64,000 nt of DNA. It comes from a virus. The notes under the pieces were generated by a model that did no database searches, had not been told where the DNA came from, and worked only from the letters and a program-made list of their open reading frames with translations. Position numbers and translations under genes: made by a program. The DNA lies in IMG/VR virus record IMGVR_UViG_3300036985_003683, positions 1-64,000 of that record. The stretch is one strand, 5' to 3'. How positions within the stretch are numbered: the stretch's first letter is position 1; every line of letters begins with the position of its first letter. This document shows positions 1 to 64,000 of this stretch, piece by piece.

Positions 1-278
1 CGTTCTCGGTAGTGACCGGCAGAGGGTTGAACTGCAACCTGCTGTGTAGTGTGTGAGTGCTGTACTGAATCGACCGACATCTGAGTCACCGCTCTGTGCT
101 GCACTTGGCAGCATCCTGTCTCACAACGCGCAGCACTCGACGTCACACAGCTCCCGGAAGAGCAACTTGACTTCTGGCTATAGCTTGACTTATGTCTGCT
201 GCGATGTCCCGCTTCACTGTCGGGCATACACAAAACCAAAGCCAAACACGCGAACACCATACTCATGAACCACTTCAT
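1..278 (-). CDS. Secreted Cys/Ser-rich protein, truncated at window edge
   Basis: Not in ORF track. AGGAG RBS then MKWFMSMVFACLALVLCMPDSEAGHRSRHKSSYSQKSSCSSGSC...; signal-peptide-like N-terminus; frame open to position 1. Confidence 0.7.
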   Translation of the reverse strand, partial: MKWFMSMVFACLALVLCMPDSEAGHRSRHKSSYSQKSSCSSGSCVTSSAARCETGCCQVQHRAVTQMSVDSVQHSHTTQQVAVQPSAGHYRE

Positions 279-369
279 CACTACACTCCTTTACGGAACG
301 ACAATCAACCGCTGGACACTCCAAACGGTCACAAACGAGCCCCACGCGGGCTTTAACTCATCAGGAAAG

Positions 370-387
370 ATTATACCCCGACGACAC
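370..387 (-). promoter_or_regulatory. Putative promoter GTGT-N7-GTATAAT
   Basis: Minus strand GTGTCGTCGGGGTATAAT in intergenic DNA; same layout at 1459 and 3423. Confidence 0.6.
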
Positions 388-391
388 TGTT

Positions 392-694
392 TTACTTCGG
401 AACGTGTATGATTTCACAGTCTGGACACGCAGCCTTGATCAACTTGATCTGCACCTCGTCGTCTTCGTAGAACTTGGTCACTCCCAACATACGAATGACG
501 AATGCCTTAAAGCGACCTCCATGTGCACGGTCACCAAACTTACCCACTCCACGGATGTAGACTGGGCACACTGAAGCGAGTTGCTTACACGTCTCATCGT
601 ACTCAGCGAAGGTACGTCCAGAGATAACCACATCGTCTGGGGCGGGTGTGAACTTACCCGTCGTAAGGACACCGTCAATGTCGTAACCGATCAT
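392..694 (-). CDS. Small HAD-superfamily phosphatase-like protein
   Basis: Motif I YDIDGVLT, motif II ISGR, motif IV FYEDD. Confidence 0.6.
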   Translation of the reverse strand: MIGYDIDGVLTTGKFTPAPDDVVISGRTFAEYDETCKQLASVCPVYIRGVGKFGDRAHGGRFKAFVIRMLGVTKFYEDDEVQIKLIKAACPDCEIIHVPK

Positions 695-725
695 CAGTTA
701 GTCCCTGATCAGAGTGAAGGTAACA

Positions 726-830
726 TCACCAATTCAAAAAGCGTCGGGCAGACTCAAATGCAAAGAAGCATACTGCCCCGATCAAGACACAGTGCCAGAA
801 GATGTCCGATCCTGATTCCCGAGAGGTCAC
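726..830 (-). CDS. Small hypothetical membrane peptide
   Basis: GTG start overlapping upstream TGA; hydrophobic WHCVLIGAVCFFAF. Confidence 0.35.
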   Translation of the reverse strand: MTSRESGSDIFWHCVLIGAVCFFAFESARRFLNW

Positions 831-988
831 GAGTCGAAACTTGTGTGAGTCCCCCCGCCACCTGTCTTCGCATTGTTGGGTGACTTGATGGCCCTTGATT
901 TGTTCAATTTGTCGCATGTCTTGCAGATCCTATTGCCCTTGTGCAGGGAGTTGAAAACTTGTTGACATCTTAAGCACTTCCGTTGCAT
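827..988 (-). CDS. Small CxxC...CxxC zinc-finger protein (53 aa)
   Basis: Not in ORF track. MQRKCLRCQQVFNSLHKGNRICKTCDK..., GAGGG RBS. Confidence 0.65.
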   Translation of the reverse strand: MQRKCLRCQQVFNSLHKGNRICKTCDKLNKSRAIKSPNNAKTGGGGTHTSFDS

Positions 989-1077
989 GTGTCCCTCACG
1001 GTCGATATCGTTAGACTGAGGTTAGGTGGGATGGCATGTCTGAGGTTAAGTCAGACTAACTGTCTAGTAGGCGTCAC

Positions 1078-1269
1078 TCATGACATGAAATCAATCAAGT
1101 GAGGGATGTCCTTCAGAAGCTCGATCTCTGCCCCAGTCAACTCCGAAGTAGGCAGCTCCTGAAGCTTCTCCAGTCGTTCCAGTTCGTTCAGGCAGAGTGG
1201 CACATCCCCCAGATGACTCATCTCCGGACGGCGTACTCGTACCTTCGCTACTAACTCTTTCCAAGTCAT
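1078..1269 (-). CDS. Hypothetical protein
   Basis: GGAGG RBS before MTWKELVAKV...; overlaps 3' half of the 1091..1444 ORF. Confidence 0.45.
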   Translation of the reverse strand: MTWKELVAKVRVRRPEMSHLGDVPLCLNELERLEKLQELPTSELTGAEIELLKDIPHLIDFMS

Positions 1270-1444
1270 AAGGCCTCCTAGCGATAGTGTGAAAGATCTC
1301 GTCCCAACCTTCACGTATGTCCTGTGCCAACTTTGCAAAGGCATCTCCCAGTCTCACGAGACCTTGTTGGAATTCAACAGTTTGGAACTGGTGCAACAAC
1401 AACCTCTGAGCTCGTTTGGAAATGTGTCGTTTAGGACGTCTCAT
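1091..1444 (-). CDS. Hypothetical protein
   Basis: GGAGA RBS and GTATAAT box upstream; long overlap with next ORF makes the 3' part doubtful. Confidence 0.4.
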   Translation of the reverse strand: MRRPKRHISKRAQRLLLHQFQTVEFQQGLVRLGDAFAKLAQDIREGWDEIFHTIARRPYDLERVSSEGTSTPSGDESSGGCATLPERTGTTGEASGAAYFGVDWGRDRASEGHPSLD

Positions 1445-1480
1445 AGTGTCTCCATGATATTATACGCGAACGACACGTCG

Positions 1481-1831
1481 TCATTCCTTAATAACCACAG
1501 CATGTCCAGCGTCCACCATCATCTGATTGAGATCTACCATGGGTGGGAGGTATACTCTGCCCAACCATCTTCCATACTTGTCGCTCTTGTTCTTGAAAGT
1601 CTGGAACCGCACGGTCAGGCCTTCTGGACAGAGGGTGCGAAGGTAGTCCGCAGCTTCGTGACCTCCAGGTTGTGAGAGCTCTCGAGCGTTCACTCCGATG
1701 AGTCGGATGGAGTCGATGCTATAATGTCTTCTGCCCAGGTCAATGTTGAGAACGATGGTGTCACCATCTGTAACAGAGATTACGCGTGCCTGATACCAGA
1801 ATTCAAAAGGGGTTTGAAAGAGGAGTGTCAA
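1481..1831 (-). CDS. Thermonuclease (SNase-like)
   Basis: VTDGDTI, IRLIGVNARE, DKYGRWLG, LNQMMVDAGHA motifs. Confidence 0.9.
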   Translation of the reverse strand: MTLLFQTPFEFWYQARVISVTDGDTIVLNIDLGRRHYSIDSIRLIGVNARELSQPGGHEAADYLRTLCPEGLTVRFQTFKNKSDKYGRWLGRVYLPPMVDLNQMMVDAGHAVVIKE

Positions 1832-1887
1832 TAGTTTGCCCCAGTTAGATATACTATAGGAGTGGGTAGGGAGTTGCTCAAGGAGAA

Positions 1888-2079
1888 TTATCCCCCCTGG
1901 CCATCCTCAAAGGACACGTCTTCAGGTTCGCATGCCTCACCATTGGGTCCCTTGAAGCGAACGAAGATGACTCTGTCGTTCCAAGAAGACAGTACTCCAA
2001 TCTCGGGGGTACAGTGTTCCCGGTGGTAACGTACATGACGACCCTTGTCTCCCTCTTGGAGGGATGCTATCTCGATCAT
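1888..2079 (-). CDS. Hypothetical protein
   Basis: 63-aa ORF in operon orientation. Confidence 0.55.
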   Translation of the reverse strand: MIEIASLQEGDKGRHVRYHREHCTPEIGVLSSWNDRVIFVRFKGPNGEACEPEDVSFEDGQGG

Positions 2080-2088
2080 GGCAGTCTC

Positions 2089-2862
2089 TTAACGGATGAT
2101 GAATCCAACCGAATCGAGTGCGAGTCTACAGTGCTCTTTCACTACGGGTTGGAAGTTTGCCCCAATGATCCATGTCAGGTATGAGGGATCTGTAAGTGCA
2201 ACGTCAGTGAGGAGTTTGTCGTGATGAACTCCAAAACCTAGGTACACTTTGCCTTCAGGATTGCGCTTCAACTTTCCATCTGAGTCCACCCAGTCTGCTG
2301 GGATACAGAACCTGTCCAATCCCTCTACAGTGTCTGGAAACTCTGGATAGTGATCCACCTGAGCCATTAGTACGTCCACAGCGGCTACAGCGTCCGGGAG
2401 GGCACTATGGGCCCCCTCGAGTTCGCGGCCGCAGTAGAACTTCAGAGCGGCTGCTAGTGTGCGTGGCTGCATCTTGAAGAAGATGCGTTGAGGATCTGCT
2501 AGGAAGCGTCCCTCTCTGCTGAAGTGCAGTCCACACCTTCGAAACTCAGCTTCCAACATGGGAAGGTCGAACATAAGCATGTTGTACCCAGTGAGGTCAC
2601 AGTCCTGCAACAGTTCGTTGATCAAAGGGGCAGCGTGAGCGAACCAAGGCTTATCTGCCACCATCTCGTCTGTGATACCGTGTATGGCTGTGGCGTTGGG
2701 TGGGATGGGTACACCTGGATTGAGGAATGTAGACCACTCAGATCGGGAGTAGTCCACGTCTATGAAGACGATGGAGATACTGACGATGCGATCCTTCTCG
2801 GTATCAGTTCCAGTTGTTTCCAAGTCGAACGAAGCCAACTTACGTAACAGTTTGAGGGGCAT
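2089..2862 (-). CDS. DEDDh 3'-5' exonuclease (DnaQ/Pol III epsilon-like)
   Basis: FDLETTG, IHGIT, GYN..FD, HSALPD motifs. Confidence 0.9.
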   Translation of the reverse strand: MPLKLLRKLASFDLETTGTDTEKDRIVSISIVFIDVDYSRSEWSTFLNPGVPIPPNATAIHGITDEMVADKPWFAHAAPLINELLQDCDLTGYNMLMFDLPMLEAEFRRCGLHFSREGRFLADPQRIFFKMQPRTLAAALKFYCGRELEGAHSALPDAVAAVDVLMAQVDHYPEFPDTVEGLDRFCIPADWVDSDGKLKRNPEGKVYLGFGVHHDKLLTDVALTDPSYLTWIIGANFQPVVKEHCRLALDSVGFIIR

Positions 2863-3418
2863 TATCTTCCCATTCCATTAGGGCGGTTTCAAGAAGTTCG
2901 AACCAGTCACCACAGACGCTGAAGCGTTCATTCCACAGACGTGGGAATTGAAATGCTGCACCTCCCGCTGACTTGAACGTAGTGCAGTTAGTCAGCTTGT
3001 CATCGATCAAAAACGTGTCAGGTGAAGCGCAGAACTTCTTGTCACTCAAGATGGCCGTGCGTTGTTGGTATCCCTTAGGCAGATGTTGCCTTACCCAATA
3101 GCGCTTACCATCACTACATCCTAGAGTGAGCACAGGTGCAGTCAGGATACCTACGTTGTCACGTCCAACTATCCTTTCGCACAGCTTCACTATTGCGTCA
3201 CACTCAGGGTGGTTGGGTAGGTTAGCCCAAAATGCAAAATCCAGTCGAGGGTAGAACTCGGCTGGAGGAATGTTCCACATAGTCTGTGGAAAGTGATGGT
3301 TGGGATCTGATCCCCAAAAGAATGCGTCTGCAAAGGGATCGGGCTTGTTGAAGAGCTTACAGATTCCCTTGGTACAGTCAGCGAGTACGCCGTCCAGATC
3401 GATTAGTATTCGTTTCAT
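2840..3418 (-). CDS. 5'(3')-deoxyribonucleotidase, HAD family
   Basis: IDLDGVLAD, ILTAP, GKRYW, LIDD motifs. Confidence 0.8.
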   Translation of the reverse strand: MKRILIDLDGVLADCTKGICKLFNKPDPFADAFFWGSDPNHHFPQTMWNIPPAEFYPRLDFAFWANLPNHPECDAIVKLCERIVGRDNVGILTAPVLTLGCSDGKRYWVRQHLPKGYQQRTAILSDKKFCASPDTFLIDDKLTNCTTFKSAGGAAFQFPRLWNERFSVCGDWFELLETALMEWEDNAPQTVT

Positions 3419-3439
3419 GGAAATTATACGAACAAGACA

Positions 3440-3670
3440 CTAAGACAAGCCCTCAATTTCTAGGAGCCTACCTGGATCACCCATAACCACTTCCCACTTC
3501 AGAATCCAAGCGATAGTAGGTTCACCATTGACTTCCACTCCCTCGAGGGTTTGCCAATGTTCACGAGCCTTATTCTGCCCTGAGTAGAGTCCCTGGATGG
3601 TGAGCTGGTATTGCCCGTCTTCTCCAGGGGCTAGGGCCGTCACTACGTAAACTGCTATGGGGTTGGCCAC
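3440..3670 (-). CDS. Hypothetical protein
   Basis: ORF abutting the portal stop codon. Confidence 0.55.
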   Translation of the reverse strand: MANPIAVYVVTALAPGEDGQYQLTIQGLYSGQNKAREHWQTLEGVEVNGEPTIAWILKWEVVMGDPGRLLEIEGLS

Positions 3671-5506
3671 TTACTGAGGTCCTTCCAACTTATCGAGTAA
3701 GCGTGACATCAGCGATTCGAGTCGTTCCAACCTGACTGTAACATCCTCTCCGGGAGTAGAGTCCATAGCCGCCTTGGCAGGCTTCGTAGCAGCCTTCTTG
3801 GCAGCTGGCTTGGGTGGAACTGTAGGCTTGACGACAGGTTTGAGCTTAGCAGCCTCTATCTGAGCTTTTCTGTTCTGCTCTTGTTGGGCCTCTGTGGAAG
3901 CAATCTGCTCGCGTTGTACTTCAACTTGCACTTCAGCCTTAGCTGAGTCGTTCTCGATCTGTGCAGTCTGTGTACGCTCGTTAGCAGCTACCTGTTCCTT
4001 CAGTGCTTCTACTTGTCCCTTTTGAGCGTCTGCCACCTTCTGCTTCTGTTTCATGATGGTCTCGTAGTCAGGTAGATCGCGTCTCTGTTGTGTGTTGACA
4101 TTCAACTGTCGCAACAGAGCAACTACGTCTACTATGCGTGAAGTGTCCAGAGCTCCCACTCGAGCTTCTGACTTGATCACTTCCAGTAGGAGTTGCTCCA
4201 ACAGGTCCTTACGTTCACCGATCTTCACCAGAGTATCGATCGAACACGGTGGAGCGTCTGGACCAAAGTTGTGAGAGACTAACTCTGGAATCAACCAGCG
4301 ATTGACGTGTTGCAACACTTCCTCAAGGATGAGTGTGAGCATTCCGATGAAGGTGTCAGTGTGAGCACGTGCCATACCGTAGGTACCCGCAGTGCCACCC
4401 TTCTCAACTACCATTTCTGGAATGAGCATCCCGCGTAGTTTGAGAGTCTGGAGATGTGTGATGTACGCAATGAACATTTCACCGCGCTTATCATCTGCCA
4501 TGTACTCCACATCCCATAGGGGACGTTCACTACGACCTTCACCCTGAGTCTCCGAAGGCAGTACGATCACACCTTCTGAGATGAGAGTTTCGAGCATGGA
4601 ACTGAAAACTTCCACACCAGTAACAACTTGACCGTTACTGTCTGTGACCGCTGTAGGTGCACGGCCCTTGATAGGTGGAGTTGCCTTACGCTCGTAGTAC
4701 CTGTTACAGAACAGGTACATAATGTCACACCAATACCACGGATCGTAGATCTGGTCTACGACTGATGTACCTCGAAGGTTTCCGAACTCCTTGTCGTGTG
4801 TCACCAGCCAGGATCGTTCAGCTGGAAGAATACCCCCACCACCGAAACCATATGACAGACCAAAGTAGTCGCCAGAGGTACCATCCACCTTCAGGTCTGT
4901 GTACTCAGGATCTAAGTCACAGACATCCGCTAGGATAGTAGCGTTGTGGAAGGTCTCCACATAGGGCTGAGAGTCTCCACCGTCAGGTTCAACAGTGAAC
5001 TCCACCTTGACATTGTTCTTCCACACCTTCTCATGGGCTATGAAGCCAAACTCGAGAGACTTGAGAGCTGTGTATACTGCCCTTCTGAGGATGCCTCCAG
5101 ACTCGTTCATCAGAACCTGATGGATGAATCCCCGAATGACTGGGTCCTTGCAGTCTACACGGATGGACTCGAACGAAGCCATCACAGGGGCCTTGATCGC
5201 AGCGAGTCCCAATGCTACTTGTGGATCTTTGCGGATCCTCTTTCGCAGTGTCATGGACAACTCATCACTCCCAGTAGGGACTGATGTAGGACCTGCTTGT
5301 CCCAATATCGTAGGACTGAGACCCAGTTGGCGACCTTCGGGCGGCTTAGACTTGGATCGCTTAGCTTTCCCGAATTGGTATCTCCCTGGTGAAGTTGTGT
5401 GTGCAAACTGTCTCAGCTTGTTCACATCTTCAATTTGGAGGAAGTCACCTACACTTGGTGGTCTCCCATTGACCCTGTTGATGATACTCTGTGGAGCCCT
5501 AATCAC
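3671..5506 (-). CDS. Portal protein (DUF935/Mu gp29-like)
   Basis: Directly follows terL; FGFIAHEKVW, GTYGMARAH, VNRWLIPELVSHNFG motifs; long C-terminal coiled coil. Confidence 0.85.
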   Translation of the reverse strand: MIRAPQSIINRVNGRPPSVGDFLQIEDVNKLRQFAHTTSPGRYQFGKAKRSKSKPPEGRQLGLSPTILGQAGPTSVPTGSDELSMTLRKRIRKDPQVALGLAAIKAPVMASFESIRVDCKDPVIRGFIHQVLMNESGGILRRAVYTALKSLEFGFIAHEKVWKNNVKVEFTVEPDGGDSQPYVETFHNATILADVCDLDPEYTDLKVDGTSGDYFGLSYGFGGGGILPAERSWLVTHDKEFGNLRGTSVVDQIYDPWYWCDIMYLFCNRYYERKATPPIKGRAPTAVTDSNGQVVTGVEVFSSMLETLISEGVIVLPSETQGEGRSERPLWDVEYMADDKRGEMFIAYITHLQTLKLRGMLIPEMVVEKGGTAGTYGMARAHTDTFIGMLTLILEEVLQHVNRWLIPELVSHNFGPDAPPCSIDTLVKIGERKDLLEQLLLEVIKSEARVGALDTSRIVDVVALLRQLNVNTQQRRDLPDYETIMKQKQKVADAQKGQVEALKEQVAANERTQTAQIENDSAKAEVQVEVQREQIASTEAQQEQNRKAQIEAAKLKPVVKPTVPPKPAAKKAATKPAKAAMDSTPGEDVTVRLERLESLMSRLLDKLEGPQ

Positions 5507-7147
5507 TTACCCACCTCCGAACTGTTTCTTGCCCGAGTAACCAGATCCGAATACATTATTTCTGCCCTGGAATGAACTACCACGACCACTCCCACCGAAT
5601 ATGCCCGGTACCACTAATCCCTGTCCGTGCTTAGAGGCAGCGTTCGCAAACCACAGGGACATGACGCAGTCTGTATTAGCACCGTGTGGGTACTCAAGGA
5701 GTTCTCTGATCAATACGACGTGTGGAACCTCAGAGGAGGCGGTGTACTCCCTCTCAGAGATGTATTCGCGTAATGGGAACACCCAAGCGTCATTTTCGAA
5801 TTCGATAGACAGTCCGGGCAGACCATCCAATGGATCAGCTTTTTGCTTGCCGGTAGTGAATCCCCGTAGGGGTACATCCACACCATGGAGTGACCTTATC
5901 AGCTCCAACATAGTAGCCTGGGCAGCGTTGTTTTCAACAAAGCCCATACGGCACTTGTATGTGGTAAACATCTCAAAGATGGTATGTGCAGTCTTTGCAG
6001 ACCAACCCCACTGTCCACGCTTGACAGCTAGTAGCGCCTTCTTACCCGTACGAGGGTCACGAGCTATCACAGTGACCACAGTACCTGGACGTTGATCGCT
6101 CGACAAGTCCGCACCTAGGAATCTAGGCCACTCCTCTGGAACGTCACGTGTAGACATATCCCAACGACATGCAGCCTCGATATGCTCGGCATTGAACAGA
6201 GTGTCGTCATCGGAGTAGGGTCTCTGCCTGAGCCCTCGGTTGAATGAGCGAATCCCCAGTCGTGACGCTCTTAGGATGACCTGATGTCTAGGCCACTTCT
6301 CTTTCCAATGGTCCAGAAAGCGTGGTTGGTCTTTCCTCACTACGGAAATGTAATGACGGTACTCCGGGGGAGGTTCTACAATTCGATCAAAATCGTCGGT
6401 GATAGCTTGAACAACGAACCTCCAAGTGTCTTTCTGAAGCTGTTCGTGTGTAGCGTCGTGTTTGTGCCACCTAGTAGCGATCCAGAAGGACTTACCATGA
6501 GGCTCAATACGCGAACTCCACACATTATTGATCTTCCCAATACGTGACTTACGTGTAGTTTCGGAGTCGGAGTCCTTCTGGTCAACAGGGTCGTCATAGA
6601 TCATAATGTCGAAGCGAGAACCAGTACCTGTACTGTCGATACCGTACGCTTCAACTGTTCCTTCAGGAGCGATGACGTCACGTTCAACTTCCAATCGGTG
6701 ATCGTTCCAAGGCCTGTCCTTACCTGGAACCACCCAAGGGAATACCTTGTGGTACTCTTGGCTGCCCTTGATGTACATACCAATGGAGTTGGTTCGCTTA
6801 GATGCGTTACCGTCTGCGTTACATACCAGACCAATTCGCAGATTACGACCTAGGTAGTTCCAATCTGACTTGGTCTCGTCCCATACTCGCTGCCCTATCA
6901 GGAATAGTGGAAGAGCTACAGCGACCACTGAGGACTTACCATACCCCCACATGGAAAGGATTCCACAGTCGTACTGGGATCCCATACAGAACTTGATGTG
7001 GTCACACCAAGACTTATGCACGTCCGAGAGGTCGATAGTCTCACCAGTATGTGAATCCTTGATCACATACTCCATGAAGTGTGGGAAGCTAATACGTGCC
7101 AACTCTATCTTACTGTCCTCAAGCTCCTTCTCCATACGAGCCCGCAT
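5507..7147 (-). CDS. terL: Terminase large subunit
   Basis: Walker A GYGKSS, TGSRFDIMIYDDP, TRWH..D, nuclease GADL, ENNAAQ, DCVMSLW. Confidence 0.92.
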   Translation of the reverse strand: MRARMEKELEDSKIELARISFPHFMEYVIKDSHTGETIDLSDVHKSWCDHIKFCMGSQYDCGILSMWGYGKSSVVAVALPLFLIGQRVWDETKSDWNYLGRNLRIGLVCNADGNASKRTNSIGMYIKGSQEYHKVFPWVVPGKDRPWNDHRLEVERDVIAPEGTVEAYGIDSTGTGSRFDIMIYDDPVDQKDSDSETTRKSRIGKINNVWSSRIEPHGKSFWIATRWHKHDATHEQLQKDTWRFVVQAITDDFDRIVEPPPEYRHYISVVRKDQPRFLDHWKEKWPRHQVILRASRLGIRSFNRGLRQRPYSDDDTLFNAEHIEAACRWDMSTRDVPEEWPRFLGADLSSDQRPGTVVTVIARDPRTGKKALLAVKRGQWGWSAKTAHTIFEMFTTYKCRMGFVENNAAQATMLELIRSLHGVDVPLRGFTTGKQKADPLDGLPGLSIEFENDAWVFPLREYISEREYTASSEVPHVVLIRELLEYPHGANTDCVMSLWFANAASKHGQGLVVPGIFGGSGRGSSFQGRNNVFGSGYSGKKQFGGG

Positions 7148-7223
7148 AGTAGCAGCTTCGTTGTGAACTGCTAATGCTGACTCTACGTCAAGTGGCTCTG
7201 GAGTAGGTTCAGTAATGGTACAC

Positions 7224-7838
7224 CTATTGGCGCTTGGTAGATGTGAGTGGCATAGGCATGGAAGACATTTCCGACACTTGTTTCTTCAGTTGGGACAACT
7301 CATCGCCCAATTCACGACACTTGGCTAACTCTTCACTCGTGATCTGTAGAAGGTTCACCTGGTCGGCTGTGATGTGTACTCCTCGATTGTCGTCGAGAAG
7401 TTTGTTCTTGGTAGCTTCCATGAAGCCGAATCTGACACTTAACTCTGCCAGGATCTGGAGATCCCTCGTGAGAGCGTTAGACAGTGAGGTAGTGTCGCGA
7501 TCGACGGCTTGGACCCCTCGAGCGGTTTGGTATCGGACAGAGCGCTGATACCTTATCTGGTCCAATTCGACCTTCTGACGTAGTGCAGTTAGAATACCAT
7601 CTGCTGTCTTTAGATCCGGCGTCTCTCCATGACGTTCGTACCAGCACCTACCGTCGGCTTCTTCCATAGCCTTGGGGCAGTTATCGAGAGCTGCACATCT
7701 GCTACATTCCAACACGACTAGAGGGTTACTTACCCAAGCACCAGACCTCACGGCGTTGGTGTTATTGGGTCGCGACATGATCTCACCCTTACGGAGATCG
7801 CTGCTGCCGTTTTGCTGTTTCTCTTGTGTTGCTGACAT
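7224..7838 (-). CDS. Probable terminase small subunit
   Basis: Immediately upstream of terL; PNNTNAVRSG resembles the GNxNAxKHG motif; helical C-terminus. Confidence 0.55.
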   Translation of the reverse strand: MSATQEKQQNGSSDLRKGEIMSRPNNTNAVRSGAWVSNPLVVLECSRCAALDNCPKAMEEADGRCWYERHGETPDLKTADGILTALRQKVELDQIRYQRSVRYQTARGVQAVDRDTTSLSNALTRDLQILAELSVRFGFMEATKNKLLDDNRGVHITADQVNLLQITSEELAKCRELGDELSQLKKQVSEMSSMPMPLTSTKRQ

Positions 7839-8079
7839 TTGTAGTTAGACACTCCTCGAGTACGTCTATCACAGTAGACGTACGCACTCCCATTCGCTCG
7901 GATATACCCACTGGAGTCAGTCCCTGATCGTACAGTCCTACTATCTGAGCGGTTGGTTTCTTGGCACCCTCATATCCCCGCAACTGTGGAAAGTATACTA
8001 CCTTTCCACCAAACTTGGCTAACAACTGCAGTGCACAATCGTTACCCACTACTGCAACTAACTCTTCGAAAAAAGTCAC
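7789..8079 (-). CDS. Mor/C-family transcription activator
   Basis: ELVAVVG...ALQLLAKFGGKVVYFP plus C-terminal HTH. Confidence 0.75.
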   Translation of the reverse strand: MTFFEELVAVVGNDCALQLLAKFGGKVVYFPQLRGYEGAKKPTAQIVGLYDQGLTPVGISERMGVRTSTVIDVLEECLTTNVSNTRETAKRQQRSP

Positions 8080-8097
8080 AGAACGACTCCCTAATCA

Positions 8098-8637
8098 TTA
8101 TACCCGTGATTGCGGAGCCTCTACGTGAAGTTCTGAAGTGCGTGTGGTCTGGGATCCCTGATACTTGCCCTTGTACAGGCGGTCGATCTTGCCGCACGGT
8201 AGGTGGTAGGACAGCTGGGCGATCTGGGCCAGAGGGTAGATCCAGATGGGGACGATACAAGAGATCTCAAGCGTCCAGGTCCCGCAGTAGCCGATGTCAC
8301 CAAACCCTCCAGTCTGGTGAATGCACAGTCCTAACCGCGCAGTAGAACTCCTTCCGTCGATCTGAGGGATGAGGTTGTGCGTCTCAGTGTACTCGAGTGT
8401 CTGCCCCAGGAGGAGTTCTCCAGGTTTCAGAAGGTAGGGTTCGTCCTCTCGAAGTACGAAGTGCTCCCCGTCCGCAGGCTTCCGAAGATCAAGGGTATCC
8501 GAGGGTCTATATCTGATAAAGTCCTGGGCTAGTCTGAGATTGTAAGAGTTTGGGTTCAGTTGGTCTTCTGAGAACGGCCGGATTAGGATATCTCCCCCCA
8601 GGCGTTTCATAATTTCGTTTGCAGTTAACAGTGACAC
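8098..8637 (-). CDS. dcd: dCTP deaminase
   Basis: QLNPNSYNLRL, GRSSTARLG, GDIGYCGTWTLE, YKGKYQG. Confidence 0.93.
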   Translation of the reverse strand: MSLLTANEIMKRLGGDILIRPFSEDQLNPNSYNLRLAQDFIRYRPSDTLDLRKPADGEHFVLREDEPYLLKPGELLLGQTLEYTETHNLIPQIDGRSSTARLGLCIHQTGGFGDIGYCGTWTLEISCIVPIWIYPLAQIAQLSYHLPCGKIDRLYKGKYQGSQTTRTSELHVEAPQSRV

Positions 8638-8650
8638 AGAAAATCCCCCG

Positions 8651-8673
8651 TTTATACCAACGTATACAGTTGG
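8651..8673. repeat. 23-bp element, copy 1 (operator/promoter candidate)
   Basis: TTTATACCAACGTATACAGTTGG identical to 39309-39331; contains inverted repeat CCAAC-N7-GTTGG. Confidence 0.85.
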
Positions 8674-8702
8674 ATCGTTAATAGGTCAACATAAAACCGT
8701 TG

Positions 8703-9254
8703 CTACGATTCCTCGAAATTCCGAGAAAACGACAGAAGGAACTCACTCAGAAGTGCGATATGCATGTGGGAGGTTCCCCACTTAAAGCGTGCTCCGTGGA
8801 GGGGCTCCCTCACCTGTGTGAGGGGGGAACCTTCTAGGCGCTCACCCATGTCAGTGTGATACATGACGAAATCTGCTGTGAAATTGCGAGAAAACACCAC
8901 TAGGGGGACCTTATTCCACCGCTCTGAATCTCCCAAACTCTGTGCCCACCAAGTGGCAAAGATGTTGGAACCGTTACCACGGACCAGTTGTGTGAAGTCC
9001 CATCCCTCCTCCTTCTTACACTCCACACTAAAGGGAAATGCAGAATCGATACTAGGGGGTGCAGTGTGCAACAAGCATGCCACGTCTCCGTGTACTAATC
9101 TGTCGGAATGACCCACAACTTGCATGTTCTTAGTGCGAACAAAGGTACCACGTTGCCACCAAGACGTCAGCACTTTGCACACCTTGCCCTCGAACTCTGC
9201 CCCTTTCTCCTTGGACATCCTACCCGGATTATTGGACTTGCGTTTCATGATCAC
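8703..9254 (-). CDS. Holliday junction resolvase (Hjc-like PD-(D/E)xK)
   Basis: SKEKGAEFE, GD, SVECK motifs. Confidence 0.75.
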   Translation of the reverse strand: MIMKRKSNNPGRMSKEKGAEFEGKVCKVLTSWWQRGTFVRTKNMQVVGHSDRLVHGDVACLLHTAPPSIDSAFPFSVECKKEEGWDFTQLVRGNGSNIFATWWAQSLGDSERWNKVPLVVFSRNFTADFVMYHTDMGERLEGSPLTQVREPLHGARFKWGTSHMHIALLSEFLLSFSRNFEES

Positions 9255-9526
9255 TCCAGTTTCAAATCACGTGCGTGTATCTGGTGAGTCACCAATGGTA
9301 ACAGATTGGGTCTACCAGTAGCCTTCTGTACCAAGTACATATTGAGAGACGTCAGAAGTTCCGAAACGACTTGTAACAGCGTATCGGAAAACGTGTAAGT
9401 GTCTCCATCCAAATGGGTCAACTTGAGAATGGACTTGAACAGGGTAGCGTCAGCTCGGAAGACTACCCAGTTATCACCTTTGCGACGTATCCTCACAGAG
9501 GTACATCTAATGCGATTGAGGGCCAT
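9251..9526 (-). CDS. Hypothetical protein
   Basis: Overlapping start/stop with neighbours. Confidence 0.55.
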   Translation of the reverse strand: MALNRIRCTSVRIRRKGDNWVVFRADATLFKSILKLTHLDGDTYTFSDTLLQVVSELLTSLNMYLVQKATGRPNLLPLVTHQIHARDLKLE

Positions 9527-9800
9527 TGCTATTCGTCTCCAACCAAGCTAGGATCTGGGACATCTTAGTGACGTCCTCCACCCTGTGGTTGCGCTGTACA
9601 GAGATGGCAACAGTACCGTTGAAGAGCCCATCTCGGAGATTGGAGTGGACCTGTGTCAGAACTGTTGGAGACAGTCCTTGAAACATGATACCGACCAAGT
9701 CCTGGAACTGACCCTTCTTGCCTGGATGGCCAGTCTTACGAGCCTTTGGTGGGGCGCTTGACTGGTCGCTTGGGTTTGCTTCTAACTGCGATTCTTGCAC
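9507..9800 (-). CDS. Hypothetical protein
   Basis: GAGGA RBS, operon packing. Confidence 0.5.
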   Translation of the reverse strand: MQESQLEANPSDQSSAPPKARKTGHPGKKGQFQDLVGIMFQGLSPTVLTQVHSNLRDGLFNGTVAISVQRNHRVEDVTKMSQILAWLETNSNGPQSH

Positions 9801-10248
9801 GTAACTCTTCCTCCTGACGCTTCTGAGCGTCTTTAGCCTGTTTCCAACCTGGAAATTCCAAATTCATCAGCTCATCACGGGAGTTGATCAACTTGGCTAC
9901 TACACCCTTCAACACTACTATCATCTGTGCCACTTCCGCGTGTTGGGCTGTGGCACTGAACGTTGTTCCCTGTTGATTACTTATCCACCCTTCCATCTCT
10001 TCCAGTAACGTTTCGACTTCCCCAGTGGGTTCCATCAATTCGTCTGCTGCCCACTCTGCTCGTTGTTTACGAGTCATCTCAGTGGTGGTGCATCTGCGGA
10101 GGGGGGCTTCCTTGATCTGCTTCACCAGCTTGATGAAGCCCTCCTTGGGCGCCTTGTCCGCTAGTGTCAACAGTTGGGCGTACTGCTGTGGTCGAAGATC
10201 CACACGTCGATACAGACCTTCACCAGATGGATTTCGCGAATCTTCCAT
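9736..10248 (-). CDS. Hypothetical helical protein
   Basis: GTATAAT box and GGAGG RBS before ATG 10248. Confidence 0.6.
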   Translation of the reverse strand: MEDSRNPSGEGLYRRVDLRPQQYAQLLTLADKAPKEGFIKLVKQIKEAPLRRCTTTEMTRKQRAEWAADELMEPTGEVETLLEEMEGWISNQQGTTFSATAQHAEVAQMIVVLKGVVAKLINSRDELMNLEFPGWKQAKDAQKRQEEELRARIAVRSKPKRPVKRPTKGS

Positions 10249-10298
10249 TGCACCCTCCAAAAGTATTATACCCCATTTTTCCTAGATTACCCCCAAAA

Positions 10299-10499
10299 TC
10301 AATCGTGCTCTTCTGCTGCTCGCAGTGCTGTGATCACATCTGGATGCACTCCAGCGATAGTCTCTGGAGCACTGAAGGTAGTAGACCTTCTCCAAATGGG
10401 AGGGGAGTACGTGTTGTCTGATCTCAGCACCTGTACGTACTCCAGAATGCCTTTCACACTTCCACGGGGCCGATAACGGGCCTGTATAATGAGATCCAT
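10299..10499 (-). CDS. Hypothetical protein
   Basis: GTATAAT box and GGAGG RBS before ATG 10499. Confidence 0.5.
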   Translation of the reverse strand: MDLIIQARYRPRGSVKGILEYVQVLRSDNTYSPPIWRRSTTFSAPETIAGVHPDVITALRAAEEHD

Positions 10500-10580
10500 C
10501 ACTTCCTCCACGTTATTGATTTGTCTCTGGTAATTATACGAAGAACGGGTACTAAGGTTCCCCATTTCTTTGGAAAAAAC

Positions 10581-11915
10581 TCAAATTTTGTCTGAATCCA
10601 CCTTAGGGGGAAGGAGGAAGAAGAATCCCCCATAGGTGCTGCCGAAGATGTGCGTAGGGGCAGTCTCCACCACGTCGAGAGTCCATTGGGGGTGGGTATC
10701 ATGGAAGTGACGCACTGCAGCCTGTGTTGGAGGGTAATGCCAATCGTGTCCTAGTATCACTGCCCCTCCCGTAGCTGATGCTGTGATGTCAGCGAGCACC
10801 CCTTCGTACTCATGGTCCCCGTCAATGAACACTAGATCTGGCGAAGTCTCTGTCATCAATCGGGGGATCAGCTCTTTGGAATCGCCAACGTACATGTGGA
10901 GCCATGCCTCATCTACAGTAGTCTTTCCCATCATCTTAGTCGAGATGTCGATACAATGTACCTCCATCTCGGGATGCCTCCTACGTATGGGCTCCAGATC
11001 CTTTGCAGCGTACACACCTACCCACAGCACATTTTTGGGTCTGAGTGCTGTGAGAATGCCCAAGAACGTGAACCTGTCCGCACTATCCATCAGCCACCTC
11101 GTGTTGAAGTACTCGGGAGGAAAGAACCTACTTCGGAAGGTGGGATCAACCACCCCCAAGCGTTGCCGAACGTGTCGCAACTTGTGAAAGACGGAACCCG
11201 TACCACCACCATGTGCCACCATATGACAAATGTGGAAACTCTGGGAGGAATACAGTCTACAGAACCTATTCCACTCTGGAGAGAGGGTTCCGTACTCTCC
11301 AGGGGAGTCTATCAACATGAATCGTTGGAGGTAGGTCTCATCGAAATATGGTGTGGATCCAAACAGGGACATGACGCTATCCAATGAGCGTGCAACGGCG
11401 AATCTTGCCTGCAGCTCGTACATACCTTCGTGTGTACAGAGGCACACACCGGCGTTGTGATAGGAGGATCTGTCCTCGGGGGCGACGTAAGCCTTGCTCT
11501 GGGGAGACACCCCCCACACCTTATCCCCCATCCCTATCACTCTCTCCCAGTCGGGATGCTTTGCAAAGTTGACGGGACGAACGCAACTACGGAGTACTTC
11601 CTGTTTCACTAGGGGCCCGCCTATGAAGGCGTCTACATCCATGTACAGAATGTGAGTCCAGTCCTTGAAGTACTCTCTGGAAACTTCCCACTTGAGGAAG
11701 TTGATGGACCACCTATCTGTTCTGCCTGGAGGTAGTTCCACACACTCCACGTCGTAATCGCGCCGTAGCGACGCTATGAAGTTGTCACTGAATGTGGAAT
11801 CCTTGTAGAACAACACCAGGGGCATGTACGGATTGGTATGTCGTGTGACGGACATGGTATACGTAGCCATCTGGATGTAGTAGTCACCTACGGCAACACC
11901 ATATGCACCTAGCAC
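10581..11915 (-). CDS. GT-A glycosyltransferase (GT6/GT8-like) fused to class I methyltransferase
   Basis: ILYMDVDAF (DxD), HNAGV, FDETYL; C-terminal GDS, FIDGDHEYEGV, GHDW; GTG start with GAGGAG RBS. Confidence 0.8.
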   Translation of the reverse strand: MLGAYGVAVGDYYIQMATYTMSVTRHTNPYMPLVLFYKDSTFSDNFIASLRRDYDVECVELPPGRTDRWSINFLKWEVSREYFKDWTHILYMDVDAFIGGPLVKQEVLRSCVRPVNFAKHPDWERVIGMGDKVWGVSPQSKAYVAPEDRSSYHNAGVCLCTHEGMYELQARFAVARSLDSVMSLFGSTPYFDETYLQRFMLIDSPGEYGTLSPEWNRFCRLYSSQSFHICHMVAHGGGTGSVFHKLRHVRQRLGVVDPTFRSRFFPPEYFNTRWLMDSADRFTFLGILTALRPKNVLWVGVYAAKDLEPIRRRHPEMEVHCIDISTKMMGKTTVDEAWLHMYVGDSKELIPRLMTETSPDLVFIDGDHEYEGVLADITASATGGAVILGHDWHYPPTQAAVRHFHDTHPQWTLDVVETAPTHIFGSTYGGFFFLLPPKVDSDKI

Positions 11916-12889
11916 TAGACGATACTCCTCAGCATATTCACAACTCGTTCTGCCAGCTGTCTGTCGTCCAACCCCCGTACTGCATCTCGATACGCTTGCT
12001 TGCGAAAGTCCAAATAGCCTTCCCAATTGTCTCGGACATTGCACACGACCTCCTCCAGATTAGACCAATCGGGAAGAACTGGCACATACTGTAATGGTGG
12101 CCACGTCGTCATGAACTCTGTACTGGGGCGAAGACTAATGGCACCACATAGCGGAAGCTCATAGTCTCGACACGTCAGGGGATCATATCCCCAGGGGGCG
12201 ATGCCCATCTTGCTAGTGCGCATCGCTGTGAGAAATGCTTGCCAACCCCACTTAGGTGTTCCAGGCTTTCTGAAACACACGTTGAACTTGCCCTCCAACT
12301 TAGCGACAGCTTCCACAGCCTTGACACGATGCCAATGTACTACCTCATGGGGGTACTCTGCTAGGTTGCAGGATCCCACACTCAGCATCAAATCGTAAGG
12401 ACGAGGAGCTTCCCATTGAGGCTCCTTCCAATACGTAACTCTGAAGCTGTCCCAGGCCATTAGGTTGTACAAGCACACTACCTTAGTCTCGTACATGGGA
12501 TCCAAAAGTGGGTAGCGTACGTAGGGTTCTGGCATGTCTCCCCGTATAGCGTGTAGGACGTCGAGGTGTTGGAACTCAGAATGGATACTGGACTCGGGGA
12601 TGGTCAGTTTGGAAGACTTGCTGACCACCTTGACGTGTGGAAGTGCCATGGCCTCCCTCACAAGTGGAAACATCACCTCGGGACCTACGTGGACGTCTTC
12701 CAATACGGTAGGGATGCCTAACTCCAGCAATTCTGAAGAGTAGGGCATAGCATGTAGCCATAGTACATCCGGATCCTCATCAGCAAAGTACACTCCCATG
12801 GATCTCAGGAGCGGCTCCAGTCTCAAGAGCACCCGAGTGAGGTAGTTGTGGTAGTAACTACCCGAGCATCTGAACAGTACACGTATCAA
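11915..12889 (-). CDS. Glycosyltransferase-like protein (GT-B/CgeB-like C-terminus)
   Basis: SKMGIAPWGY..TCRDYE...GA, YVPVLPDWSNLEE; flanked by GT genes. Confidence 0.65.
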   Translation of the reverse strand: MIRVLFRCSGSYYHNYLTRVLLRLEPLLRSMGVYFADEDPDVLWLHAMPYSSELLELGIPTVLEDVHVGPEVMFPLVREAMALPHVKVVSKSSKLTIPESSIHSEFQHLDVLHAIRGDMPEPYVRYPLLDPMYETKVVCLYNLMAWDSFRVTYWKEPQWEAPRPYDLMLSVGSCNLAEYPHEVVHWHRVKAVEAVAKLEGKFNVCFRKPGTPKWGWQAFLTAMRTSKMGIAPWGYDPLTCRDYELPLCGAISLRPSTEFMTTWPPLQYVPVLPDWSNLEEVVCNVRDNWEGYLDFRKQAYRDAVRGLDDRQLAERVVNMLRSIV

Positions 12890-13653
12890 GGTTTCACCTT
12901 AGCCACTTTCCAATTCTCCCTCAACTTGCGTAGGTGATCAGCAGCCATCTCGTGGCATCCCCACGTAAGTCTGTTTCTAACGATCATCTCAGAACGTGCA
13001 GAGTCCAAGTCCTGAGTCGAGAGCTTGCTGCCCTCCCTGACTCGATACTTGAGAAGAGCATCGTGTACTAGACGGCTCTCTGCTCCATGGCGTAACGCTC
13101 TGACCCAGAAGTCCCAGTCTTCATAGCCCCTGTGGGTAGAGTCTCCCAACTCAGTGTATCCCCCCAATGCCTCCCACAGCTTGACACTAATCAGAGCAGT
13201 GGGATGAGCAGTGTTCTGATGCCTCAACTTATCACTATTCAGTGGGATGGGTTTGGTGAGGTCTTCGTAGGGCTTGACTCCCTCCCCGAAGTACTCCACG
13301 CCTGAATGCACTATGTCGGTATCTGGCCACTTAAGTACTACAGACTCGTAAGTGGACAGTGCATTGGGTGTCAACATGTCGTCGGAATCCAGGGGAACGA
13401 ACCAATCGGAGGCTGCTAATGTGACTCCCATATTGCGAGCACTAGCTAATCCCAATGGACGGGAATTCCTCACCAGGAATATGGGGAACCCCGACCAGGT
13501 GGGTGGAAAGTCCTTACGTGCAATGGGGACGGTCGAGCCATCGTCCACTACTACCACCGCAAGGGGCTTACGTGTTTGGTTGATGACGGACTGTATGCAA
13601 TCTGACAGAAACTGCTGGTCGTCCTTACAGGGAATGACTACGGAGATCTTCAT
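12886..13653 (-). CDS. Glycosyltransferase family 2
   Basis: ISVVIPC, VVDDGS, ARNMG, LDSDD, GYEDWDFW. Confidence 0.92.
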   Translation of the reverse strand: MKISVVIPCKDDQQFLSDCIQSVINQTRKPLAVVVVDDGSTVPIARKDFPPTWSGFPIFLVRNSRPLGLASARNMGVTLAASDWFVPLDSDDMLTPNALSTYESVVLKWPDTDIVHSGVEYFGEGVKPYEDLTKPIPLNSDKLRHQNTAHPTALISVKLWEALGGYTELGDSTHRGYEDWDFWVRALRHGAESRLVHDALLKYRVREGSKLSTQDLDSARSEMIVRNRLTWGCHEMAADHLRKLRENWKVAKVKP

Positions 13654-15824
13654 TGTTCCAACCTCGAAATACCCCCAGATTTGACTGAGGTCCAAATGGT
13701 AGGGAATAGTGCCTCCAAATGAGGCGAATGTGTGATGACAAACACAGTGTCACGTTCCTTCGCTAACTGCTCCAATAGTCTGTAGTACATCTCGACCCCC
13801 GTAGAGTCCATATGACAGGCTACCTCATCCATGATGGCTAGACTAAACTGTCTGCCCTGTCTTGATATCACCAGGTCCTGAAGGGCCAATGCGATGCAGA
13901 TGTCAATCCGCTCTTGCTCTCCGGCAGAGTTACCCTCGTACACATCCGCGCCGTATAGGTTGGAGACGTGTATGTGGAAGTCCTCCTTCAGAGTCTTGCC
14001 GTCTGCGAGTAGCCTTTGTGTACGGAACTCGATGAGGATCTCGTTGCTCCACAGGATATTGGCATAGTGCTGTACTCGGTCATTGAGATAGGGCACCACA
14101 CTGTCGAGTAGGTAACTCTGGATACCTCCCTTCCCAAATCCCCGTACCCAGAATTGATGTAGTTGTATGTCGCGTCTGAGTACTTCCAGCTCGCCCTCTA
14201 TGCGAGTCAGATCAGCTGTCACAACTCCCAGGTCTGATGAAGTCTGTGTGAACGCCACTGTGAAGGGATTCACCACTTCCTCTTCCATGAACTTCTTCAA
14301 CGAAGTCCACTCGGCCATCAGAGGACCAATCTCCACACTCAAATTCTGAATACTGAGTTGCAATCTACGGATGTCGTTGTCGCAAGCCACCAATGCTTCA
14401 TTGTGAGAAGCATACACACTGGACTGACTAGTGTATGTAGCATTCAGGGAGTCGTACGTAGCCTGTAACAAGTTCCTACCGAGCTTCCAAGTCTCCACTC
14501 GCTCATTGAGAGCAGCTCTCTGAGAGTCCTCCCCTGCACGTATCTTCTCGATAGACGCGACCACATTCCGGATACCTTCGCACGTCTCAGCTTCCTTGGC
14601 GACGATTGCATCCTCACACTCGTTCACACGATCGTCCAACTCCTTCTTACGAGAATCCCACACGGCTTGGGCAGCTGCTGTGTTCTCGGGTTTGAGTAGT
14701 TGCTGGCACGTTTGACAAGTGTCATTGATGGGTACAAGTACGTGGGCGTCTCGTGCTATGACTGCCCCGTACTCCTTCAAGTTCGATCCACTGAGCCAAT
14801 CCCGACGTTGGATCTCCTTCAGTTTGGACTCTAACGCTACCAACTCCAGGGACTGATTCTGAGGGATACCTGCCCGAGCCTCGTCGGTAGCGGTTTTCAA
14901 TTGCGCATTGGCTGAATTCAACTCGCCAGTGGTAACGTTCAATTGCGTATACGTGGCCTGTCCCGCTAGATAGGCTGCGTGTGAAGTCTCGTACAGAGGC
15001 TGGCGTTCAGCTGTTCTGGACTCCAACTCCACCTTACTCTGAGTACGCTGCTGTTCCAGTTCGTGTACTCGGCTCTCTACCTGTGAGATGCGCTCTTGCT
15101 GACGTTGGATTTCAGCTTGCCTACGCTGCTCCCACGTGACACTCTGAGTCTCCAACTCACTGAGGCGTTTAGACAATGTAGCGCGAGTAGTCACATGTGT
15201 AGTCTGGAGTTCCACTTTCGAACTCTCAGACACTGTCAACTCTTTCACTTTGTCACGAGCGGTCTTCTCAGCCTTCACCAACTTGTCGAACTCGAGCAAC
15301 TTCTCGAGGACGGACTTCTTTTCGCCATCCGTCATAGTTGCGAAGGCTATGCTGTTTTGTCCCAGTACCATAGCGTTGAGAGCTACTTGCATTGGGAAAC
15401 CCAGCATGTCCTCGATGGTGGCCTGAGTCTCACGTCGATCTGAACGTGTGAGGTCCACTATGGAACCGTCAGCACATATCTGATGAAGAGTGAGACCATT
15501 GGCACCGTTGTATAACTTGTGCTGTTGGTAACGAGAGACCTCGAATGTAGTTCCGGAAGCGTCTTGGAACCTCAACGTTCCAACACATCCCCCAGTAGAG
15601 TTCCTACGTACTACCTTGTCGCCAGTCAGGCCTCGGGCAGACTTTCCATACAGTATCCACGTCCAGGCGTCCACTATGAGTGCAGACTTACCTCCACCAT
15701 TGGAACCCGCAGCACTGCTGTCTGTGTTTCTGCCCCTGATCAGCACTAATCCCTGGTTGCACAGCGGCAAAACCGCCTGCTCATAGGACATGAAATTCTC
15801 AACAGTGAGTTGTAGAAAACGCAT
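13650..15824 (-). CDS. SbcC/Rad50-like SMC ATPase (gp46-like)
   Basis: Walker A NGGGKS, coiled coils, CQTCQQ zinc hook, SAGE signature, IMDE, ITH. Confidence 0.92.
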   Translation of the reverse strand: MRFLQLTVENFMSYEQAVLPLCNQGLVLIRGRNTDSSAAGSNGGGKSALIVDAWTWILYGKSARGLTGDKVVRRNSTGGCVGTLRFQDASGTTFEVSRYQQHKLYNGANGLTLHQICADGSIVDLTRSDRRETQATIEDMLGFPMQVALNAMVLGQNSIAFATMTDGEKKSVLEKLLEFDKLVKAEKTARDKVKELTVSESSKVELQTTHVTTRATLSKRLSELETQSVTWEQRRQAEIQRQQERISQVESRVHELEQQRTQSKVELESRTAERQPLYETSHAAYLAGQATYTQLNVTTGELNSANAQLKTATDEARAGIPQNQSLELVALESKLKEIQRRDWLSGSNLKEYGAVIARDAHVLVPINDTCQTCQQLLKPENTAAAQAVWDSRKKELDDRVNECEDAIVAKEAETCEGIRNVVASIEKIRAGEDSQRAALNERVETWKLGRNLLQATYDSLNATYTSQSSVYASHNEALVACDNDIRRLQLSIQNLSVEIGPLMAEWTSLKKFMEEEVVNPFTVAFTQTSSDLGVVTADLTRIEGELEVLRRDIQLHQFWVRGFGKGGIQSYLLDSVVPYLNDRVQHYANILWSNEILIEFRTQRLLADGKTLKEDFHIHVSNLYGADVYEGNSAGEQERIDICIALALQDLVISRQGRQFSLAIMDEVACHMDSTGVEMYYRLLEQLAKERDTVFVITHSPHLEALFPTIWTSVKSGGISRLEQ

Positions 15825-16114
15825 TATTCTCCCTTTCTGTAGAGTCGGGTAACTCCCTGGCCGTTCCCCAATAACACATATTCGATGTCAGTTTCGCGAT
15901 CTCGATAGATGAAACCTGTCAAGTCGCGGACAGGTCGATGTTCCAAGACTACCTCTCCAGTAAGCTCCCACCGAGAAGGAGTTTCGCGATCTTCGCGTGC
16001 AGCACTTTCCCGAGGACCTTCCATGGAGCCCACATATGAAAAAGTAACTGTTGCCATAATGGCTACGGCAGCCAAGCTGAATATGGTATGGGATTTCCAC
16101 TCGGTTATTGTCAT
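15824..16114 (-). CDS. Hypothetical membrane-anchored protein
   Basis: ATGA overlap; hydrophobic IFSLAAVAIMATVTF. Confidence 0.55.
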   Translation of the reverse strand: MTITEWKSHTIFSLAAVAIMATVTFSYVGSMEGPRESAAREDRETPSRWELTGEVVLEHRPVRDLTGFIYRDRETDIEYVLLGNGQGVTRLYRKGE

Positions 16115-16659
16115 CCTGGATTTCTCCCTGTAATCTTGACATCCTTCACAGTGGAACGATGGACCCACTGACCTGGAGTGGTTATGTGGAAAGCATACCA
16201 CTTGCACAGTAGACACAGACGCCACCCACCTTTGAACTCCTCTATGCGAGTCAGTGAGTGGTAGCACCCTCCTTGCAGCTTGTACTTGGCTAGGGGGGAC
16301 ACATACTCGGAGGGCATGTCAACTCTGCCCTTGTACGTACCTTGCCATCTCAGGACTAGGTCCCACCTGTCCTGCTCCAACCTGAGTGGAGTGATCTCGG
16401 GTAGGACCATCTCTCCCTGGAAGAGTGGTAGCACAGACTCGACGGGTGTTAGGTGTCCAGTCCATTTGCGAGCACGCATCTCAGTTACTGTACGTTCGTG
16501 CACATCGTACAGATATGGCTGGTGTATGTCCTTATGTAGGCCACCCCAGGTCTGTCCAAACTTAACGATCAAGCCGATCAATGCATGAATCTCATTGTGC
16601 TGTCCTAGGACTCTCTGGTTGTCCAACTCTTCAAAGGGCACGTGCCAAATTCTCATCAC
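16111..16659 (-). CDS. Pyrimidine-dimer DNA glycosylase-like protein
   Basis: MRIW...LDNQRVLGQHNEIH and EMRARKWTGHLTP match the Pyr_excise family pattern. Confidence 0.6.
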   Translation of the reverse strand: MMRIWHVPFEELDNQRVLGQHNEIHALIGLIVKFGQTWGGLHKDIHQPYLYDVHERTVTEMRARKWTGHLTPVESVLPLFQGEMVLPEITPLRLEQDRWDLVLRWQGTYKGRVDMPSEYVSPLAKYKLQGGCYHSLTRIEEFKGGWRLCLLCKWYAFHITTPGQWVHRSTVKDVKITGRNPG

Positions 16660-16734
16660 ACTTCCTTATGGGGCGAAATGATAAACAGTTACACCTAATT
16701 CTACCCCGACAACACGATTCACTTCTGAGAATTT

Positions 16735-17388
16735 CTACGCTTTATTCCGATTACGGAGTAGTACGTTGCAATTCTCGAAAATCCCAACGTTCTCAAACTC
16801 GGGAAGACGTTCCAGGATGTCACACAACTTGATCTGCCCGTCGTATAGGGGGTCGTGGCAGAACTCTGTGTACAAGAACTTAGTCCTCTCACACAGAGTA
16901 CGGTATCCACCTTCGATTAAGTCTCCCTCACATCCCTGTACATCTGCCCAGATGAAGTCAATCTCCTTACCAGGAATCCACTCGTCACACCACGAGTCTA
17001 GTTTCCGCACTTCTACCTTAACATCGTTGGTGAATGTACACCAAGGGAACGCTACTAAGTGTCCAGTAGGTGCCCTCAGAGATGACGACAGGTCCCAATC
17101 AAGTTGGGGTGCATATGGAGAAGTGCCTCCACTCAAATGTAGGGTACCCCAACCATCGTAGGCCCCTATGGCTACCCTGTGCAGATGCACTACTCGAGAA
17201 GTTGCACAGAACCGTCGTAGGGGTCTCTCATCGGGTTCGAAAGCGTACACAGTGCCGTAGGGGAACTCAGTCACGAGCTTTGCAGTATCCCCACCGTCGT
17301 TGCAGCCTATCTCCAAGATGAGGGGATCCTCGCGGTCGACCAAGCGACTGATGAAGGACACCTTAATGCTGTGGGGGGACGTTATCAT
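16735..17388 (-). CDS. FkbM-family methyltransferase
   Basis: LEIGCNDG, YAFEP, IDFIWADVQGCE. Confidence 0.88.
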   Translation of the reverse strand: MITSPHSIKVSFISRLVDREDPLILEIGCNDGGDTAKLVTEFPYGTVYAFEPDERPLRRFCATSRVVHLHRVAIGAYDGWGTLHLSGGTSPYAPQLDWDLSSSLRAPTGHLVAFPWCTFTNDVKVEVRKLDSWCDEWIPGKEIDFIWADVQGCEGDLIEGGYRTLCERTKFLYTEFCHDPLYDGQIKLCDILERLPEFENVGIFENCNVLLRNRNKA

Positions 17389-18698
17389 GTGGTCCTCTCT
17401 ACTCCGTGGATGGCCTTGACCACTGGGAACCGCAAGCTGTGTCCACCTGTGATGTTGGTGGTCTCTTCGAAGTACTGCACCGTGAGTACTCGTCCGATCA
17501 GCTGTTCTGGATTTGCGAAGTAGAACAGACGTTCTGGCTGGCTCCATCCTGAACCCACCTTAACCATGGTGCCTTTGTGCCTGATCCATGCTGCCCCTAG
17601 AGCGTCGACTTCCTTCTCCACTCCGTCGAAGAACATACGCATTCGGGACATTTCAACGTCTAGGACCACATACTCGGCATCTGGAAACGTCTTCACCTTC
17701 AGCATGTCCAGGGAGCGTCTTCCTGCCCACTGTGTATCCTTACGTATGATCAACCCCTCCCACTTCTTGTCAGCCGCGCGGTTGATCCAGGTGGCCAGGT
17801 GGTCCACGTCCGAGACAATCTCTTGATGTAGGAGATCCACCCGAGTAGTAGTATTAAAATTAGGGGTGGGGGCCGTTGTTAGCAGGTCTTTGAGATTGCT
17901 GAGACGTTCCCGGTAAGGAATACCCCCCTCGCCTGATTCGAATATGGACAATGGAACCATGTCGAACACTAGGAAGACAGCCTCTGCGATGTCGTGATTC
18001 TTCTTTCCAATCTGTCTCTGTATCGCTGAGAAACTCTCACCACCTTGTGGATCGGTGATACACACTTCCCCGTCAAGAACTAGATTGGTGTAACCCCTTG
18101 CACTCAACATGCGTTGGAGTGAACCCAAGGTCTCGAAGTCGTTACCTTCACGACTCTTGAGCTTGCACTGCCCCTGCTCATCGAAGACTGCTAGGCAGCG
18201 TACCCCGTCCAACTTACGACTCACGTACCACTCTCGTAGATCCAATTGTCGATCTGGAGTGTATGTCTCAGCGAGTGGTACGTCGAACGTTGGTACACAG
18301 TCGGGTATGGCCTTGTTGATGGATCGGACGTCCATACGAATCTTCAGGTTGCCATCCAGAATGCGATAGACCAAGTCCTCGTACTTCCTATTGGAAGTGA
18401 TCCACGATGTGAGAAGTATCAACGCAGAGTGTCCAGTCATCCTCCTGCTGCTGAGAAGGTCCATCACCTCGGGCAGAGTGCGGTTGTGACCAATGTTGTC
18501 CGGGAACTTGGAAAACTTCTCCAGGTTCTTGCGTAGGGTAGCTCCCGTCACGTAATGACGAATCTGTGTGGAGTACGTCTCTTTCAACGCCCACACTACC
18601 AGAGCGTCGTTCTTGTACTTAGCCAGAATGGCTACCTTGGCAGTAGTGGACGAAGTGGAATTCACATCGTCGATCATCGTCAATATGGGATCGTACAT
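17385..18698 (-). CDS. ATP-dependent DNA ligase
   Basis: KLDGVR, LDGE, VFD, EGLIIR, LKVK, VGSG, LRFP. Confidence 0.93.
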   Translation of the reverse strand: MYDPILTMIDDVNSTSSTTAKVAILAKYKNDALVVWALKETYSTQIRHYVTGATLRKNLEKFSKFPDNIGHNRTLPEVMDLLSSRRMTGHSALILLTSWITSNRKYEDLVYRILDGNLKIRMDVRSINKAIPDCVPTFDVPLAETYTPDRQLDLREWYVSRKLDGVRCLAVFDEQGQCKLKSREGNDFETLGSLQRMLSARGYTNLVLDGEVCITDPQGGESFSAIQRQIGKKNHDIAEAVFLVFDMVPLSIFESGEGGIPYRERLSNLKDLLTTAPTPNFNTTTRVDLLHQEIVSDVDHLATWINRAADKKWEGLIIRKDTQWAGRRSLDMLKVKTFPDAEYVVLDVEMSRMRMFFDGVEKEVDALGAAWIRHKGTMVKVGSGWSQPERLFYFANPEQLIGRVLTVQYFEETTNITGGHSLRFPVVKAIHGVERTT

Positions 18699-18716
18699 TA
18701 CTTCACTTTCTAATGA

Positions 18717-19223
18717 CTAGCCCTTAATGAACTTTGCAACCTCAGAATCCATAGACCGTGAATCATACATCACTTCGGCAACCTGCACGTAGTGGAAGAA
18801 GGCACCAGCTTCTTGAGCCTCTACACTGAACTTCTGATTATGGGGGAACTGCCATGCCACGTGCATAATGCTCCCTTTCTCATATCCACCGATCCATCCG
18901 ATCAGGTACAAAGGCTTCTTTGGGCCCTCCAACGATGGAAGATACAGCTGACGCTCAAACGAAATGGTCGGATACCCGTCATTCCTGAAGCCATTCCCCA
19001 ATCCCCCATTGGGGGTGGTATTCACAAATTGGTACCCCAAGCCCGTGTAGATCATTCCGGGAAACGATCCCAACTTGCTACACACTTGGTTGCACCAATC
19101 CCCGATGGGCCTTATCAGCTTGCCATTCTCTTCCACCAGAGGTACTCCCATCTCATGAAGAGACGCACCTCTGAAGGTTGGCCACACTGGTGAACCCTTG
19201 GGTCTACGATCGAAGATACTCAT
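18717..19223 (-). CDS. Hypothetical protein
   Basis: 168-aa ORF, ATGA overlap. Confidence 0.6.
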   Translation of the reverse strand: MSIFDRRPKGSPVWPTFRGASLHEMGVPLVEENGKLIRPIGDWCNQVCSKLGSFPGMIYTGLGYQFVNTTPNGGLGNGFRNDGYPTISFERQLYLPSLEGPKKPLYLIGWIGGYEKGSIMHVAWQFPHNQKFSVEAQEAGAFFHYVQVAEVMYDSRSMDSEVAKFIKG

Positions 19224-19630
19224 ACTGGAAACTCCCCTAAAATCTTGATCACTTGTGCGCGAACTATTCGCAGATTTCCATCAGACCATGTGAGATTCCT
19301 CAAAGCCTTACTCCAATTCTGCACCGAGCCCATCTTGGGTAACGAATCCAAGCACCCCTCTACTGCTGCCCTCAGGATGAACATATCCCCCGCCATGAGA
19401 ACTCCATCTTGGAGAATCTCGAAGGCCTGATAAGCGCTACGCTTATTCTCATGGGGCTCCCTCTCTGACAACTTAGGTGGGCCACACGCTCGACACTTGG
19501 ACTGAGGCTTATCGCCAAACTCCCAAAAGTGGTAATAGGATCCCACAGAGATCTTTTTACCACACGCACAACACTCGCGCTCTACGCGTGAATGTTTAAC
19601 GGTTTGAAAGGCTACCGCCATGGTTTCCAC
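19220..19630 (-). CDS. Hypothetical zinc-binding protein
   Basis: CCACG...CRAC; first gene after the sigma70-like promoter. Confidence 0.6.
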   Translation of the reverse strand: METMAVAFQTVKHSRVERECCACGKKISVGSYYHFWEFGDKPQSKCRACGPPKLSEREPHENKRSAYQAFEILQDGVLMAGDMFILRAAVEGCLDSLPKMGSVQNWSKALRNLTWSDGNLRIVRAQVIKILGEFPV

Positions 19631-19661
19631 TTATTCGCACATGAATTTGACATCAACGTTT

Positions 19662-19690
19662 ATTATACGTGAAATGCACAGCAAAATCAA
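19662..19690 (-). promoter_or_regulatory. Sigma70-type promoter
   Basis: TTGATT-17 nt-TATAAT in AT-rich intergenic DNA. Confidence 0.75.
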
Positions 19691-19718
19691 GTACTTTGTT
19701 AGGATTTTCGGAGCTTCA

Positions 19719-19765
19719 TAGCGGACGCTTTATGTAGCGGGCGTGCTACTTTATTGCCTTCAACG
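19719..19765 (+). repeat. 47-bp dispersed repeat, copy 1
   Basis: 39/47 identical to the reverse complement of 51876-51922. Confidence 0.8.
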
Positions 19766-19777
19766 GGGTACAACGGG

Positions 19778-20758
19778 TTAAATAACGTCCAATCCCAGGG
19801 CAGTATTCTCTTTAGCGACTAACGCGTCGTGCGAATCCCATGGGACTTCGATGTGAGGCACTTCAAGTGAGGTAACAGAGTAGGGAGCCTGGAAGGTATC
19901 CACGATACGTTTGGTGAGTGAAAACATCCCCTTCTGCTGTGTCCACGTGTAGAACTTGGCAAAGTCTGGTTGGTAATCACACCGGATGAATGATCCACAC
20001 CGTGGTGGGGTCAACGTCATAATCCTGTAGTTCCTCACCACAGTGTCATGGAACCCTAGGAGGCGACTTTTCCAACCGGGCGTCAATTTAGACTTGGCAG
20101 ACGCTTCAATGGAGTCGCGCTCTGCTAGCATCTGGGATACAGGATCGGGATCCTCTACCCACATACCCGAACACAGGGACGCGAGGAGCTTGGAAGGAAC
20201 TCCACATCCGGGAACGGCATCGCTACTGCAACCTGTGTAAGCTCGTATCCAGCGCAAGTCTCTAGGATGTGACGTAGTCCACTTCTGTGCAACGCTGTCC
20301 ACATTCAAGAGTTCGTTACCCTTGGGCCCACAGGGATTCAAGATGGTGATGCGAAAATCTACGAGCTGTTGGAAGTCCTTATCCGGACTGTAGATCATCG
20401 TGTTATCTGGGACTGTCAACTGACAGAGTGCACTAATGACGTCATCGGCCTCACACCCAGACGAATCATACTGGGGCAGTATGTAGGCCATCAACGTACG
20501 CAACTCGTCTATGCGCTTGAGCAAGTCATCCCTGAAGGGATCGCTCTCCTTGACACCCTTGTAATCAGGGAAGATGTCGCGACGCCAAAGGCAAGAGTTG
20601 TCCCAAACTATTCGAATTCGCGCCTCGGGATAGTCGCGGGCCAGTCCCAGGATGCTTCGAATGAAGCCAAACTCCATTCCAGCGACCATCCCCGGAGGCA
20701 CTACACTACCCGTCCTCCAGGCCAAATTCATACCGTCTACCAAAATGTGCAATATCAC
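19778..20758 (-). CDS. 5'-3' exonuclease (FEN/T4 RNase H-like)
   Basis: VDGMNL, WD, DYKG, EADDVI, DKDFQQL, GCSSDAVPG. Confidence 0.88.
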   Translation of the reverse strand: MILHILVDGMNLAWRTGSVVPPGMVAGMEFGFIRSILGLARDYPEARIRIVWDNSCLWRRDIFPDYKGVKESDPFRDDLLKRIDELRTLMAYILPQYDSSGCEADDVISALCQLTVPDNTMIYSPDKDFQQLVDFRITILNPCGPKGNELLNVDSVAQKWTTSHPRDLRWIRAYTGCSSDAVPGCGVPSKLLASLCSGMWVEDPDPVSQMLAERDSIEASAKSKLTPGWKSRLLGFHDTVVRNYRIMTLTPPRCGSFIRCDYQPDFAKFYTWTQQKGMFSLTKRIVDTFQAPYSVTSLEVPHIEVPWDSHDALVAKENTALGLDVI

Positions 20759-20760
20759 AA

Positions 20761-21447
20761 CTAAGTCCTTGGGATAGAGTATTTGTCCATGAACACCTTA
20801 CACGCTGGAAGGAGTACTTCTATGTTACCACCGTCAGCCCTGATCAGTGATTGAGCAAACACCGTTAGGAAGCTGCCCCTCTTGTCCTCTCCTGTAGCGA
20901 TCTTGCGGAAGTGTTCGCGTATCACGTTGGTATCGCGAGTCTCACCCTTACCGTAGTGCCCTGCCACATGTCTCAAGCGATTGGCTTCCACCACCTCACT
21001 TAGTCGAGTACCAACGTTCAATTCGTACTTACACGCTACTCGAAATACTGCCATCATGATGTACGAAGACAGTCCGCCCACCACGAGGTCACTTCTGAGG
21101 AAGGAGCCTCTGTTGACTTTCTTCTCGTATTCGGCTAGTTTCAGTATGGGGGAGCAGAGCGCGTAAGTCAAGTCACCCTCAGGGGCATATTCATTTGCTC
21201 CATGTGCCAGATCGTCCAGCGTCATTGAAGGAGCGATGAAGGGAACGCCCGTGACGTTGTGATACAGGAACAGGTACACCAGAATATCGCACAACTCACT
21301 TTCGAGTTGCAAAGGCTCCTTGACGGGATTCATCTCCTCGAGAGCTTCGCCAAGTTCTCCCGTGAGACCTAGCAACAGGCAGGTCACGTCGCTGCCATCT
21401 CCATAAGGGGTTATCTGTTGGGCACATTCAGCCAGTGACATTGACAC
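20761..21447 (-). CDS. MazG-like NTP pyrophosphohydrolase
   Basis: LGLTGELGE...ESELCDILVY. Confidence 0.65.
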   Translation of the reverse strand: MSMSLAECAQQITPYGDGSDVTCLLLGLTGELGEALEEMNPVKEPLQLESELCDILVYLFLYHNVTGVPFIAPSMTLDDLAHGANEYAPEGDLTYALCSPILKLAEYEKKVNRGSFLRSDLVVGGLSSYIMMAVFRVACKYELNVGTRLSEVVEANRLRHVAGHYGKGETRDTNVIREHFRKIATGEDKRGSFLTVFAQSLIRADGGNIEVLLPACKVFMDKYSIPRT

Positions 21448-21946
21448 TGTTACACTCCTGTGAAAGAACGGTAGAACCTAAACGCTGCAATTGTCCGCGT
21501 CTGATGTCTGTGTAGATCTTAGAAGCCTCACGCACTTTTTCCACATTGTCCTTGAGGACATGAAATTTGAATTGCCAACTCATACGTTCTGCCTTGGTGA
21601 GAAAACAGTGTAGGTTAGTTGGCGTAGTGTTGGTCAAGTCCTTGTCCAACACTACTACGCTCATTCCTGGGGAGACGTAAATCTCCTCTCCCGTACGAAC
21701 TCCACCAAGCCTATGTCGAGTTATCCACTCGGAGAGAGTAGTCCAGTTCAACATAGCCTCGTAGGCTAGAACGTGTTGGTACCTATATGCCTCCACGAAA
21801 TGGAACACCAACTCGTAGTGCAGTATGCCCTCGGGAGTAATGCGTGAGGTCTCTGTGAAACCACGGCGCTTTCTACTCTGAATGACCTTCTGCTCGGGAC
21901 TCCAGTCACGTATAGTTCGGTTTCGCAGTACTCTGAGCTTTTTCAC
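21428..21946 (-). CDS. Hypothetical protein, degenerate HNH-like
   Basis: YQHVLAYE...LDKDLTNTTPTNL resembles an HNH segment without the catalytic His. Confidence 0.45.
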   Translation of the reverse strand: MKKLRVLRNRTIRDWSPEQKVIQSRKRRGFTETSRITPEGILHYELVFHFVEAYRYQHVLAYEAMLNWTTLSEWITRHRLGGVRTGEEIYVSPGMSVVVLDKDLTNTTPTNLHCFLTKAERMSWQFKFHVLKDNVEKVREASKIYTDIRRGQLQRLGSTVLSQECNSVNVTG

Positions 21947-21996
21947 AAAATTCTCCTTTCATGCGATATTATACCCCAAACAACACGTGCAAGGAC

Positions 21997-22989
21997 TCAA
22001 CTTTCAAAAAGAGTTCTACCTACTGCCACTAGGTTGTCCACAGGCAGGGTACCAGCGTGCACGGCAGCGTACGAAGAGATGACTTGCTTCATATCCGTTT
22101 CCAAAGAGATACCAGCGTCCCTCTGTAGAACGGTCCTCACTATCTTGGCTGGATTGTAGTTCCAACCTAGTGCGCCACTCCTACTCATCTCATCATCCAA
22201 TAATGGTGAAGGAGATGCTTCCACCCGTACATAGGCCCCCTGTAATGTTTCGGTCTCTTGACCCGGAGTCCAGGATATGAACCGTGCTGCTGAGTTGGTG
22301 TGATGGTTCACTTCCCCGGTACTATCGTCCCATACCACAAACCTACCAGGCGACCCCAACTCAGTGAAATCCTGGGGAGTGGCACATCCTATGTAGTGCA
22401 CATGTGGCAAGAGCTGTTGACGCTTGTGGTAATGTCCCATCAAGACCAACTTGAACCTGGAAAGAACTGACAGCTCGATACCCCACTCACACGCCCAACC
22501 TGCGCCTGCTTCCGCCCCTATGACGTCTATGTGAGCTAGGACAGTGTGTTCGCTAGGTATAGCGTCCAGCCATGTCCTCAACAGAGCGAAGTCGTGAGTG
22601 TAGGGTACTGCCCATGCACCCAACGCTGTCAAGTGTGTGGGTCCCTTGTACACACTACCTATCTCCGTGAAGATGTCGATAGTGGTTAGGGCACCATTCT
22701 TACGCACTTGATCGTGGTTACCCACAATGAAGTCGATAGTGATCCCACACTCACGAAACTTCTGGAAGGCCCTGAAAGTGGGATTGAAGCACTCGTATCG
22801 GGCAGCGATTCTACTGTGAAAGATGTCCCCCAAATGGATGGCTGAAGAGATTCCGTGAGTGAGACAGAACTCCCGCATTTCATCGATCACGGCTAGTGAA
22901 CGCAAAACGCGAGAGTTACTCTCTCCTTCACCCGATGCGAACTGGCTAAACTCGTGTATGTGAGTATCGCCAAAGATGAGATGTTTCAA
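21997..22989 (-). CDS. SbcD/Mre11-like metallophosphoesterase nuclease (gp47-like)
   Basis: GDTH, GDIFH, GNHD, GHYH. Confidence 0.9.
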   Translation of the reverse strand: MKHLIFGDTHIHEFSQFASGEGESNSRVLRSLAVIDEMREFCLTHGISSAIHLGDIFHSRIAARYECFNPTFRAFQKFRECGITIDFIVGNHDQVRKNGALTTIDIFTEIGSVYKGPTHLTALGAWAVPYTHDFALLRTWLDAIPSEHTVLAHIDVIGAEAGAGWACEWGIELSVLSRFKLVLMGHYHKRQQLLPHVHYIGCATPQDFTELGSPGRFVVWDDSTGEVNHHTNSAARFISWTPGQETETLQGAYVRVEASPSPLLDDEMSRSGALGWNYNPAKIVRTVLQRDAGISLETDMKQVISSYAAVHAGTLPVDNLVAVGRTLFES

Positions 22990-23177
22990 ACAGTGTCTCC
23001 ACCTGGTTGTTCGGAATTGCGTCTAATGGCGTCTGCGATTTCTGTGCGGTGCACTGAAACGTCTCGTGGAGCTTCAATGCCCAAACGTACCTTGTCTCCT
23101 CGGATTTCGATAACAGTCACAGTGACGTTATCGCCGATGACGATGGACTCATTCTTCTTCCGTGATAACACTAGCAT
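22986..23177 (-). CDS. csrA: Carbon storage regulator CsrA/RsmA
   Basis: MLVLSRK.NESIVIG...VRLGIEAPRDVSVHRTEI. Confidence 0.96.
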   Translation of the reverse strand: MLVLSRKKNESIVIGDNVTVTVIEIRGDKVRLGIEAPRDVSVHRTEIADAIRRNSEQPGGDTV

Positions 23178-24228
23178 TCTCAGTCACTCCCCTTAAGGCG
23201 TCATTGATCTGTGGATACTTCTCCAACAGCTCCTTCCAACACAACTGTGAGTTGGCTTGTGGTTCACGAGTGAACTTCACTACTCCCGTAGGTGCAGCGT
23301 ATGTGAACCAACCTCCTCCTAGTACACTAATTATACCGTTCTTCGTAGCCTGTTCAAGATCCATGCCTGAAATATCATATCCGGTGGAGAAGAGGCAATC
23401 GACAGTTGCTACTTTGAAGGGAGGTCCCACCTTATTCTTCCTACACGACACCGACACACGGATACCTGTAGTAACCTCCCCTGACTTGACGTACCCAACC
23501 CGCTTACATTCAAACTGCACGTTCGAGTAGAAGTACCAGGGCTTCTCAGCTAGGTACGTGACGCCCGATCCCCAAGTGAGGTCGATCTTCTCCTTGGACT
23601 GGAGCACCACTACGAGGGTCACGTTCTTACTCTCCATACGTCCCTGTAGCTTTCTCATCTGCTGGGACACAATACGAGCGTGGGCGCCGAGACCCTTACC
23701 CCCTAGGGAGACCTCGTCAATCATCTCATCCTTCTTCTCTCGCTTCTTCCCCTCCTCACCAGTACCGTACACCTCCTCCAGGGTTGGGGTAGCACTGAAG
23801 GTGTCCCAGGCCACTAACGTGGGTACGTTCCCAGTAACGTTCTGACAGATATGTCCCAACATCTCGAAAGCCTCTTCACAGGTTCCGGGTTGAGAAACTG
23901 CCACCTTGTTGAGGTCCAGACCAATTCGCACTGCCCTCTCAGGGTCGTACGAACATTCAGTGTTCCAATAGAAGACGTTACCACCACGTCTCTGCATCTG
24001 TGACATGATGTGAGTAACGAATGTTGTCTTGGATGCGGATGGAGGACCTATGATGGAGGTGACTCTACCATCTGGTATGCCATCACGTCCTATCAGTGCG
24101 TTGATCTTTGGACACCCTGTTGAGGTCCAACCCGACACACCAGTTGCAGGTAACGTATCCATACGGAAGGCCGAACCCTGACCGAATTGTTTGGTCAGAC
24201 TCTTTAGCATGTTATCTAGTTCAGACAT
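23149..24228 (-). CDS. RecA/UvsX-like recombinase
   Basis: STG...GIPDGRV, GPPSASKTT, QPGTCEE, HARIVSQQMRKL, KNKVGPPFK. Confidence 0.9.
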   Translation of the reverse strand: MSELDNMLKSLTKQFGQGSAFRMDTLPATGVSGWTSTGCPKINALIGRDGIPDGRVTSIIGPPSASKTTFVTHIMSQMQRRGGNVFYWNTECSYDPERAVRIGLDLNKVAVSQPGTCEEAFEMLGHICQNVTGNVPTLVAWDTFSATPTLEEVYGTGEEGKKREKKDEMIDEVSLGGKGLGAHARIVSQQMRKLQGRMESKNVTLVVVLQSKEKIDLTWGSGVTYLAEKPWYFYSNVQFECKRVGYVKSGEVTTGIRVSVSCRKNKVGPPFKVATVDCLFSTGYDISGMDLEQATKNGIISVLGGGWFTYAAPTGVVKFTREPQANSQLCWKELLEKYPQINDALRGVTENASVITEEE

Positions 24229-24237
24229 GGAAACTCC

Positions 24238-24296
24238 AAAAGGGAGATGGGCCGCAGTCGGAGGTGGGAGGCACTCGCGACGCAGCCACATCTCCC
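24238..24296 (-). terminator. Long hairpin with U-tract before the recombinase RBS
   Basis: GGGAGATG...CATCTCCC followed by TTTT on the minus strand. Confidence 0.5.
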
Positions 24297-24305
24297 AGAT
24301 GTTAA

Positions 24306-25241
24306 CTACTCCATTGAACCACAGTGACTGCAGTGGTCGGAGTGTAGGAAGCTCACTGATGTTCCACCCGCGACCAACCACGACAGGTCGTTCTCGCGAA
24401 GGTGTTGGAATCCAGTGATGAGATTGATGAGGTCGTACTCTGTAGCCTCATCCCCCAAACCCTGCAGGCTTTCCGTCACACGGGTTACCTGTTGGGAGTT
24501 GAGCAGTTTCATACGACTCAGACGTCCTACCATAGCTCCGCCCTGAGGAAGTGCCTTGGTAGCGAGATGTGTGAACTCAGACGTGAAGCTGGTCGCACGT
24601 TGTAGAAGCTGCGCTACTAGTGATTCGAAAGTGTTATCGCGAATCACAGTGGCAGTGTCCATCTTCATACTCAACATACCGTTGGTACAGGCCAAACGCA
24701 TGTTGTAGGGTTGAGCCCTTACTTCGCCATTGAAGGAACAGTAGATGCCCTCATGAACGATGTCGTCCACTCGTGACGGAGGTGTTTGGTGCCTCTCGGT
24801 AACAAGACCAAACCCAATTGTGTCACCCTTGATGGATACGTTGGAGATCCCTCGAGGTTTGACCCTGTCCACCAAGCGTCTCAACATAGTCCTGTAGTCT
24901 GGGTACTCCTTGGTATGAGGAGCAACCGCCAAGATGTTCCCATCGCGGATCTTCATAACCACCGGATCGGAAACGTTACCCAACAACTCATCGAAACAAG
25001 TCTGTCGAGTAATAGGCGTCAACCGCCCCATCATAGTAGCGTCAACTCCTGTAAGGGTTTTGAATGTGGCCCCCTCGGCCCATCCAAGTTTACACTGCCC
25101 TGATGGTAGGTTGAGTGTCATCACAGTCTTGTCCACGGCCTGAAGTTGGATGTCCTTGGCCTGCACCCTCACTACCTCGGGTAGCTGCTGCTCGATGAGT
25201 GAATAACCCTCTTCCACACCAAAAATCTGATTGGGCTGCAT
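24306..25241 (-). CDS. DUF932/DUF945-like protein
   Basis: RLACTNGM motif; GGAGGAG RBS before ATG 25241. Confidence 0.6.
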   Translation of the reverse strand: MQPNQIFGVEEGYSLIEQQLPEVVRVQAKDIQLQAVDKTVMTLNLPSGQCKLGWAEGATFKTLTGVDATMMGRLTPITRQTCFDELLGNVSDPVVMKIRDGNILAVAPHTKEYPDYRTMLRRLVDRVKPRGISNVSIKGDTIGFGLVTERHQTPPSRVDDIVHEGIYCSFNGEVRAQPYNMRLACTNGMLSMKMDTATVIRDNTFESLVAQLLQRATSFTSEFTHLATKALPQGGAMVGRLSRMKLLNSQQVTRVTESLQGLGDEATEYDLINLITGFQHLRENDLSWLVAGGTSVSFLHSDHCSHCGSME

Positions 25242-25322
25242 ATGCTCCTCCACTTTGTTAAGGAAAACTCTGAACCACGAGTATTTTACCTCAACGGCAA
25301 GAACTGTAGGAAATAAACGATG

Positions 25323-25355
25323 AAAAATCGCACGCTCCATCCTAGAGCGTGCGAT
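25323..25355 (-). terminator. Intrinsic terminator after SSB gene
   Basis: ATCGCACGCTC-N7-GAGCGTGCGAT plus U-tract. Confidence 0.8.
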
Positions 25356-25380
25356 GCTTGAGTGCCACAGGTCGAATCAA

Positions 25381-26334
25381 TTATGCTGATGGAGGAGCGT
25401 CAGCAAATGGGGGTGTTTCGACCTCAGCGACCTTAGGGTCCTCCCCTCCGGTCACAACCGTGGTACTGTTTGGAGACCCCGAAGCCGCAGGGTTAGGTGC
25501 GGTAGGTGGAGCCATAGGTGCAGCGACTGAGGAAGTCCCCAACATCGGAGGGGGAGCTGCCCCCACAGTTGGAACACTCAGTGGGGTGGGAGCTGACGGA
25601 AGTGCCATAGTTCCACCCATCGGTGGTGGTGACACGTAGCCTCCGTAAGCAGGAGCTCCACCCATTCCTGGTACAGGTACCATTCCAGGAGCGCCACCGC
25701 CCACCTGTGAAGGATCCTGACCTGCGACGATCATCTGCTGCTCCTGGTAGGAGTAGAGTCGATAGTGCTCCTTGAGGTTCGGAAGGTTGGCAAGCCAATC
25801 TTCCTTCGCTGGCATGCGTTCCCTGCCTGGCTGGGTGGTGTACTTGGTTCCCAATCCCTGACCCGACTTGGTCACAGTGACAGGATAACCCTGAACAGCA
25901 TCCGCTGGATCTCCCCAACTTGGATCCATAGCCACTGTGAGAATCCCTTCCAGAATCTGAGGGCCCACTGCAGTCACCTTGGGTTCGGGCTTGGCTGAGT
26001 TCAGAGGAATGATTCCCATCAGGAAACGGTTGGAAGCTGACAGTTGTGAAGCTGGTTGCTTGTGTCCCGCGGCCTCGAGTTGCTTCGCGTACTCACAAAC
26101 GTAACATGGCTGTCCTTCTGCCCTCAGGCATCGGACGAGTCTCCTATTAGGGCCCACGTTCCAGTGTACGACAATAGTTTCCCAAAACTCGGTACGCTTG
26201 GTACCGTCGAGCTTCATGACGGGCAGAATTCGAAGTGGGTTCGGCCCTGGCCCTAGTTGAAATTCTGGTCCCTCTTTCAAGGTAGCCAGAGCTGAAGCGA
26301 ATACTGAAGCTTGATTTGGTTCGGACATGTGCAA
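25381..26334 (-). CDS. Single-stranded DNA-binding protein (gp32-like)
   Basis: LRILP, VHW, C...CYVCE, GDP..G.PVTVTKSGQGLGTKY; Pro/Gly-rich tail. Confidence 0.75.
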   Translation of the reverse strand: MHMSEPNQASVFASALATLKEGPEFQLGPGPNPLRILPVMKLDGTKRTEFWETIVVHWNVGPNRRLVRCLRAEGQPCYVCEYAKQLEAAGHKQPASQLSASNRFLMGIIPLNSAKPEPKVTAVGPQILEGILTVAMDPSWGDPADAVQGYPVTVTKSGQGLGTKYTTQPGRERMPAKEDWLANLPNLKEHYRLYSYQEQQMIVAGQDPSQVGGGAPGMVPVPGMGGAPAYGGYVSPPPMGGTMALPSAPTPLSVPTVGAAPPPMLGTSSVAAPMAPPTAPNPAASGSPNSTTVVTGGEDPKVAEVETPPFADAPPSA

Positions 26335-26357
26335 TTCTCTTTTGTGAAAGTGTAAAG

Positions 26358-26936
26358 TTACTGTGGGTACATTTGGCGAAACCGTTCTGAGAGCCCGCCC
26401 AGTCTCTCTCCTGGAAATGGTTCAGACTCAGGAGTTGGAACGTTCGAAGTCCGCACGGGAGTTTGCACTGCCGGGGTGACGTCTTCCTCTTCCACCTCTG
26501 GTTCTGAATACCTCATACGCTGAGGCTGCTTACTGACTCGTACCTGCCCTCCCATTTCACCGCGTAGATTTGCGGCAATGGTAACCAACAGGTCCTTACG
26601 TTGTGCAAACCCGTCCTTTGCAGCGAATAGGACATCGGCCTGATATTGCTGCTCGTTGTAATGCTCCCAAGCTGCAATCCTTCTTGGATCTCCTTTCATC
26701 ATTGCCATCACCTTCCACTCACTAGGCGACTCCCCCAGCTGCTCCAGCTGAGACTTGGCTTCCCTAGTGACCTGTGCTTCGACTACCTCAGCGTGCAGCT
26801 TGGCATTCCGCGCGTTGCGTGACGCTTCAGCTGAGAGAGATGCCCAATACGCATATCTGCCTGCTTGAGTCTCCAGATGCTCGTTGATCAACGGCGTCCG
26901 GACGACCAATTCTGTTTGAAATGCCTGTGACTCCAT
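26358..26936 (-). CDS. UvsY-like recombination mediator
   Basis: Helical; FAQRKDLL..IAANLRGE; between RNR region and SSB. Confidence 0.55.
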   Translation of the reverse strand: MESQAFQTELVVRTPLINEHLETQAGRYAYWASLSAEASRNARNAKLHAEVVEAQVTREAKSQLEQLGESPSEWKVMAMMKGDPRRIAAWEHYNEQQYQADVLFAAKDGFAQRKDLLVTIAANLRGEMGGQVRVSKQPQRMRYSEPEVEEEDVTPAVQTPVRTSNVPTPESEPFPGERLGGLSERFRQMYPQ

Positions 26937-26952
26937 CTATTCTCCCCAGTTA

Positions 26953-27903
26953 TTATACCGTAATAGAGGGTGCGGTATTTTGTAAAGCATTGAAAAGTGT
27001 TGGAATCGTAAGGTTGTGGGTACCCTCTACGTAGAAAGACTCCCCCCCGTCGTTTACTGTCCGTATCAGGATGGTCTTCCAAGGACGGAAATAGGCAAGT
27101 GGATCAGACCAAGATGGAACACGAGTTCTCCAGTCCGACGGTAGGTTCACTATGTCGAAAACCGCAGTTGTGAACACCTTGGGAAGCCTATCGGGATCGA
27201 CGTTCCTGGACATGGACAATGCCTTCAGGTAGAGCTCAGGACCATGCACTGCACACCCTACATTGACGAACACTCCACCTTCAAGATGCGACACTGATTC
27301 CACAAAACCTAGAAAGTCATGGTGAGATGCAGTTCCAGTATGCTTCCCTGAAAAGTTGGGACAGGCGTGTATGATGTCTGCACCTATGAGTGGATGAACA
27401 CTGCATGGTACGTTCCACCTATAAGCCTCTCCCAGAACACTATACCCATTACCGTGAGCGCAGTTGTGCATCCCCACTGAAGCAGCTATGCCCAACTCAG
27501 GTGTAGCGTTTATGATGTCGTTCAAGACACTCGTTTCGTGCCACAGTCCAAACTGCCCTGCAGAGATGTGTTTCTGGACGTCCTCGCTAGTCTCACCGAC
27601 GCTGCTCAATTCGTAGTCATGTATCATGACGGAACCGTTACACGCTAGGTGAGTTATCCATCCCTGGCCCAACATCTCCATGATGATCTTGGAGCAACCA
27701 CTCTTGATAACGTGCCCACCCAGAAAGAAGATCCTGGGACGCAGCTCCTTGCGAGCCTTTTTCAAGGCACTGACAAGTGGGGGTAGGTCGGGGTGACTCC
27801 AACCTGGGTCGTATCCAGGCTCAATCAAGTCCTTGAGGTGTAGGAACGAAGACCTACTCTCCAAGGACTTTAGATTGATGCGCGAAACGTCAAACAACTT
27901 CAT
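26953..27903 (-). CDS. Deoxyhypusine-synthase-like fold protein of unknown function
   Basis: LGGHVIKSG, ACNG..IHD, IGADIIH, GCAVHGPE..LKALS. Confidence 0.55.
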   Translation of the reverse strand: MKLFDVSRINLKSLESRSSFLHLKDLIEPGYDPGWSHPDLPPLVSALKKARKELRPRIFFLGGHVIKSGCSKIIMEMLGQGWITHLACNGSVMIHDYELSSVGETSEDVQKHISAGQFGLWHETSVLNDIINATPELGIAASVGMHNCAHGNGYSVLGEAYRWNVPCSVHPLIGADIIHACPNFSGKHTGTASHHDFLGFVESVSHLEGGVFVNVGCAVHGPELYLKALSMSRNVDPDRLPKVFTTAVFDIVNLPSDWRTRVPSWSDPLAYFRPWKTILIRTVNDGGESFYVEGTHNLTIPTLFNALQNTAPSITV

Positions 27904-27905
27904 GG

Positions 27906-28175
27906 TTAGGAATCCGCGAGCATTGGAAGACAGGCAGTGATGTGCTTGCAGTTACCTGCAGCTCCCTCTGCGTACATGCGCCGCATGACAAAGTCCTGAC
28001 ACGTGCAAGAGTAGGGAGTGATATTGGCGAGGGCAAGGCGCGCTGCAACTGGTGCAGAGTACCTCACCACATAGTACGCTTCCTTCTCGTTCTTGGCCAA
28101 TTTCACCCCCTTGAGGATGTCAGGGCTCTTGGATACTGTAAGTGTCGCTACGTACTCTGTTTCGCCAATTTTCAC
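27906..28175 (-). CDS. SWIM zinc-finger protein
   Basis: CTCQDF...CKHI. Confidence 0.75.
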   Translation of the reverse strand: MKIGETEYVATLTVSKSPDILKGVKLAKNEKEAYYVVRYSAPVAARLALANITPYSCTCQDFVMRRMYAEGAAGNCKHITACLPMLADS

Positions 28176-28185
28176 AACTCACTCC

Positions 28186-30765
28186 TCAAGAACATCCCGT
28201 GGTAGTTCCACACTGACCACACTTGAAGCACGTACCACTACGTACCATCAGGGTTCCACAATCAGAACAAAATGGATTGTCTGAACTTGTAGATTCTACG
28301 GGAATCTTCAGATAAGTTACCTCGAGCCAGTGTGCGATGCAGTCAAGGATGCTTGAGTAAAAGTGAGTACGTTCCAAACCGGGCAGCTTGACTGGGCCAG
28401 CGGGTTCGAACTTCTGATGTCGGAGCAGCTCCACGTATGTGGATAGAGGCACTCCGTACTGTAGGCCCACCGAGATACCTATGGCGGTACTATTCAGTAG
28501 TCCCTGAAGTGTTGAACCCGACTTGGAAGCTGTGATGAACAGTTCTCCCAATGTACCATCTTCGAAACACCCCGTGTGGATGTACACCTCGATGCCCGCC
28601 AGTGCGAACTTCACCCTGTCGCCCTTGCATACTTGTGGAAGCTTCTTGCGCAGTGGTGTGCTGGTAGATGTAGTCGCCGTGGCCGTCTTGTCGGAAGTAT
28701 TTACGGGCTGACTGCCCTTGGAACCATCTCTGTAGATAGCCATCGACTTCAGTCCCAGAGAGTGAGCTAGTTCGTAAGCTCCCTGGACGTCGTCCACTGT
28801 GGAAGAATTTGGCATGTTGATAGTCTTACTGATAGCGCCAGAGAGGAAGGGCTGCACTGCTGCCATCATCAGTACGTGACCCTTCCAGCTGATTGTCCTC
28901 TCAGCACCTAAGGCAGTATCGAATACTGCTTTGTGACTCTCAGCGACAGCTTCGCACTTGGCAATGTTACCGTGCTGCAAGATGTACTCTTGGATCTCGT
29001 CAATCTCTCTCAGGGAGTAACCCAAGTGTATCAACGCAGGCTCCACGGACTGATTGACGATCTTCTCCACCGATCCCTTCGTACCGTGTATCTGTTTGTA
29101 CTTGACCAAAGCCAGATCGGGTTCGACCCCGGTAGTATCACATCCCATAAAGAGACCAATGGTCCCAGTTGGTGCCAACACAGTCACCTGTGCATTTCTC
29201 ACTGGTTTGTCGTATGTGGCGTTGAACAGTCGCTCAGCTTCCAACAGCATGAGTCCATATTCACCCGTGCGATTACCCACTTTGTCCAAAGCACTACAGT
29301 GCATGGCTATGACCTTACGCACATGTTGAGCATTGGCAGCGTAGCGATCGAATGCTCCCATAGCAGCTGCCACCTCCGATGACTGATGGTAGGCAACAGC
29401 CTGCATGTACGCTGTGATAGCAGCGGCTGTGTCACGTCCACTGTCGGAATCGTACGCTATTCCAGAACGCATCAACAGCGCTCCCAAATTAGCATATCCC
29501 AATCCCAGAGTTCTGAACTTTCGAGTTTGAATCGTCAGACGCTCGTTAGGATAGTGAGCTTCATCGATTACGATGTCCATGGCAGTGATCATAATGCGGA
29601 TCACGCGTTCGAACATCTTGTAGTCGAATACAAGCTTCTCCCCCTGCCTATGAAGCAGCGTTACGAGATTGATGCTGGACAGGTTGCAACTCGTATCGTC
29701 CAAAAACATGTATTCAGAGCACGGATTGGATCCACGAATTTCACCATCCTCTGGACACGTATGCCACTCGTTGATGATGTCATGGAACTGCACTCCCGGA
29801 CAGCCGTTAGTCCAAGCACTACCAGCCAAGCGTTTCATAAGTTCGCGTGCGTCCAGACGCATCACCTCCTGACCAGACTTACGTCCAATCAGTGCCCAAT
29901 CCTCCCCATCAGCGACTGCGTCCATGAAGGCATCTGGGATGCGTACTGAGTTATTGGCGTTCTGCCATGGAACATCTTTGTAGATGCCTGTGTCCCAATC
30001 AGAACTGAAGCCTGCCTCGATGAGCGTGTGGGCAACCTTTTCAGCATGCTCCTTCAGCCCTATGAAGTCGATGATGTCTGGATGGTCGATATCCAGAATA
30101 CGCATCAGTGCACCTCGACGTGCCCTCCCGCCTGACTTCATAGCTCCACAGGCAAAGTCCAGAGCCTTCATGAATGGGATGGGTCCGGAAGCTTGTCCAC
30201 CCTTTCCCAATTGCTCTGCTGAACCTCGTATGTGTGACATGTTCACACCATTACCAGATCCTCGACGGAACACTTCCATCTCGGTGGTGAAGAGACCCTC
30301 GATTGACTCCAGAGTATCTTCCACTGACGAAATGAAGCACGCTGAACACTGCTGTTCTGGGTCAGGCGTTCCCACATTGAACCATACTGGTGAGTTGAAC
30401 GCTGCCTTCTGCGTGATCAGGATGTACGAGAGGTCGGAGTAGAAGTTCTCGCGCTCATCCACAGTGATGAAGTATCCCTGATGGAATCCCCAATCGGAGA
30501 TACGTCGGGCGACACGTTCGATCAACTGACGGATGGACGTTTCACGTTCGGGTGTACCCAGATTCCCATAGAAGTACTTGTGTACTGCCACACGAACTGA
30601 CAACTCATCCCAAAACTCAGGAACTTCCACTCCCAGCTGTTCAAACACCACCTGACCAGATGGATCGATGATACGTACATCGCGTCTGACCCATTTCACA
30701 CTGTCTAGGGGATTCAGACTGGGGGACACTGTTAGGCCACTGAATAACGACATTCCAAACTCCAT
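28186..30765 (-). CDS. nrdJ: Class II (B12-dependent) ribonucleotide reductase
   Basis: FNSPVWFN, SACF, NPCSE, APTGTI, SKTINMP, YRDGS, C-terminal CxxC ribbon and TTGCS. Confidence 0.93.
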   Translation of the reverse strand: MEFGMSLFSGLTVSPSLNPLDSVKWVRRDVRIIDPSGQVVFEQLGVEVPEFWDELSVRVAVHKYFYGNLGTPERETSIRQLIERVARRISDWGFHQGYFITVDERENFYSDLSYILITQKAAFNSPVWFNVGTPDPEQQCSACFISSVEDTLESIEGLFTTEMEVFRRGSGNGVNMSHIRGSAEQLGKGGQASGPIPFMKALDFACGAMKSGGRARRGALMRILDIDHPDIIDFIGLKEHAEKVAHTLIEAGFSSDWDTGIYKDVPWQNANNSVRIPDAFMDAVADGEDWALIGRKSGQEVMRLDARELMKRLAGSAWTNGCPGVQFHDIINEWHTCPEDGEIRGSNPCSEYMFLDDTSCNLSSINLVTLLHRQGEKLVFDYKMFERVIRIMITAMDIVIDEAHYPNERLTIQTRKFRTLGLGYANLGALLMRSGIAYDSDSGRDTAAAITAYMQAVAYHQSSEVAAAMGAFDRYAANAQHVRKVIAMHCSALDKVGNRTGEYGLMLLEAERLFNATYDKPVRNAQVTVLAPTGTIGLFMGCDTTGVEPDLALVKYKQIHGTKGSVEKIVNQSVEPALIHLGYSLREIDEIQEYILQHGNIAKCEAVAESHKAVFDTALGAERTISWKGHVLMMAAVQPFLSGAISKTINMPNSSTVDDVQGAYELAHSLGLKSMAIYRDGSKGSQPVNTSDKTATATTSTSTPLRKKLPQVCKGDRVKFALAGIEVYIHTGCFEDGTLGELFITASKSGSTLQGLLNSTAIGISVGLQYGVPLSTYVELLRHQKFEPAGPVKLPGLERTHFYSSILDCIAHWLEVTYLKIPVESTSSDNPFCSDCGTLMVRSGTCFKCGQCGTTTGCS

Positions 30766-30783
30766 ATCAGATGTGAAAAGGTG

Positions 30784-31509
30784 CTACTTCTTACGTGCTG
30801 CGGGTTCCCAAATGATCTTGTGCAACTGGAGGGATAACTGTAGAGGGGCCAGTGAGGGGTCACTACTGAGTATCGCGCCCGCGAGTCCCTTAACTCCCAA
30901 CTGACCTTCCCACACGGGACTGAAGAGTGCAGTTGCTTCACAAGATATCAGACGCTGGGATGCCAAGTGTTCTACGGCTTGTTCCCAGTCTTCCATGTCT
31001 GACACTACATACTTGATAGTGTCACGTTTGCGCAAGAAGGTGAAAGCAGCTTGCTTCATCTTCTTGGTCATACCACTCTTGGTCAACTTGTAGTCCACAC
31101 AAATGCTCACGCGCTCTCCAACCCCGTTGGCTCCGAGCTCATCAATGAGAGTGTACGTAGGCATGTGTCCGCCGGTCTCGATCACTATGTAGTAACTGGC
31201 TTCTACCAGCTTCAGAATGAGGGCCAACATGTGTTCTGGATTCTGTTGGAGGGGATCTCCACCAGTGATGCACACGTCGTTATAGGTAGCCCCGAACCCC
31301 TTTACAGTGCTCACGACGTCGTCCACAGAGACGTATTCGCCCTCTTGGACTTCAGACGCAGCCTTGCCAAAGGGCAAACCGTAGGGGGTGTCGCACCAAA
31401 CACATCTCAAGGAACATCCCTGAGTGCGAACAAAGATGGTGGGATATCCTGCACGGATACCCTCCCCTTGTAAAGATGGGTAAACCTCATTGATGTGTAA
31501 CTCGTTCAT
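30784..31509 (-). CDS. queE: 7-carboxy-7-deazaguanine synthase (radical SAM)
   Basis: SLQGEG, CSLRCVWCDT, ITGG, IETGG, LQLHK. Confidence 0.93.
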   Translation of the reverse strand: MNELHINEVYPSLQGEGIRAGYPTIFVRTQGCSLRCVWCDTPYGLPFGKAASEVQEGEYVSVDDVVSTVKGFGATYNDVCITGGDPLQQNPEHMLALILKLVEASYYIVIETGGHMPTYTLIDELGANGVGERVSICVDYKLTKSGMTKKMKQAAFTFLRKRDTIKYVVSDMEDWEQAVEHLASQRLISCEATALFSPVWEGQLGVKGLAGAILSSDPSLAPLQLSLQLHKIIWEPAARKK

Positions 31510-32042
31510 GGTACCTCCTTATGAATGGGACGTTGGTGGGAAGCCTTGATAATATCGGTAGTGGACCATGTCCCCAGAAGATTCAGACGCACTATCTGAA
31601 CTCCGTGTATCTGGTCTTCCTTGGAACACTTAAACGCTGGACGTTCTTCGCTATGTCCGTGTACCACTACCTGGGGCTGCAGTAGGTGTACCAGATGCTC
31701 GGGATGAGGCTCGTCAAACTGTAGAATGTAGTCCACTTCAGAAACGTTAGCCACCATCAACTTACGTGCGTAGGTGTCCCAAATTGGTTCACGCTTCTTG
31801 TATGAGCGGATGGATACGTCTGAATTCACAGCCACGACGAGGAGGGCTCCCTCTGTATGAGCTGCCCTTCCTGCACGTGTTAGAAAGGACAGATGGCCTG
31901 GATGAAAGAGGTCAAAGCACCCAGAAGTGAACCAGATGCTACCACCAGTACCCCTGTGTGGATTATCTCGACGCAATTTCAAAATGCGCGAGAACTCTTC
32001 CACTCCGATGAATTTGGTCTCCTGGGACACAAACTCCATCAT
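31506..32042 (-). CDS. Cytidylyltransferase-family nucleotidyltransferase (HldE domain II/TagD-like)
   Basis: GCFDLFHPGH, VAVNSD, STTDII. Confidence 0.85.
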   Translation of the reverse strand: MMEFVSQETKFIGVEEFSRILKLRRDNPHRGTGGSIWFTSGCFDLFHPGHLSFLTRAGRAAHTEGALLVVAVNSDVSIRSYKKREPIWDTYARKLMVANVSEVDYILQFDEPHPEHLVHLLQPQVVVHGHSEERPAFKCSKEDQIHGVQIVRLNLLGTWSTTDIIKASHQRPIHKEVP

Positions 32043-32383
32043 AGCTGATCTCCCACTTCCACTCGAATAGAGTCTGCCTCGAAGTGTTGAGTGCTCACTT
32101 CGAGAATGACATTGACTTCCTCAACTCCCGTAAACCTGTGCTTCTGGTATGGGAAAATATCCACGGTCATACCAGGGGTCATGAACCGTACCTCTCCCTC
32201 GAGCTCCATCTTGATCTGCCCCTTTAGGACGTGAAAGGTCTCGGTCTTCTGTTCATGGTAGTGGAGACTACACCTCTTGCTAGGAAGCACTGTGAGTAGT
32301 TTACCACAATACAGAGCGGAATTGGAGACCCACTCTTCGCGTCCCCATCCCTTAGGCACTACCTTTATGAATGAGCGAATCAT
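32039..32383 (-). CDS. Cupin (sugar isomerase-like)
   Basis: KGWGRE, SLHYH..KTETF, HRF, EVST. Confidence 0.8.
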   Translation of the reverse strand: MIRSFIKVVPKGWGREEWVSNSALYCGKLLTVLPSKRCSLHYHEQKTETFHVLKGQIKMELEGEVRFMTPGMTVDIFPYQKHRFTGVEEVNVILEVSTQHFEADSIRVEVGDQL

Positions 32384-35019
32384 CTCTCAGCTTTCTTCTT
32401 GGCGATATACTCGTACACTGTGGCAGTCATAGTCTTGTCGACTTCTTCCCAACGCTTCCCGACTTTCAGATCTACTGGGAAGGAGACGTTACCCAATTGT
32501 GGATAAGCACGTTCCATACAGCTATGCATGATCCACGCGGCTTCGAGAACTTCAGTCGCGGGAGTCTCAACGTACAGGGCGTCATGGTGTGTAATGACTA
32601 GTCCAGAGAGCATCTTCTGAGACTTGTACCGCTGGTGCACCTCTGCAGTGGCAGCGGATAGAAGGTCAGAACCGGAACTCTGAACGCCAAAGTTCACAGC
32701 CTGTCTCTCCATTTCTTCGCGTTGGAACTTACACTGCCATACGAAGCTATCATTCCCACCCGAGTAGCGCTTCATGCGTGAAGGGTCGAAGAACTGGTAT
32801 CCGTACAAGCGTCTCTTCCGTCCGAAGTTGTTGCTGACTTCACCCTTCTCGCGTAAGTCTCCATGTTTAGCATCGAAGTAGCGCTTCAGTCCCTTAAAGC
32901 GTGCGAAGTACTTGTTGATGAACTCCTGTGCCTGAGCCTGGGAGACCTGAATTTCTTCAGCGAGACCGTATGCACTGATACCGTACACGATACCGAAGTT
33001 GATCGCCTTAGCTGCCCTTCTCTGTTGATCCGAAACCTCGTCGTATCCCACTCCGAAGGCTTCACCAGCTACCAGCCTGTGAATGTCACGTCCCGTTCTG
33101 AACGCTTCAAGCATGACCTCTTCTTGACAGACTGAGGCCACCACGCGAAGTTCCAACTGGCTATAGTCCGCTTGAAGTAGCCACCAACCCTCTGGTACTG
33201 TGAAGAGGAGTCGCAGCTGTGCGTACTCGGGGTCCTTGTCAGGATCGGGAATGTTGTGAATCGCAGGTTCTGATGTGGACAACCTACCCGTAACAACAGT
33301 ATGCTGCTTGTAGGATGGATACACTCTCCCAGTACGTTCTACCCAGAACTTGATCATGCCACCCTCGCCATCTTTTCCAGCGAGGTACGTACTGATCTTC
33401 TTCTGGCTCTTTCGTATCTCCATCATAGCCCCCACCACTGGATGTGAGGTAGCTTTCCACAGAGCAGCGAGGACCTCCACGTCGGTCGAAGGTGCTCCAG
33501 ATGCTGTACGCTTGTTCACAGGTAGGCCCAAACCTGGGACGTAAGCCTTTCCATCGATCCCCTTGCCGTCCCATCCTGGAGTGGAAGGTGGCGTAGGCGG
33601 ATTGAAGAACGCTTGAACGAGTTGTGCTGGAGACTGTAGGTTGATCTCCCGTCCGACTAACCTCCATACCTCCTGAGTGTGGGTAGCCTCTCGAACGCGT
33701 TCAGTGGCTTGCAACTCCTCCAAGAGGGTAGCGTCCAACACTATACCCCGGTACTCCATATCCACCAGCGCCCTATTCAAGGGCATAACGATCTGTTCGA
33801 AGAACTGTCGTAGTGGGATAGGTTCCCAGACTCCCTCGTGGAAGTGATCAGTATACTCGTAATCGAGCTGTGCTGATAGCGCGTCCCCTACGCGAATCAG
33901 TGCGTCGGCATCGGCTCCAGAATACGTCCACAACATCTCCTCTGGAAAGTCAGCGTACGTGGTGAGTTTGTTGTTTGCCTTCCACTCTTTCAGTGCGTGA
34001 GAGTAGAGAGGCATATTCGTGTACACGCCCAGTAGGAAGTCCAACCCATGGGGAGTATTTTCCTGGAGGGTGTGATGGCAGAGCATCGTGTCGAAGGTGA
34101 ACGAGTCCAGATTGAACTCCCAACCGTTGGACCTGATGAAGTTGATGTCGAAGATGCCGTTCTGTGCCCACTTGGGTGTAACACTGTTCCAGAACTCTTG
34201 CAGGATGGCCTTGACCTGAACGAACTCTTCCTCGGTCCAAATTCTACGCGCTTTATGTCCCAAGAAGGGAACAACAAAGCCCGTACCTGGATACGCACTG
34301 AACGAAGCGCACAAGATGTTCCAATCTGGAACCAAATTGAAGTCCCAGAAGTTGTACGAGGTAGTTTCCAAGTCGAAACCCACTCGAGGTTGAGTGAGTA
34401 GGTAATCTACCATGGACCTCAGATCTGCCAGGTTAGTTATCACCCGGTAGTCGCCCAACTTCTCTTCTGACCAACCCTCGCGAATCATCCTTCCCAACTT
34501 GCGGAAGTCCTCTAGGATGATGGGATAGTCCTCCCAACGTCGGAACACTGTAGAGGGAGAACTCATACAGTAGACTGTGACTGGTTGGGGAAGAACGTGA
34601 CCGTCAATTTCAGTGATGGGGAAGAATCTTCCCCGCATGTCTGTGATGCCAGTGGTACTCATGACCCCCTGAAGAGCGTCAGCACCCATAACAACTATGA
34701 TCTTGGGTCGGACCAGAACGACTTCGTCAATCAGATGAGGCCTACACGCCTTGTGGTGTTTTACTCCGATCGTCTTATTGGGTAATGGTCGACATCGAAT
34801 GGAGCTGGTAACACGAACCTGAGCACGTGTCAACCCAGCTTCGGCCAATAGGTCATTGAAGAGAAAACCAGCTTCACCCGCTAAGGGGAATCCATGATTC
34901 TCCTCGGCAGCTCCAGGTGGTGGACCCACAAAGAGAATATCACATGGAGCAGGTCCAACGCCCTCCATGCAATTCAACAACATAGACGAAGTGTGAAATT
35001 CACACGCGGTACACGTCAT
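32380..35019 (-). CDS. Family A DNA polymerase with N-terminal family-4 UDG-like domain and 3'-5' exonuclease
   Basis: Exo FDLET/NGIFD/YSGAD; motif A ADYSQLELR, B RRAAKAINFGIVYG, C HDAL; N-terminal CxxC...C...C UDG-like domain. Confidence 0.95.
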   Translation of the reverse strand: MTCTACEFHTSSMLLNCMEGVGPAPCDILFVGPPPGAAEENHGFPLAGEAGFLFNDLLAEAGLTRAQVRVTSSIRCRPLPNKTIGVKHHKACRPHLIDEVVLVRPKIIVVMGADALQGVMSTTGITDMRGRFFPITEIDGHVLPQPVTVYCMSSPSTVFRRWEDYPIILEDFRKLGRMIREGWSEEKLGDYRVITNLADLRSMVDYLLTQPRVGFDLETTSYNFWDFNLVPDWNILCASFSAYPGTGFVVPFLGHKARRIWTEEEFVQVKAILQEFWNSVTPKWAQNGIFDINFIRSNGWEFNLDSFTFDTMLCHHTLQENTPHGLDFLLGVYTNMPLYSHALKEWKANNKLTTYADFPEEMLWTYSGADADALIRVGDALSAQLDYEYTDHFHEGVWEPIPLRQFFEQIVMPLNRALVDMEYRGIVLDATLLEELQATERVREATHTQEVWRLVGREINLQSPAQLVQAFFNPPTPPSTPGWDGKGIDGKAYVPGLGLPVNKRTASGAPSTDVEVLAALWKATSHPVVGAMMEIRKSQKKISTYLAGKDGEGGMIKFWVERTGRVYPSYKQHTVVTGRLSTSEPAIHNIPDPDKDPEYAQLRLLFTVPEGWWLLQADYSQLELRVVASVCQEEVMLEAFRTGRDIHRLVAGEAFGVGYDEVSDQQRRAAKAINFGIVYGISAYGLAEEIQVSQAQAQEFINKYFARFKGLKRYFDAKHGDLREKGEVSNNFGRKRRLYGYQFFDPSRMKRYSGGNDSFVWQCKFQREEMERQAVNFGVQSSGSDLLSAATAEVHQRYKSQKMLSGLVITHHDALYVETPATEVLEAAWIMHSCMERAYPQLGNVSFPVDLKVGKRWEEVDKTMTATVYEYIAKKKAER

Positions 35020-35021
35020 AC

Positions 35022-35345
35022 CTAGACTCCCAAAATGACCTTCATTACACGTTGCAAGTCAGTGGACAACTCTACGTTAACGTTGTCATCACTAAACTTC
35101 TTGCCCGTGTATATTGTACCGATTACAGCACCGCGATCTTTTGAGTACTTGACGTCACGAACGCTCCCACAACTCACACCGTACATGTCGAGTAGGGGAA
35201 TTGATGATGGTGTACGTAATGCCACCATGCCTAGTGCATCTTCCCCTAGGCCGTGTGTATTGAGTGGGATCAACACAGTAAGTGTAGCCACTTCTGCATC
35301 TTCTCCTGTATGCCAAACTGTCACCGGATCCCATTCACTAGCCAT
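35022..35345 (-). CDS. Hypothetical protein
   Basis: GGAGG RBS, operon packing. Confidence 0.6.
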   Translation of the reverse strand: MASEWDPVTVWHTGEDAEVATLTVLIPLNTHGLGEDALGMVALRTPSSIPLLDMYGVSCGSVRDVKYSKDRGAVIGTIYTGKKFSDDNVNVELSTDLQRVMKVILGV

Positions 35346-36426
35346 CTAGTACCTCCAACATCTTAGTAAGGGTGTGCCCAAAGTCTACAAGGGACATGAT
35401 CAAGTGTGGAGTGAGTATGATCCAAGGACCAAAGTGATTCACAAGGATGCCCGCCTTGCGCAACTCCAGAGCTGCCCTGGTGGCATCTCCTACGTGGATG
35501 TGTATCATACTTCCAGTGACGCGTACATTCCAATCCTTGAATGTCTCAATGACCAACATTCCCATATTGTAGGAGCGTTGAGCTAGGCACAACTCACTAC
35601 CGTGCCCCTGCTTGATGGTTTCAATCACATTGAGACCTACCTGAGCTGCCCTTGGACTGATCGAAGGCCACCCGCGCGGTGGTTTGTAGCAGTCTTCATA
35701 CCCTGACGCATGGCCTAGGGCACATAGTGGGAGGCCCTGGCCTAGTGACTCTGACGCTATCACGATATCCGCGTGGTGGTGGGCCCCTGAAATGAAGCCT
35801 GTGATCCCGCATCGTGCAAATGACGTGGCACTCTCATCTACGATGACAAATGCCCCGATCTGTTCCGACAGGGACTTGATACGTTCCATCACTTCGTAAC
35901 CAAGGGCAAGTCCCGTGCGTCTCTGCACCGGCTCATAGATGATCGCATCGTACTCTCTGAGTAAGATGTCGGGTACTATATCCCCAGTTAATATATCCGG
36001 AGATAGGGGGCAGGTTTGGAATGGTGCTCTGAAATGGGCGTTTGGTTCTGAGAACTGCTCAGTAGTAATACTCCCCCCATGCTCCCCATCGTCCACATAG
36101 ATCACGCGACGCGCTAGTGCTCCCACAAGTTGTTCGCGGAAAGCAAAAACGCACCGAAGAGCCATTTCGACTGCTTCGGTGCGTGAATGTGTGAAACGCC
36201 AAGTGTTCATCTGTGGATACAGATCACACATGGCTCCTTGTAAACGTTCGACATGCCTGTGTCCAAGTGGACCACAGTGAATGGGAGCTTCAGATACGAG
36301 AGCTCCAGGCCAGTTATGACCTAGAGAAATCTCACCAGCGTTACCACCAGCCAGGTCGATGATAACAGTACCATCTTCCAGTCTATAACTCCAACCCCGG
36401 GCGGAGAAGGTATTTTGAGTAAGCAC
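35338..36426 (-). CDS. Class III aminotransferase homolog lacking the PLP lysine
   Basis: IDL..G...LGHN, TEAVEMAL, EPVQ, VDESATSFARCG, DIVIASESLGQGLP. Confidence 0.8.
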   Translation of the reverse strand: MLTQNTFSARGWSYRLEDGTVIIDLAGGNAGEISLGHNWPGALVSEAPIHCGPLGHRHVERLQGAMCDLYPQMNTWRFTHSRTEAVEMALRCVFAFREQLVGALARRVIYVDDGEHGGSITTEQFSEPNAHFRAPFQTCPLSPDILTGDIVPDILLREYDAIIYEPVQRRTGLALGYEVMERIKSLSEQIGAFVIVDESATSFARCGITGFISGAHHHADIVIASESLGQGLPLCALGHASGYEDCYKPPRGWPSISPRAAQVGLNVIETIKQGHGSELCLAQRSYNMGMLVIETFKDWNVRVTGSMIHIHVGDATRAALELRKAGILVNHFGPWIILTPHLIMSLVDFGHTLTKMLEVLDG

Positions 36427-36429
36427 AGA

Positions 36430-37368
36430 TTACGCTTCCTTGAGAGATGACAGTCTGTCCAATGACTCCCATGACATGGAGTTCTCAACACCTCTGCACA
36501 GTTCCAAGAACCTACATACGTTGTTAGCGATCAGGGCGCGTTCTGCCCTCACCAGTTCGCCTCCAAAGTTCATCTTGAAGTGAGGCTTGACAGAGCCCAT
36601 ATGCAGAGGCCTTCCCTCGACTCCCAATTGCACTGCGAAGGAGGTGTCGATGCTTCTGATCAGGGGATGGATTCTGTAGTGAGGGATGGCCTTGGGCGAT
36701 CGCAGTCCCAGCAGGTGGATAGGCTTCTTCAATGGCCCGCGGTGTATGAACTCGAAACGTGCGTCCCCTGTCAGACTGAGATCTGCTGAAACTCCCAATC
36801 CACCCGAGAGTAGATTGATCAGAGCCAAACGGGCTGTCTCGGATTCATCACCAATTCCAAAGTCGGTCAACACGCCGCGCATGTCGTGTGGAATCTCACA
36901 ATAGGAGACTCCGATGACATCCACTCGTGGATTCTCTTCCATCCACTGAAAGCAGTACAACCATTCGCGAAGGGACTTGCCCTGCACCACTCCTTGTATC
37001 GCAAATGGAAAGTCGTCAGACATTTCCAAGAAGGTTTCCATCCCGTGAATGGTGCGTTCCATGTCGTTCAGAAAGTCTGTTGGAATGACTTCGTCGGCGT
37101 CCAACGTGGTAGCGATGTCGAGCAACTTACGATTGGTAGGCGGATTCTGTGGGTCCTCGAAAATGCCCGAGTCCACTACGCGGTACCGGTGAGGAGGTCG
37201 CTCAGCTACGAACATTTCGCGATACTTAACATCGCGAATGGCAGTGAGTCCAATGAGGAAATCGAAATCAGTGAACTCGTTCACTACGCTGTGTACACAC
37301 AGTGGGTACTCAGCAGCTACCTTGAGTGTGCGCGAATCGCAAGGCATCACTCGGACTTTAGACGTCAT
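36430..37368 (-). CDS. tRNA-guanine transglycosylase-like (DpdA-like) protein
   Basis: VVDSGIFE, PTD, GVVQG, IHLLG, RSIDTS; inside a folE/queD/queE cluster. Confidence 0.75.
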   Translation of the reverse strand: MTSKVRVMPCDSRTLKVAAEYPLCVHSVVNEFTDFDFLIGLTAIRDVKYREMFVAERPPHRYRVVDSGIFEDPQNPPTNRKLLDIATTLDADEVIPTDFLNDMERTIHGMETFLEMSDDFPFAIQGVVQGKSLREWLYCFQWMEENPRVDVIGVSYCEIPHDMRGVLTDFGIGDESETARLALINLLSGGLGVSADLSLTGDARFEFIHRGPLKKPIHLLGLRSPKAIPHYRIHPLIRSIDTSFAVQLGVEGRPLHMGSVKPHFKMNFGGELVRAERALIANNVCRFLELCRGVENSMSWESLDRLSSLKEA

Positions 37369-37672
37369 TATCAGTTCTCTCCCTGTTCCAAATTTCTTGA
37401 CCCAATAGGCCATACCCAGCCAAATCTGAATACGGATTCTCTTCGTCCACTCTACGGTTGGGGCTAGCGATCCTCACCATCTTGTCAAACATGCGAGCCA
37501 AGAGTAACGCGTGATTGTAATCGGCACCTGACATACCCTGGGGGTACAGCAAGCGTAGGAACTCCCCAGTAAGAGCAAAGGCTTCTCCATACTGGACGTT
37601 CTTGACATCTACCAATTGGCCAATTTCAACTGCAAGCTTTTCGAATGGACCTGGATCGCGCTCGTTGGTCAT
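37358..37672 (-). CDS. Nucleotide-modification-associated domain protein (DUF1599/NMAD1-like)
   Basis: KNVQYG, RMFDKMVRI, DLAGY pattern. Confidence 0.7.
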   Translation of the reverse strand: MTNERDPGPFEKLAVEIGQLVDVKNVQYGEAFALTGEFLRLLYPQGMSGADYNHALLLARMFDKMVRIASPNRRVDEENPYSDLAGYGLLGQEIWNRERTDNDV

Positions 37673-37706
37673 ACCACACCCCAATAAGTTGGACGCTACC
37701 TAAATT

Positions 37707-38303
37707 CTACCGTGAAGTCAACTCAACAATCTTGAAGAATTCATCCTTCAAGGTGGTCTCAGACAGCATCTTACCCCGCATAGCGGACGTGGTGGTGTTG
37801 TGCCCTGGAGACTTAACTCCCCGCATAGACATACAGAGATGTTCACCACTCATCACAACGGCGACCGCTGCTGGGTTCAGCTTCTCCACAAGCAAGTCTG
37901 CGATCTCCTCAGTGAGGCGCTCTTGAACTTGCAATTTGGCAGAGAGGTGTTGCACTGTTCGAGCTAACTTGGACAGTCCACACAACTTATCACTGGGCAG
38001 GTATCCAATGTGACACTTCCCGAAGAAGGGCACCATGTGATGGGAACACAGCGAGTAGTATGTGATCCCCGTGGTCACAACAAGTGAAGGTTCTGCCCCC
38101 TCATCAAGTGGAAATGTGGTGAAGTTGAAATCGGGCTCCTTGTACCCCCGAAGCAGTTCGTGATACATCTTGGCGACACGTTTAGGCGTATCCACAAAAT
38201 GTGAATCCTCTACGGGAGCTCCGCACCTCTGCATGAACTCTCGGAACAGAGCCTCGGTATCAACGTGTGCGAGTTCAGGATTCGAGCGGGATATGGCTGG
38301 CAT
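37707..38303 (-). CDS. folE: GTP cyclohydrolase I
   Basis: TPKRVA, SLCSHHMVPFFG, GLSKLAR, QERLT, HLCMSMRGV. Confidence 0.96.
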   Translation of the reverse strand: MPAISRSNPELAHVDTEALFREFMQRCGAPVEDSHFVDTPKRVAKMYHELLRGYKEPDFNFTTFPLDEGAEPSLVVTTGITYYSLCSHHMVPFFGKCHIGYLPSDKLCGLSKLARTVQHLSAKLQVQERLTEEIADLLVEKLNPAAVAVVMSGEHLCMSMRGVKSPGHNTTTSAMRGKMLSETTLKDEFFKIVELTSR

Positions 38304-38850
38304 GTCTGGACCTTTTGTAAACACATACTGAGACGTGGGGTTCGAATTCCCAATCGCGTTTAGAGATCAACGTGACGTTATTCGCAGTTGCCCAAGACTC
38401 AAAGGAGTTGCGGAAATTGAAATTAGGAAAGTCACTTGGACTTTCCGACTCTAGGAGGAACAAGTATGCCCAATGTGACTCCTGTAGGAGTTGTAAGTGG
38501 GCTGGGAAGTTCTCAGGGGGAATGTGCTGCATTACGTAGCACGAGAGAACAGCGGTTACGTCGAAGGGAGTGCCGTAGGGAAGAACCTCCAATGGTGTTG
38601 TACACGCTTGTGGCATGTTGATGTTGCGGTCTATGGATATGACGTGAAAGCGCGTACTCAGGGGCTGTGATACCCGTCCCACGCCACACCCCAAATCTGC
38701 TACTCGTCTTCCCTCACTAACGTACACAGAAATCAGGTCCATGATGGCACGAGGTTCGTCATACCATTTGCGGAGGGTCATCAGTCCACCTGTGGAGGCA
38801 GCGTGGGCTTCTTCCCCTTCCAAGTTGGCCCAATCAGTGACGGTCTTCAT
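38275..38850 (-). CDS. Class I SAM-dependent methyltransferase
   Basis: VADLGCGVGR, VMQHIP. Confidence 0.8.
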   Translation of the reverse strand: MKTVTDWANLEGEEAHAASTGGLMTLRKWYDEPRAIMDLISVYVSEGRRVADLGCGVGRVSQPLSTRFHVISIDRNINMPQACTTPLEVLPYGTPFDVTAVLSCYVMQHIPPENFPAHLQLLQESHWAYLFLLESESPSDFPNFNFRNSFESWATANNVTLISKRDWEFEPHVSVCVYKRSRHASHIPLES

Positions 38851-39287
38851 AGAGAGACTTCCGCGAAGCAGTTTTCTGTCTCCCACAGTGTAACCTTCAC
38901 TATGGTGATATCACAATCTGCGAATACGTGTGGACACACACTCGTCAGTAGGAACTTTGCCATGTTCTCGGCAGTGGGGTTGTCTGGGAGTACAAAGTAC
39001 TTCTGATTAACTGCATCGCCATGTGTCCACACAGTCACCAGAGGATCGTTCTGGAAGAGGATCATTCCATGATCCCAATTGTCATCGATCCACCGACCGA
39101 GTTTCTCCTTGATTACACCGAAATCGATGATTCTGCCCAGGGTGTCCAATTCTGGAGCGTATGCTTCCACGAGTAGGACATAGTTGTGTCCGTGTAGGTT
39201 GTTACACTTGCTTTCGTGCAGGTGTACACGATGCCCCGAACAGAACTGGAATCGACGTGTGCAGGAGATTCTAGGACTTTTTACCAC
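38847..39287 (-). CDS. queD: 6-carboxytetrahydropterin synthase
   Basis: FCSGHR, CNNLHGHNY, IDFG, WDH, PTAEN, WET. Confidence 0.93.
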   Translation of the reverse strand: MVKSPRISCTRRFQFCSGHRVHLHESKCNNLHGHNYVLLVEAYAPELDTLGRIIDFGVIKEKLGRWIDDNWDHGMILFQNDPLVTVWTHGDAVNQKYFVLPDNPTAENMAKFLLTSVCPHVFADCDITIVKVTLWETENCFAEVSL

Positions 39288-39308
39288 TGTGTCCTCACTT
39301 TTAAGCGT

Positions 39309-39331
39309 TTTATACCAACGTATACAGTTGG
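39309..39331. repeat. 23-bp element, copy 2
   Basis: Identical to 8651-8673; just upstream of the queD RBS. Confidence 0.85.
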
Positions 39332-39393
39332 TTGAAATTCGAGCAACATTAAATACCCGCCACGAGGCACCAAAGATCCTCGATAATGCAGAC

Positions 39394-39426
39394 AAAAGGG
39401 CGACTGACACATAGTCAGTCGCCCTT
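39394..39426 (-). terminator. Intrinsic terminator after sigma-like gene
   Basis: AAGGGCGACTGAC-N5-GTCAGTCGCCCTT, 13-bp stem plus short U-run. Confidence 0.8.
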
Positions 39427-39466
39427 GATTGTGATTCAGATTAGAATCGCAGTCGCCGAGTAGGGA

Positions 39467-40612
39467 CTAAGCAGCTCGCAGAGCGAGGTGGTAGTGCTTC
39501 TTGCCTTCAACTTCAGTGCAGATGAGTTCGTTGCTGGCGATAAGCGCTTCAACAGCACCTTCCTTGAGCGAATGACGTCGGACTGAAACTTCCTTGGTCG
39601 CTTCGCCGTCAACAACATTTTCCTTGACTGCAGAGTGATCTTCCAAGTGACCCTTGGCACGAAGTGCAACGATCAGATCGGCAGCGCGAGTACCCTTGTT
39701 GGCTGGAAACTCGTTCGCAATACTCTGTGCGAGTTCTTCGCGTGAATGTGGACCGGACATCAGCTTTTCGAAAGCGACGTCCATCATGGTTCGGCGTACC
39801 TTCTTCTCAGCTGGTACAGTTGGTGCGGCAGTTGCTGGCGCGTCAGACATGGCAGTATTCCTCAACATAAAACTTCTTGGAACTCCTGAAGGAACTGTTC
39901 CTCCAGTTTCTATGCGCACTTTGGAGCACGCGTCAAAATCAACACAGGCATTACACTCTGAAGCAGCTCCGTTTGGATGTAACCCAAAGCAGTCGTTCTC
40001 AATCACGCCTGTTTCTCCTTTGCTCGCATTATTATACCGCAAGCCTGAAAGTTTTTCCTGAATCTCTGCATTTGCAAGAAGTACTGTGTCGTACGGCACT
40101 GATAACAGTGGTGCGATCTTGGTCAATGGTACCCGCTGGGGATAGCTGCACCATCGTACGTCTAGAATGACGCGCGCTACTGGCGACAGTACCCTCCACA
40201 GCTCTGTGTACAGTATGTCAGCTGCCTGTTCATCTGCAAGTACTTCAGCAGCGTCACTGATTGGCTGATCTGGATACTCGGACACAAACGTAACGTGCCT
40301 GGCTTGCGTAGCACTAGCAGCGCCCATGTCCCTATACCAATTGAACAGTGACGTAATCAAGTACGTCTTGAAGGTAGCCTTCCCCCTAGGGCCTACTCGC
40401 GTAGGGTCGTACTTCCCTGGGGTGTCCAAAAAGCCTGCGCATGATAGTAAGCACATGAACCCTTCTTGAAGAAGGTCATCGTACTCGTAAGACGCACACC
40501 AAGAGGACTTAGCTCGACTTGCTGAAATCCTGATGGTCTCTCCATATTCCTGATACAAACGCGTAGACTCCTGTGTCTGCTCGTCTGTCAACTTAACGGC
40601 GGTCTTCACCAC
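39467..40612 (-). CDS. Sigma70-like factor with Cys-rich and HTH-like C-terminal extension
   Basis: Region-2-like YDDLLQEGFMCL...YDP...FKTY...NWYRD; region-4-like LSPVARVIL...KIAPLL. Confidence 0.7.
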   Translation of the reverse strand: MVKTAVKLTDEQTQESTRLYQEYGETIRISASRAKSSWCASYEYDDLLQEGFMCLLSCAGFLDTPGKYDPTRVGPRGKATFKTYLITSLFNWYRDMGAASATQARHVTFVSEYPDQPISDAAEVLADEQAADILYTELWRVLSPVARVILDVRWCSYPQRVPLTKIAPLLSVPYDTVLLANAEIQEKLSGLRYNNASKGETGVIENDCFGLHPNGAASECNACVDFDACSKVRIETGGTVPSGVPRSFMLRNTAMSDAPATAAPTVPAEKKVRRTMMDVAFEKLMSGPHSREELAQSIANEFPANKGTRAADLIVALRAKGHLEDHSAVKENVVDGEATKEVSVRRHSLKEGAVEALIASNELICTEVEGKKHYHLALRAA

Positions 40613-40656
40613 TTTCTCCTACTTTCGAGTTTGAAAATTACCTTCCACGACATTCT

Positions 40657-40685
40657 ATTATAATGAACTTTACCTCCGATTTCAA
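40657..40685 (-). promoter_or_regulatory. Sigma70-type promoter for the sigma-like gene
   Basis: TTGAAA-17 nt-TATAAT, then AGGAG RBS. Confidence 0.8.
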
Positions 40686-40711
40686 GGGTTTAACCTCTAA
40701 AAAATGAATTT

Positions 40712-42493
40712 CTAGGAACTTTCCTCAGAACGTATCCGTACGGGTGCTAACGCGTGAGATTCATCCATCTCAGTGAACGTAGCTCGGTCACCGTCAAAAT
40801 ACAGAACAGCTTGCCCACCTGCACGATAGCGTGAAGCTGGACACCTGATGAGAACTTCTGGTGAGAAAGACTCACGTTCTTCCGTCACAATGTCTTCCTC
40901 GGTGATAGTCTCGTCCGAGCTATGTGAGGGCTTACGCCAAAGCGATAGCATGCCGTCAGCGTCTGCGATGATGGAGCCTGACCCACTAGGATCATACATA
41001 CCTGGAGATGAACGTGGATCCATCTTTCTAGGTTGGACTACTAGCAGAATAGCTATGTCCAAGTCCATAGCCAATTCCTTGAAGCCCCTGGAGACGTGTG
41101 CTTGCTCCTGGAAGGTGTTTTCAACACTTCGACACAGCAGCTGCAGGTTGTCGAAACACACTAGTTTCACACCGTGACGTTTAGCACTGTATACGATCAC
41201 TTCCTTTATGTGCTCGAACGTCCACTCCTTAGGTACTGCACCGTAGAAGAAGGGCACTTCTCGAAACTTCAGTTTGGTCATCTTCACTTCGAGTGAAGTG
41301 ATATCGGACCTACTGGAGAGTGTTGCACCCGCGACTAGTGACTGTGCCAAACGCCACAGGGGCATTTCCAGACAGTACATCATAGTTGGAACGCGGTGGA
41401 CCTGTGCTAACCATGCCAGCCACTGCTGAGCTAGGGTGGTCTTACCAGTTTTGGGAATGGCTTGGAGCAGCATCACTTCCCCTGGAGATATCATGCCGAT
41501 CACGTGATTGACAGACGCCCAAGGAGAAGCGTATCCAGTCTCTACAGATCCGAAACTGGTAATGTGGTTCTCCAGTTCCGTCAGCGCAGTCATCACGGAG
41601 GCTACTTCACCCTTGCCACACTGTTTTGCTTCAGAGATGCAGGCGTCGAGTTTCTTCTTGGCGTCTTCATATCCGAACTTGACTAGGAGCTCATTGATGT
41701 CCATTCCGTTAGGAATGCGCACATCGTAACAGCGCTCTTCTCCCAAACGCGTGGAGATCTTCTTCACTCCAGCTCGACCTGCGGCATCGGGGTCCAATAT
41801 GAAGTACACGCGTTCGAAGCCAATTAGGTCATCCCAGTGCTCTGGCGAGAAGTTGTCTGCCCCTTGAGGTAGACTGACCATGTTGGGATAGCCCATCATC
41901 ACGCCCGAGATGCAGTCTATCTCGCCCTCGACCACTATGACTGACTTCAGTCCGGGAGCTTTCAGAGCATCCCTATTGAAGAGAGGCTTCTCGTGTTTGG
42001 CCTTTATCTGGAAGGCCTTCTCAGCAGGTGGGAGGGACCTGTACTTGATGTTGACGCATACGCCGTCACTGAAATAGGGAAGGGTAAGGAATCTTCCTTC
42101 CTCCTTATACGCCACTCCCAATCTGAATGCACTAATGGCATCCTCGCCTAACATTCGGGCATATAGCCACTGCTTGGCGGATATGTCATTCGACAGTTGG
42201 ATAGCGTTTAGTTGCAGTTCCTCGGGAGACACCACATCGTATGAGATGTCGTCGCCCCAAGCCTCAGCAACTGCTGAAGGTGGTTCTATGTCACCACAAT
42301 GGCGCTTAAGTGTGAGAACATTGCCTCTCTCACCGCACTTGAAGCATTGCCATAGGCCCATTCTACGATTGATGCTGAATCGTGACTTAGCATCGCTACA
42401 CAGGGGACAGATCCTTACCACTATCTCGTCGTTCTCGATGTGGTAGTCCCATCCCTTGGAGTCTACATACGCCTGAGCGTCTTCCGTCGACAT
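40712..42493 (-). CDS. Primase-helicase (T7 gp4/Twinkle-like)
   Basis: CPLC...CFKC zinc finger, TOPRIM VEGEID/DPDAAG, Walker A PKTGKTT, FDNL, GSGSI..DAD. Confidence 0.93.
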   Translation of the reverse strand: MSTEDAQAYVDSKGWDYHIENDEIVVRICPLCSDAKSRFSINRRMGLWQCFKCGERGNVLTLKRHCGDIEPPSAVAEAWGDDISYDVVSPEELQLNAIQLSNDISAKQWLYARMLGEDAISAFRLGVAYKEEGRFLTLPYFSDGVCVNIKYRSLPPAEKAFQIKAKHEKPLFNRDALKAPGLKSVIVVEGEIDCISGVMMGYPNMVSLPQGADNFSPEHWDDLIGFERVYFILDPDAAGRAGVKKISTRLGEERCYDVRIPNGMDINELLVKFGYEDAKKKLDACISEAKQCGKGEVASVMTALTELENHITSFGSVETGYASPWASVNHVIGMISPGEVMLLQAIPKTGKTTLAQQWLAWLAQVHRVPTMMYCLEMPLWRLAQSLVAGATLSSRSDITSLEVKMTKLKFREVPFFYGAVPKEWTFEHIKEVIVYSAKRHGVKLVCFDNLQLLCRSVENTFQEQAHVSRGFKELAMDLDIAILLVVQPRKMDPRSSPGMYDPSGSGSIIADADGMLSLWRKPSHSSDETITEEDIVTEERESFSPEVLIRCPASRYRAGGQAVLYFDGDRATFTEMDESHALAPVRIRSEESS

Positions 42494-42531
42494 TACAGCT
42501 GACCCTTCTTTGTGATTCCACCTAAGTGACT

Positions 42532-43068
42532 TCACTTCAGTGACTTCACCTCAACTGGAGAGAATGCCATATCAACGAGCCTGCCTAGGATACTCACAGA
42601 GACTGTTATGACGTCTGTAGTGATTTCGGCCACTCGTCCTGTATGATGCATCAATGGACCAGATACAATTTCAACCTCGTCGTCTACCCTTAGTGTGACG
42701 ACATTATCCACTGAACGATTGTGCATGTTCAACATGCGTGTGACATCCGCTTGAGGGATGCCGTCTAGAGCACTACTCACATCGGGAGATAGGAACCCTC
42801 CCACTCCCTTCACTTCGCGAACTGCCTCGACTAGATCAAAGTCAGCGTTTGCCACTCGTAAGAAGATGTAGCCCTGTGCTGCGGGTTCTGAGGCAACCAC
42901 CGTCTTCTTGTTCACCACCTTCCGCACACTGACCAGTGGGAGGAAGACTTCCAACAAACACTGATGCTCACTCATTAACTCGCGCAACTTAGCAGCAACC
43001 TGCACGTCATTCCCAGAATGCGTCCAAACTACTAACCACTTACGCGGAAATCTCTTGACTTGCACCAT
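42532..43068 (-). CDS. NusG-family transcription factor (NGN + KOW)
   Basis: WLVVWTHSG, VFLP, GYIFL, GVGGFL, VEIVSGP, ILGR. Confidence 0.85.
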   Translation of the reverse strand: MVQVKRFPRKWLVVWTHSGNDVQVAAKLRELMSEHQCLLEVFLPLVSVRKVVNKKTVVASEPAAQGYIFLRVANADFDLVEAVREVKGVGGFLSPDVSSALDGIPQADVTRMLNMHNRSVDNVVTLRVDDEVEIVSGPLMHHTGRVAEITTDVITVSVSILGRLVDMAFSPVEVKSLK

Positions 43069-43081
43069 AAACCTGTTCCCC

Positions 43082-43783
43082 CTAGTCAGTTCGCGACTTG
43101 TCATATTCTTCCTCTAGCGAGATAATATACGCTTCTTGCTGATTAGAATTCATCGCTGAATACTTGACGTGGTCGATCGCTGATTTCACCCAAGTGGAGC
43201 GAGCTAGTGCCTGTGTGTGTACCTGTGTGGGTCTTCTCTCCACTTTCACTGTCGCCGCCTTGGGCTGTGTTGTAGCTGGAGAGTGAGAGCGTGCAGAGTC
43301 ATTCCTAATGATACCCCTAGCGTACGCTTCACCATACTGACTAGCTTCAGAAAGTCCATGGTAAGTTCTCAATCCCCGAATTACCACTTCTCGTTCGAAT
43401 GTGTTGTAATACTCCAATTCGTCTAGCTTCTGGAGTGGAGTCAAATCGGGCTTGCCACGTTTGCCTGCGAATAGTACAAAAGTGGACCCTATGATCCTCC
43501 GCTCCAAATCCGTGTATCTGCCTAGTAGTACTTCTATCACATCTGTGGGTGTAGACTGGTGACCCCAAAGGGTCTCACATAGTACAGTCTGTCCTAGCAC
43601 AAATCTACCTAGACGCTGATGTCCCTTAATCCAATGTGAATTCCTCAACTCGGTGGTCTCAGTCTTGTAGCCCTCGTGGTTGGGCAAATCGCATATGACC
43701 ATTCCCTCATCATGGGAGCGTATGTTACACATGAATAGGTAGAGTTCCTGAGCCCTGCTGCTAACCGCGCGTGGTTGTGGCAT
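43082..43783 (-). CDS. Hypothetical protein (replication-associated?)
   Basis: Long ORF between helicase and nusG-like gene; no recognised motif. Confidence 0.6.
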   Translation of the reverse strand: MPQPRAVSSRAQELYLFMCNIRSHDEGMVICDLPNHEGYKTETTELRNSHWIKGHQRLGRFVLGQTVLCETLWGHQSTPTDVIEVLLGRYTDLERRIIGSTFVLFAGKRGKPDLTPLQKLDELEYYNTFEREVVIRGLRTYHGLSEASQYGEAYARGIIRNDSARSHSPATTQPKAATVKVERRPTQVHTQALARSTWVKSAIDHVKYSAMNSNQQEAYIISLEEEYDKSRTD

Positions 43784-45209
43784 CGTAATTCTCTGTGATG
43801 ATAGCACTAACGGCTGCATAGTGACCCCTACGTTGGTCACTGTGTTGCAGCAGTTTGGGATGGTGATTATCTACAAAGTCGTGAATGTGTACTTCACCTC
43901 CCCATCCATCCTCGTGTTGACCAATGTCTGTAGGGCGCATTCCACGACCTATACGCTGTTTCACTATGATAGCTGCCTTTAGCCCTCCACCGATGACAAC
44001 TCTTCTCACCGCTGGAATATCCTGCCCTTCTCCTGCAACTCCATCCGTAGCTATCAGGATCAGGAGATCCCCACTCCGCAAACGTGCGTAATACGTGTCT
44101 CGCACTGACTGTGGAGTATCTCCATTCATGAATTCGTGAAAGCCATTGACCCCAATGCTCTCAGACAGTGCGTCGTAGATCTTCCTACCGTGATCGATAC
44201 TGGATACGAAAACGATACACGCAGTCTTCTCCGTCACACTACGCATGGAGCGTTCAACTATGTGAACGTTCCGGACTGCGTTCTCGACTATTCCCAATCT
44301 GTAAACGTCAGGCCAAGCAGAAGCTATGATAGGTTTCCGAGGTGTATGAATCATCTCTACATGGGGTCTGGAGAGGAATCCTCGAACCTCCTCAGCTTCC
44401 CTCTCGTAGATAACATCCCCACAACATCCCATCAACTCCAGTGTGGACTTGTCTGAACGTTCGAAGGGGGTTGCAGATGCCCCAAATCTGTAGGCAGCTG
44501 GTATGGCCATAGCTGTCTCATACCAGGTATCAGCAGCTCCGTGGTGACACTCATCTAGCACCAGTACCTGGATCTGTTTGAACCACCAGGCTAGCTGATC
44601 TCTACGCCTGTGTAGTGACTGGACCAATCCCACAGTCCAACGCTTGATAGTCTTCTCCTCCCCGCTGAACATGCCCACTTCGCGGTTGGGTGACACTCCC
44701 ATCTCGATGTTCTTCCGAGTCTGTCTTGCGAGTGCTCCTTCATGGGTTATCCACAGAGTTGGCAAATCCAAAGCAGCCAATATACCAATCAGCGTCTTGG
44801 TCTTACCTGCGCCTGTGGGCAGTCTCAATACTCCTCGTCGACTCGCGAGTGCTATACCTGAGCCCTCCACTTGATACTCGCGCATCTCAAAAGATACAGA
44901 GGTGGGGTCCACTTCCATAGGTCGGTTGGGATATACGCGAGTGTCCTCTATGTGTACACGTTGAAAGTTCTGTGCCTGGAGTCGGGTTACCACGTGCTGC
45001 AGTATACCTGCTGGGAATCTGCCCTCGTGAGCATTTCGCGTCTTCTTAAGAAGGCACTTCTTCCCGTCCCAGAAGCCTTGTTGAAAGAGCTCGGACATCC
45101 AAGCGTCTGCAGTGGCGTAACTGCACGCTTCTGTGAGTGCTAAATGCTCCTCGGGATCAAACTCCCAAGTGGCAACACACCAATCATGACCTATGCGTAT
45201 GGTTATCAA
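43761..45209 (-). CDS. Superfamily 2 helicase (UvsW/ResIII-like)
   Basis: PTGAGKT, DECH, SATP, EGQDIP, QRIGRGMR. Confidence 0.92.
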   Translation of the reverse strand: MITIRIGHDWCVATWEFDPEEHLALTEACSYATADAWMSELFQQGFWDGKKCLLKKTRNAHEGRFPAGILQHVVTRLQAQNFQRVHIEDTRVYPNRPMEVDPTSVSFEMREYQVEGSGIALASRRGVLRLPTGAGKTKTLIGILAALDLPTLWITHEGALARQTRKNIEMGVSPNREVGMFSGEEKTIKRWTVGLVQSLHRRRDQLAWWFKQIQVLVLDECHHGAADTWYETAMAIPAAYRFGASATPFERSDKSTLELMGCCGDVIYEREAEEVRGFLSRPHVEMIHTPRKPIIASAWPDVYRLGIVENAVRNVHIVERSMRSVTEKTACIVFVSSIDHGRKIYDALSESIGVNGFHEFMNGDTPQSVRDTYYARLRSGDLLILIATDGVAGEGQDIPAVRRVVIGGGLKAAIIVKQRIGRGMRPTDIGQHEDGWGGEVHIHDFVDNHHPKLLQHSDQRRGHYAAVSAIITENYDATTTRG

Positions 45210-45444
45210 AAATCAACCCTTTCGCACAATGCTTGCATACAGACTTGCCTAGAAGGCGTACAAGTGTGTCGTCGGAATTTTCGTAAATGACGCAAGTGCC
45301 TGGTATGACCTTGTCGTCGTGAATGAGCCTCCTGCCACATTGAGAGCATCCACATAGTAGGTGAATGCGCTGGATTGCTCCTAGGGTAGCTAGTCTGAGC
45401 GTATCCTCGGAGTCTATATCATTCCAGAAATCTGAGACAGTCAT
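45184..45444 (-). CDS. Small zinc-binding hypothetical protein
   Basis: CSQC...CKHC; GGAGG RBS. Confidence 0.55.
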   Translation of the reverse strand: MTVSDFWNDIDSEDTLRLATLGAIQRIHLLCGCSQCGRRLIHDDKVIPGTCVIYENSDDTLVRLLGKSVCKHCAKGLIFDNHTHRS

Positions 45445-46280
45445 CGGACCTCCAAATACTCCCTGATAGAATTGGTTATTAAAGGTAGAGACCAATTATA
45501 CCTCGTCGACAAATTAAATACGTTGTGTTCAAGTGTTCCCACTGATGTCCCCGTTACCTCACGCGAAGACCCATACTCCTTAACTATGTCGCGTGCGAAA
45601 CTGTACCAAGAGTAGTCACGCAGATGTGGTGGAGCTATATGTACTATGCGTGGGACGTAATCCGTCACCACCAATTCCGCGAATACGTCAGCGATGTGGG
45701 GACAGTATCCTGGGCTGCATCCCATATTGGATGGAAACTCCAGGGGCTCGCCACTCTCCACCTTACGAAGTACCTGTTCAACGAAATTGGGACGTGACTT
45801 ACCTCTACAGGGGGAGGGTCCATACAGGGCCGAAACACGGACGACTGTGTTTTGGTGCCTCAACAGCGTTTCGCTAGCTCTCTTGCTGTCAGAGTACACT
45901 GACTTGTGACTGATACTGGTCTCAGTGTCCTCGTAGCAAACCCCCGGAGAGGAAAATACCATATCCGTACTGACGTGAAACAGCTTGGCGGATACCTTCC
46001 GTGCAGTGTGATCCATCACTGCCACTGCTAGGGTGTTCACTGCACGAGTGGTGGTGGGCTGCAGTTCACACTTGGCTATATCATGCATAGCTGCGCAATT
46101 GATGATTACGTTGGGGTTCTCTGCTATGATGTACTCTTGCAGTCCGAACAGATCGGTCACATCGCATTCCGAATGAGTGGGAGTGATCAGATAGTGACCC
46201 CTCTCCAGCAATCGGCTAGATATGGCGCTTCCCAATTGACCTTGCGCACCCAGTACTAGAATCCTCATGTTGTGACTCAC
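45441..46280 (-). CDS. RmlD-like NDP-4-keto-6-deoxyhexose reductase
   Basis: GAQGQLG, INCAA, STDMVF, YSDSK. Confidence 0.88.
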   Translation of the reverse strand: MSHNMRILVLGAQGQLGSAISSRLLERGHYLITPTHSECDVTDLFGLQEYIIAENPNVIINCAAMHDIAKCELQPTTTRAVNTLAVAVMDHTARKVSAKLFHVSTDMVFSSPGVCYEDTETSISHKSVYSDSKRASETLLRHQNTVVRVSALYGPSPCRGKSRPNFVEQVLRKVESGEPLEFPSNMGCSPGYCPHIADVFAELVVTDYVPRIVHIAPPHLRDYSWYSFARDIVKEYGSSREVTGTSVGTLEHNVFNLSTRYNWSLPLITNSIREYLEVR

Positions 46281-46401
46281 TTCTACGATACACCTTGAGA
46301 GTGGACATAATTACCACAAACGCGAAAAGGAACGAAGCCCCCATAAGGAAGAAGCCTCCGTGCACATATAGACTTCCATTTTCGTACGAAAACACATGCA
46401 T
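46216..46401 (-). CDS. Small single-pass membrane protein
   Basis: GGFFLMGASFLFAFVVIM then basic residues; GGAG RBS. Confidence 0.5.
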   Translation of the reverse strand: MHVFSYENGSLYVHGGFFLMGASFLFAFVVIMSTLKVYRRSESQHEDSSTGCARSIGKRHI

Positions 46402-46402
46402 A

Positions 46403-47371
46403 TCATACTCCAGGTGGTAGATAGAGGTCGCGAATCCAATGGCGCATTCGTACGACTTCATGCATCCAAGGAACATTGCGACTGGTTGGTTCGTTGAAGT
46501 TAAATCGGGAGTGCAGCAACTCCTTCACGGCATAATCAATAGTGAGTTGTGCTTGCAGACCTAGGGAAGTAGCTCTCTCACATGTCATGTGATACGAACG
46601 AGCACTTCCAGAATCGTTCCCCTCCATGATTTCAATCGCAGGTGCACCAGTGTGTAGTCCCACCAATCGAGCGATATCCAACATGGTGTAGTTATGCTTG
46701 CACAAGTTGATGGTAGTGGGTACCTTCATCCTGTCTAGCAGCATCATCATGAGTGTTGCGTAGGCGTTCACAGCGTCTGTGACATGTAGGAGAGGTCGCT
46801 CAGTGTTGGGTCCCCAAACACGTATCTTACTCTCATTGGCCGCAGAGGCCGTCATAGCATTTACTACCAAATCCATACGTGTACGCTCAGACCCCAATCC
46901 CATAAGTGTCCCCTTTCGAAGACAGGTATAGTCATGGGGTCTCAGCTTTCTCGCGATGTATTGCTCAGCTGCCCACTTGAGTTTGCCATAGTCACAGATA
47001 GGTGTTGGATCAGTCTCATCTCCCACTACGTCTTGAGAAAAACCATACACGCTTGCGGTAGATGCAAAGACCAGTGGAATACGCTTACCAGTCTCAAGAA
47101 TCATATCCACTAGATGTCTGGTTTCCGAGAGTGAGAACTTCTGCAGGTTCTGAAAGTCACTCCCTGCGGATGAGAACCACGCCAGATGGAAGATGCCGTC
47201 GTACTCTTTCAACTCCCAGGATTCCAGTGTGCCCACAGTGCGATTGGATATCCTTGCAGGGTACGTAAACCACCCCGCGTCCAAACAGTCCACCTCCATG
47301 CCACTCGCAATGAGGAGCTTCACTAGACCCGCCCCAACGTATCCACTCGACCCTGTGACTAGGAACTTCAT
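46403..47371 (-). CDS. NAD-dependent sugar epimerase/dehydratase (SDR)
   Basis: VTGSSGYVG, HLA, STASVYG, YGKLK, RMDLVVN, RPLLHVTD. Confidence 0.9.
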   Translation of the reverse strand: MKFLVTGSSGYVGAGLVKLLIASGMEVDCLDAGWFTYPARISNRTVGTLESWELKEYDGIFHLAWFSSAGSDFQNLQKFSLSETRHLVDMILETGKRIPLVFASTASVYGFSQDVVGDETDPTPICDYGKLKWAAEQYIARKLRPHDYTCLRKGTLMGLGSERTRMDLVVNAMTASAANESKIRVWGPNTERPLLHVTDAVNAYATLMMMLLDRMKVPTTINLCKHNYTMLDIARLVGLHTGAPAIEIMEGNDSGSARSYHMTCERATSLGLQAQLTIDYAVKELLHSRFNFNEPTSRNVPWMHEVVRMRHWIRDLYLPPGV

Positions 47372-47916
47372 TTTGGTCTCACTTCCCAATAGACTCCAGA
47401 TGTCTTGAACGCATCATACGAAATGCGTTCCTCATCTGGCTTGTTACGGTCGTACACTTCTGAACCAGTGCACACCATGATTGTGTTAGGTGTCAGGGAC
47501 TGCCAGCCGTGCCAGAACCCCGGCGGAATGGTCAACCTCTGCATAGGCGCTGCCGACAGGATGAACTGACGTGCTTCACCCTCTGGAGATACGACCCACA
47601 CACGGGCCTTACCGTTCACTATTGTGAAGAAGTCCCACAGTTTCTCGTGTCGATGGAACGCCCGGATGGTCATGGCCTGTTCATTGCGTACAATGTACGT
47701 TTGGCCAAAGTTACCAACCTGAAGTGGAACTTCCACCCGAGCAGGCGTACCCTCAATCGGAAGGAGTACTGGTCCCTCCTTACGGTGTACGACTGACTCT
47801 GCCCTGAAGTATTCCACCGTGGGTAGATCGTAGTTGTGTACAATCTCAGTCAGATCTCCCCGATCGTCGTGCAATGTTGTCAAAGCCTCAAGGAGAGGCC
47901 CGTTCTGCTTAATCAT
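47368..47916 (-). CDS. RmlC-like 3,5-epimerase
   Basis: DDRG, IRAFHRH, IPPGFWHGWQ. Confidence 0.88.
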   Translation of the reverse strand: MIKQNGPLLEALTTLHDDRGDLTEIVHNYDLPTVEYFRAESVVHRKEGPVLLPIEGTPARVEVPLQVGNFGQTYIVRNEQAMTIRAFHRHEKLWDFFTIVNGKARVWVVSPEGEARQFILSAAPMQRLTIPPGFWHGWQSLTPNTIMVCTGSEVYDRNKPDEERISYDAFKTSGVYWEVRPK

Positions 47917-47947
47917 CCCAATCTCCATTAGTAGGTCGTACCAAAAA

Positions 47948-50020
47948 TTATACCCGTGACACCAGTTCAATTAGAGGCTGAACTACGCGAGGAGTTACTT
48001 GTTCCCTCAATACGTCATTCAACCTCTTCCATCCATCCATCTCGCGTTGCTTGCTATCGCGCATCAGTTCTTCCAGTCTTTCTGCCCAGTTGGTTCCTTC
48101 CTTCAGGGTAACTATGGGCATCCCAAGTGACGCAGCCTTGGCAGCTTTGTTACTGCCCTTGTTGCGGTAGGAACTCCATTCCAATTTGGGATCTAGGAAG
48201 ATGTCACACTCCATAATCAGGGCGTTCTCTGTAGCCAGTGTCCAACGTTTCCACTCCCACGGAAATGGGATCCGAAGATCGCACCCTTCAGAGATGATCC
48301 GCACGGTCTGTGAGTACTTTTCACATAGCGCTGCGAGTTGGTTGGTGTATGCTAGTAGAGAGGTAATGTTCCCATGGTAGCCAGTCCACACGAGGCGTTT
48401 CGTAGCCGAGTAGGACGACTTAACTGAGGGTGGAGAGGATATAGAGTCGGGTATGACGTATATGTCGGATTTAGGAGCCACCTGTTTTAACTCTAAAGAT
48501 AGGGGGTGGGAAGGCACAAGGAAGGTTACCCCCCTGGCTCCCAAGCGTCTAATCACTTGCAAGTAGTCGTGTGAGGACATTCCACCAAGGAGATAGTCGG
48601 GAGACCAGTAGGTAACACAGATATCCAACAACACCTTCTTGCCACCATTCAGAAGGTGGTTAATCCAACCTTCGGCGGAGGGCGTAGGAGCACACACAAA
48701 GATGAACACGTCATACGACCTCCACTCACGTCTCAACGTATCCAAATCGCCTATGTCACAAAGTGGAATGTGAGGAGCAACCTGGTATCCCCTAATGCGC
48801 GGACCCGCTAGGTTATTGTCCAACACTCCACCGGAGTTGAGTGGTAGGAGTAGAGAGCGTGGCATGGGTGGGAACGCCCTGTGACTCTTGTATATGGTCT
48901 CCTTGGTGGATGTGGACTCGGCATGTGTAACCGAGTTGGTTATTCCTGCTGCCCTGTTACGTATGTAGGGAGGTGAGAAGAACCCTACGCCCCTGTGACC
49001 CCTGTCTATCAAAGTCAGGTACAGGTCCCAGTCTTGCAACCTAGGGAGGAGGCTGTTGTATCGGGGCATAACACTCGCGCGGAACACTGAACAGATAATG
49101 ATGCACGATCCCATAAGCGTTGCTGAGGGATCGCTACTGTTCATGTGTAGACTGGACCTTCCGTGGGTACACACTAACCCCCTCCATGCGGGATCGAAAT
49201 GTGACTCTGCCCTGAGTTCCAAAGAGTGAGCTTCTTGGAGTGCTATCATCTCTTCAGTGAAGTGATCCTCGGGTATGGACCACCACTGTCGGGGGTACAC
49301 ATAATCGATTCCCTCATCAAAGGCGTCTAACGCTGTAGCCAAGTAGCGTGGAGGCATCACATCGTCACTATCGAAGCATATCAGGTAGTCTCCCACAGCG
49401 TGCTCTAAGCCAACGTTACGAGCATAGGCAGCTCCACGTCTACGTCCGAGTTTGTGATATGAGTGAATACGTGGATCTGCCCTCCGTGTGACCTCCACCA
49501 CTTCCTGAGACTGATCTTGAGAACAGTCGTCAACCACAATCACCTCTAGGCAGGTATGTGATTGTCCCAGTATTGAAGTAAGGCACTCAACTAGAAACTC
49601 TTCACAGTTGTGTGTAGGCACTACCACGGATACTAGTTTGTGTGAGCGCTCTCGTACACGTCTCAATACCTTACAACCCCACTGCAGCGTCTGTACCAGG
49701 TCCATCATTTCGGGTACTAGATCGTATCCCCACTTGTGAAGAAGACGCGAGTTCCATTCGGTGTGGAAGCCGTCTACGCAGTTCAATACCACGTACTCAT
49801 GGTGAGAAAGGAACTGAGCCTGTTCCTCAGTCAACTTGGGACATGCATCCCACAATAGGAAGCACTGAGCACCCTCAAAGAAGGGCAACTGGTGCACACT
49901 GAGGTGCTTTTCCCAAAAGGGATTGCCTAGTGAGAAGAAGCCATCTACATCTAGACTGCCCAGTAGTTGTGAAGCTACGTGGCCGAATATGTCGGCGTCT
50001 GATGTTACGGTCGCAAACAA
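47948..50020 (-). CDS. Multidomain glycosyltransferase (GT2 + GT-B-like)
   Basis: VSVVVPTHN, VVDDCS, ARNVG, FDSDD, QDWD; C-terminal WTG, KGSNK..KAASLGMP. Confidence 0.85.
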   Translation of the reverse strand: MFATVTSDADIFGHVASQLLGSLDVDGFFSLGNPFWEKHLSVHQLPFFEGAQCFLLWDACPKLTEEQAQFLSHHEYVVLNCVDGFHTEWNSRLLHKWGYDLVPEMMDLVQTLQWGCKVLRRVRERSHKLVSVVVPTHNCEEFLVECLTSILGQSHTCLEVIVVDDCSQDQSQEVVEVTRRADPRIHSYHKLGRRRGAAYARNVGLEHAVGDYLICFDSDDVMPPRYLATALDAFDEGIDYVYPRQWWSIPEDHFTEEMIALQEAHSLELRAESHFDPAWRGLVCTHGRSSLHMNSSDPSATLMGSCIIICSVFRASVMPRYNSLLPRLQDWDLYLTLIDRGHRGVGFFSPPYIRNRAAGITNSVTHAESTSTKETIYKSHRAFPPMPRSLLLPLNSGGVLDNNLAGPRIRGYQVAPHIPLCDIGDLDTLRREWRSYDVFIFVCAPTPSAEGWINHLLNGGKKVLLDICVTYWSPDYLLGGMSSHDYLQVIRRLGARGVTFLVPSHPLSLELKQVAPKSDIYVIPDSISSPPSVKSSYSATKRLVWTGYHGNITSLLAYTNQLAALCEKYSQTVRIISEGCDLRIPFPWEWKRWTLATENALIMECDIFLDPKLEWSSYRNKGSNKAAKAASLGMPIVTLKEGTNWAERLEELMRDSKQREMDGWKRLNDVLREQVTPRVVQPLIELVSRV

Positions 50021-51834
50021 GTCTCACCACTCCGTTCGTAATGAAGTGCGATAACTCCCCAATGGATCTTTATGGAGAGACCTAGGAGCTGGAAGTCTCG
50101 TCCCATCACTAAGTCGGGTCCGCGGAGATCGCGTGGGTCGTTAGCTAGTGCACTGAACTTGAACTTCTTCAGACAATGTGCGTTCATTAGAAGCATGCCA
50201 TGTGGGACAGCATCTACAACTTGCACTCCCACTCCTGGAGTGATCCATTCGAAGTCCAATGGTATGTTCGTAGTCAGTTTCCACGCTAGGGACTTCTTCT
50301 CACGCCTGCATACATAGTGACCGCTGATAGCACCACCCACAGGACTCAATTCGTCGTTCAACCTAGTCAGGAAGTTACTCTCAACTGGAATGGTGTCGAA
50401 TTCCCATATCAATACCCTATCAGTGAGAATTGCACGTTTTGCCCTGTTGTACACGCACGACACAAGTGCACTGATGGGATACTTCACGCCATCCCATCTG
50501 TAGTACCTAGGTTCTTCCATCTCCAACCAGTGCGCTTCTGTCTTACTCTGCCGTAGGCAGAACGTCTCAAACTTGTGTGCGTGATGGCATATGAACTCGC
50601 TCAGTATGACTTGCAACTCAGGTCGTGAGATGTCACTCCACAGATGAACGTGTAATAGTTCTTTGGGATAGTCCACATTCAACAGCGCGTCCAGATAGCG
50701 ATTCAACAACAGTGGTTCACAATCGTCCAGAGCTGTTACGATCGTCACACTCTCACGTTCGTCTAGATCGCGATCTTCCTGTGGGTGTGCAGAGATGGGT
50801 TGCTTTATGACAGCCAACTTCCACCCCACATCTTCAAACTTACGTTTCTGCCCTTGTGACTGTTGGTACGCGAGTGTTCTGAACATCATGGGGAAACGTT
50901 TCCAACAGTCGTCCCCTGGAGCCTCCTCGTGGCTGAGTTCTCCAGACCAACATACAGGACTGACCACAGCACCTACGCTTGGATCTCTGAACTGTGCTAA
51001 TGCAGCGTGCAGCCACCGTGTTGAAATACGCGCGGTATCGTCTGACACAAATACGTAGTCGCCACTCCCACGTAGTATCCCCAACCTCTCTCGTTCAACA
51101 CGTGTCCCGCTTTCAGGAACAAGATGAGGAGTCATCCACATATCACTGTGATAGTCAATGAACGATGCAGTTTCCACCTCACTTGTTGTCAGTGTGCACG
51201 ACATGACATTGGTGTTATCGTGGTGCACCAACCACGGGTCGCTCAACACAGTTGTAGGATAATTGTCCACATTCAGATGGGTCTTGGCATTGGACATCAC
51301 AATCAACTCCTTGTCGAAAGTGTTCCTCATAAACCTGTCCATGTTGGAGATCTGCCATCCGTAGTCCATTAGCAGTTTGCGATACCATGCCTGGGTACGG
51401 GATAGTGCAAACTCACTCTGGGGTTGGTGTATCTTGTCCAGGACGAAGATGGTCTTAGTGCAGTGTATCTTGAGTTGCTCCAGGGCCCTGATCAACTCTT
51501 CCAACTCTAGACACTGTAGGACGTCGTGTAGAACGATGTAATCGAACTTCACAGGGTATGTTGCTTGAATATCCAACACATCTCCCTTCTGACAGTACTG
51601 GGGTGCCACTGAATGCTGAATAGCATACTGGGAAACGTCCAATCCCCAGGCGTCGAACCCCCTCATTCGGAGATGTTTCACGAGCCATCCCAGGCCACAT
51701 CCCACATCTAACACGCGTCCCGTGATAGACTCGTGCAATACTCGTGATAGATCAAAGTACTTACTGGAGTCAAGTTCGCACCCAGTATTGGCGTAGTACT
51801 GTGCTCTGTTAAAATCTGGTAGGTTTATACTCAC
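50005..51834 (-). CDS. Methyltransferase fused to GT-A-like domain(s)
   Basis: VLDVGCGLG, GLDVS; YVFVSDD; LIWEFDTIP, GPD. Confidence 0.75.
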   Translation of the reverse strand: MSINLPDFNRAQYYANTGCELDSSKYFDLSRVLHESITGRVLDVGCGLGWLVKHLRMRGFDAWGLDVSQYAIQHSVAPQYCQKGDVLDIQATYPVKFDYIVLHDVLQCLELEELIRALEQLKIHCTKTIFVLDKIHQPQSEFALSRTQAWYRKLLMDYGWQISNMDRFMRNTFDKELIVMSNAKTHLNVDNYPTTVLSDPWLVHHDNTNVMSCTLTTSEVETASFIDYHSDMWMTPHLVPESGTRVERERLGILRGSGDYVFVSDDTARISTRWLHAALAQFRDPSVGAVVSPVCWSGELSHEEAPGDDCWKRFPMMFRTLAYQQSQGQKRKFEDVGWKLAVIKQPISAHPQEDRDLDERESVTIVTALDDCEPLLLNRYLDALLNVDYPKELLHVHLWSDISRPELQVILSEFICHHAHKFETFCLRQSKTEAHWLEMEEPRYYRWDGVKYPISALVSCVYNRAKRAILTDRVLIWEFDTIPVESNFLTRLNDELSPVGGAISGHYVCRREKKSLAWKLTTNIPLDFEWITPGVGVQVVDAVPHGMLLMNAHCLKKFKFSALANDPRDLRGPDLVMGRDFQLLGLSIKIHWGVIALHYERSGETCLRP

Positions 51835-51875
51835 CGTTTCACCTCTATAGACATCGATTTAACCACAGTTATCAG

Positions 51876-51922
51876 CGTTAAAGGCAATAAAGTACCGGCC
51901 CCGCTACATAAAGTACCCGCTA
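51876..51922 (-). repeat. 47-bp dispersed repeat, copy 2 (inverted)
   Basis: Reverse complement matches 19719-19765 at 39/47. Confidence 0.8.
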
Positions 51923-51928
51923 CGTAGC

Positions 51929-53284
51929 CTATGTTCTCCGTGAGCGATCCAGTAGTCTCTGCCCCAGCTCGTTTAGTTCGTCTGTGGAGAACCTCGAATT
52001 CTCGGAATACGACAGTGAACACATCTTAGTGCTGGAGCTCCCCAACCTAGACTTGTAGACGAGACTGAAGAGCAGGTCCAACTCTGGAAATGCAAGTTGA
52101 CCACTGTCCAGGTGGACGTCCAATACGTCTTCGGTTCTGACAAGGAACACCCTAGGTAATGCGTCTAGTGTGTATAAACTGGCGAGCTCCATGGGTGGAG
52201 TCTTGTTCAGAGTTATGCCGTCATAGGGTAACGGTATGTGCAACTCTTCCCACATGTGAGACAGGTCGTCACTGGAGAGATTGAAAGAGTCCAACCAACC
52301 CAAGCGGTACATCTTGCTGGAGACTGATACACTAGGTACTACGAACGAGTCATTGGGGTGGTCGAGTAGGTGACGTAATCCATGTACTAGGAACGACCTG
52401 TTGACCTGATCAGAAACGCGCATCAACATCACTGTGGACCCGGAAGACATACGCATCCCTTCCGTGAACACTGTAGTGGCAGAGCGCGTTCCACCTTCGG
52501 ACAGTACTACTGGGATCTGTGTACCTGTCAAGTAGTAGGTGGCTAGCGATGCACCCCCAAACTCCATTTTGGGAGTCAAGTAGGAAAGAACGTTAGGACA
52601 CTGGGATGTGTTGACTAATACCAACTCCACACTTCGTATAAACAACGTCCGTACATGGTCTAGGAACTTACGTAAATAGTCTGGTCCCATCCAACAGTCT
52701 ACCACTATCGAAGTGGAGACAGAATCACGTGTCAGGACTGGCTTCCGCACTATCCTCTCAGGATTGCAGGTGAGAACCAAGCAGTCCCACCCAGTGGTGG
52801 ATTGAAGCCTCCGCTGCTGCAACTCGTCACATACCCACCCACCATTTTCGAAAATGCCCTTGTAGAAGGAGGTAGTGCGAGTGATCTCACCACCTACGCC
52901 TGGTGAATTGAGTATCACTAGCCACTTCTTACAATGTACGCGTGACCACCTTACGAACTCGTTAAGTTCGTCCTCGTCAAAACACCCCAACAGCTTAGAC
53001 GCTAGTAACACGTCGTAAGTATCCTCTTCACTGAGGAAGCTACGGAGATGTACGTTTTCTACAACTCGACTGTCCACGGCGAATGGATTCACATCGATAC
53101 CGTTAGCAACCACAGAGTGGTCCTCACGAAGATGCTTCACCACCCAACCTAGTCCACACCCAACGTCCAAAACTGAACCTGGGAATAACTCTGCGATCTT
53201 GGTTGCGATCATGAACAGATGTCCATCGCCTACCAACATTCCCCGAGATTCGCAGTACTCACGATCGTATATCATTGTGTACAC
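51929..53284 (-). CDS. Methyltransferase fused to degenerate GT-A-like domain
   Basis: VLDVGCGLGWVVKHLR, paralogous to the 50005 N-terminus; C-terminal half lacks a clear DxD. Confidence 0.7.
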   Translation of the reverse strand: MYTMIYDREYCESRGMLVGDGHLFMIATKIAELFPGSVLDVGCGLGWVVKHLREDHSVVANGIDVNPFAVDSRVVENVHLRSFLSEEDTYDVLLASKLLGCFDEDELNEFVRWSRVHCKKWLVILNSPGVGGEITRTTSFYKGIFENGGWVCDELQQRRLQSTTGWDCLVLTCNPERIVRKPVLTRDSVSTSIVVDCWMGPDYLRKFLDHVRTLFIRSVELVLVNTSQCPNVLSYLTPKMEFGGASLATYYLTGTQIPVVLSEGGTRSATTVFTEGMRMSSGSTVMLMRVSDQVNRSFLVHGLRHLLDHPNDSFVVPSVSVSSKMYRLGWLDSFNLSSDDLSHMWEELHIPLPYDGITLNKTPPMELASLYTLDALPRVFLVRTEDVLDVHLDSGQLAFPELDLLFSLVYKSRLGSSSTKMCSLSYSENSRFSTDELNELGQRLLDRSRRT

Positions 53285-56200
53285 ACCTTATCTATTCCCA
53301 TAACCCGCATCACTTCGTCGTACACTCTGCAGACAGTTAGTCCAATTTGACAGTACAATTGGGGCTGACTACAAGTGCTGTACTCCTTAGGAAAAGGAGG
53401 TTTGTGATGACAACCCAGACACTCCAGATCTATGGGAACGGAGACTGGGAACAAGAATTCAGAGTCTGCCACTAGTTTTGGATCAGTGGGTCCGAAGATG
53501 CATATGGTAGGTACCTTGACCCCCACTCCAATATGTAGCCCCACACTATCACTACAAACTACTCCCCGACTGATAGCAGTCAATGCAGCTACCTCGTCCC
53601 AAGATCTTCCGAAGAAGGGTATGCCCATGTCCACACGCTCATCAGCGAGCGAACCCACTTCAACGATTTGGAAGTCCTTACTCAACTTCTGGGTCAACTC
53701 TTTCCACCGAGAGAGTGGCCAACGTCGATTAGCCCAACTAGCTCTCCAATGCACTACCAGCAGATTTGGATGGGCAGAAAACTCGTCACGTATCTTATCC
53801 AGAGTTGACTGCTTGGTCCAATATCCAGGACGCACATAGGGCACACCCGCAAGGCGTGCAACTTGTCTAGGCCTATTCTGCCCTAGGTCCACTTCATATG
53901 CGGAATCCAGGTTGATCACCAGGTGGTACTCTACTCCAGGTTCTGCGCTGTCTAGTATGTCATCCACCCATGGACAATTCTCCATAATGGCCCCGCATTT
54001 TGTCATAAGCACTATGCGAGAGAGAGGGAATTTCCATCTGAGTGCCTTCAGGGCACCTTCACATGAAAGTAAGTCACCATTGGCACCTCCCCTAACCACC
54101 AGAATGCAGTGTCGAACGAAAGTGCGGGTCGTCAGATAATTGCGCCACCTGTGTAGCATGTACTTGACGTTCTGAGCTTCAGTCTGGTCCATTAACGACC
54201 TGATAGGGGCGTTGTTTACCCTAGTGATGGACCTCAAATGGTCGATCTTAGCTTCGGGCACTGCCAGTATCTTGTAACCCATCTCACGCAGTCTGAGTGA
54301 TAGATCTGCGTCTTCACATGTAGCGAACTTCAAATGCGCTTCGTCAAAAACTGGATACCTATCCATCACCCAGTGAGGTAGCATGAAGAAGTATCCCTCC
54401 AGGTAGTCTAGAGGCCCTTCACCAGGCCCACCTAACATGGCCTCGTTGAGGTATCCATACTCGGGTACTGGACCTGTCTGAGCCACTAGTGGATCTTTGA
54501 AGGGCTCAGACAGAGCTTCGAACCACCCAGGATGGACAATGATGTCATTATTGGACACCACATAGAACTTGCCCCGAGCGCGCTTGCCCATGGTGTTCAT
54601 GGGGTAGATGTACCCCCGGTTGGTCTGTGACTTGAAGATCTTCACTACTGGATGGTTAACGTACTTATCATACAGCAGATGCATATCGGGATCGGTAGAT
54701 GCGTTGTCCCACACAAATATCTCGCGCAGTATCCCCTCTGTAGTTGAAAGCATGGACTCGATAGCGTTGATAGTCATCTGGGGGTGGTCTACTGCAGTCA
54801 CAGCGATTGTGAGGTCCAACTCGCGAGGTTCAGCTTCTTTCACTGAATCTCCATAGTACACGACCTCTGGAAGATCCACTCGTGGTGCAAAGTCCACGTT
54901 GTATCCACTACTGATCCAGGTCTGTGTACTAGCAACCCAACGTGAAGAGTCCACAGAAATCTTGCGCGATTCCTTGTGGAACACACCACCTACCAACTCT
55001 CCGTAGGAGTTGAACATCTTTGGGACCTGTGCAGAATCACACGCCCACACGTCGGATATCCCAGCGGGAACATCACCCAGTGGCACATCTGTGGAAACTG
55101 CCCCTGTACCCTTGCGTAGGAGTGTTAGCACGTCACTTGGCTTAACTATGACGCGAGTGTCCCACCACACTAGCCTACTAGTGTTAAGTATCACACTGGA
55201 GAGCACATTCCAATCGTCTATGAACTGCACGTTGTGACTCAACCAATCTACTGGATCGGTAAAGCCATACACCACCACTACCACACCTTCGGGGAGGGTC
55301 AGGTTCGACAGATTAGTGTGGAACTGCTTGGGTGTATCCCTCCGCACGGTCAGTACAAGGAGTGTGTCCAATCGCTTCTTGGTAAGTGGACTACGGAACA
55401 GGTTCGAAAAGAAGCTTGCTGAGGGTGCTGGAGCTGGTAGGTTCAAACGTGAGGCGATAGCTCTACAGGCATCTTCGCGTGTAGATGATTTCCTTACTTG
55501 CTTCTCATATCGTGGGTCGTGATCCAGGGGGACGAGCTGTGTGAAGGGCTCTACGTGTGCACATTTTACTCCCCAGTTTATCAGACATGGGTAACCCATT
55601 TCCCACAGGTCAGCACACAGTGTAATGTCCGTGGCGTAGAAAGACGAAGTGTCATCGCGTTGGGGTCTAACTGCCACCATCTTCAGCAGTCGAGTGCGCC
55701 AGAGGGTGCAGGAGAACGATACGCCATCCACACGTTGGATCTCTTCTCGCTTAGACACGTACCGGATAGTGGGAGTTCTGCCTTCGAACTTCCAACACAT
55801 CGTGTTGTAGTCGTGACGTTCTATCACGTTCCCGGCAGCTGCAGCGGATCCTTCGGATCTGTGGAGAGTCTCATATAAACGCACTAGACAGTCACGGTCA
55901 AGCATGACCACGTCGTCTTCTAGCGTTAATACATACTCAGTATCCACTAAGTGAGTCATTCGACCATAGATTCTGGCTACTGCCTGCACAGTAGAGTATC
56001 TATCGGGAGTGGGTGGGGTGGAGTCTTTGATGTACGCAATAGAAGCATACCCCCCTTGCCCCGCCATAAACCATCGACACAGCGCTGCGAAGGAGTCGTC
56101 ATTCGAGTTGTCGTACAACATCAGATTGACTGGTACTGGGGGCATCTCCAGAGTGGAGAGTGCCGTGAAGAATTCTGCTGCACAATGCCAACGTGCTTGG

Positions 56201-56586
56201 AGAGGTGCGAAGATCGTGATGCCAGGTTGGAGTTTGATGTACTCGGGATTGGCAGCTGCTGGAGTCACGTACTTGACTCTGAGACCGCTAGGAATGCGCG
56301 GTTTCTCATTCGCGATGTCGCCGATGAACTCCAATAGGGGCTCTAACCAGCGAAGGTTTGCTTCACTACGTCGCACTATGCCTACCCCAGTGGAGCTGGC
56401 CTGGACTACGTGTGAGTTGGGGTTGATCTGATCGTCTACGAAGATATGTCGCAGATGTAGATCGGAAGCGTTCTCGAGTAAACGCTGAATCTGTGGCGGA
56501 AAATTTCCCGCAGTATGGTTTACATTGACTCTGGACGAATGTATGATCTGTCCAGTGTCTTCTTGGTAAATCACTAACAAGGGCAA
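53272..56586 (-). CDS. Giant multidomain glycosyltransferase (GT-A, GT2, GT9)
   Basis: YVLTLEDDVV; WDNASTD, NRGY, SNNDI, EDADLSLR; GT9-like GANGDLL, RRWP, DSVGLH, IFGPTDP; AGGAGG RBS over the upstream stop, TTG start. Confidence 0.88.
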   Translation of the reverse strand: MPLLVIYQEDTGQIIHSSRVNVNHTAGNFPPQIQRLLENASDLHLRHIFVDDQINPNSHVVQASSTGVGIVRRSEANLRWLEPLLEFIGDIANEKPRIPSGLRVKYVTPAAANPEYIKLQPGITIFAPLQARWHCAAEFFTALSTLEMPPVPVNLMLYDNSNDDSFAALCRWFMAGQGGYASIAYIKDSTPPTPDRYSTVQAVARIYGRMTHLVDTEYVLTLEDDVVMLDRDCLVRLYETLHRSEGSAAAAGNVIERHDYNTMCWKFEGRTPTIRYVSKREEIQRVDGVSFSCTLWRTRLLKMVAVRPQRDDTSSFYATDITLCADLWEMGYPCLINWGVKCAHVEPFTQLVPLDHDPRYEKQVRKSSTREDACRAIASRLNLPAPAPSASFFSNLFRSPLTKKRLDTLLVLTVRRDTPKQFHTNLSNLTLPEGVVVVVYGFTDPVDWLSHNVQFIDDWNVLSSVILNTSRLVWWDTRVIVKPSDVLTLLRKGTGAVSTDVPLGDVPAGISDVWACDSAQVPKMFNSYGELVGGVFHKESRKISVDSSRWVASTQTWISSGYNVDFAPRVDLPEVVYYGDSVKEAEPRELDLTIAVTAVDHPQMTINAIESMLSTTEGILREIFVWDNASTDPDMHLLYDKYVNHPVVKIFKSQTNRGYIYPMNTMGKRARGKFYVVSNNDIIVHPGWFEALSEPFKDPLVAQTGPVPEYGYLNEAMLGGPGEGPLDYLEGYFFMLPHWVMDRYPVFDEAHLKFATCEDADLSLRLREMGYKILAVPEAKIDHLRSITRVNNAPIRSLMDQTEAQNVKYMLHRWRNYLTTRTFVRHCILVVRGGANGDLLSCEGALKALRWKFPLSRIVLMTKCGAIMENCPWVDDILDSAEPGVEYHLVINLDSAYEVDLGQNRPRQVARLAGVPYVRPGYWTKQSTLDKIRDEFSAHPNLLVVHWRASWANRRWPLSRWKELTQKLSKDFQIVEVGSLADERVDMGIPFFGRSWDEVAALTAISRGVVCSDSVGLHIGVGVKVPTICIFGPTDPKLVADSEFLFPVSVPIDLECLGCHHKPPFPKEYSTCSQPQLYCQIGLTVCRVYDEVMRVMGIDKVCTQ

Positions 56587-56599
56587 GGGGGCAGTCCTC

Positions 56600-58339
56600 C
56601 TAGCGTCGCGCGAATCTCGATGATCCTCCAACAAGGGGCGGATGGCGTAATTGATCAACGACTCGCGACAACACTAACTGATCGTGTCTTAACATGTATC
56701 TACGCTTAAACTCTGCGTAGGAGGCCACTCGATAGATGTCGTTGGTTAACTGACATTTCATAGTGTCCTCATTGGGGAAAATCTCAATCTGCATCAGTTG
56801 GCAATTGATTGCAGACCACTTGTTCAAATTGGCCATGTTACCCATCATCAACAGTGAGTAAGTGGTCAAATCGATAGTGTCCAGAGATATGGTAGCTTCG
56901 ATACGTTCGTCTCCCATACGTGCTAGCATAGCGTTGGCTATGGCTTGCATCATCCCAGTATCATCTCTGGGGGGCATGGGCATACTGTACTCTTCACCGC
57001 TGTTCTCTTGGTAAGTAGGATCAACCGAACAATCATAGGCTCCCCCATAATTATACGTACTAATCAGATTATACGTGCTGCTAATTGGATGTGAAGAGTG
57101 AATGAGCTTATCGTCGTACACCCCTTCTTCACGTATGAGTTGGTAGTTGTCGTAGGCGGTTCCACCCGGACCAGCTATTACTTGGAAGGGAGCTAGATAC
57201 AGGGTCCACACCTCGATTACGTGTCCAGTGAGATCTTGTGAGGTAGTAGCTACTCCAGTGTCCAGATTCCAATCAGCGAAGTCCGCGTGACAGGGTACGC
57301 CATCTACAACTAAGATGGGTCCTAGAAGTCCGTTAGTTAGAGTCCCTTCCCAGAAGGGAGTATACGATTGAGGGTCGTACACAATCCAACTCATGCCAGG
57401 ACTACCCTCGCCGTCGGCCCAGTGCGGAACCATGGTGGCGGGTGTCAATGAACCCTGAGACACTGGTATCAATTCAACGATCTTGCCTCTGCCCTCCACT
57501 ATGATCCTAGTCTTGGCGCTGGATATGTTCAATTTCATACTGCTATCTGTGCACAGCGCATCTTGACCAGAGGCAGTGGCAGTAGTAGTGATATGCTCGG
57601 CGGGTTTCCCAAAGTAGAAGTTCACTGCAGTGCTTGCTGTGAAATCGTGCACTACCAATGTGGGATTATTGGGGTCTGCGGGGTCGATGTATATGCCGTG
57701 GTGACCCATCTGTTCTACCAGATTCTGCATGTACGTCCAGAATCTCTGACCCACTACACGGGTCTCACTCAATTGGAGTGATAGTCCTAGAAGAGACGCA
57801 GCATCGTAAGACTTCAACACAGAAACGGGCATCCATGGATTCTGCACTGATGATGAAGAGGGATGGTGCAATGGTATAGCACTTCCAGCAGCCGGAATCC
57901 CAATAGCGTGTTCCAGGATGTCAACCATAATCTGCCCCACCGTCCACAGTGCCCCCAGAGAGCTAGGGGAGGTGTAATCGGGTAGATTGTCGATGTTGTA
58001 CTTGTGCTCTATGGAGCTATTCCACTTGATCAGATGGCGGTCAGCCATCGCTTCCAACCCCAACGCATCATACGTGATACCCTCGGTACGTACTCCTCTC
58101 GGAGTGTTCACCTCGAGAGCGCCTCGGAACACTAGAGTTGCAAAATTGTCCCGAGAAATCCATATCTCGTTGTTGTTGGTGAGGAGATCTAATCCGACGT
58201 CGTGCTTACCTGGAAAGAACAACTGGCACTTACGTGGAAAGGCATAACCCCAAGAGATGGACTTGATATCCACACCTTCCACTATAGTGCCAGCAGCACC
58301 CCCTACCTTAACTAGCCATTCTCCAGTTGTCAGTCCCAT
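56600..58339 (-). CDS. Tail tip/baseplate hub-like protein
   Basis: Second gene after tape measure; beta-rich; call is mainly from synteny. Confidence 0.6.
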   Translation of the reverse strand: MGLTTGEWLVKVGGAAGTIVEGVDIKSISWGYAFPRKCQLFFPGKHDVGLDLLTNNNEIWISRDNFATLVFRGALEVNTPRGVRTEGITYDALGLEAMADRHLIKWNSSIEHKYNIDNLPDYTSPSSLGALWTVGQIMVDILEHAIGIPAAGSAIPLHHPSSSSVQNPWMPVSVLKSYDAASLLGLSLQLSETRVVGQRFWTYMQNLVEQMGHHGIYIDPADPNNPTLVVHDFTASTAVNFYFGKPAEHITTTATASGQDALCTDSSMKLNISSAKTRIIVEGRGKIVELIPVSQGSLTPATMVPHWADGEGSPGMSWIVYDPQSYTPFWEGTLTNGLLGPILVVDGVPCHADFADWNLDTGVATTSQDLTGHVIEVWTLYLAPFQVIAGPGGTAYDNYQLIREEGVYDDKLIHSSHPISSTYNLISTYNYGGAYDCSVDPTYQENSGEEYSMPMPPRDDTGMMQAIANAMLARMGDERIEATISLDTIDLTTYSLLMMGNMANLNKWSAINCQLMQIEIFPNEDTMKCQLTNDIYRVASYAEFKRRYMLRHDQLVLSRVVDQLRHPPLVGGSSRFARR

Positions 58340-58352
58340 AGTAATTATACCA

Positions 58353-59222
58353 TCACACGGTAGGTTCTAACTCGTGTTCGAAAGAAAGAGATACGGGAGC
58401 TGTCCACAGATTGTCACCACTATCGGGTGAAAAGTCAGTGAGGTAGCAATTCTGGAATGTGTTACCCTGGCCCACTAAGTCACCCTTCTGACTTGACAAT
58501 TCGTGAAAGGAGTCGTGCAATAGCTTCTCCAAAGGAGGCCTACTGTAGGTGACGCCATCGGGTACAACCCTGTACCATGATGAAACGTTCAAACTCAACC
58601 TACGTGCTCCACGCCTACTCTTCACACGTACGCCCAACCCCCTAGGCACAGTCTCAACTATGGATGGACGACTCACAGACATGGAATCTATAAAAGCGTG
58701 AGTTCCCAATGCCTTAGTGGCGAAGGTGTAGGAACCCGCACTGGTCCTAGCGCCAGCCTCAGCTGGTTCGACTGGGTCGGGGGTCAACTTAGCAGCTAGC
58801 CCCGCGTCCTTGGGTAGAGACCTTATGAAGGTCAACTCATAGCAGATGTACGAAGAATTGGCAGCGTTCCGGATAGAGCACTTGCCCCCAGTGAAGAGTG
58901 TGTCAATCCAAACTTGATCTGCTATCTGGAGCTTGCCGATACCCGTCTTACCCAAGTCCCTCAAAAACTCATAGCAGAACCACTCTGCAGCGCCCGAGGT
59001 AGTTCTCTCAAAATATGACGTCACGGAGAGTTGGAACAGGCCCCCACCAAGAGCATGATAATTCACACCCATAGGGAGAGGGACGGTAGCTGCTTGCACT
59101 GCGGGGTAACTAGAGAGAATGGCTACGTCAAAACCCGACTGGAGATTGAGAAGGGGACTGCGTGGGAGGAATACTGTTATCGCGTTAGTCTCGTCTACGA
59201 ATTGTCCAGCTGTGGGGATCAT
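58353..59222 (-). CDS. Distal tail (Dit-like) protein
   Basis: First gene after tape measure; synteny only. Confidence 0.5.
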   Translation of the reverse strand: MIPTAGQFVDETNAITVFLPRSPLLNLQSGFDVAILSSYPAVQAATVPLPMGVNYHALGGGLFQLSVTSYFERTTSGAAEWFCYEFLRDLGKTGIGKLQIADQVWIDTLFTGGKCSIRNAANSSYICYELTFIRSLPKDAGLAAKLTPDPVEPAEAGARTSAGSYTFATKALGTHAFIDSMSVSRPSIVETVPRGLGVRVKSRRGARRLSLNVSSWYRVVPDGVTYSRPPLEKLLHDSFHELSSQKGDLVGQGNTFQNCYLTDFSPDSGDNLWTAPVSLSFEHELEPTV

Positions 59223-59223
59223 C

Positions 59224-61869
59224 TTAACCTGTCATCATAGCTTGGAGCTGTTCAATAGAAGTCTGCTGTGCTGCTAACCTCGCCGTGTGATTAGCTAGAG
59301 CAGCAGCTGCGGATTGTAGTGCGGCAATGCTGCGGTTGTGTAGCGCTTCACTCTGCGTGGAGGAAGCTATCACCTGAGTGCTAATCTGCTCCTGGAGTGC
59401 AATCTCGGCCTCTTTGTTCGCACGTGCGGTTTCGTCTGCTGCCACTTGTCCCGCGTGTAGTTGTGCCAGAATCTCAACACTACGAGCCTGACCTACACCC
59501 AGCTGCTGCTGAGCTAGTAACTGATTTTCCGCAGATTGTGGATCTGGTACGTTAGTTGGCAGGTCCTGGATGGTATTGAGAGCTTCCGCAGCGCGAGCTT
59601 GCACTTCTGCCTGGTTGGCCTGGAAATCTGCAGAGCGTGTATCCAGAAAATCCAGAAACTGATTCACACCCAGAGCAGGATCGTCAACACCACTCTCAAT
59701 GTGAGTCTGCATTGCAGCGAGAGCGTCTATCATAGGCTGGGTACGATTTACCGAGCTACCATCTATGGCCTTCATGAGCTCTTCGTTTGACTTAGCGTTG
59801 TCGCCTGAAGCAGCATTCATCAAATTGGTGATGTGATCCATGCGGGCTACGGCAGAGTCGTGTGTACCATCCTTCATAGTGGCTAGGAAGTCTTCGGCAG
59901 TGGCGAGTGCGTCGTCCATACCTTCAAACATGGAACCACCCAGCGCATTGGGTAACTTCTCACCGAGCTTTGTAAGCGTCCTGACCAATTTGACCAACAA
60001 CTCACCTATGGCAGTTATCACCTTGGTAACACCCTCACCCATAAGGGCAATGCTGTTGAAGAAGGCAGATATGTGATTACCCAGTGCAGAAAATGCGAAT
60101 CCCACGGAACGCACTAACGCTACGAGTATCTCCCAGTTGTCGATTATCGGAGACAGTGCTGACAGTATGCCCTGGGCCATTGACACTGCGAGTGCTACTA
60201 CGAACTTGAACGCTCCCTGAAAAGACCTAATCCAACCAGCTAGTAATCCAGCAACGTCCACGGCCTCCAGAGCTGATAGGAACTTAGGTATGACGTCTAT
60301 TATGATGTGTAGAAACCACTCACCGATCATCTGGACAGCTTTGGATATGATGGCTAGCGAGTCCCCTCCCTGAGCCCCCAATTTACCTAGGGCAGTAGCC
60401 CACGCCGTGACAGCTTCAAGGATGATGGCTATCGTAGAGTTCCAAACTTCCCCCACAGTATTGAAGAAGGAGAGAGCCTGACCACTCTCAACAACTTTCC
60501 AAATACCATCTACCCATCCGGGGATGGCCTCTATGATGTACATAATGCCCTGACGAATATCTGCCAGGATCTGTTGGTAGAAGGCGGATCCTCTCATCTG
60601 TTCTACGAGTCGCTGTAAGTAGTTCAACAACACTTCGAACACTCCGGACGTAGCAAGTCCGTCAAGGGCCATACCAGTCTCTTCCAGGATTATGATGATG
60701 TCATCAAAGACGGGTCGGAATGCCCCCTGGAGCAACTCGAATACTACAATTCCCAGATTCTTGAAACGTGTTTCCCACAACTCGAGCTGATACGAAATGG
60801 TTGCCAAGGTAGCTTCGACTGCCGCGTTGAAGTCGTCCATGGATTTAGCACCATTTCGCATATTGTCGAAAATGGTGTTGAACGCTTCCTCGGATATGTT
60901 AGTCAGAGCACCAATACCGCGAACCGCTGCCTGGTTGCTGAACATTTCACCGATAACGTCGTCGCCGAACTGCGCTCTGATCGCTCTCAGATCCTCGAGA
61001 GTCTTACGCAAGTCGATAGTGCCGTCTGCCGCCTTCGTGACTTGGAACCCGTACTTAGCCCAAGCACCAATCATCATCTTAGTAGGTTTGACGAGCTGAT
61101 TCAAGGACGAAGTGATGGAGAACATCACGTGACCCTGTGCACCCATAACCTGCGTGACCCCTGCTGTGGCAGCAGATGCGTCTTCCATTGTGATACCCAA
61201 AGCGGAAGCAATTGGAAGAACTCCACCCATCAATCGGGCGAGTTCCTTCATATTACCGCGACCTTGAATCTGTGTTTGGAAGAGCATGGCGGAAACGCGC
61301 TCTGCGTCCGCTGCGGCTAGGCCGTAGGAATTGAGTGTGGAGATCATGACGTTCATAACGTCATCCATCTCAATCCACCCTGTCTGGGCAAGTTTGCCCG
61401 CGGACATCATGATGGTCCCAGCGTCTTCCACATCACGGAAACCGCCCGAGATCACTTCGTACAGTCCCTCCATAACGCCCTCGATATCCTTACCGAGAGC
61501 GTTGGAGACTTGTAAACCAATGTCCTTAACCTCATTGAGGGAGGAACCCGCTTCGTTGGCAATGTTGCCAAAGATACGTCCAGCATCTTTCTCAAACTGG
61601 AGCCAATCGTCCCTCATGACGGCAAAGGCATTGGAGAGATTAGTCAAGACGAATTCGGCGATTGACTCCAAACCCGACATGATACTCATGAACACTGTCG
61701 TAGCAACGTCGAATGTGGCCCCCAATATGGAAGAAACAGCGCTACCTACTCGACCCACTATCTCCAGACCAGCATTCAAAGCCTCTACGGCTGAGAGCGC
61801 TGTAGTAGCTGTTGCATTGATGATCAAAAGCAGTTCTGCCACTGTTTCCCCTACATCAAGAATTCCCAC
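59224..61869 (-). CDS. Tail tape measure protein (TP901-like core)
   Basis: 881 aa, Ala/Gly-rich helical; EGLYEVISGG, LNSYG, ELARLMGGVLPIASALG. Confidence 0.9.
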   Translation of the reverse strand: MGILDVGETVAELLLIINATATTALSAVEALNAGLEIVGRVGSAVSSILGATFDVATTVFMSIMSGLESIAEFVLTNLSNAFAVMRDDWLQFEKDAGRIFGNIANEAGSSLNEVKDIGLQVSNALGKDIEGVMEGLYEVISGGFRDVEDAGTIMMSAGKLAQTGWIEMDDVMNVMISTLNSYGLAAADAERVSAMLFQTQIQGRGNMKELARLMGGVLPIASALGITMEDASAATAGVTQVMGAQGHVMFSITSSLNQLVKPTKMMIGAWAKYGFQVTKAADGTIDLRKTLEDLRAIRAQFGDDVIGEMFSNQAAVRGIGALTNISEEAFNTIFDNMRNGAKSMDDFNAAVEATLATISYQLELWETRFKNLGIVVFELLQGAFRPVFDDIIIILEETGMALDGLATSGVFEVLLNYLQRLVEQMRGSAFYQQILADIRQGIMYIIEAIPGWVDGIWKVVESGQALSFFNTVGEVWNSTIAIILEAVTAWATALGKLGAQGGDSLAIISKAVQMIGEWFLHIIIDVIPKFLSALEAVDVAGLLAGWIRSFQGAFKFVVALAVSMAQGILSALSPIIDNWEILVALVRSVGFAFSALGNHISAFFNSIALMGEGVTKVITAIGELLVKLVRTLTKLGEKLPNALGGSMFEGMDDALATAEDFLATMKDGTHDSAVARMDHITNLMNAASGDNAKSNEELMKAIDGSSVNRTQPMIDALAAMQTHIESGVDDPALGVNQFLDFLDTRSADFQANQAEVQARAAEALNTIQDLPTNVPDPQSAENQLLAQQQLGVGQARSVEILAQLHAGQVAADETARANKEAEIALQEQISTQVIASSTQSEALHNRSIAALQSAAAALANHTARLAAQQTSIEQLQAMMTG

Positions 61870-62117
61870 TCGGAATTGAGTACAGCAACTTCGGCTGACA
61901 GCGCCTCGGCCTGTTTCTTGGCACCGCTCATTGCTTGTAGACGACGTAGATAGTGTTGGCTCCTAGCCTCTTCAATCGCCATCATCACTTCCACTTCTAC
62001 AGCATCCATACTGTGCAGTGTTCCCAGAGATATACCAGTATGGCGCGTGATACGGTACAACAGCATCAACTCGAGTGCCATACGATCATCGTCTGACACG
62101 GGTTCGTCAGTTTTCAC
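61851..62117 (-). CDS. Tail assembly chaperone, post-frameshift (T-like) part
   Basis: Frame is open upstream to the slippery site; lies before tape measure. Confidence 0.75.
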   Translation of the reverse strand: MKTDEPVSDDDRMALELMLLYRITRHTGISLGTLHSMDAVEVEVMMAIEEARSQHYLRRLQAMSGAKKQAEALSAEVAVLNSEWEFLM

Positions 62118-62149
62118 CTCCCCACCGTAGATTCGTGAGAAGGCCTCTG

Positions 62150-62647
62150 TCAGTTTTTTGGCTTACCCAGCGAGGCTGAATCAGTGAAGGAGTTCTCAGC
62201 GTCAATGGCGGCTACCAAGTCCGCTTCGAGAATTCCGAACTGGTTTTCGTCCAGGTCAGCGTTGACTGCCAGCAGTTCAGTCATCTTCTCCCACGAGTAC
62301 TTGATGGGATTGCCCTTATCGTCAAGGACGTTTTCCCAACCCACAATGGACTCGCGCAAACGCATGTCCTTTACCGTACCGATGGAGTACTGCAGTGATA
62401 CGTCCTCGGCAGTCACCTTGTTGGATTTCGGTGCAGTCTTGTTACGTTGAAACTGTGTCCCCTTCACAGTGATCATGGAATTTTCGATCTGACGCTTGGT
62501 TCCGTGTTCGAGTCTCGTCATCTTGATGACGATCTTCTCTTCGTCCGGAATGAGCTCGACACCAGAGTCAGGATCGGGATTACGCAGGGGCCACTTGACT
62601 TCAAAATTCCGTGACCTGAACAGATTAACACGCATAGCAGTCTCCAC
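62150..62647 (-). CDS. Tail assembly chaperone (G-like)
   Basis: Between tube and tape measure; IVGWENVLDDKGNPIKYS. Confidence 0.8.
   Translation of the reverse strand: METAMRVNLFRSRNFEVKWPLRNPDPDSGVELIPDEEKIVIKMTRLEHGTKRQIENSMITVKGTQFQRNKTAPKSNKVTAEDVSLQYSIGTVKDMRLRESIVGWENVLDDKGNPIKYSWEKMTELLAVNADLDENQFGILEADLVAAIDAENSFTDSASLGKPKN
62153..62159 (-). other. Programmed -1 frameshift heptamer A AAA AAC
   Basis: CCA AAA AAC TGA; the -1 frame reads KLTEAFSRIYGGEVKTDEP into 61851..62117. Confidence 0.85.
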
Positions 62648-62659
62648 ACGACAGTCAGG

Positions 62660-62725
62660 AAAAAAGAGTGGGGCCGCACATCAAACTGGGACTGCCACCA
62701 GCCGACGCCGCCCACGGCCCCACTC
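62660..62725 (-). terminator. Long hairpin terminator after tail tube gene
   Basis: GAGTGGGGCCG...CGGCCCCACTC 11-bp stem followed by T6. Confidence 0.75.
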
Positions 62726-62729
62726 AATA

Positions 62730-63626
62730 CTACGTAGTCGCAGCAACGATTGCGTCAGTGGCTGCTGGTTTTCGTGCAACGGCAGTGCACACCAGCGTCT
62801 GGATATCCCCCACTGATCCTGTCCTTACCACGGACTTCAGAACCAACTTACTCATCGTCAACGTCAGAGTGTCCACAGGTGATCCTGTGCCCGGATAGTT
62901 GAAGACGACTACGAAGGCCAAATCGCGGTCGCGACTTCGAACAAGACTTCGATAATGTGCTGCCATGGTTGCGTCAGTTCTCACAGTGAACGTGACTTCA
63001 ATCTGGCGGCGACCAGCGTCGATCCACTTGATATTGCGATTGGTATCCTTTGGCTCACTCGGAGAGAGGTTGTTGGATATCGCAATAGAGAACTCTGTGA
63101 TGTTCGATTCAGAGACAGTGTTCACTGTGAAGGTAGCATCACTGAACTCGAACGCTGCCTGTGCAGGGAGGGATGGCTTGACGAAAGACGCTACCGTCGT
63201 CTCAGTACAGCCGATCATGTCAAAGCTGAATTTGACCTTAGGATCGGATCCTGAAGCAGCGATGGTAACACTGTCAGCCTTGAGCCCTGTATGCTGCAGG
63301 TATTCGTTCTTGGCCTTGTCGAAACACTGCACTGTGTAAGACTTAAGGTCGTAGGACGCTGTACGTGGAAGTCCTGCGATGTCGAGCAATCGCGCAATGT
63401 TATCTGGCCACACCTGTGAAACGTACGCACCCGCGAGGAGTTGTGCAACTACGTCAACGTATACAGTGTCGATCTCGCCTGTGAACTTTTCCTGTTCGAG
63501 GGGCTCGTTCTCCAATTCCACTGAATACTCATCGGGGGCGATGCCCACAAATGCAGCAGCGGCAGTGCCCCAAGCAACTGCCTCTTCTCCCATACGGTAA
63601 TACTCAAGCTGCCTAACTGTACCCAT
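62730..63626 (-). CDS. Major tail tube protein
   Basis: Position upstream of chaperones; EEAVAWGT, SYTV, FSIAISNNL, GRRQIEVTF. Confidence 0.8.
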   Translation of the reverse strand: MGTVRQLEYYRMGEEAVAWGTAAAAFVGIAPDEYSVELENEPLEQEKFTGEIDTVYVDVVAQLLAGAYVSQVWPDNIARLLDIAGLPRTASYDLKSYTVQCFDKAKNEYLQHTGLKADSVTIAASGSDPKVKFSFDMIGCTETTVASFVKPSLPAQAAFEFSDATFTVNTVSESNITEFSIAISNNLSPSEPKDTNRNIKWIDAGRRQIEVTFTVRTDATMAAHYRSLVRSRDRDLAFVVVFNYPGTGSPVDTLTLTMSKLVLKSVVRTGSVGDIQTLVCTAVARKPAATDAIVAATT

Positions 63627-63903
63627 TCGTCACCTCTCCTACAAAATGAGCTCTCAATGAGAACTCAGACTGATGAAACTCACAGTATAATCCTTCGGAC
63701 ACCCTAAGACGTTCGCACAATTTTCCACCCATGTGGATGAACCTACATACGTCTGTCACACTACGCCACTCTTCAGGTGGTAACAATATCACCTGTTCGG
63801 GAGCAACAGACACTACTTGCAGGTAGAATACTTCCCCTACTGGAGTGCGCGCCCTGTGGTGTCCCCTACCGTAAGGTCCCACATACTGGTACTGAAGTTC
63901 CAC
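63613..63903 (-). CDS. Hypothetical protein
   Basis: C-terminal C...C...C..H; overlaps the tube start. Confidence 0.55.
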   Translation of the reverse strand: MELQYQYVGPYGRGHHRARTPVGEVFYLQVVSVAPEQVILLPPEEWRSVTDVCRFIHMGGKLCERLRVSEGLYCEFHQSEFSLRAHFVGEVTNGYS

Positions 63904-63904
63904 G

Positions 63905-64000
63905 TTATCCCTTCAGAAAGTCATGCCGAACTTCAAAGATCAAAGTATCGGTGAAACTGCTGAACAGAGATTCGTCTCTCTGTTCCTCAACTTCGAAAGA
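63905..64000 (-). CDS. 3' end of an upstream gene (possibly tail completion protein)
   Basis: Open frame SFEVEEQRDESLFSSFTDTLIFEVRHDFLKG*. Confidence 0.5.
   Translation of the reverse strand, partial: SFEVEEQRDESLFSSFTDTLIFEVRHDFLKG

What the first reader, a model, noticed from the sequence alone, without database searches (positions are those of the whole stretch)
35338..36426. Class III aminotransferase with the Schiff-base lysine replaced by glutamate
Seen: DIVIASESLGQGLP where the family consensus is D-x4-[AGS]-K-x3-G-G-x-P, so K aligns to E. The PLP aspartate (VDESATSFARCG) is kept, the SGxEA loop reads SRTEA, and the ORF is intact directly behind the TGT-like gene. Established: this lysine is essential for transamination, while some PMP-dependent sugar dehydratases (ColD, E1/AscC) lack it. 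Inference: a repurposed enzyme with different chemistry, or a binding/scaffold pseudoenzyme, serving base or sugar tailoring.
Basis: partly seen in the sequence, partly recalled or inferred. Interest (0 to 1): 0.72.

Follow-up and report, generated by a model that had tools for sequence, protein, structure and literature searches.

The report
Lysine-less aminotransferase-like protein beside phage DpdA3
A phage that replaces guanine in its DNA with a 7-deazaguanine carries, right behind the base-swapping enzyme, an intact vitamin-B6-type aminotransferase look-alike that has lost the catalytic lysine and other cofactor-binding residues, so it probably no longer transaminates.

Summary
ORF 35338-36426 (minus strand, 362 aa) is a class III aminotransferase-fold protein (Pfam 57.8 bits; AlphaFold pLDDT 92; Foldseek top hits ArgD/GabT). 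Its Schiff-base lysine is Glu226 (codon GAG).

The change is not isolated. The phosphate-loop glycine is Arg, FHGK reads EHGG, and the Thr loop has a 3-residue gap.

The gene upstream is a DpdA3-type DNA guanine transglycosylase. FolE, QueD and QueE lie nearby, and a Gat-QueC fusion lies outside the window.

Related short aminotransferases sit inside 7-deazaguanine clusters in all 6 loci I could read. I found no paper describing this.

The syntenic ortholog on a metagenome contig keeps Lys and all motifs (its DpdA3 is 52% identical, its aminotransferase only 28%). Four other relatives (S, T, P, S at the Lys site) show the same multi-motif loss, and a 104-aa fragment, the closest relative, also has Glu.

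Best reading: a transamination-dead protein kept for a non-catalytic or non-PLP role in the deazaguanine module (0.5). Rivals are a decaying relic (0.25) and lysine-independent chemistry (0.15). The ColD/E1 analogy is not supported.

No closer homologs, neighbour contexts of the Lys-less relatives, or biochemistry were available.

The parts
35338..36426 (-). Lys-less class III aminotransferase-fold ORF (362 aa, GTG start, stop included) = P0001
35749..35751 (-). GAG codon of Glu226, at the Schiff-base lysine position (one transition from AAG)
36172..36186 (-). SRTEA (res 81-85): phosphate-binding loop with Arg where 18 of 18 Lys-bearing relatives in the table have Gly
35806..35841 (-). VDESATSFARCG (res 196-207): the Asp that pairs with the PLP ring nitrogen (role recalled) is kept; Glu198 is invariant in 99 of 99 aligned rows
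35728..35769 (-). DIVIASESLGQGLP (res 220-233): the Lys motif with Glu
36435..36441 (-). AAGGAAG ribosome-binding site, 8 nt before the GTG start
36430..37413 (-). DpdA3-family DNA guanine transglycosylase (327 aa), directly upstream
37707..38324 (-). FolE, GTP cyclohydrolase I
38275..38886 (-). 203-aa class I SAM methyltransferase-like protein (weak Pfam hits); 36% identical to a cluster gene of L013
38847..39410 (-). QueD with the CxxxHGH motif (so QueD, not DpdL)
30784..31509 (-). QueE radical SAM enzyme
35022..35345 (-). 107-aa orphan ORF overlapping the end of the aminotransferase-like gene by 8 nt
32380..35019 (-). UDG-exonuclease-PolA fusion, downstream

Best explanation
The gene encodes a folded class III aminotransferase-type protein that can no longer carry out PLP-dependent transamination. 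It descends from a phage-specific family of short (about 340-395 aa) class III aminotransferases that live inside 7-deazaguanine DNA-modification clusters. In one branch of that family, which sits beside a DpdA3 transglycosylase, the Schiff-base Lys and most of the cofactor pocket have been lost, yet the ORF has stayed full-length. I infer that the protein is kept for a non-catalytic or at least non-PLP role in the DpdA3 module, such as binding a small ligand or a protein partner. Shown: fold, family, the residue losses, synteny and faster divergence. Inferred: loss of PLP binding, retention under selection, and any binding role.
For: 1. Fold and family: Pfam PF00202 57.8 bits. The AlphaFold2 model has pLDDT 92.4 and pTM 0.92. 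Foldseek top hits are ArgD, GabT/PuuE and OAT, with TMq 0.81-0.86 among the top ten.
2. Multi-motif loss (24 aligned rows). The five Lys-less rows P0001, P0006, P0007, P0008 and P0010 have E, S, T, P, S at the Lys site. 0 of 5 keep the Gly of S/T-G-x-E-A (R, Q, E, L, E instead). 1 of 5 keeps the His of F-H-G. 3 of 5 keep the ring Asp. All 5 have a shortened or divergent Thr loop. All 18 Lys-bearing rows keep Gly and F-H-G.
3. Family context. AT(-like) genes lie within 7-deazaguanine clusters in 6 of 6 loci annotated: the window, L002 (cultured Synechococcus phage), L007, L008, L009 and L013.
4. Synteny with L013: FolE 59%, DpdA3 52%, methyltransferase-like 36%, AT 28% identity. L013's AT keeps Lys and every motif.
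5. Faster divergence. Over five contigs the DpdA3 pairs are 53-61% identical. The one K-K AT pair is 44%; the three noK-noK pairs are 29-34%.
6. Persistence. The five Lys-less proteins are 346-366 aa, intact, 25-29% identical to the query, and share 27 invariant columns. The closest relative of all, fragment P0024 (43% over 77 residues), also has Glu.
7. Expression signals: RBS, a 3-nt gap to dpdA3, an 8-nt overlap with the next ORF, and GC like the neighbours.
Against: No biochemistry was done, so PLP or PMP binding is only inferred from motifs. P0001 itself keeps the ring Asp197 and His116, so a weakened pocket is possible. No dN/dS could be computed because no relative is close enough and no DNA of the Lys-less relatives could be fetched; 'kept by selection' therefore rests on intact length and conserved columns alone. 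The high pLDDT comes from an alignment dominated by canonical enzymes and does not prove that this sequence folds. The Lys-less group is a clade only at SH-aLRT 91 with a long-branch warning. An AU test does not reject P0001 grouping with the Lys-bearing P0004/P0005 instead (p 0.25), so one old loss versus several recent losses is open. The pairing of P0006 and P0007 with DpdA3 genes rests on equal contig lengths and sources, not on seen DNA. The Glu226 codon has no independent assembly support.
Confidence: 0.5

Rival explanations
1. Decaying relic. The transaminase step became unnecessary in this lineage, for instance because a Gat-QueC fusion makes the amidine directly from glutamine. The gene is drifting and has not yet been deleted, and it has no function.
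For: It is the most diverged of four syntenic genes (28% against 36-59%). Different residues occupy the Lys site in each Lys-less relative (E, S, T, P, S), as expected without constraint at that site. The contig has Gat-QueC (contig 68773-70140) and no DUF5591/ArcS-like gene, whereas three of the Lys-bearing loci pair the AT with DUF5591. The AU test allows independent losses.
Against: There is no stop or frameshift in 362 codons here, and none in four other Lys-less proteins of 346-366 aa. 27 columns are invariant among sequences only 25-29% identical to the query. Gene packing is tight and an RBS is present. Phage genomes usually shed dead genes (general knowledge). The Lys-bearing P0004 sits in the same lineage, so the step is not obsolete across the lineage.
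Confidence: 0.25
2. A still active enzyme with lysine-independent chemistry. Either it holds PMP or PLP non-covalently (as ColD and E1 do), or it uses the fold for a different reaction on a deazaguanine side chain or its amine donor.
For: Asp197, Glu198 and His116 are kept in P0001. The fold is predicted intact. The position inside a base-modification operon suggests a chemical role.
Against: The phosphate-anchoring Gly is Arg, and the Thr loop that binds the phosphate from the partner subunit has a 3-residue gap (the roles of these motifs are recalled from class III structures, not measured here). The Lys-site residue is not conserved among the Lys-less relatives, unlike the conserved His of ColD/E1 (recalled). 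There is no match to the ColD family PF01041. Only 6 Lys are in the protein, and the one near the site in sequence (K248) is not conserved in P0024.
Confidence: 0.15
3. Assembly or sequencing error, or a minor variant: the real gene has AAG (Lys) at codon 226 and is an ordinary transaminase.
For: GAG is one transition from AAG. The second sample's contigs do not cover the codon.
Against: The other pocket motifs are changed too, and these are many substitutions plus a gap. The source run's contig is identical over the whole stretch at word depth about 11. The closest relative, fragment P0024, also has Glu.
Confidence: 0.03

Closest known systems
Class III (fold type I) aminotransferases: ArgD, GabT/PuuE, ornithine aminotransferase (PDB 7nn1, 6wop, 2ord, 4jev)
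   Same: Same Pfam family and fold. The ring-nitrogen Asp-Glu pair and the overall two-domain architecture are kept.
   Different: About 40-70 residues shorter. The Schiff-base Lys is Glu, the phosphate-loop Gly is Arg, FHGK/R reads EHGG, and the Thr loop is shortened. Only 166 of 1.84 billion library representatives reach E 1e-3, so it is a far outlier.
Phage DpdA3-type 7-deazaguanine DNA modification (Cellulophaga phage phiST, Campylobacter phage CP220, Flavobacterium phage immuto_2-6A; Cui, Hutinet et al. 2023, PMC10516641, passages read)
   Same: DpdA3 homolog plus FolE, QueD and QueE in one replication-linked module.
   Different: This contig has a Gat-QueC fusion, and its QueD-like gene carries the CxxxHGH motif of a true QueD rather than the DpdL motif. 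No aminotransferase is mentioned in that paper's main text or its one held supplement file.
Ser4 of the SerTA heterotetramer, Serratia sp. ATCC 39006 (PMC11726168, abstract read)
   Same: A fold type I aminotransferase homolog without the catalytic Lys that is nevertheless functional, as a non-catalytic subunit.
   Different: Ser4 works with an adjacent catalytic paralog, Ser5. Here the 87-kb contig holds only one aminotransferase homolog. Ser4 is annotated as a sugar aminotransferase, which is a different subfamily.
ColD / E1 (AscC) PMP-dependent sugar dehydratases
   Same: Fold type I proteins lacking the Schiff-base Lys.
   Different: They belong to another family (DegT/DnrJ/EryC1), have His at the Lys site and keep an intact cofactor pocket (recalled). 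Here the family is class III, the residue is Glu and is not conserved, and the pocket motifs are degraded.

Membership tests
Class III aminotransferase (Pfam PF00202) | Profile match above the curated cut-off | tested here: met
   57.8 bits against 30.5, E 1.1e-15, but only residues 161-356 are matched. All NCBIfam equivalog scores are far below their cut-offs.
Class III aminotransferase (Pfam PF00202) | Fold type I two-domain fold | tested here: met
   AF2 pLDDT 92.4. Foldseek top ten E 4e-26 to 1.4e-24, TMq 0.81-0.86 to ArgD/GabT/OAT.
Class III aminotransferase (Pfam PF00202) | Schiff-base lysine | tested here: not met
   Glu226.
Class III aminotransferase (Pfam PF00202) | Asp pairing with the PLP ring nitrogen | tested here: met
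   Asp197 in VDES; its role is recalled.
Class III aminotransferase (Pfam PF00202) | Phosphate-binding S/T-G-x-E-A loop and Thr loop of the partner subunit | tested here: not met
   S-R-T-E-A, and PSIS---P with a 3-residue gap. 18 of 18 Lys-bearing rows keep Gly.
Class III aminotransferase (Pfam PF00202) | PLP binding and amino-group transfer | not testable with these tools
   Needs purified protein.
Phage 7-deazaguanine-cluster short aminotransferases (informal group, not found in print) | Gene lies inside a FolE/QueD/QueE/QueC + DpdA cluster | tested here: met
   The window, plus 5 of 5 other annotated loci.
Phage 7-deazaguanine-cluster short aminotransferases (informal group, not found in print) | Falls in one clade with members of known context | tested here: met
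   A 17-row clade at SH-aLRT 98 holds P0001, L007_AT, L008_AT, P0003 (Synechococcus phage) and P0004 (L013). It is a quick tree with a long-branch warning.
ColD/E1-type PMP-dependent dehydratases | DegT/DnrJ/EryC1 family membership; His in place of Lys; intact cofactor pocket | tested here: not met
   Only PF00202 matches. The residue is Glu and the pocket motifs are degraded. The family features are recalled.
Non-catalytic aminotransferase subunit (Ser4/Ser5 type) | Adjacent catalytic paralog to pair with | tested here: not met
   One aminotransferase homolog in the 87-kb contig, which is estimated 75% complete.
DpdA3 (the neighbouring gene 36430-37413) | Homology to published DpdA3 proteins and a TGT fold | tested here: met
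   tblastn to phiST CGPG_00065, CP220 and immuto_2-6A. Foldseek best matches are TGT, E 3.5e-8. Pfam DpdA PF23859 and the Pfam/NCBIfam scans gave no hit.

The most novel reading that the evidence does not exclude
The Lys-less aminotransferase-fold proteins beside DpdA3 are a new family of non-PLP accessory factors for wholesale guanine replacement. One possible role is a carrier that holds the free 7-deazaguanine base or its amine or keto-acid partner and hands it to DpdA3; another is an enzyme that uses the old PLP pocket for new chemistry on the base's side chain. By extension, the Lys-bearing relatives (with HAD or SurE phosphatases and ArcS-like DUF5591 domains) would make an amine that is attached to preQ0, giving a DNA base not yet described.
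Probability: 0.17. Interest if true: 0.75.

Novelty: new variant of a known kind. Interest (0 to 1): 0.5.

Why it matters
Phage 7-deazaguanine DNA modification protects phage DNA from restriction. The published pathways (Hutinet 2019; Cui 2023) list no PLP enzyme. This window shows a short class III aminotransferase family embedded in such clusters, in DpdA3 and in other DpdA contexts. It also shows that nature has produced both an intact form and a cofactor-pocket-degraded form beside DpdA3 genes about 52% identical. That pair is a ready-made comparison for asking what the transaminase contributes to the modified base, and whether the dead form is a new accessory protein or a gene on its way out. 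On its own, a Lys-less aminotransferase homolog is a known kind of thing, namely a pseudoenzyme.

Tried and rejected
1. Close relatives in public collections. megablast against phages found none. tblastn against phages found only two Synechococcus phages as true phage relatives. The word-indexed protein search found only the query's own shorter gene call. Viral-contig scans with P0001, P0006, P0007 and the P0001+P0024 alignment gave nothing useful; L003 and L004 were 28-residue chance matches. The first metagenome scan found none. DpdA3-profile scans of viral and genome contigs found none. The profile search with the Lys-less alignment returned no clear new Lys-less relative; I did not check the Lys column of its hits.
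2. Two alignments were too divergent for the locus finder, so I used smaller ones.
3. Complex prediction of DpdA3 with the aminotransferase-like protein gave no answer (score 0.00, controls not run). This is no evidence either way.
4. Sequencing runs: no RNA holder is listed. The second sample's contigs leave 35585-35880 uncovered, so there is no independent check of codon 226.
5. 'QueC is missing, so a dDG/dCDG-type pathway': rejected, because Gat-QueC lies at contig 68773-70140.
6. DUF5591 and Pfam DpdA searches of the contig found none. The L013 DUF1599 protein has no homolog here.
7. Foreign insertion: GC is 0.49-0.54 across the region, like the contig's 0.51.
8. Earlier-findings look-ups by place and by sequence returned nothing.
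9. L014 (a 23%-identity hit) was not annotated.

Full report
**The object**

The window is the first 64 kb of an 87,018-base viral record, estimated 75% complete. Nearly all its genes are on the minus strand.

The finding is the minus-strand ORF 35338..36426, 362 aa, with a GTG start. An AAGGAAG ribosome-binding site lies 8 nt upstream. The start comes 3 nt after the stop of the upstream gene, and the ORF overlaps the next one by 8 nt. The record's own gene call is a shorter 255-aa form starting at residue 108. I take the long form as real because homologs align from residues 7-20 onward.

- The strings SRTEA, VDESATSFARCG and DIVIASESLGQGLP are all present.
- Pfam Aminotran_3 matches at 57.8 bits against a cut-off of 30.5.
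- phmmer alignments to solved GABA and beta-transaminases put the Schiff-base Lys opposite Glu226.
- The codon is GAG at 35749-35751, one transition from AAG.
- AlphaFold2 with a 99-row alignment gives pLDDT 92.4. The alignment is dominated by canonical enzymes.
- The best Foldseek matches are ArgD, GabT/PuuE and ornithine aminotransferases, with TMq 0.81-0.86 among the top ten.

**How unusual the sequence is**

An exhaustive HMMER search of 1.84 billion representatives gave only 166 proteins at E 1e-3 or better. Nine reached 1e-10, and only the query's own shorter form reached 1e-30.

I aligned 154 rows:
- the query;
- 149 of the 150 listed hits (the self hit P0002 was dropped);
- P0003 from a cultured phage;
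- three proteins from viral loci.

Of these, 139 have Lys in the critical column and 15 do not, counting the query and one row that is a gap.

**The loss goes beyond the lysine**

A motif table of 24 rows compares five Lys-less proteins with 18 Lys-bearing ones. The Lys-less rows are P0001, P0006, P0007, P0008 and P0010.

| Feature | Five Lys-less rows | 18 Lys-bearing rows |
|---|---|---|
| Residue at the Lys site | E, S, T, P, S | K |
| Gly of S/T-G-x-E-A | 0 of 5 keep it | 18 of 18 keep it |
| His of F-H-G | 1 of 5 keeps it (P0001) | 18 of 18 keep F-H-G |
| Ring Asp | 3 of 5 keep it | not counted |
| Thr loop | shortened or divergent in all 5 | not counted |

A sixth protein, P0040, has Glu at the Lys site in an otherwise canonical background. 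The roles of these motifs in PLP binding are recalled from the class III literature, not measured here.

**The neighbourhood**

- The upstream 327-aa gene has no Pfam, NCBIfam or PDB sequence hit.
- By tblastn it matches exactly the published DpdA3 set: Cellulophaga phage phiST CGPG_00065, Campylobacter phage CP220 and its relatives, and the 'DNA guanine transglycosylase' of Flavobacterium phage immuto_2-6A. The DpdA3 naming comes from passages of PMC10516641.
- Its model (pLDDT 86) has tRNA-guanine transglycosylases as best Foldseek matches.
- Around it lie FolE, a QueD with the CxxxHGH motif, QueE, a SAM-methyltransferase-like gene, a UDG-PolA fusion and a class II ribonucleotide reductase.
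- A Gat-QueC fusion lies outside the window at contig 68773-70140. The gene set therefore resembles the published dG+ type (Gat-QueC named in passages of PMC6884629 and PMC10516641), not a QueC-less one.

**Relatives and their contexts**

Every AT(-like) locus that I annotated lies in a 7-deazaguanine cluster, 6 of 6 counting the window.

- Synechococcus phage Yong-L2-223 (L002): QueE, QueC, QueD, FolE, TGT, clamp, PolA, two ORFs, AT, then a DUF5591 protein.
- L007: QueE, QueC, AT, a 342-aa protein with weak hits to the same two PHROGs as L008's HAD-like/DUF5591 protein, QueD, FolE, and further on a DpdA.
- L008: QueE, QueC, AT, a 318-aa protein with an N-terminal DLDGTL motif (HAD-like by recall) and DUF5591, QueD, FolE, and further on a DpdA.
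- L009: QueE, FolE, a DpdA3 homolog, AT, SurE, DUF5591, UDG-PolA.
- L013, a 5.4-kb metagenome contig: a GATase domain, FolE, DpdA3, AT (P0004), a DUF1599 protein, a methyltransferase-like gene.

All five of these relatives keep Lys. One further locus, L014, was not annotated.

I found no aminotransferase or PLP enzyme in the main texts of the two key papers. In PMC6884629 the word refers to the amidotransferases that make G+. The one held supplement file of PMC10516641 has none either. Two further full-text searches found no description. Other supplements were not seen.

**The closest comparison: L013**

L013 is syntenic with the window. Protein identities between the two are:
- FolE 59%
- DpdA3 52%
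- methyltransferase-like protein 36%
- aminotransferase 28%

L013's aminotransferase has every canonical motif.

The DpdA3 protein has 11 homologs at 50-57% identity. Four of these share contig length and sources with aminotransferase relatives:
- P0163 with P0006
- P0164 with P0007
- P0166 with P0004
- P0169 with P0005

This pairing is an inference, not seen DNA.

On that pairing, all DpdA3 pairs are 53-61% identical. The one Lys-Lys aminotransferase pair is 44% identical. The three Lys-less pairs are 29-34%, and the six mixed pairs are 26-38%. The Lys-less forms therefore diverge faster than their neighbour gene, yet they remain full-length (346-366 aa) and share 27 invariant columns.

The closest relative of all is the 104-aa fragment P0024, 43% identical over 77 residues. 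It also has Glu at the site.

**Phylogeny**

A quick maximum-likelihood tree of 39 rows places the query in a 17-row clade (SH-aLRT 98). That clade holds the proteins of L007, L008, the Synechococcus phage and L013.

Inside it the five Lys-less rows group together (SH-aLRT 91), next to P0004 and P0005. The program warns of long branches. An AU test does not reject the query grouping with P0004/P0005 alone (p 0.25). One old loss versus repeated losses therefore stays open.

**Interpretation**

I read the protein as a transamination-dead descendant of a cluster-specific transaminase (confidence 0.5 that it is kept for some non-PLP or non-catalytic role). The residue losses are shown. Loss of cofactor binding and retention by selection are inferred.

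- A plain relic is the main rival (0.25). It fits the variable residue at the Lys site, and it fits the presence of Gat-QueC in place of the DUF5591 partners seen elsewhere.
- Lysine-independent PLP/PMP chemistry (0.15) fits the retained Asp197 and His116 but not the damaged phosphate site.
- An assembly error at codon 226 (0.03) cannot explain the other changes. The second sample does not cover the codon.

The nearest precedent for a working Lys-less aminotransferase homolog is Ser4 of SerTA (PMC11726168, abstract only). No catalytic paralog is present on this contig.

**Earlier notes of this scan**

A words look-up showed that other windows had already been flagged for aminotransferases in phage deazaguanine clusters, including a QueC-AT-HAD arrangement like L007/L008. 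These are unchecked AI notes on other DNA. I saw that arrangement in my own before reading them. None of the notes, as summarised in the look-up, mentions a Lys-less form.

**Verdict**

The ColD/E1 analogy is not supported. Function remains untested. Interest is moderate. The main value is the natural pair of intact and degraded forms beside DpdA3 genes about 52% identical, and the pointer to an aminotransferase family in phage deazaguanine clusters that I did not find described in print.

Noticed in passing
L007:5812-8703, L008:9189-11916, L009:8304-10898, L002:7776-9790: Lys-bearing short class III aminotransferases are tightly coupled to QueC. They are followed in L008, L009 and L002 by an ArcS-like DUF5591 protein, with an N-terminal HAD-like motif (L008) or a SurE phosphatase (L009). 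In L007 the following 342-aa protein shares only weak PHROG hits with L008's. Gene overlaps are 4-8 nt in L007, and in L008 13 nt between QueC and the AT and 73 nt by my ORF calls between the AT and the next gene. This may make an amine that is attached to preQ0, giving an undescribed DNA base. I found no paper on it.
   Followed up: partly
contig 68773-70140 (= L005:5773-7140, outside the window): A Gat-QueC fusion (GATase_7 + QueC, 455 aa) lies far from the rest of the deazaguanine genes, so reading the window alone suggests a QueC-less pathway.
   Followed up: yes
window 12886-13695, 45441-56658, 31506-32383; contig 65737-76012: An unusually large sugar toolkit for a phage. It has several GT2 and two GT9 (heptosyltransferase-like) glycosyltransferases, RmlD-like and epimerase/dehydratase genes, cupins and a C-methyltransferase. 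It also has a split HldE: a PfkB kinase at contig 73977-74924 and a domain-II-like adenylyltransferase at 31506-32042. The target of the sugars (virion, DNA or host surface) is unknown.
   Followed up: no
window 38275-38886 and L013:4662-5261: A roughly 200-aa SAM-methyltransferase-like protein (DLGCGVGR motif) is conserved at 36% identity in two DpdA3 clusters. It has only weak Pfam hits and was not compared with the published DpdM.
   Followed up: partly
window 39467-40612 and 42532-43104: A phage-encoded sigma-70/ECF-like protein (weak NCBIfam hit) and a NusG-like protein flank the primase-helicase.
   Followed up: no
window 32380-35019 and L009:13993-16455: A family-4-type UDG domain is fused to the N-terminus of the exonuclease-PolA, in both DpdA3-bearing phages.
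   Followed up: no
protein P0040 (376 aa, ENA contig of 1732 b): An independent Lys-to-Glu change (GESLGQG) in an aminotransferase that keeps all the other PLP motifs. It falls outside the 17-row phage clade in the tree.
   Followed up: partly
window 35338-37413: A second sediment metagenome from another study (coded X2) holds contigs identical to this phage over the parts it covers, so the phage occurs in more than one sample.
   Followed up: partly
L013:4022-4585: A DUF1599 ('nucleotide modification associated domain 1') protein follows the Lys-bearing aminotransferase in L013. It has no homolog on the window's contig.
   Followed up: yes
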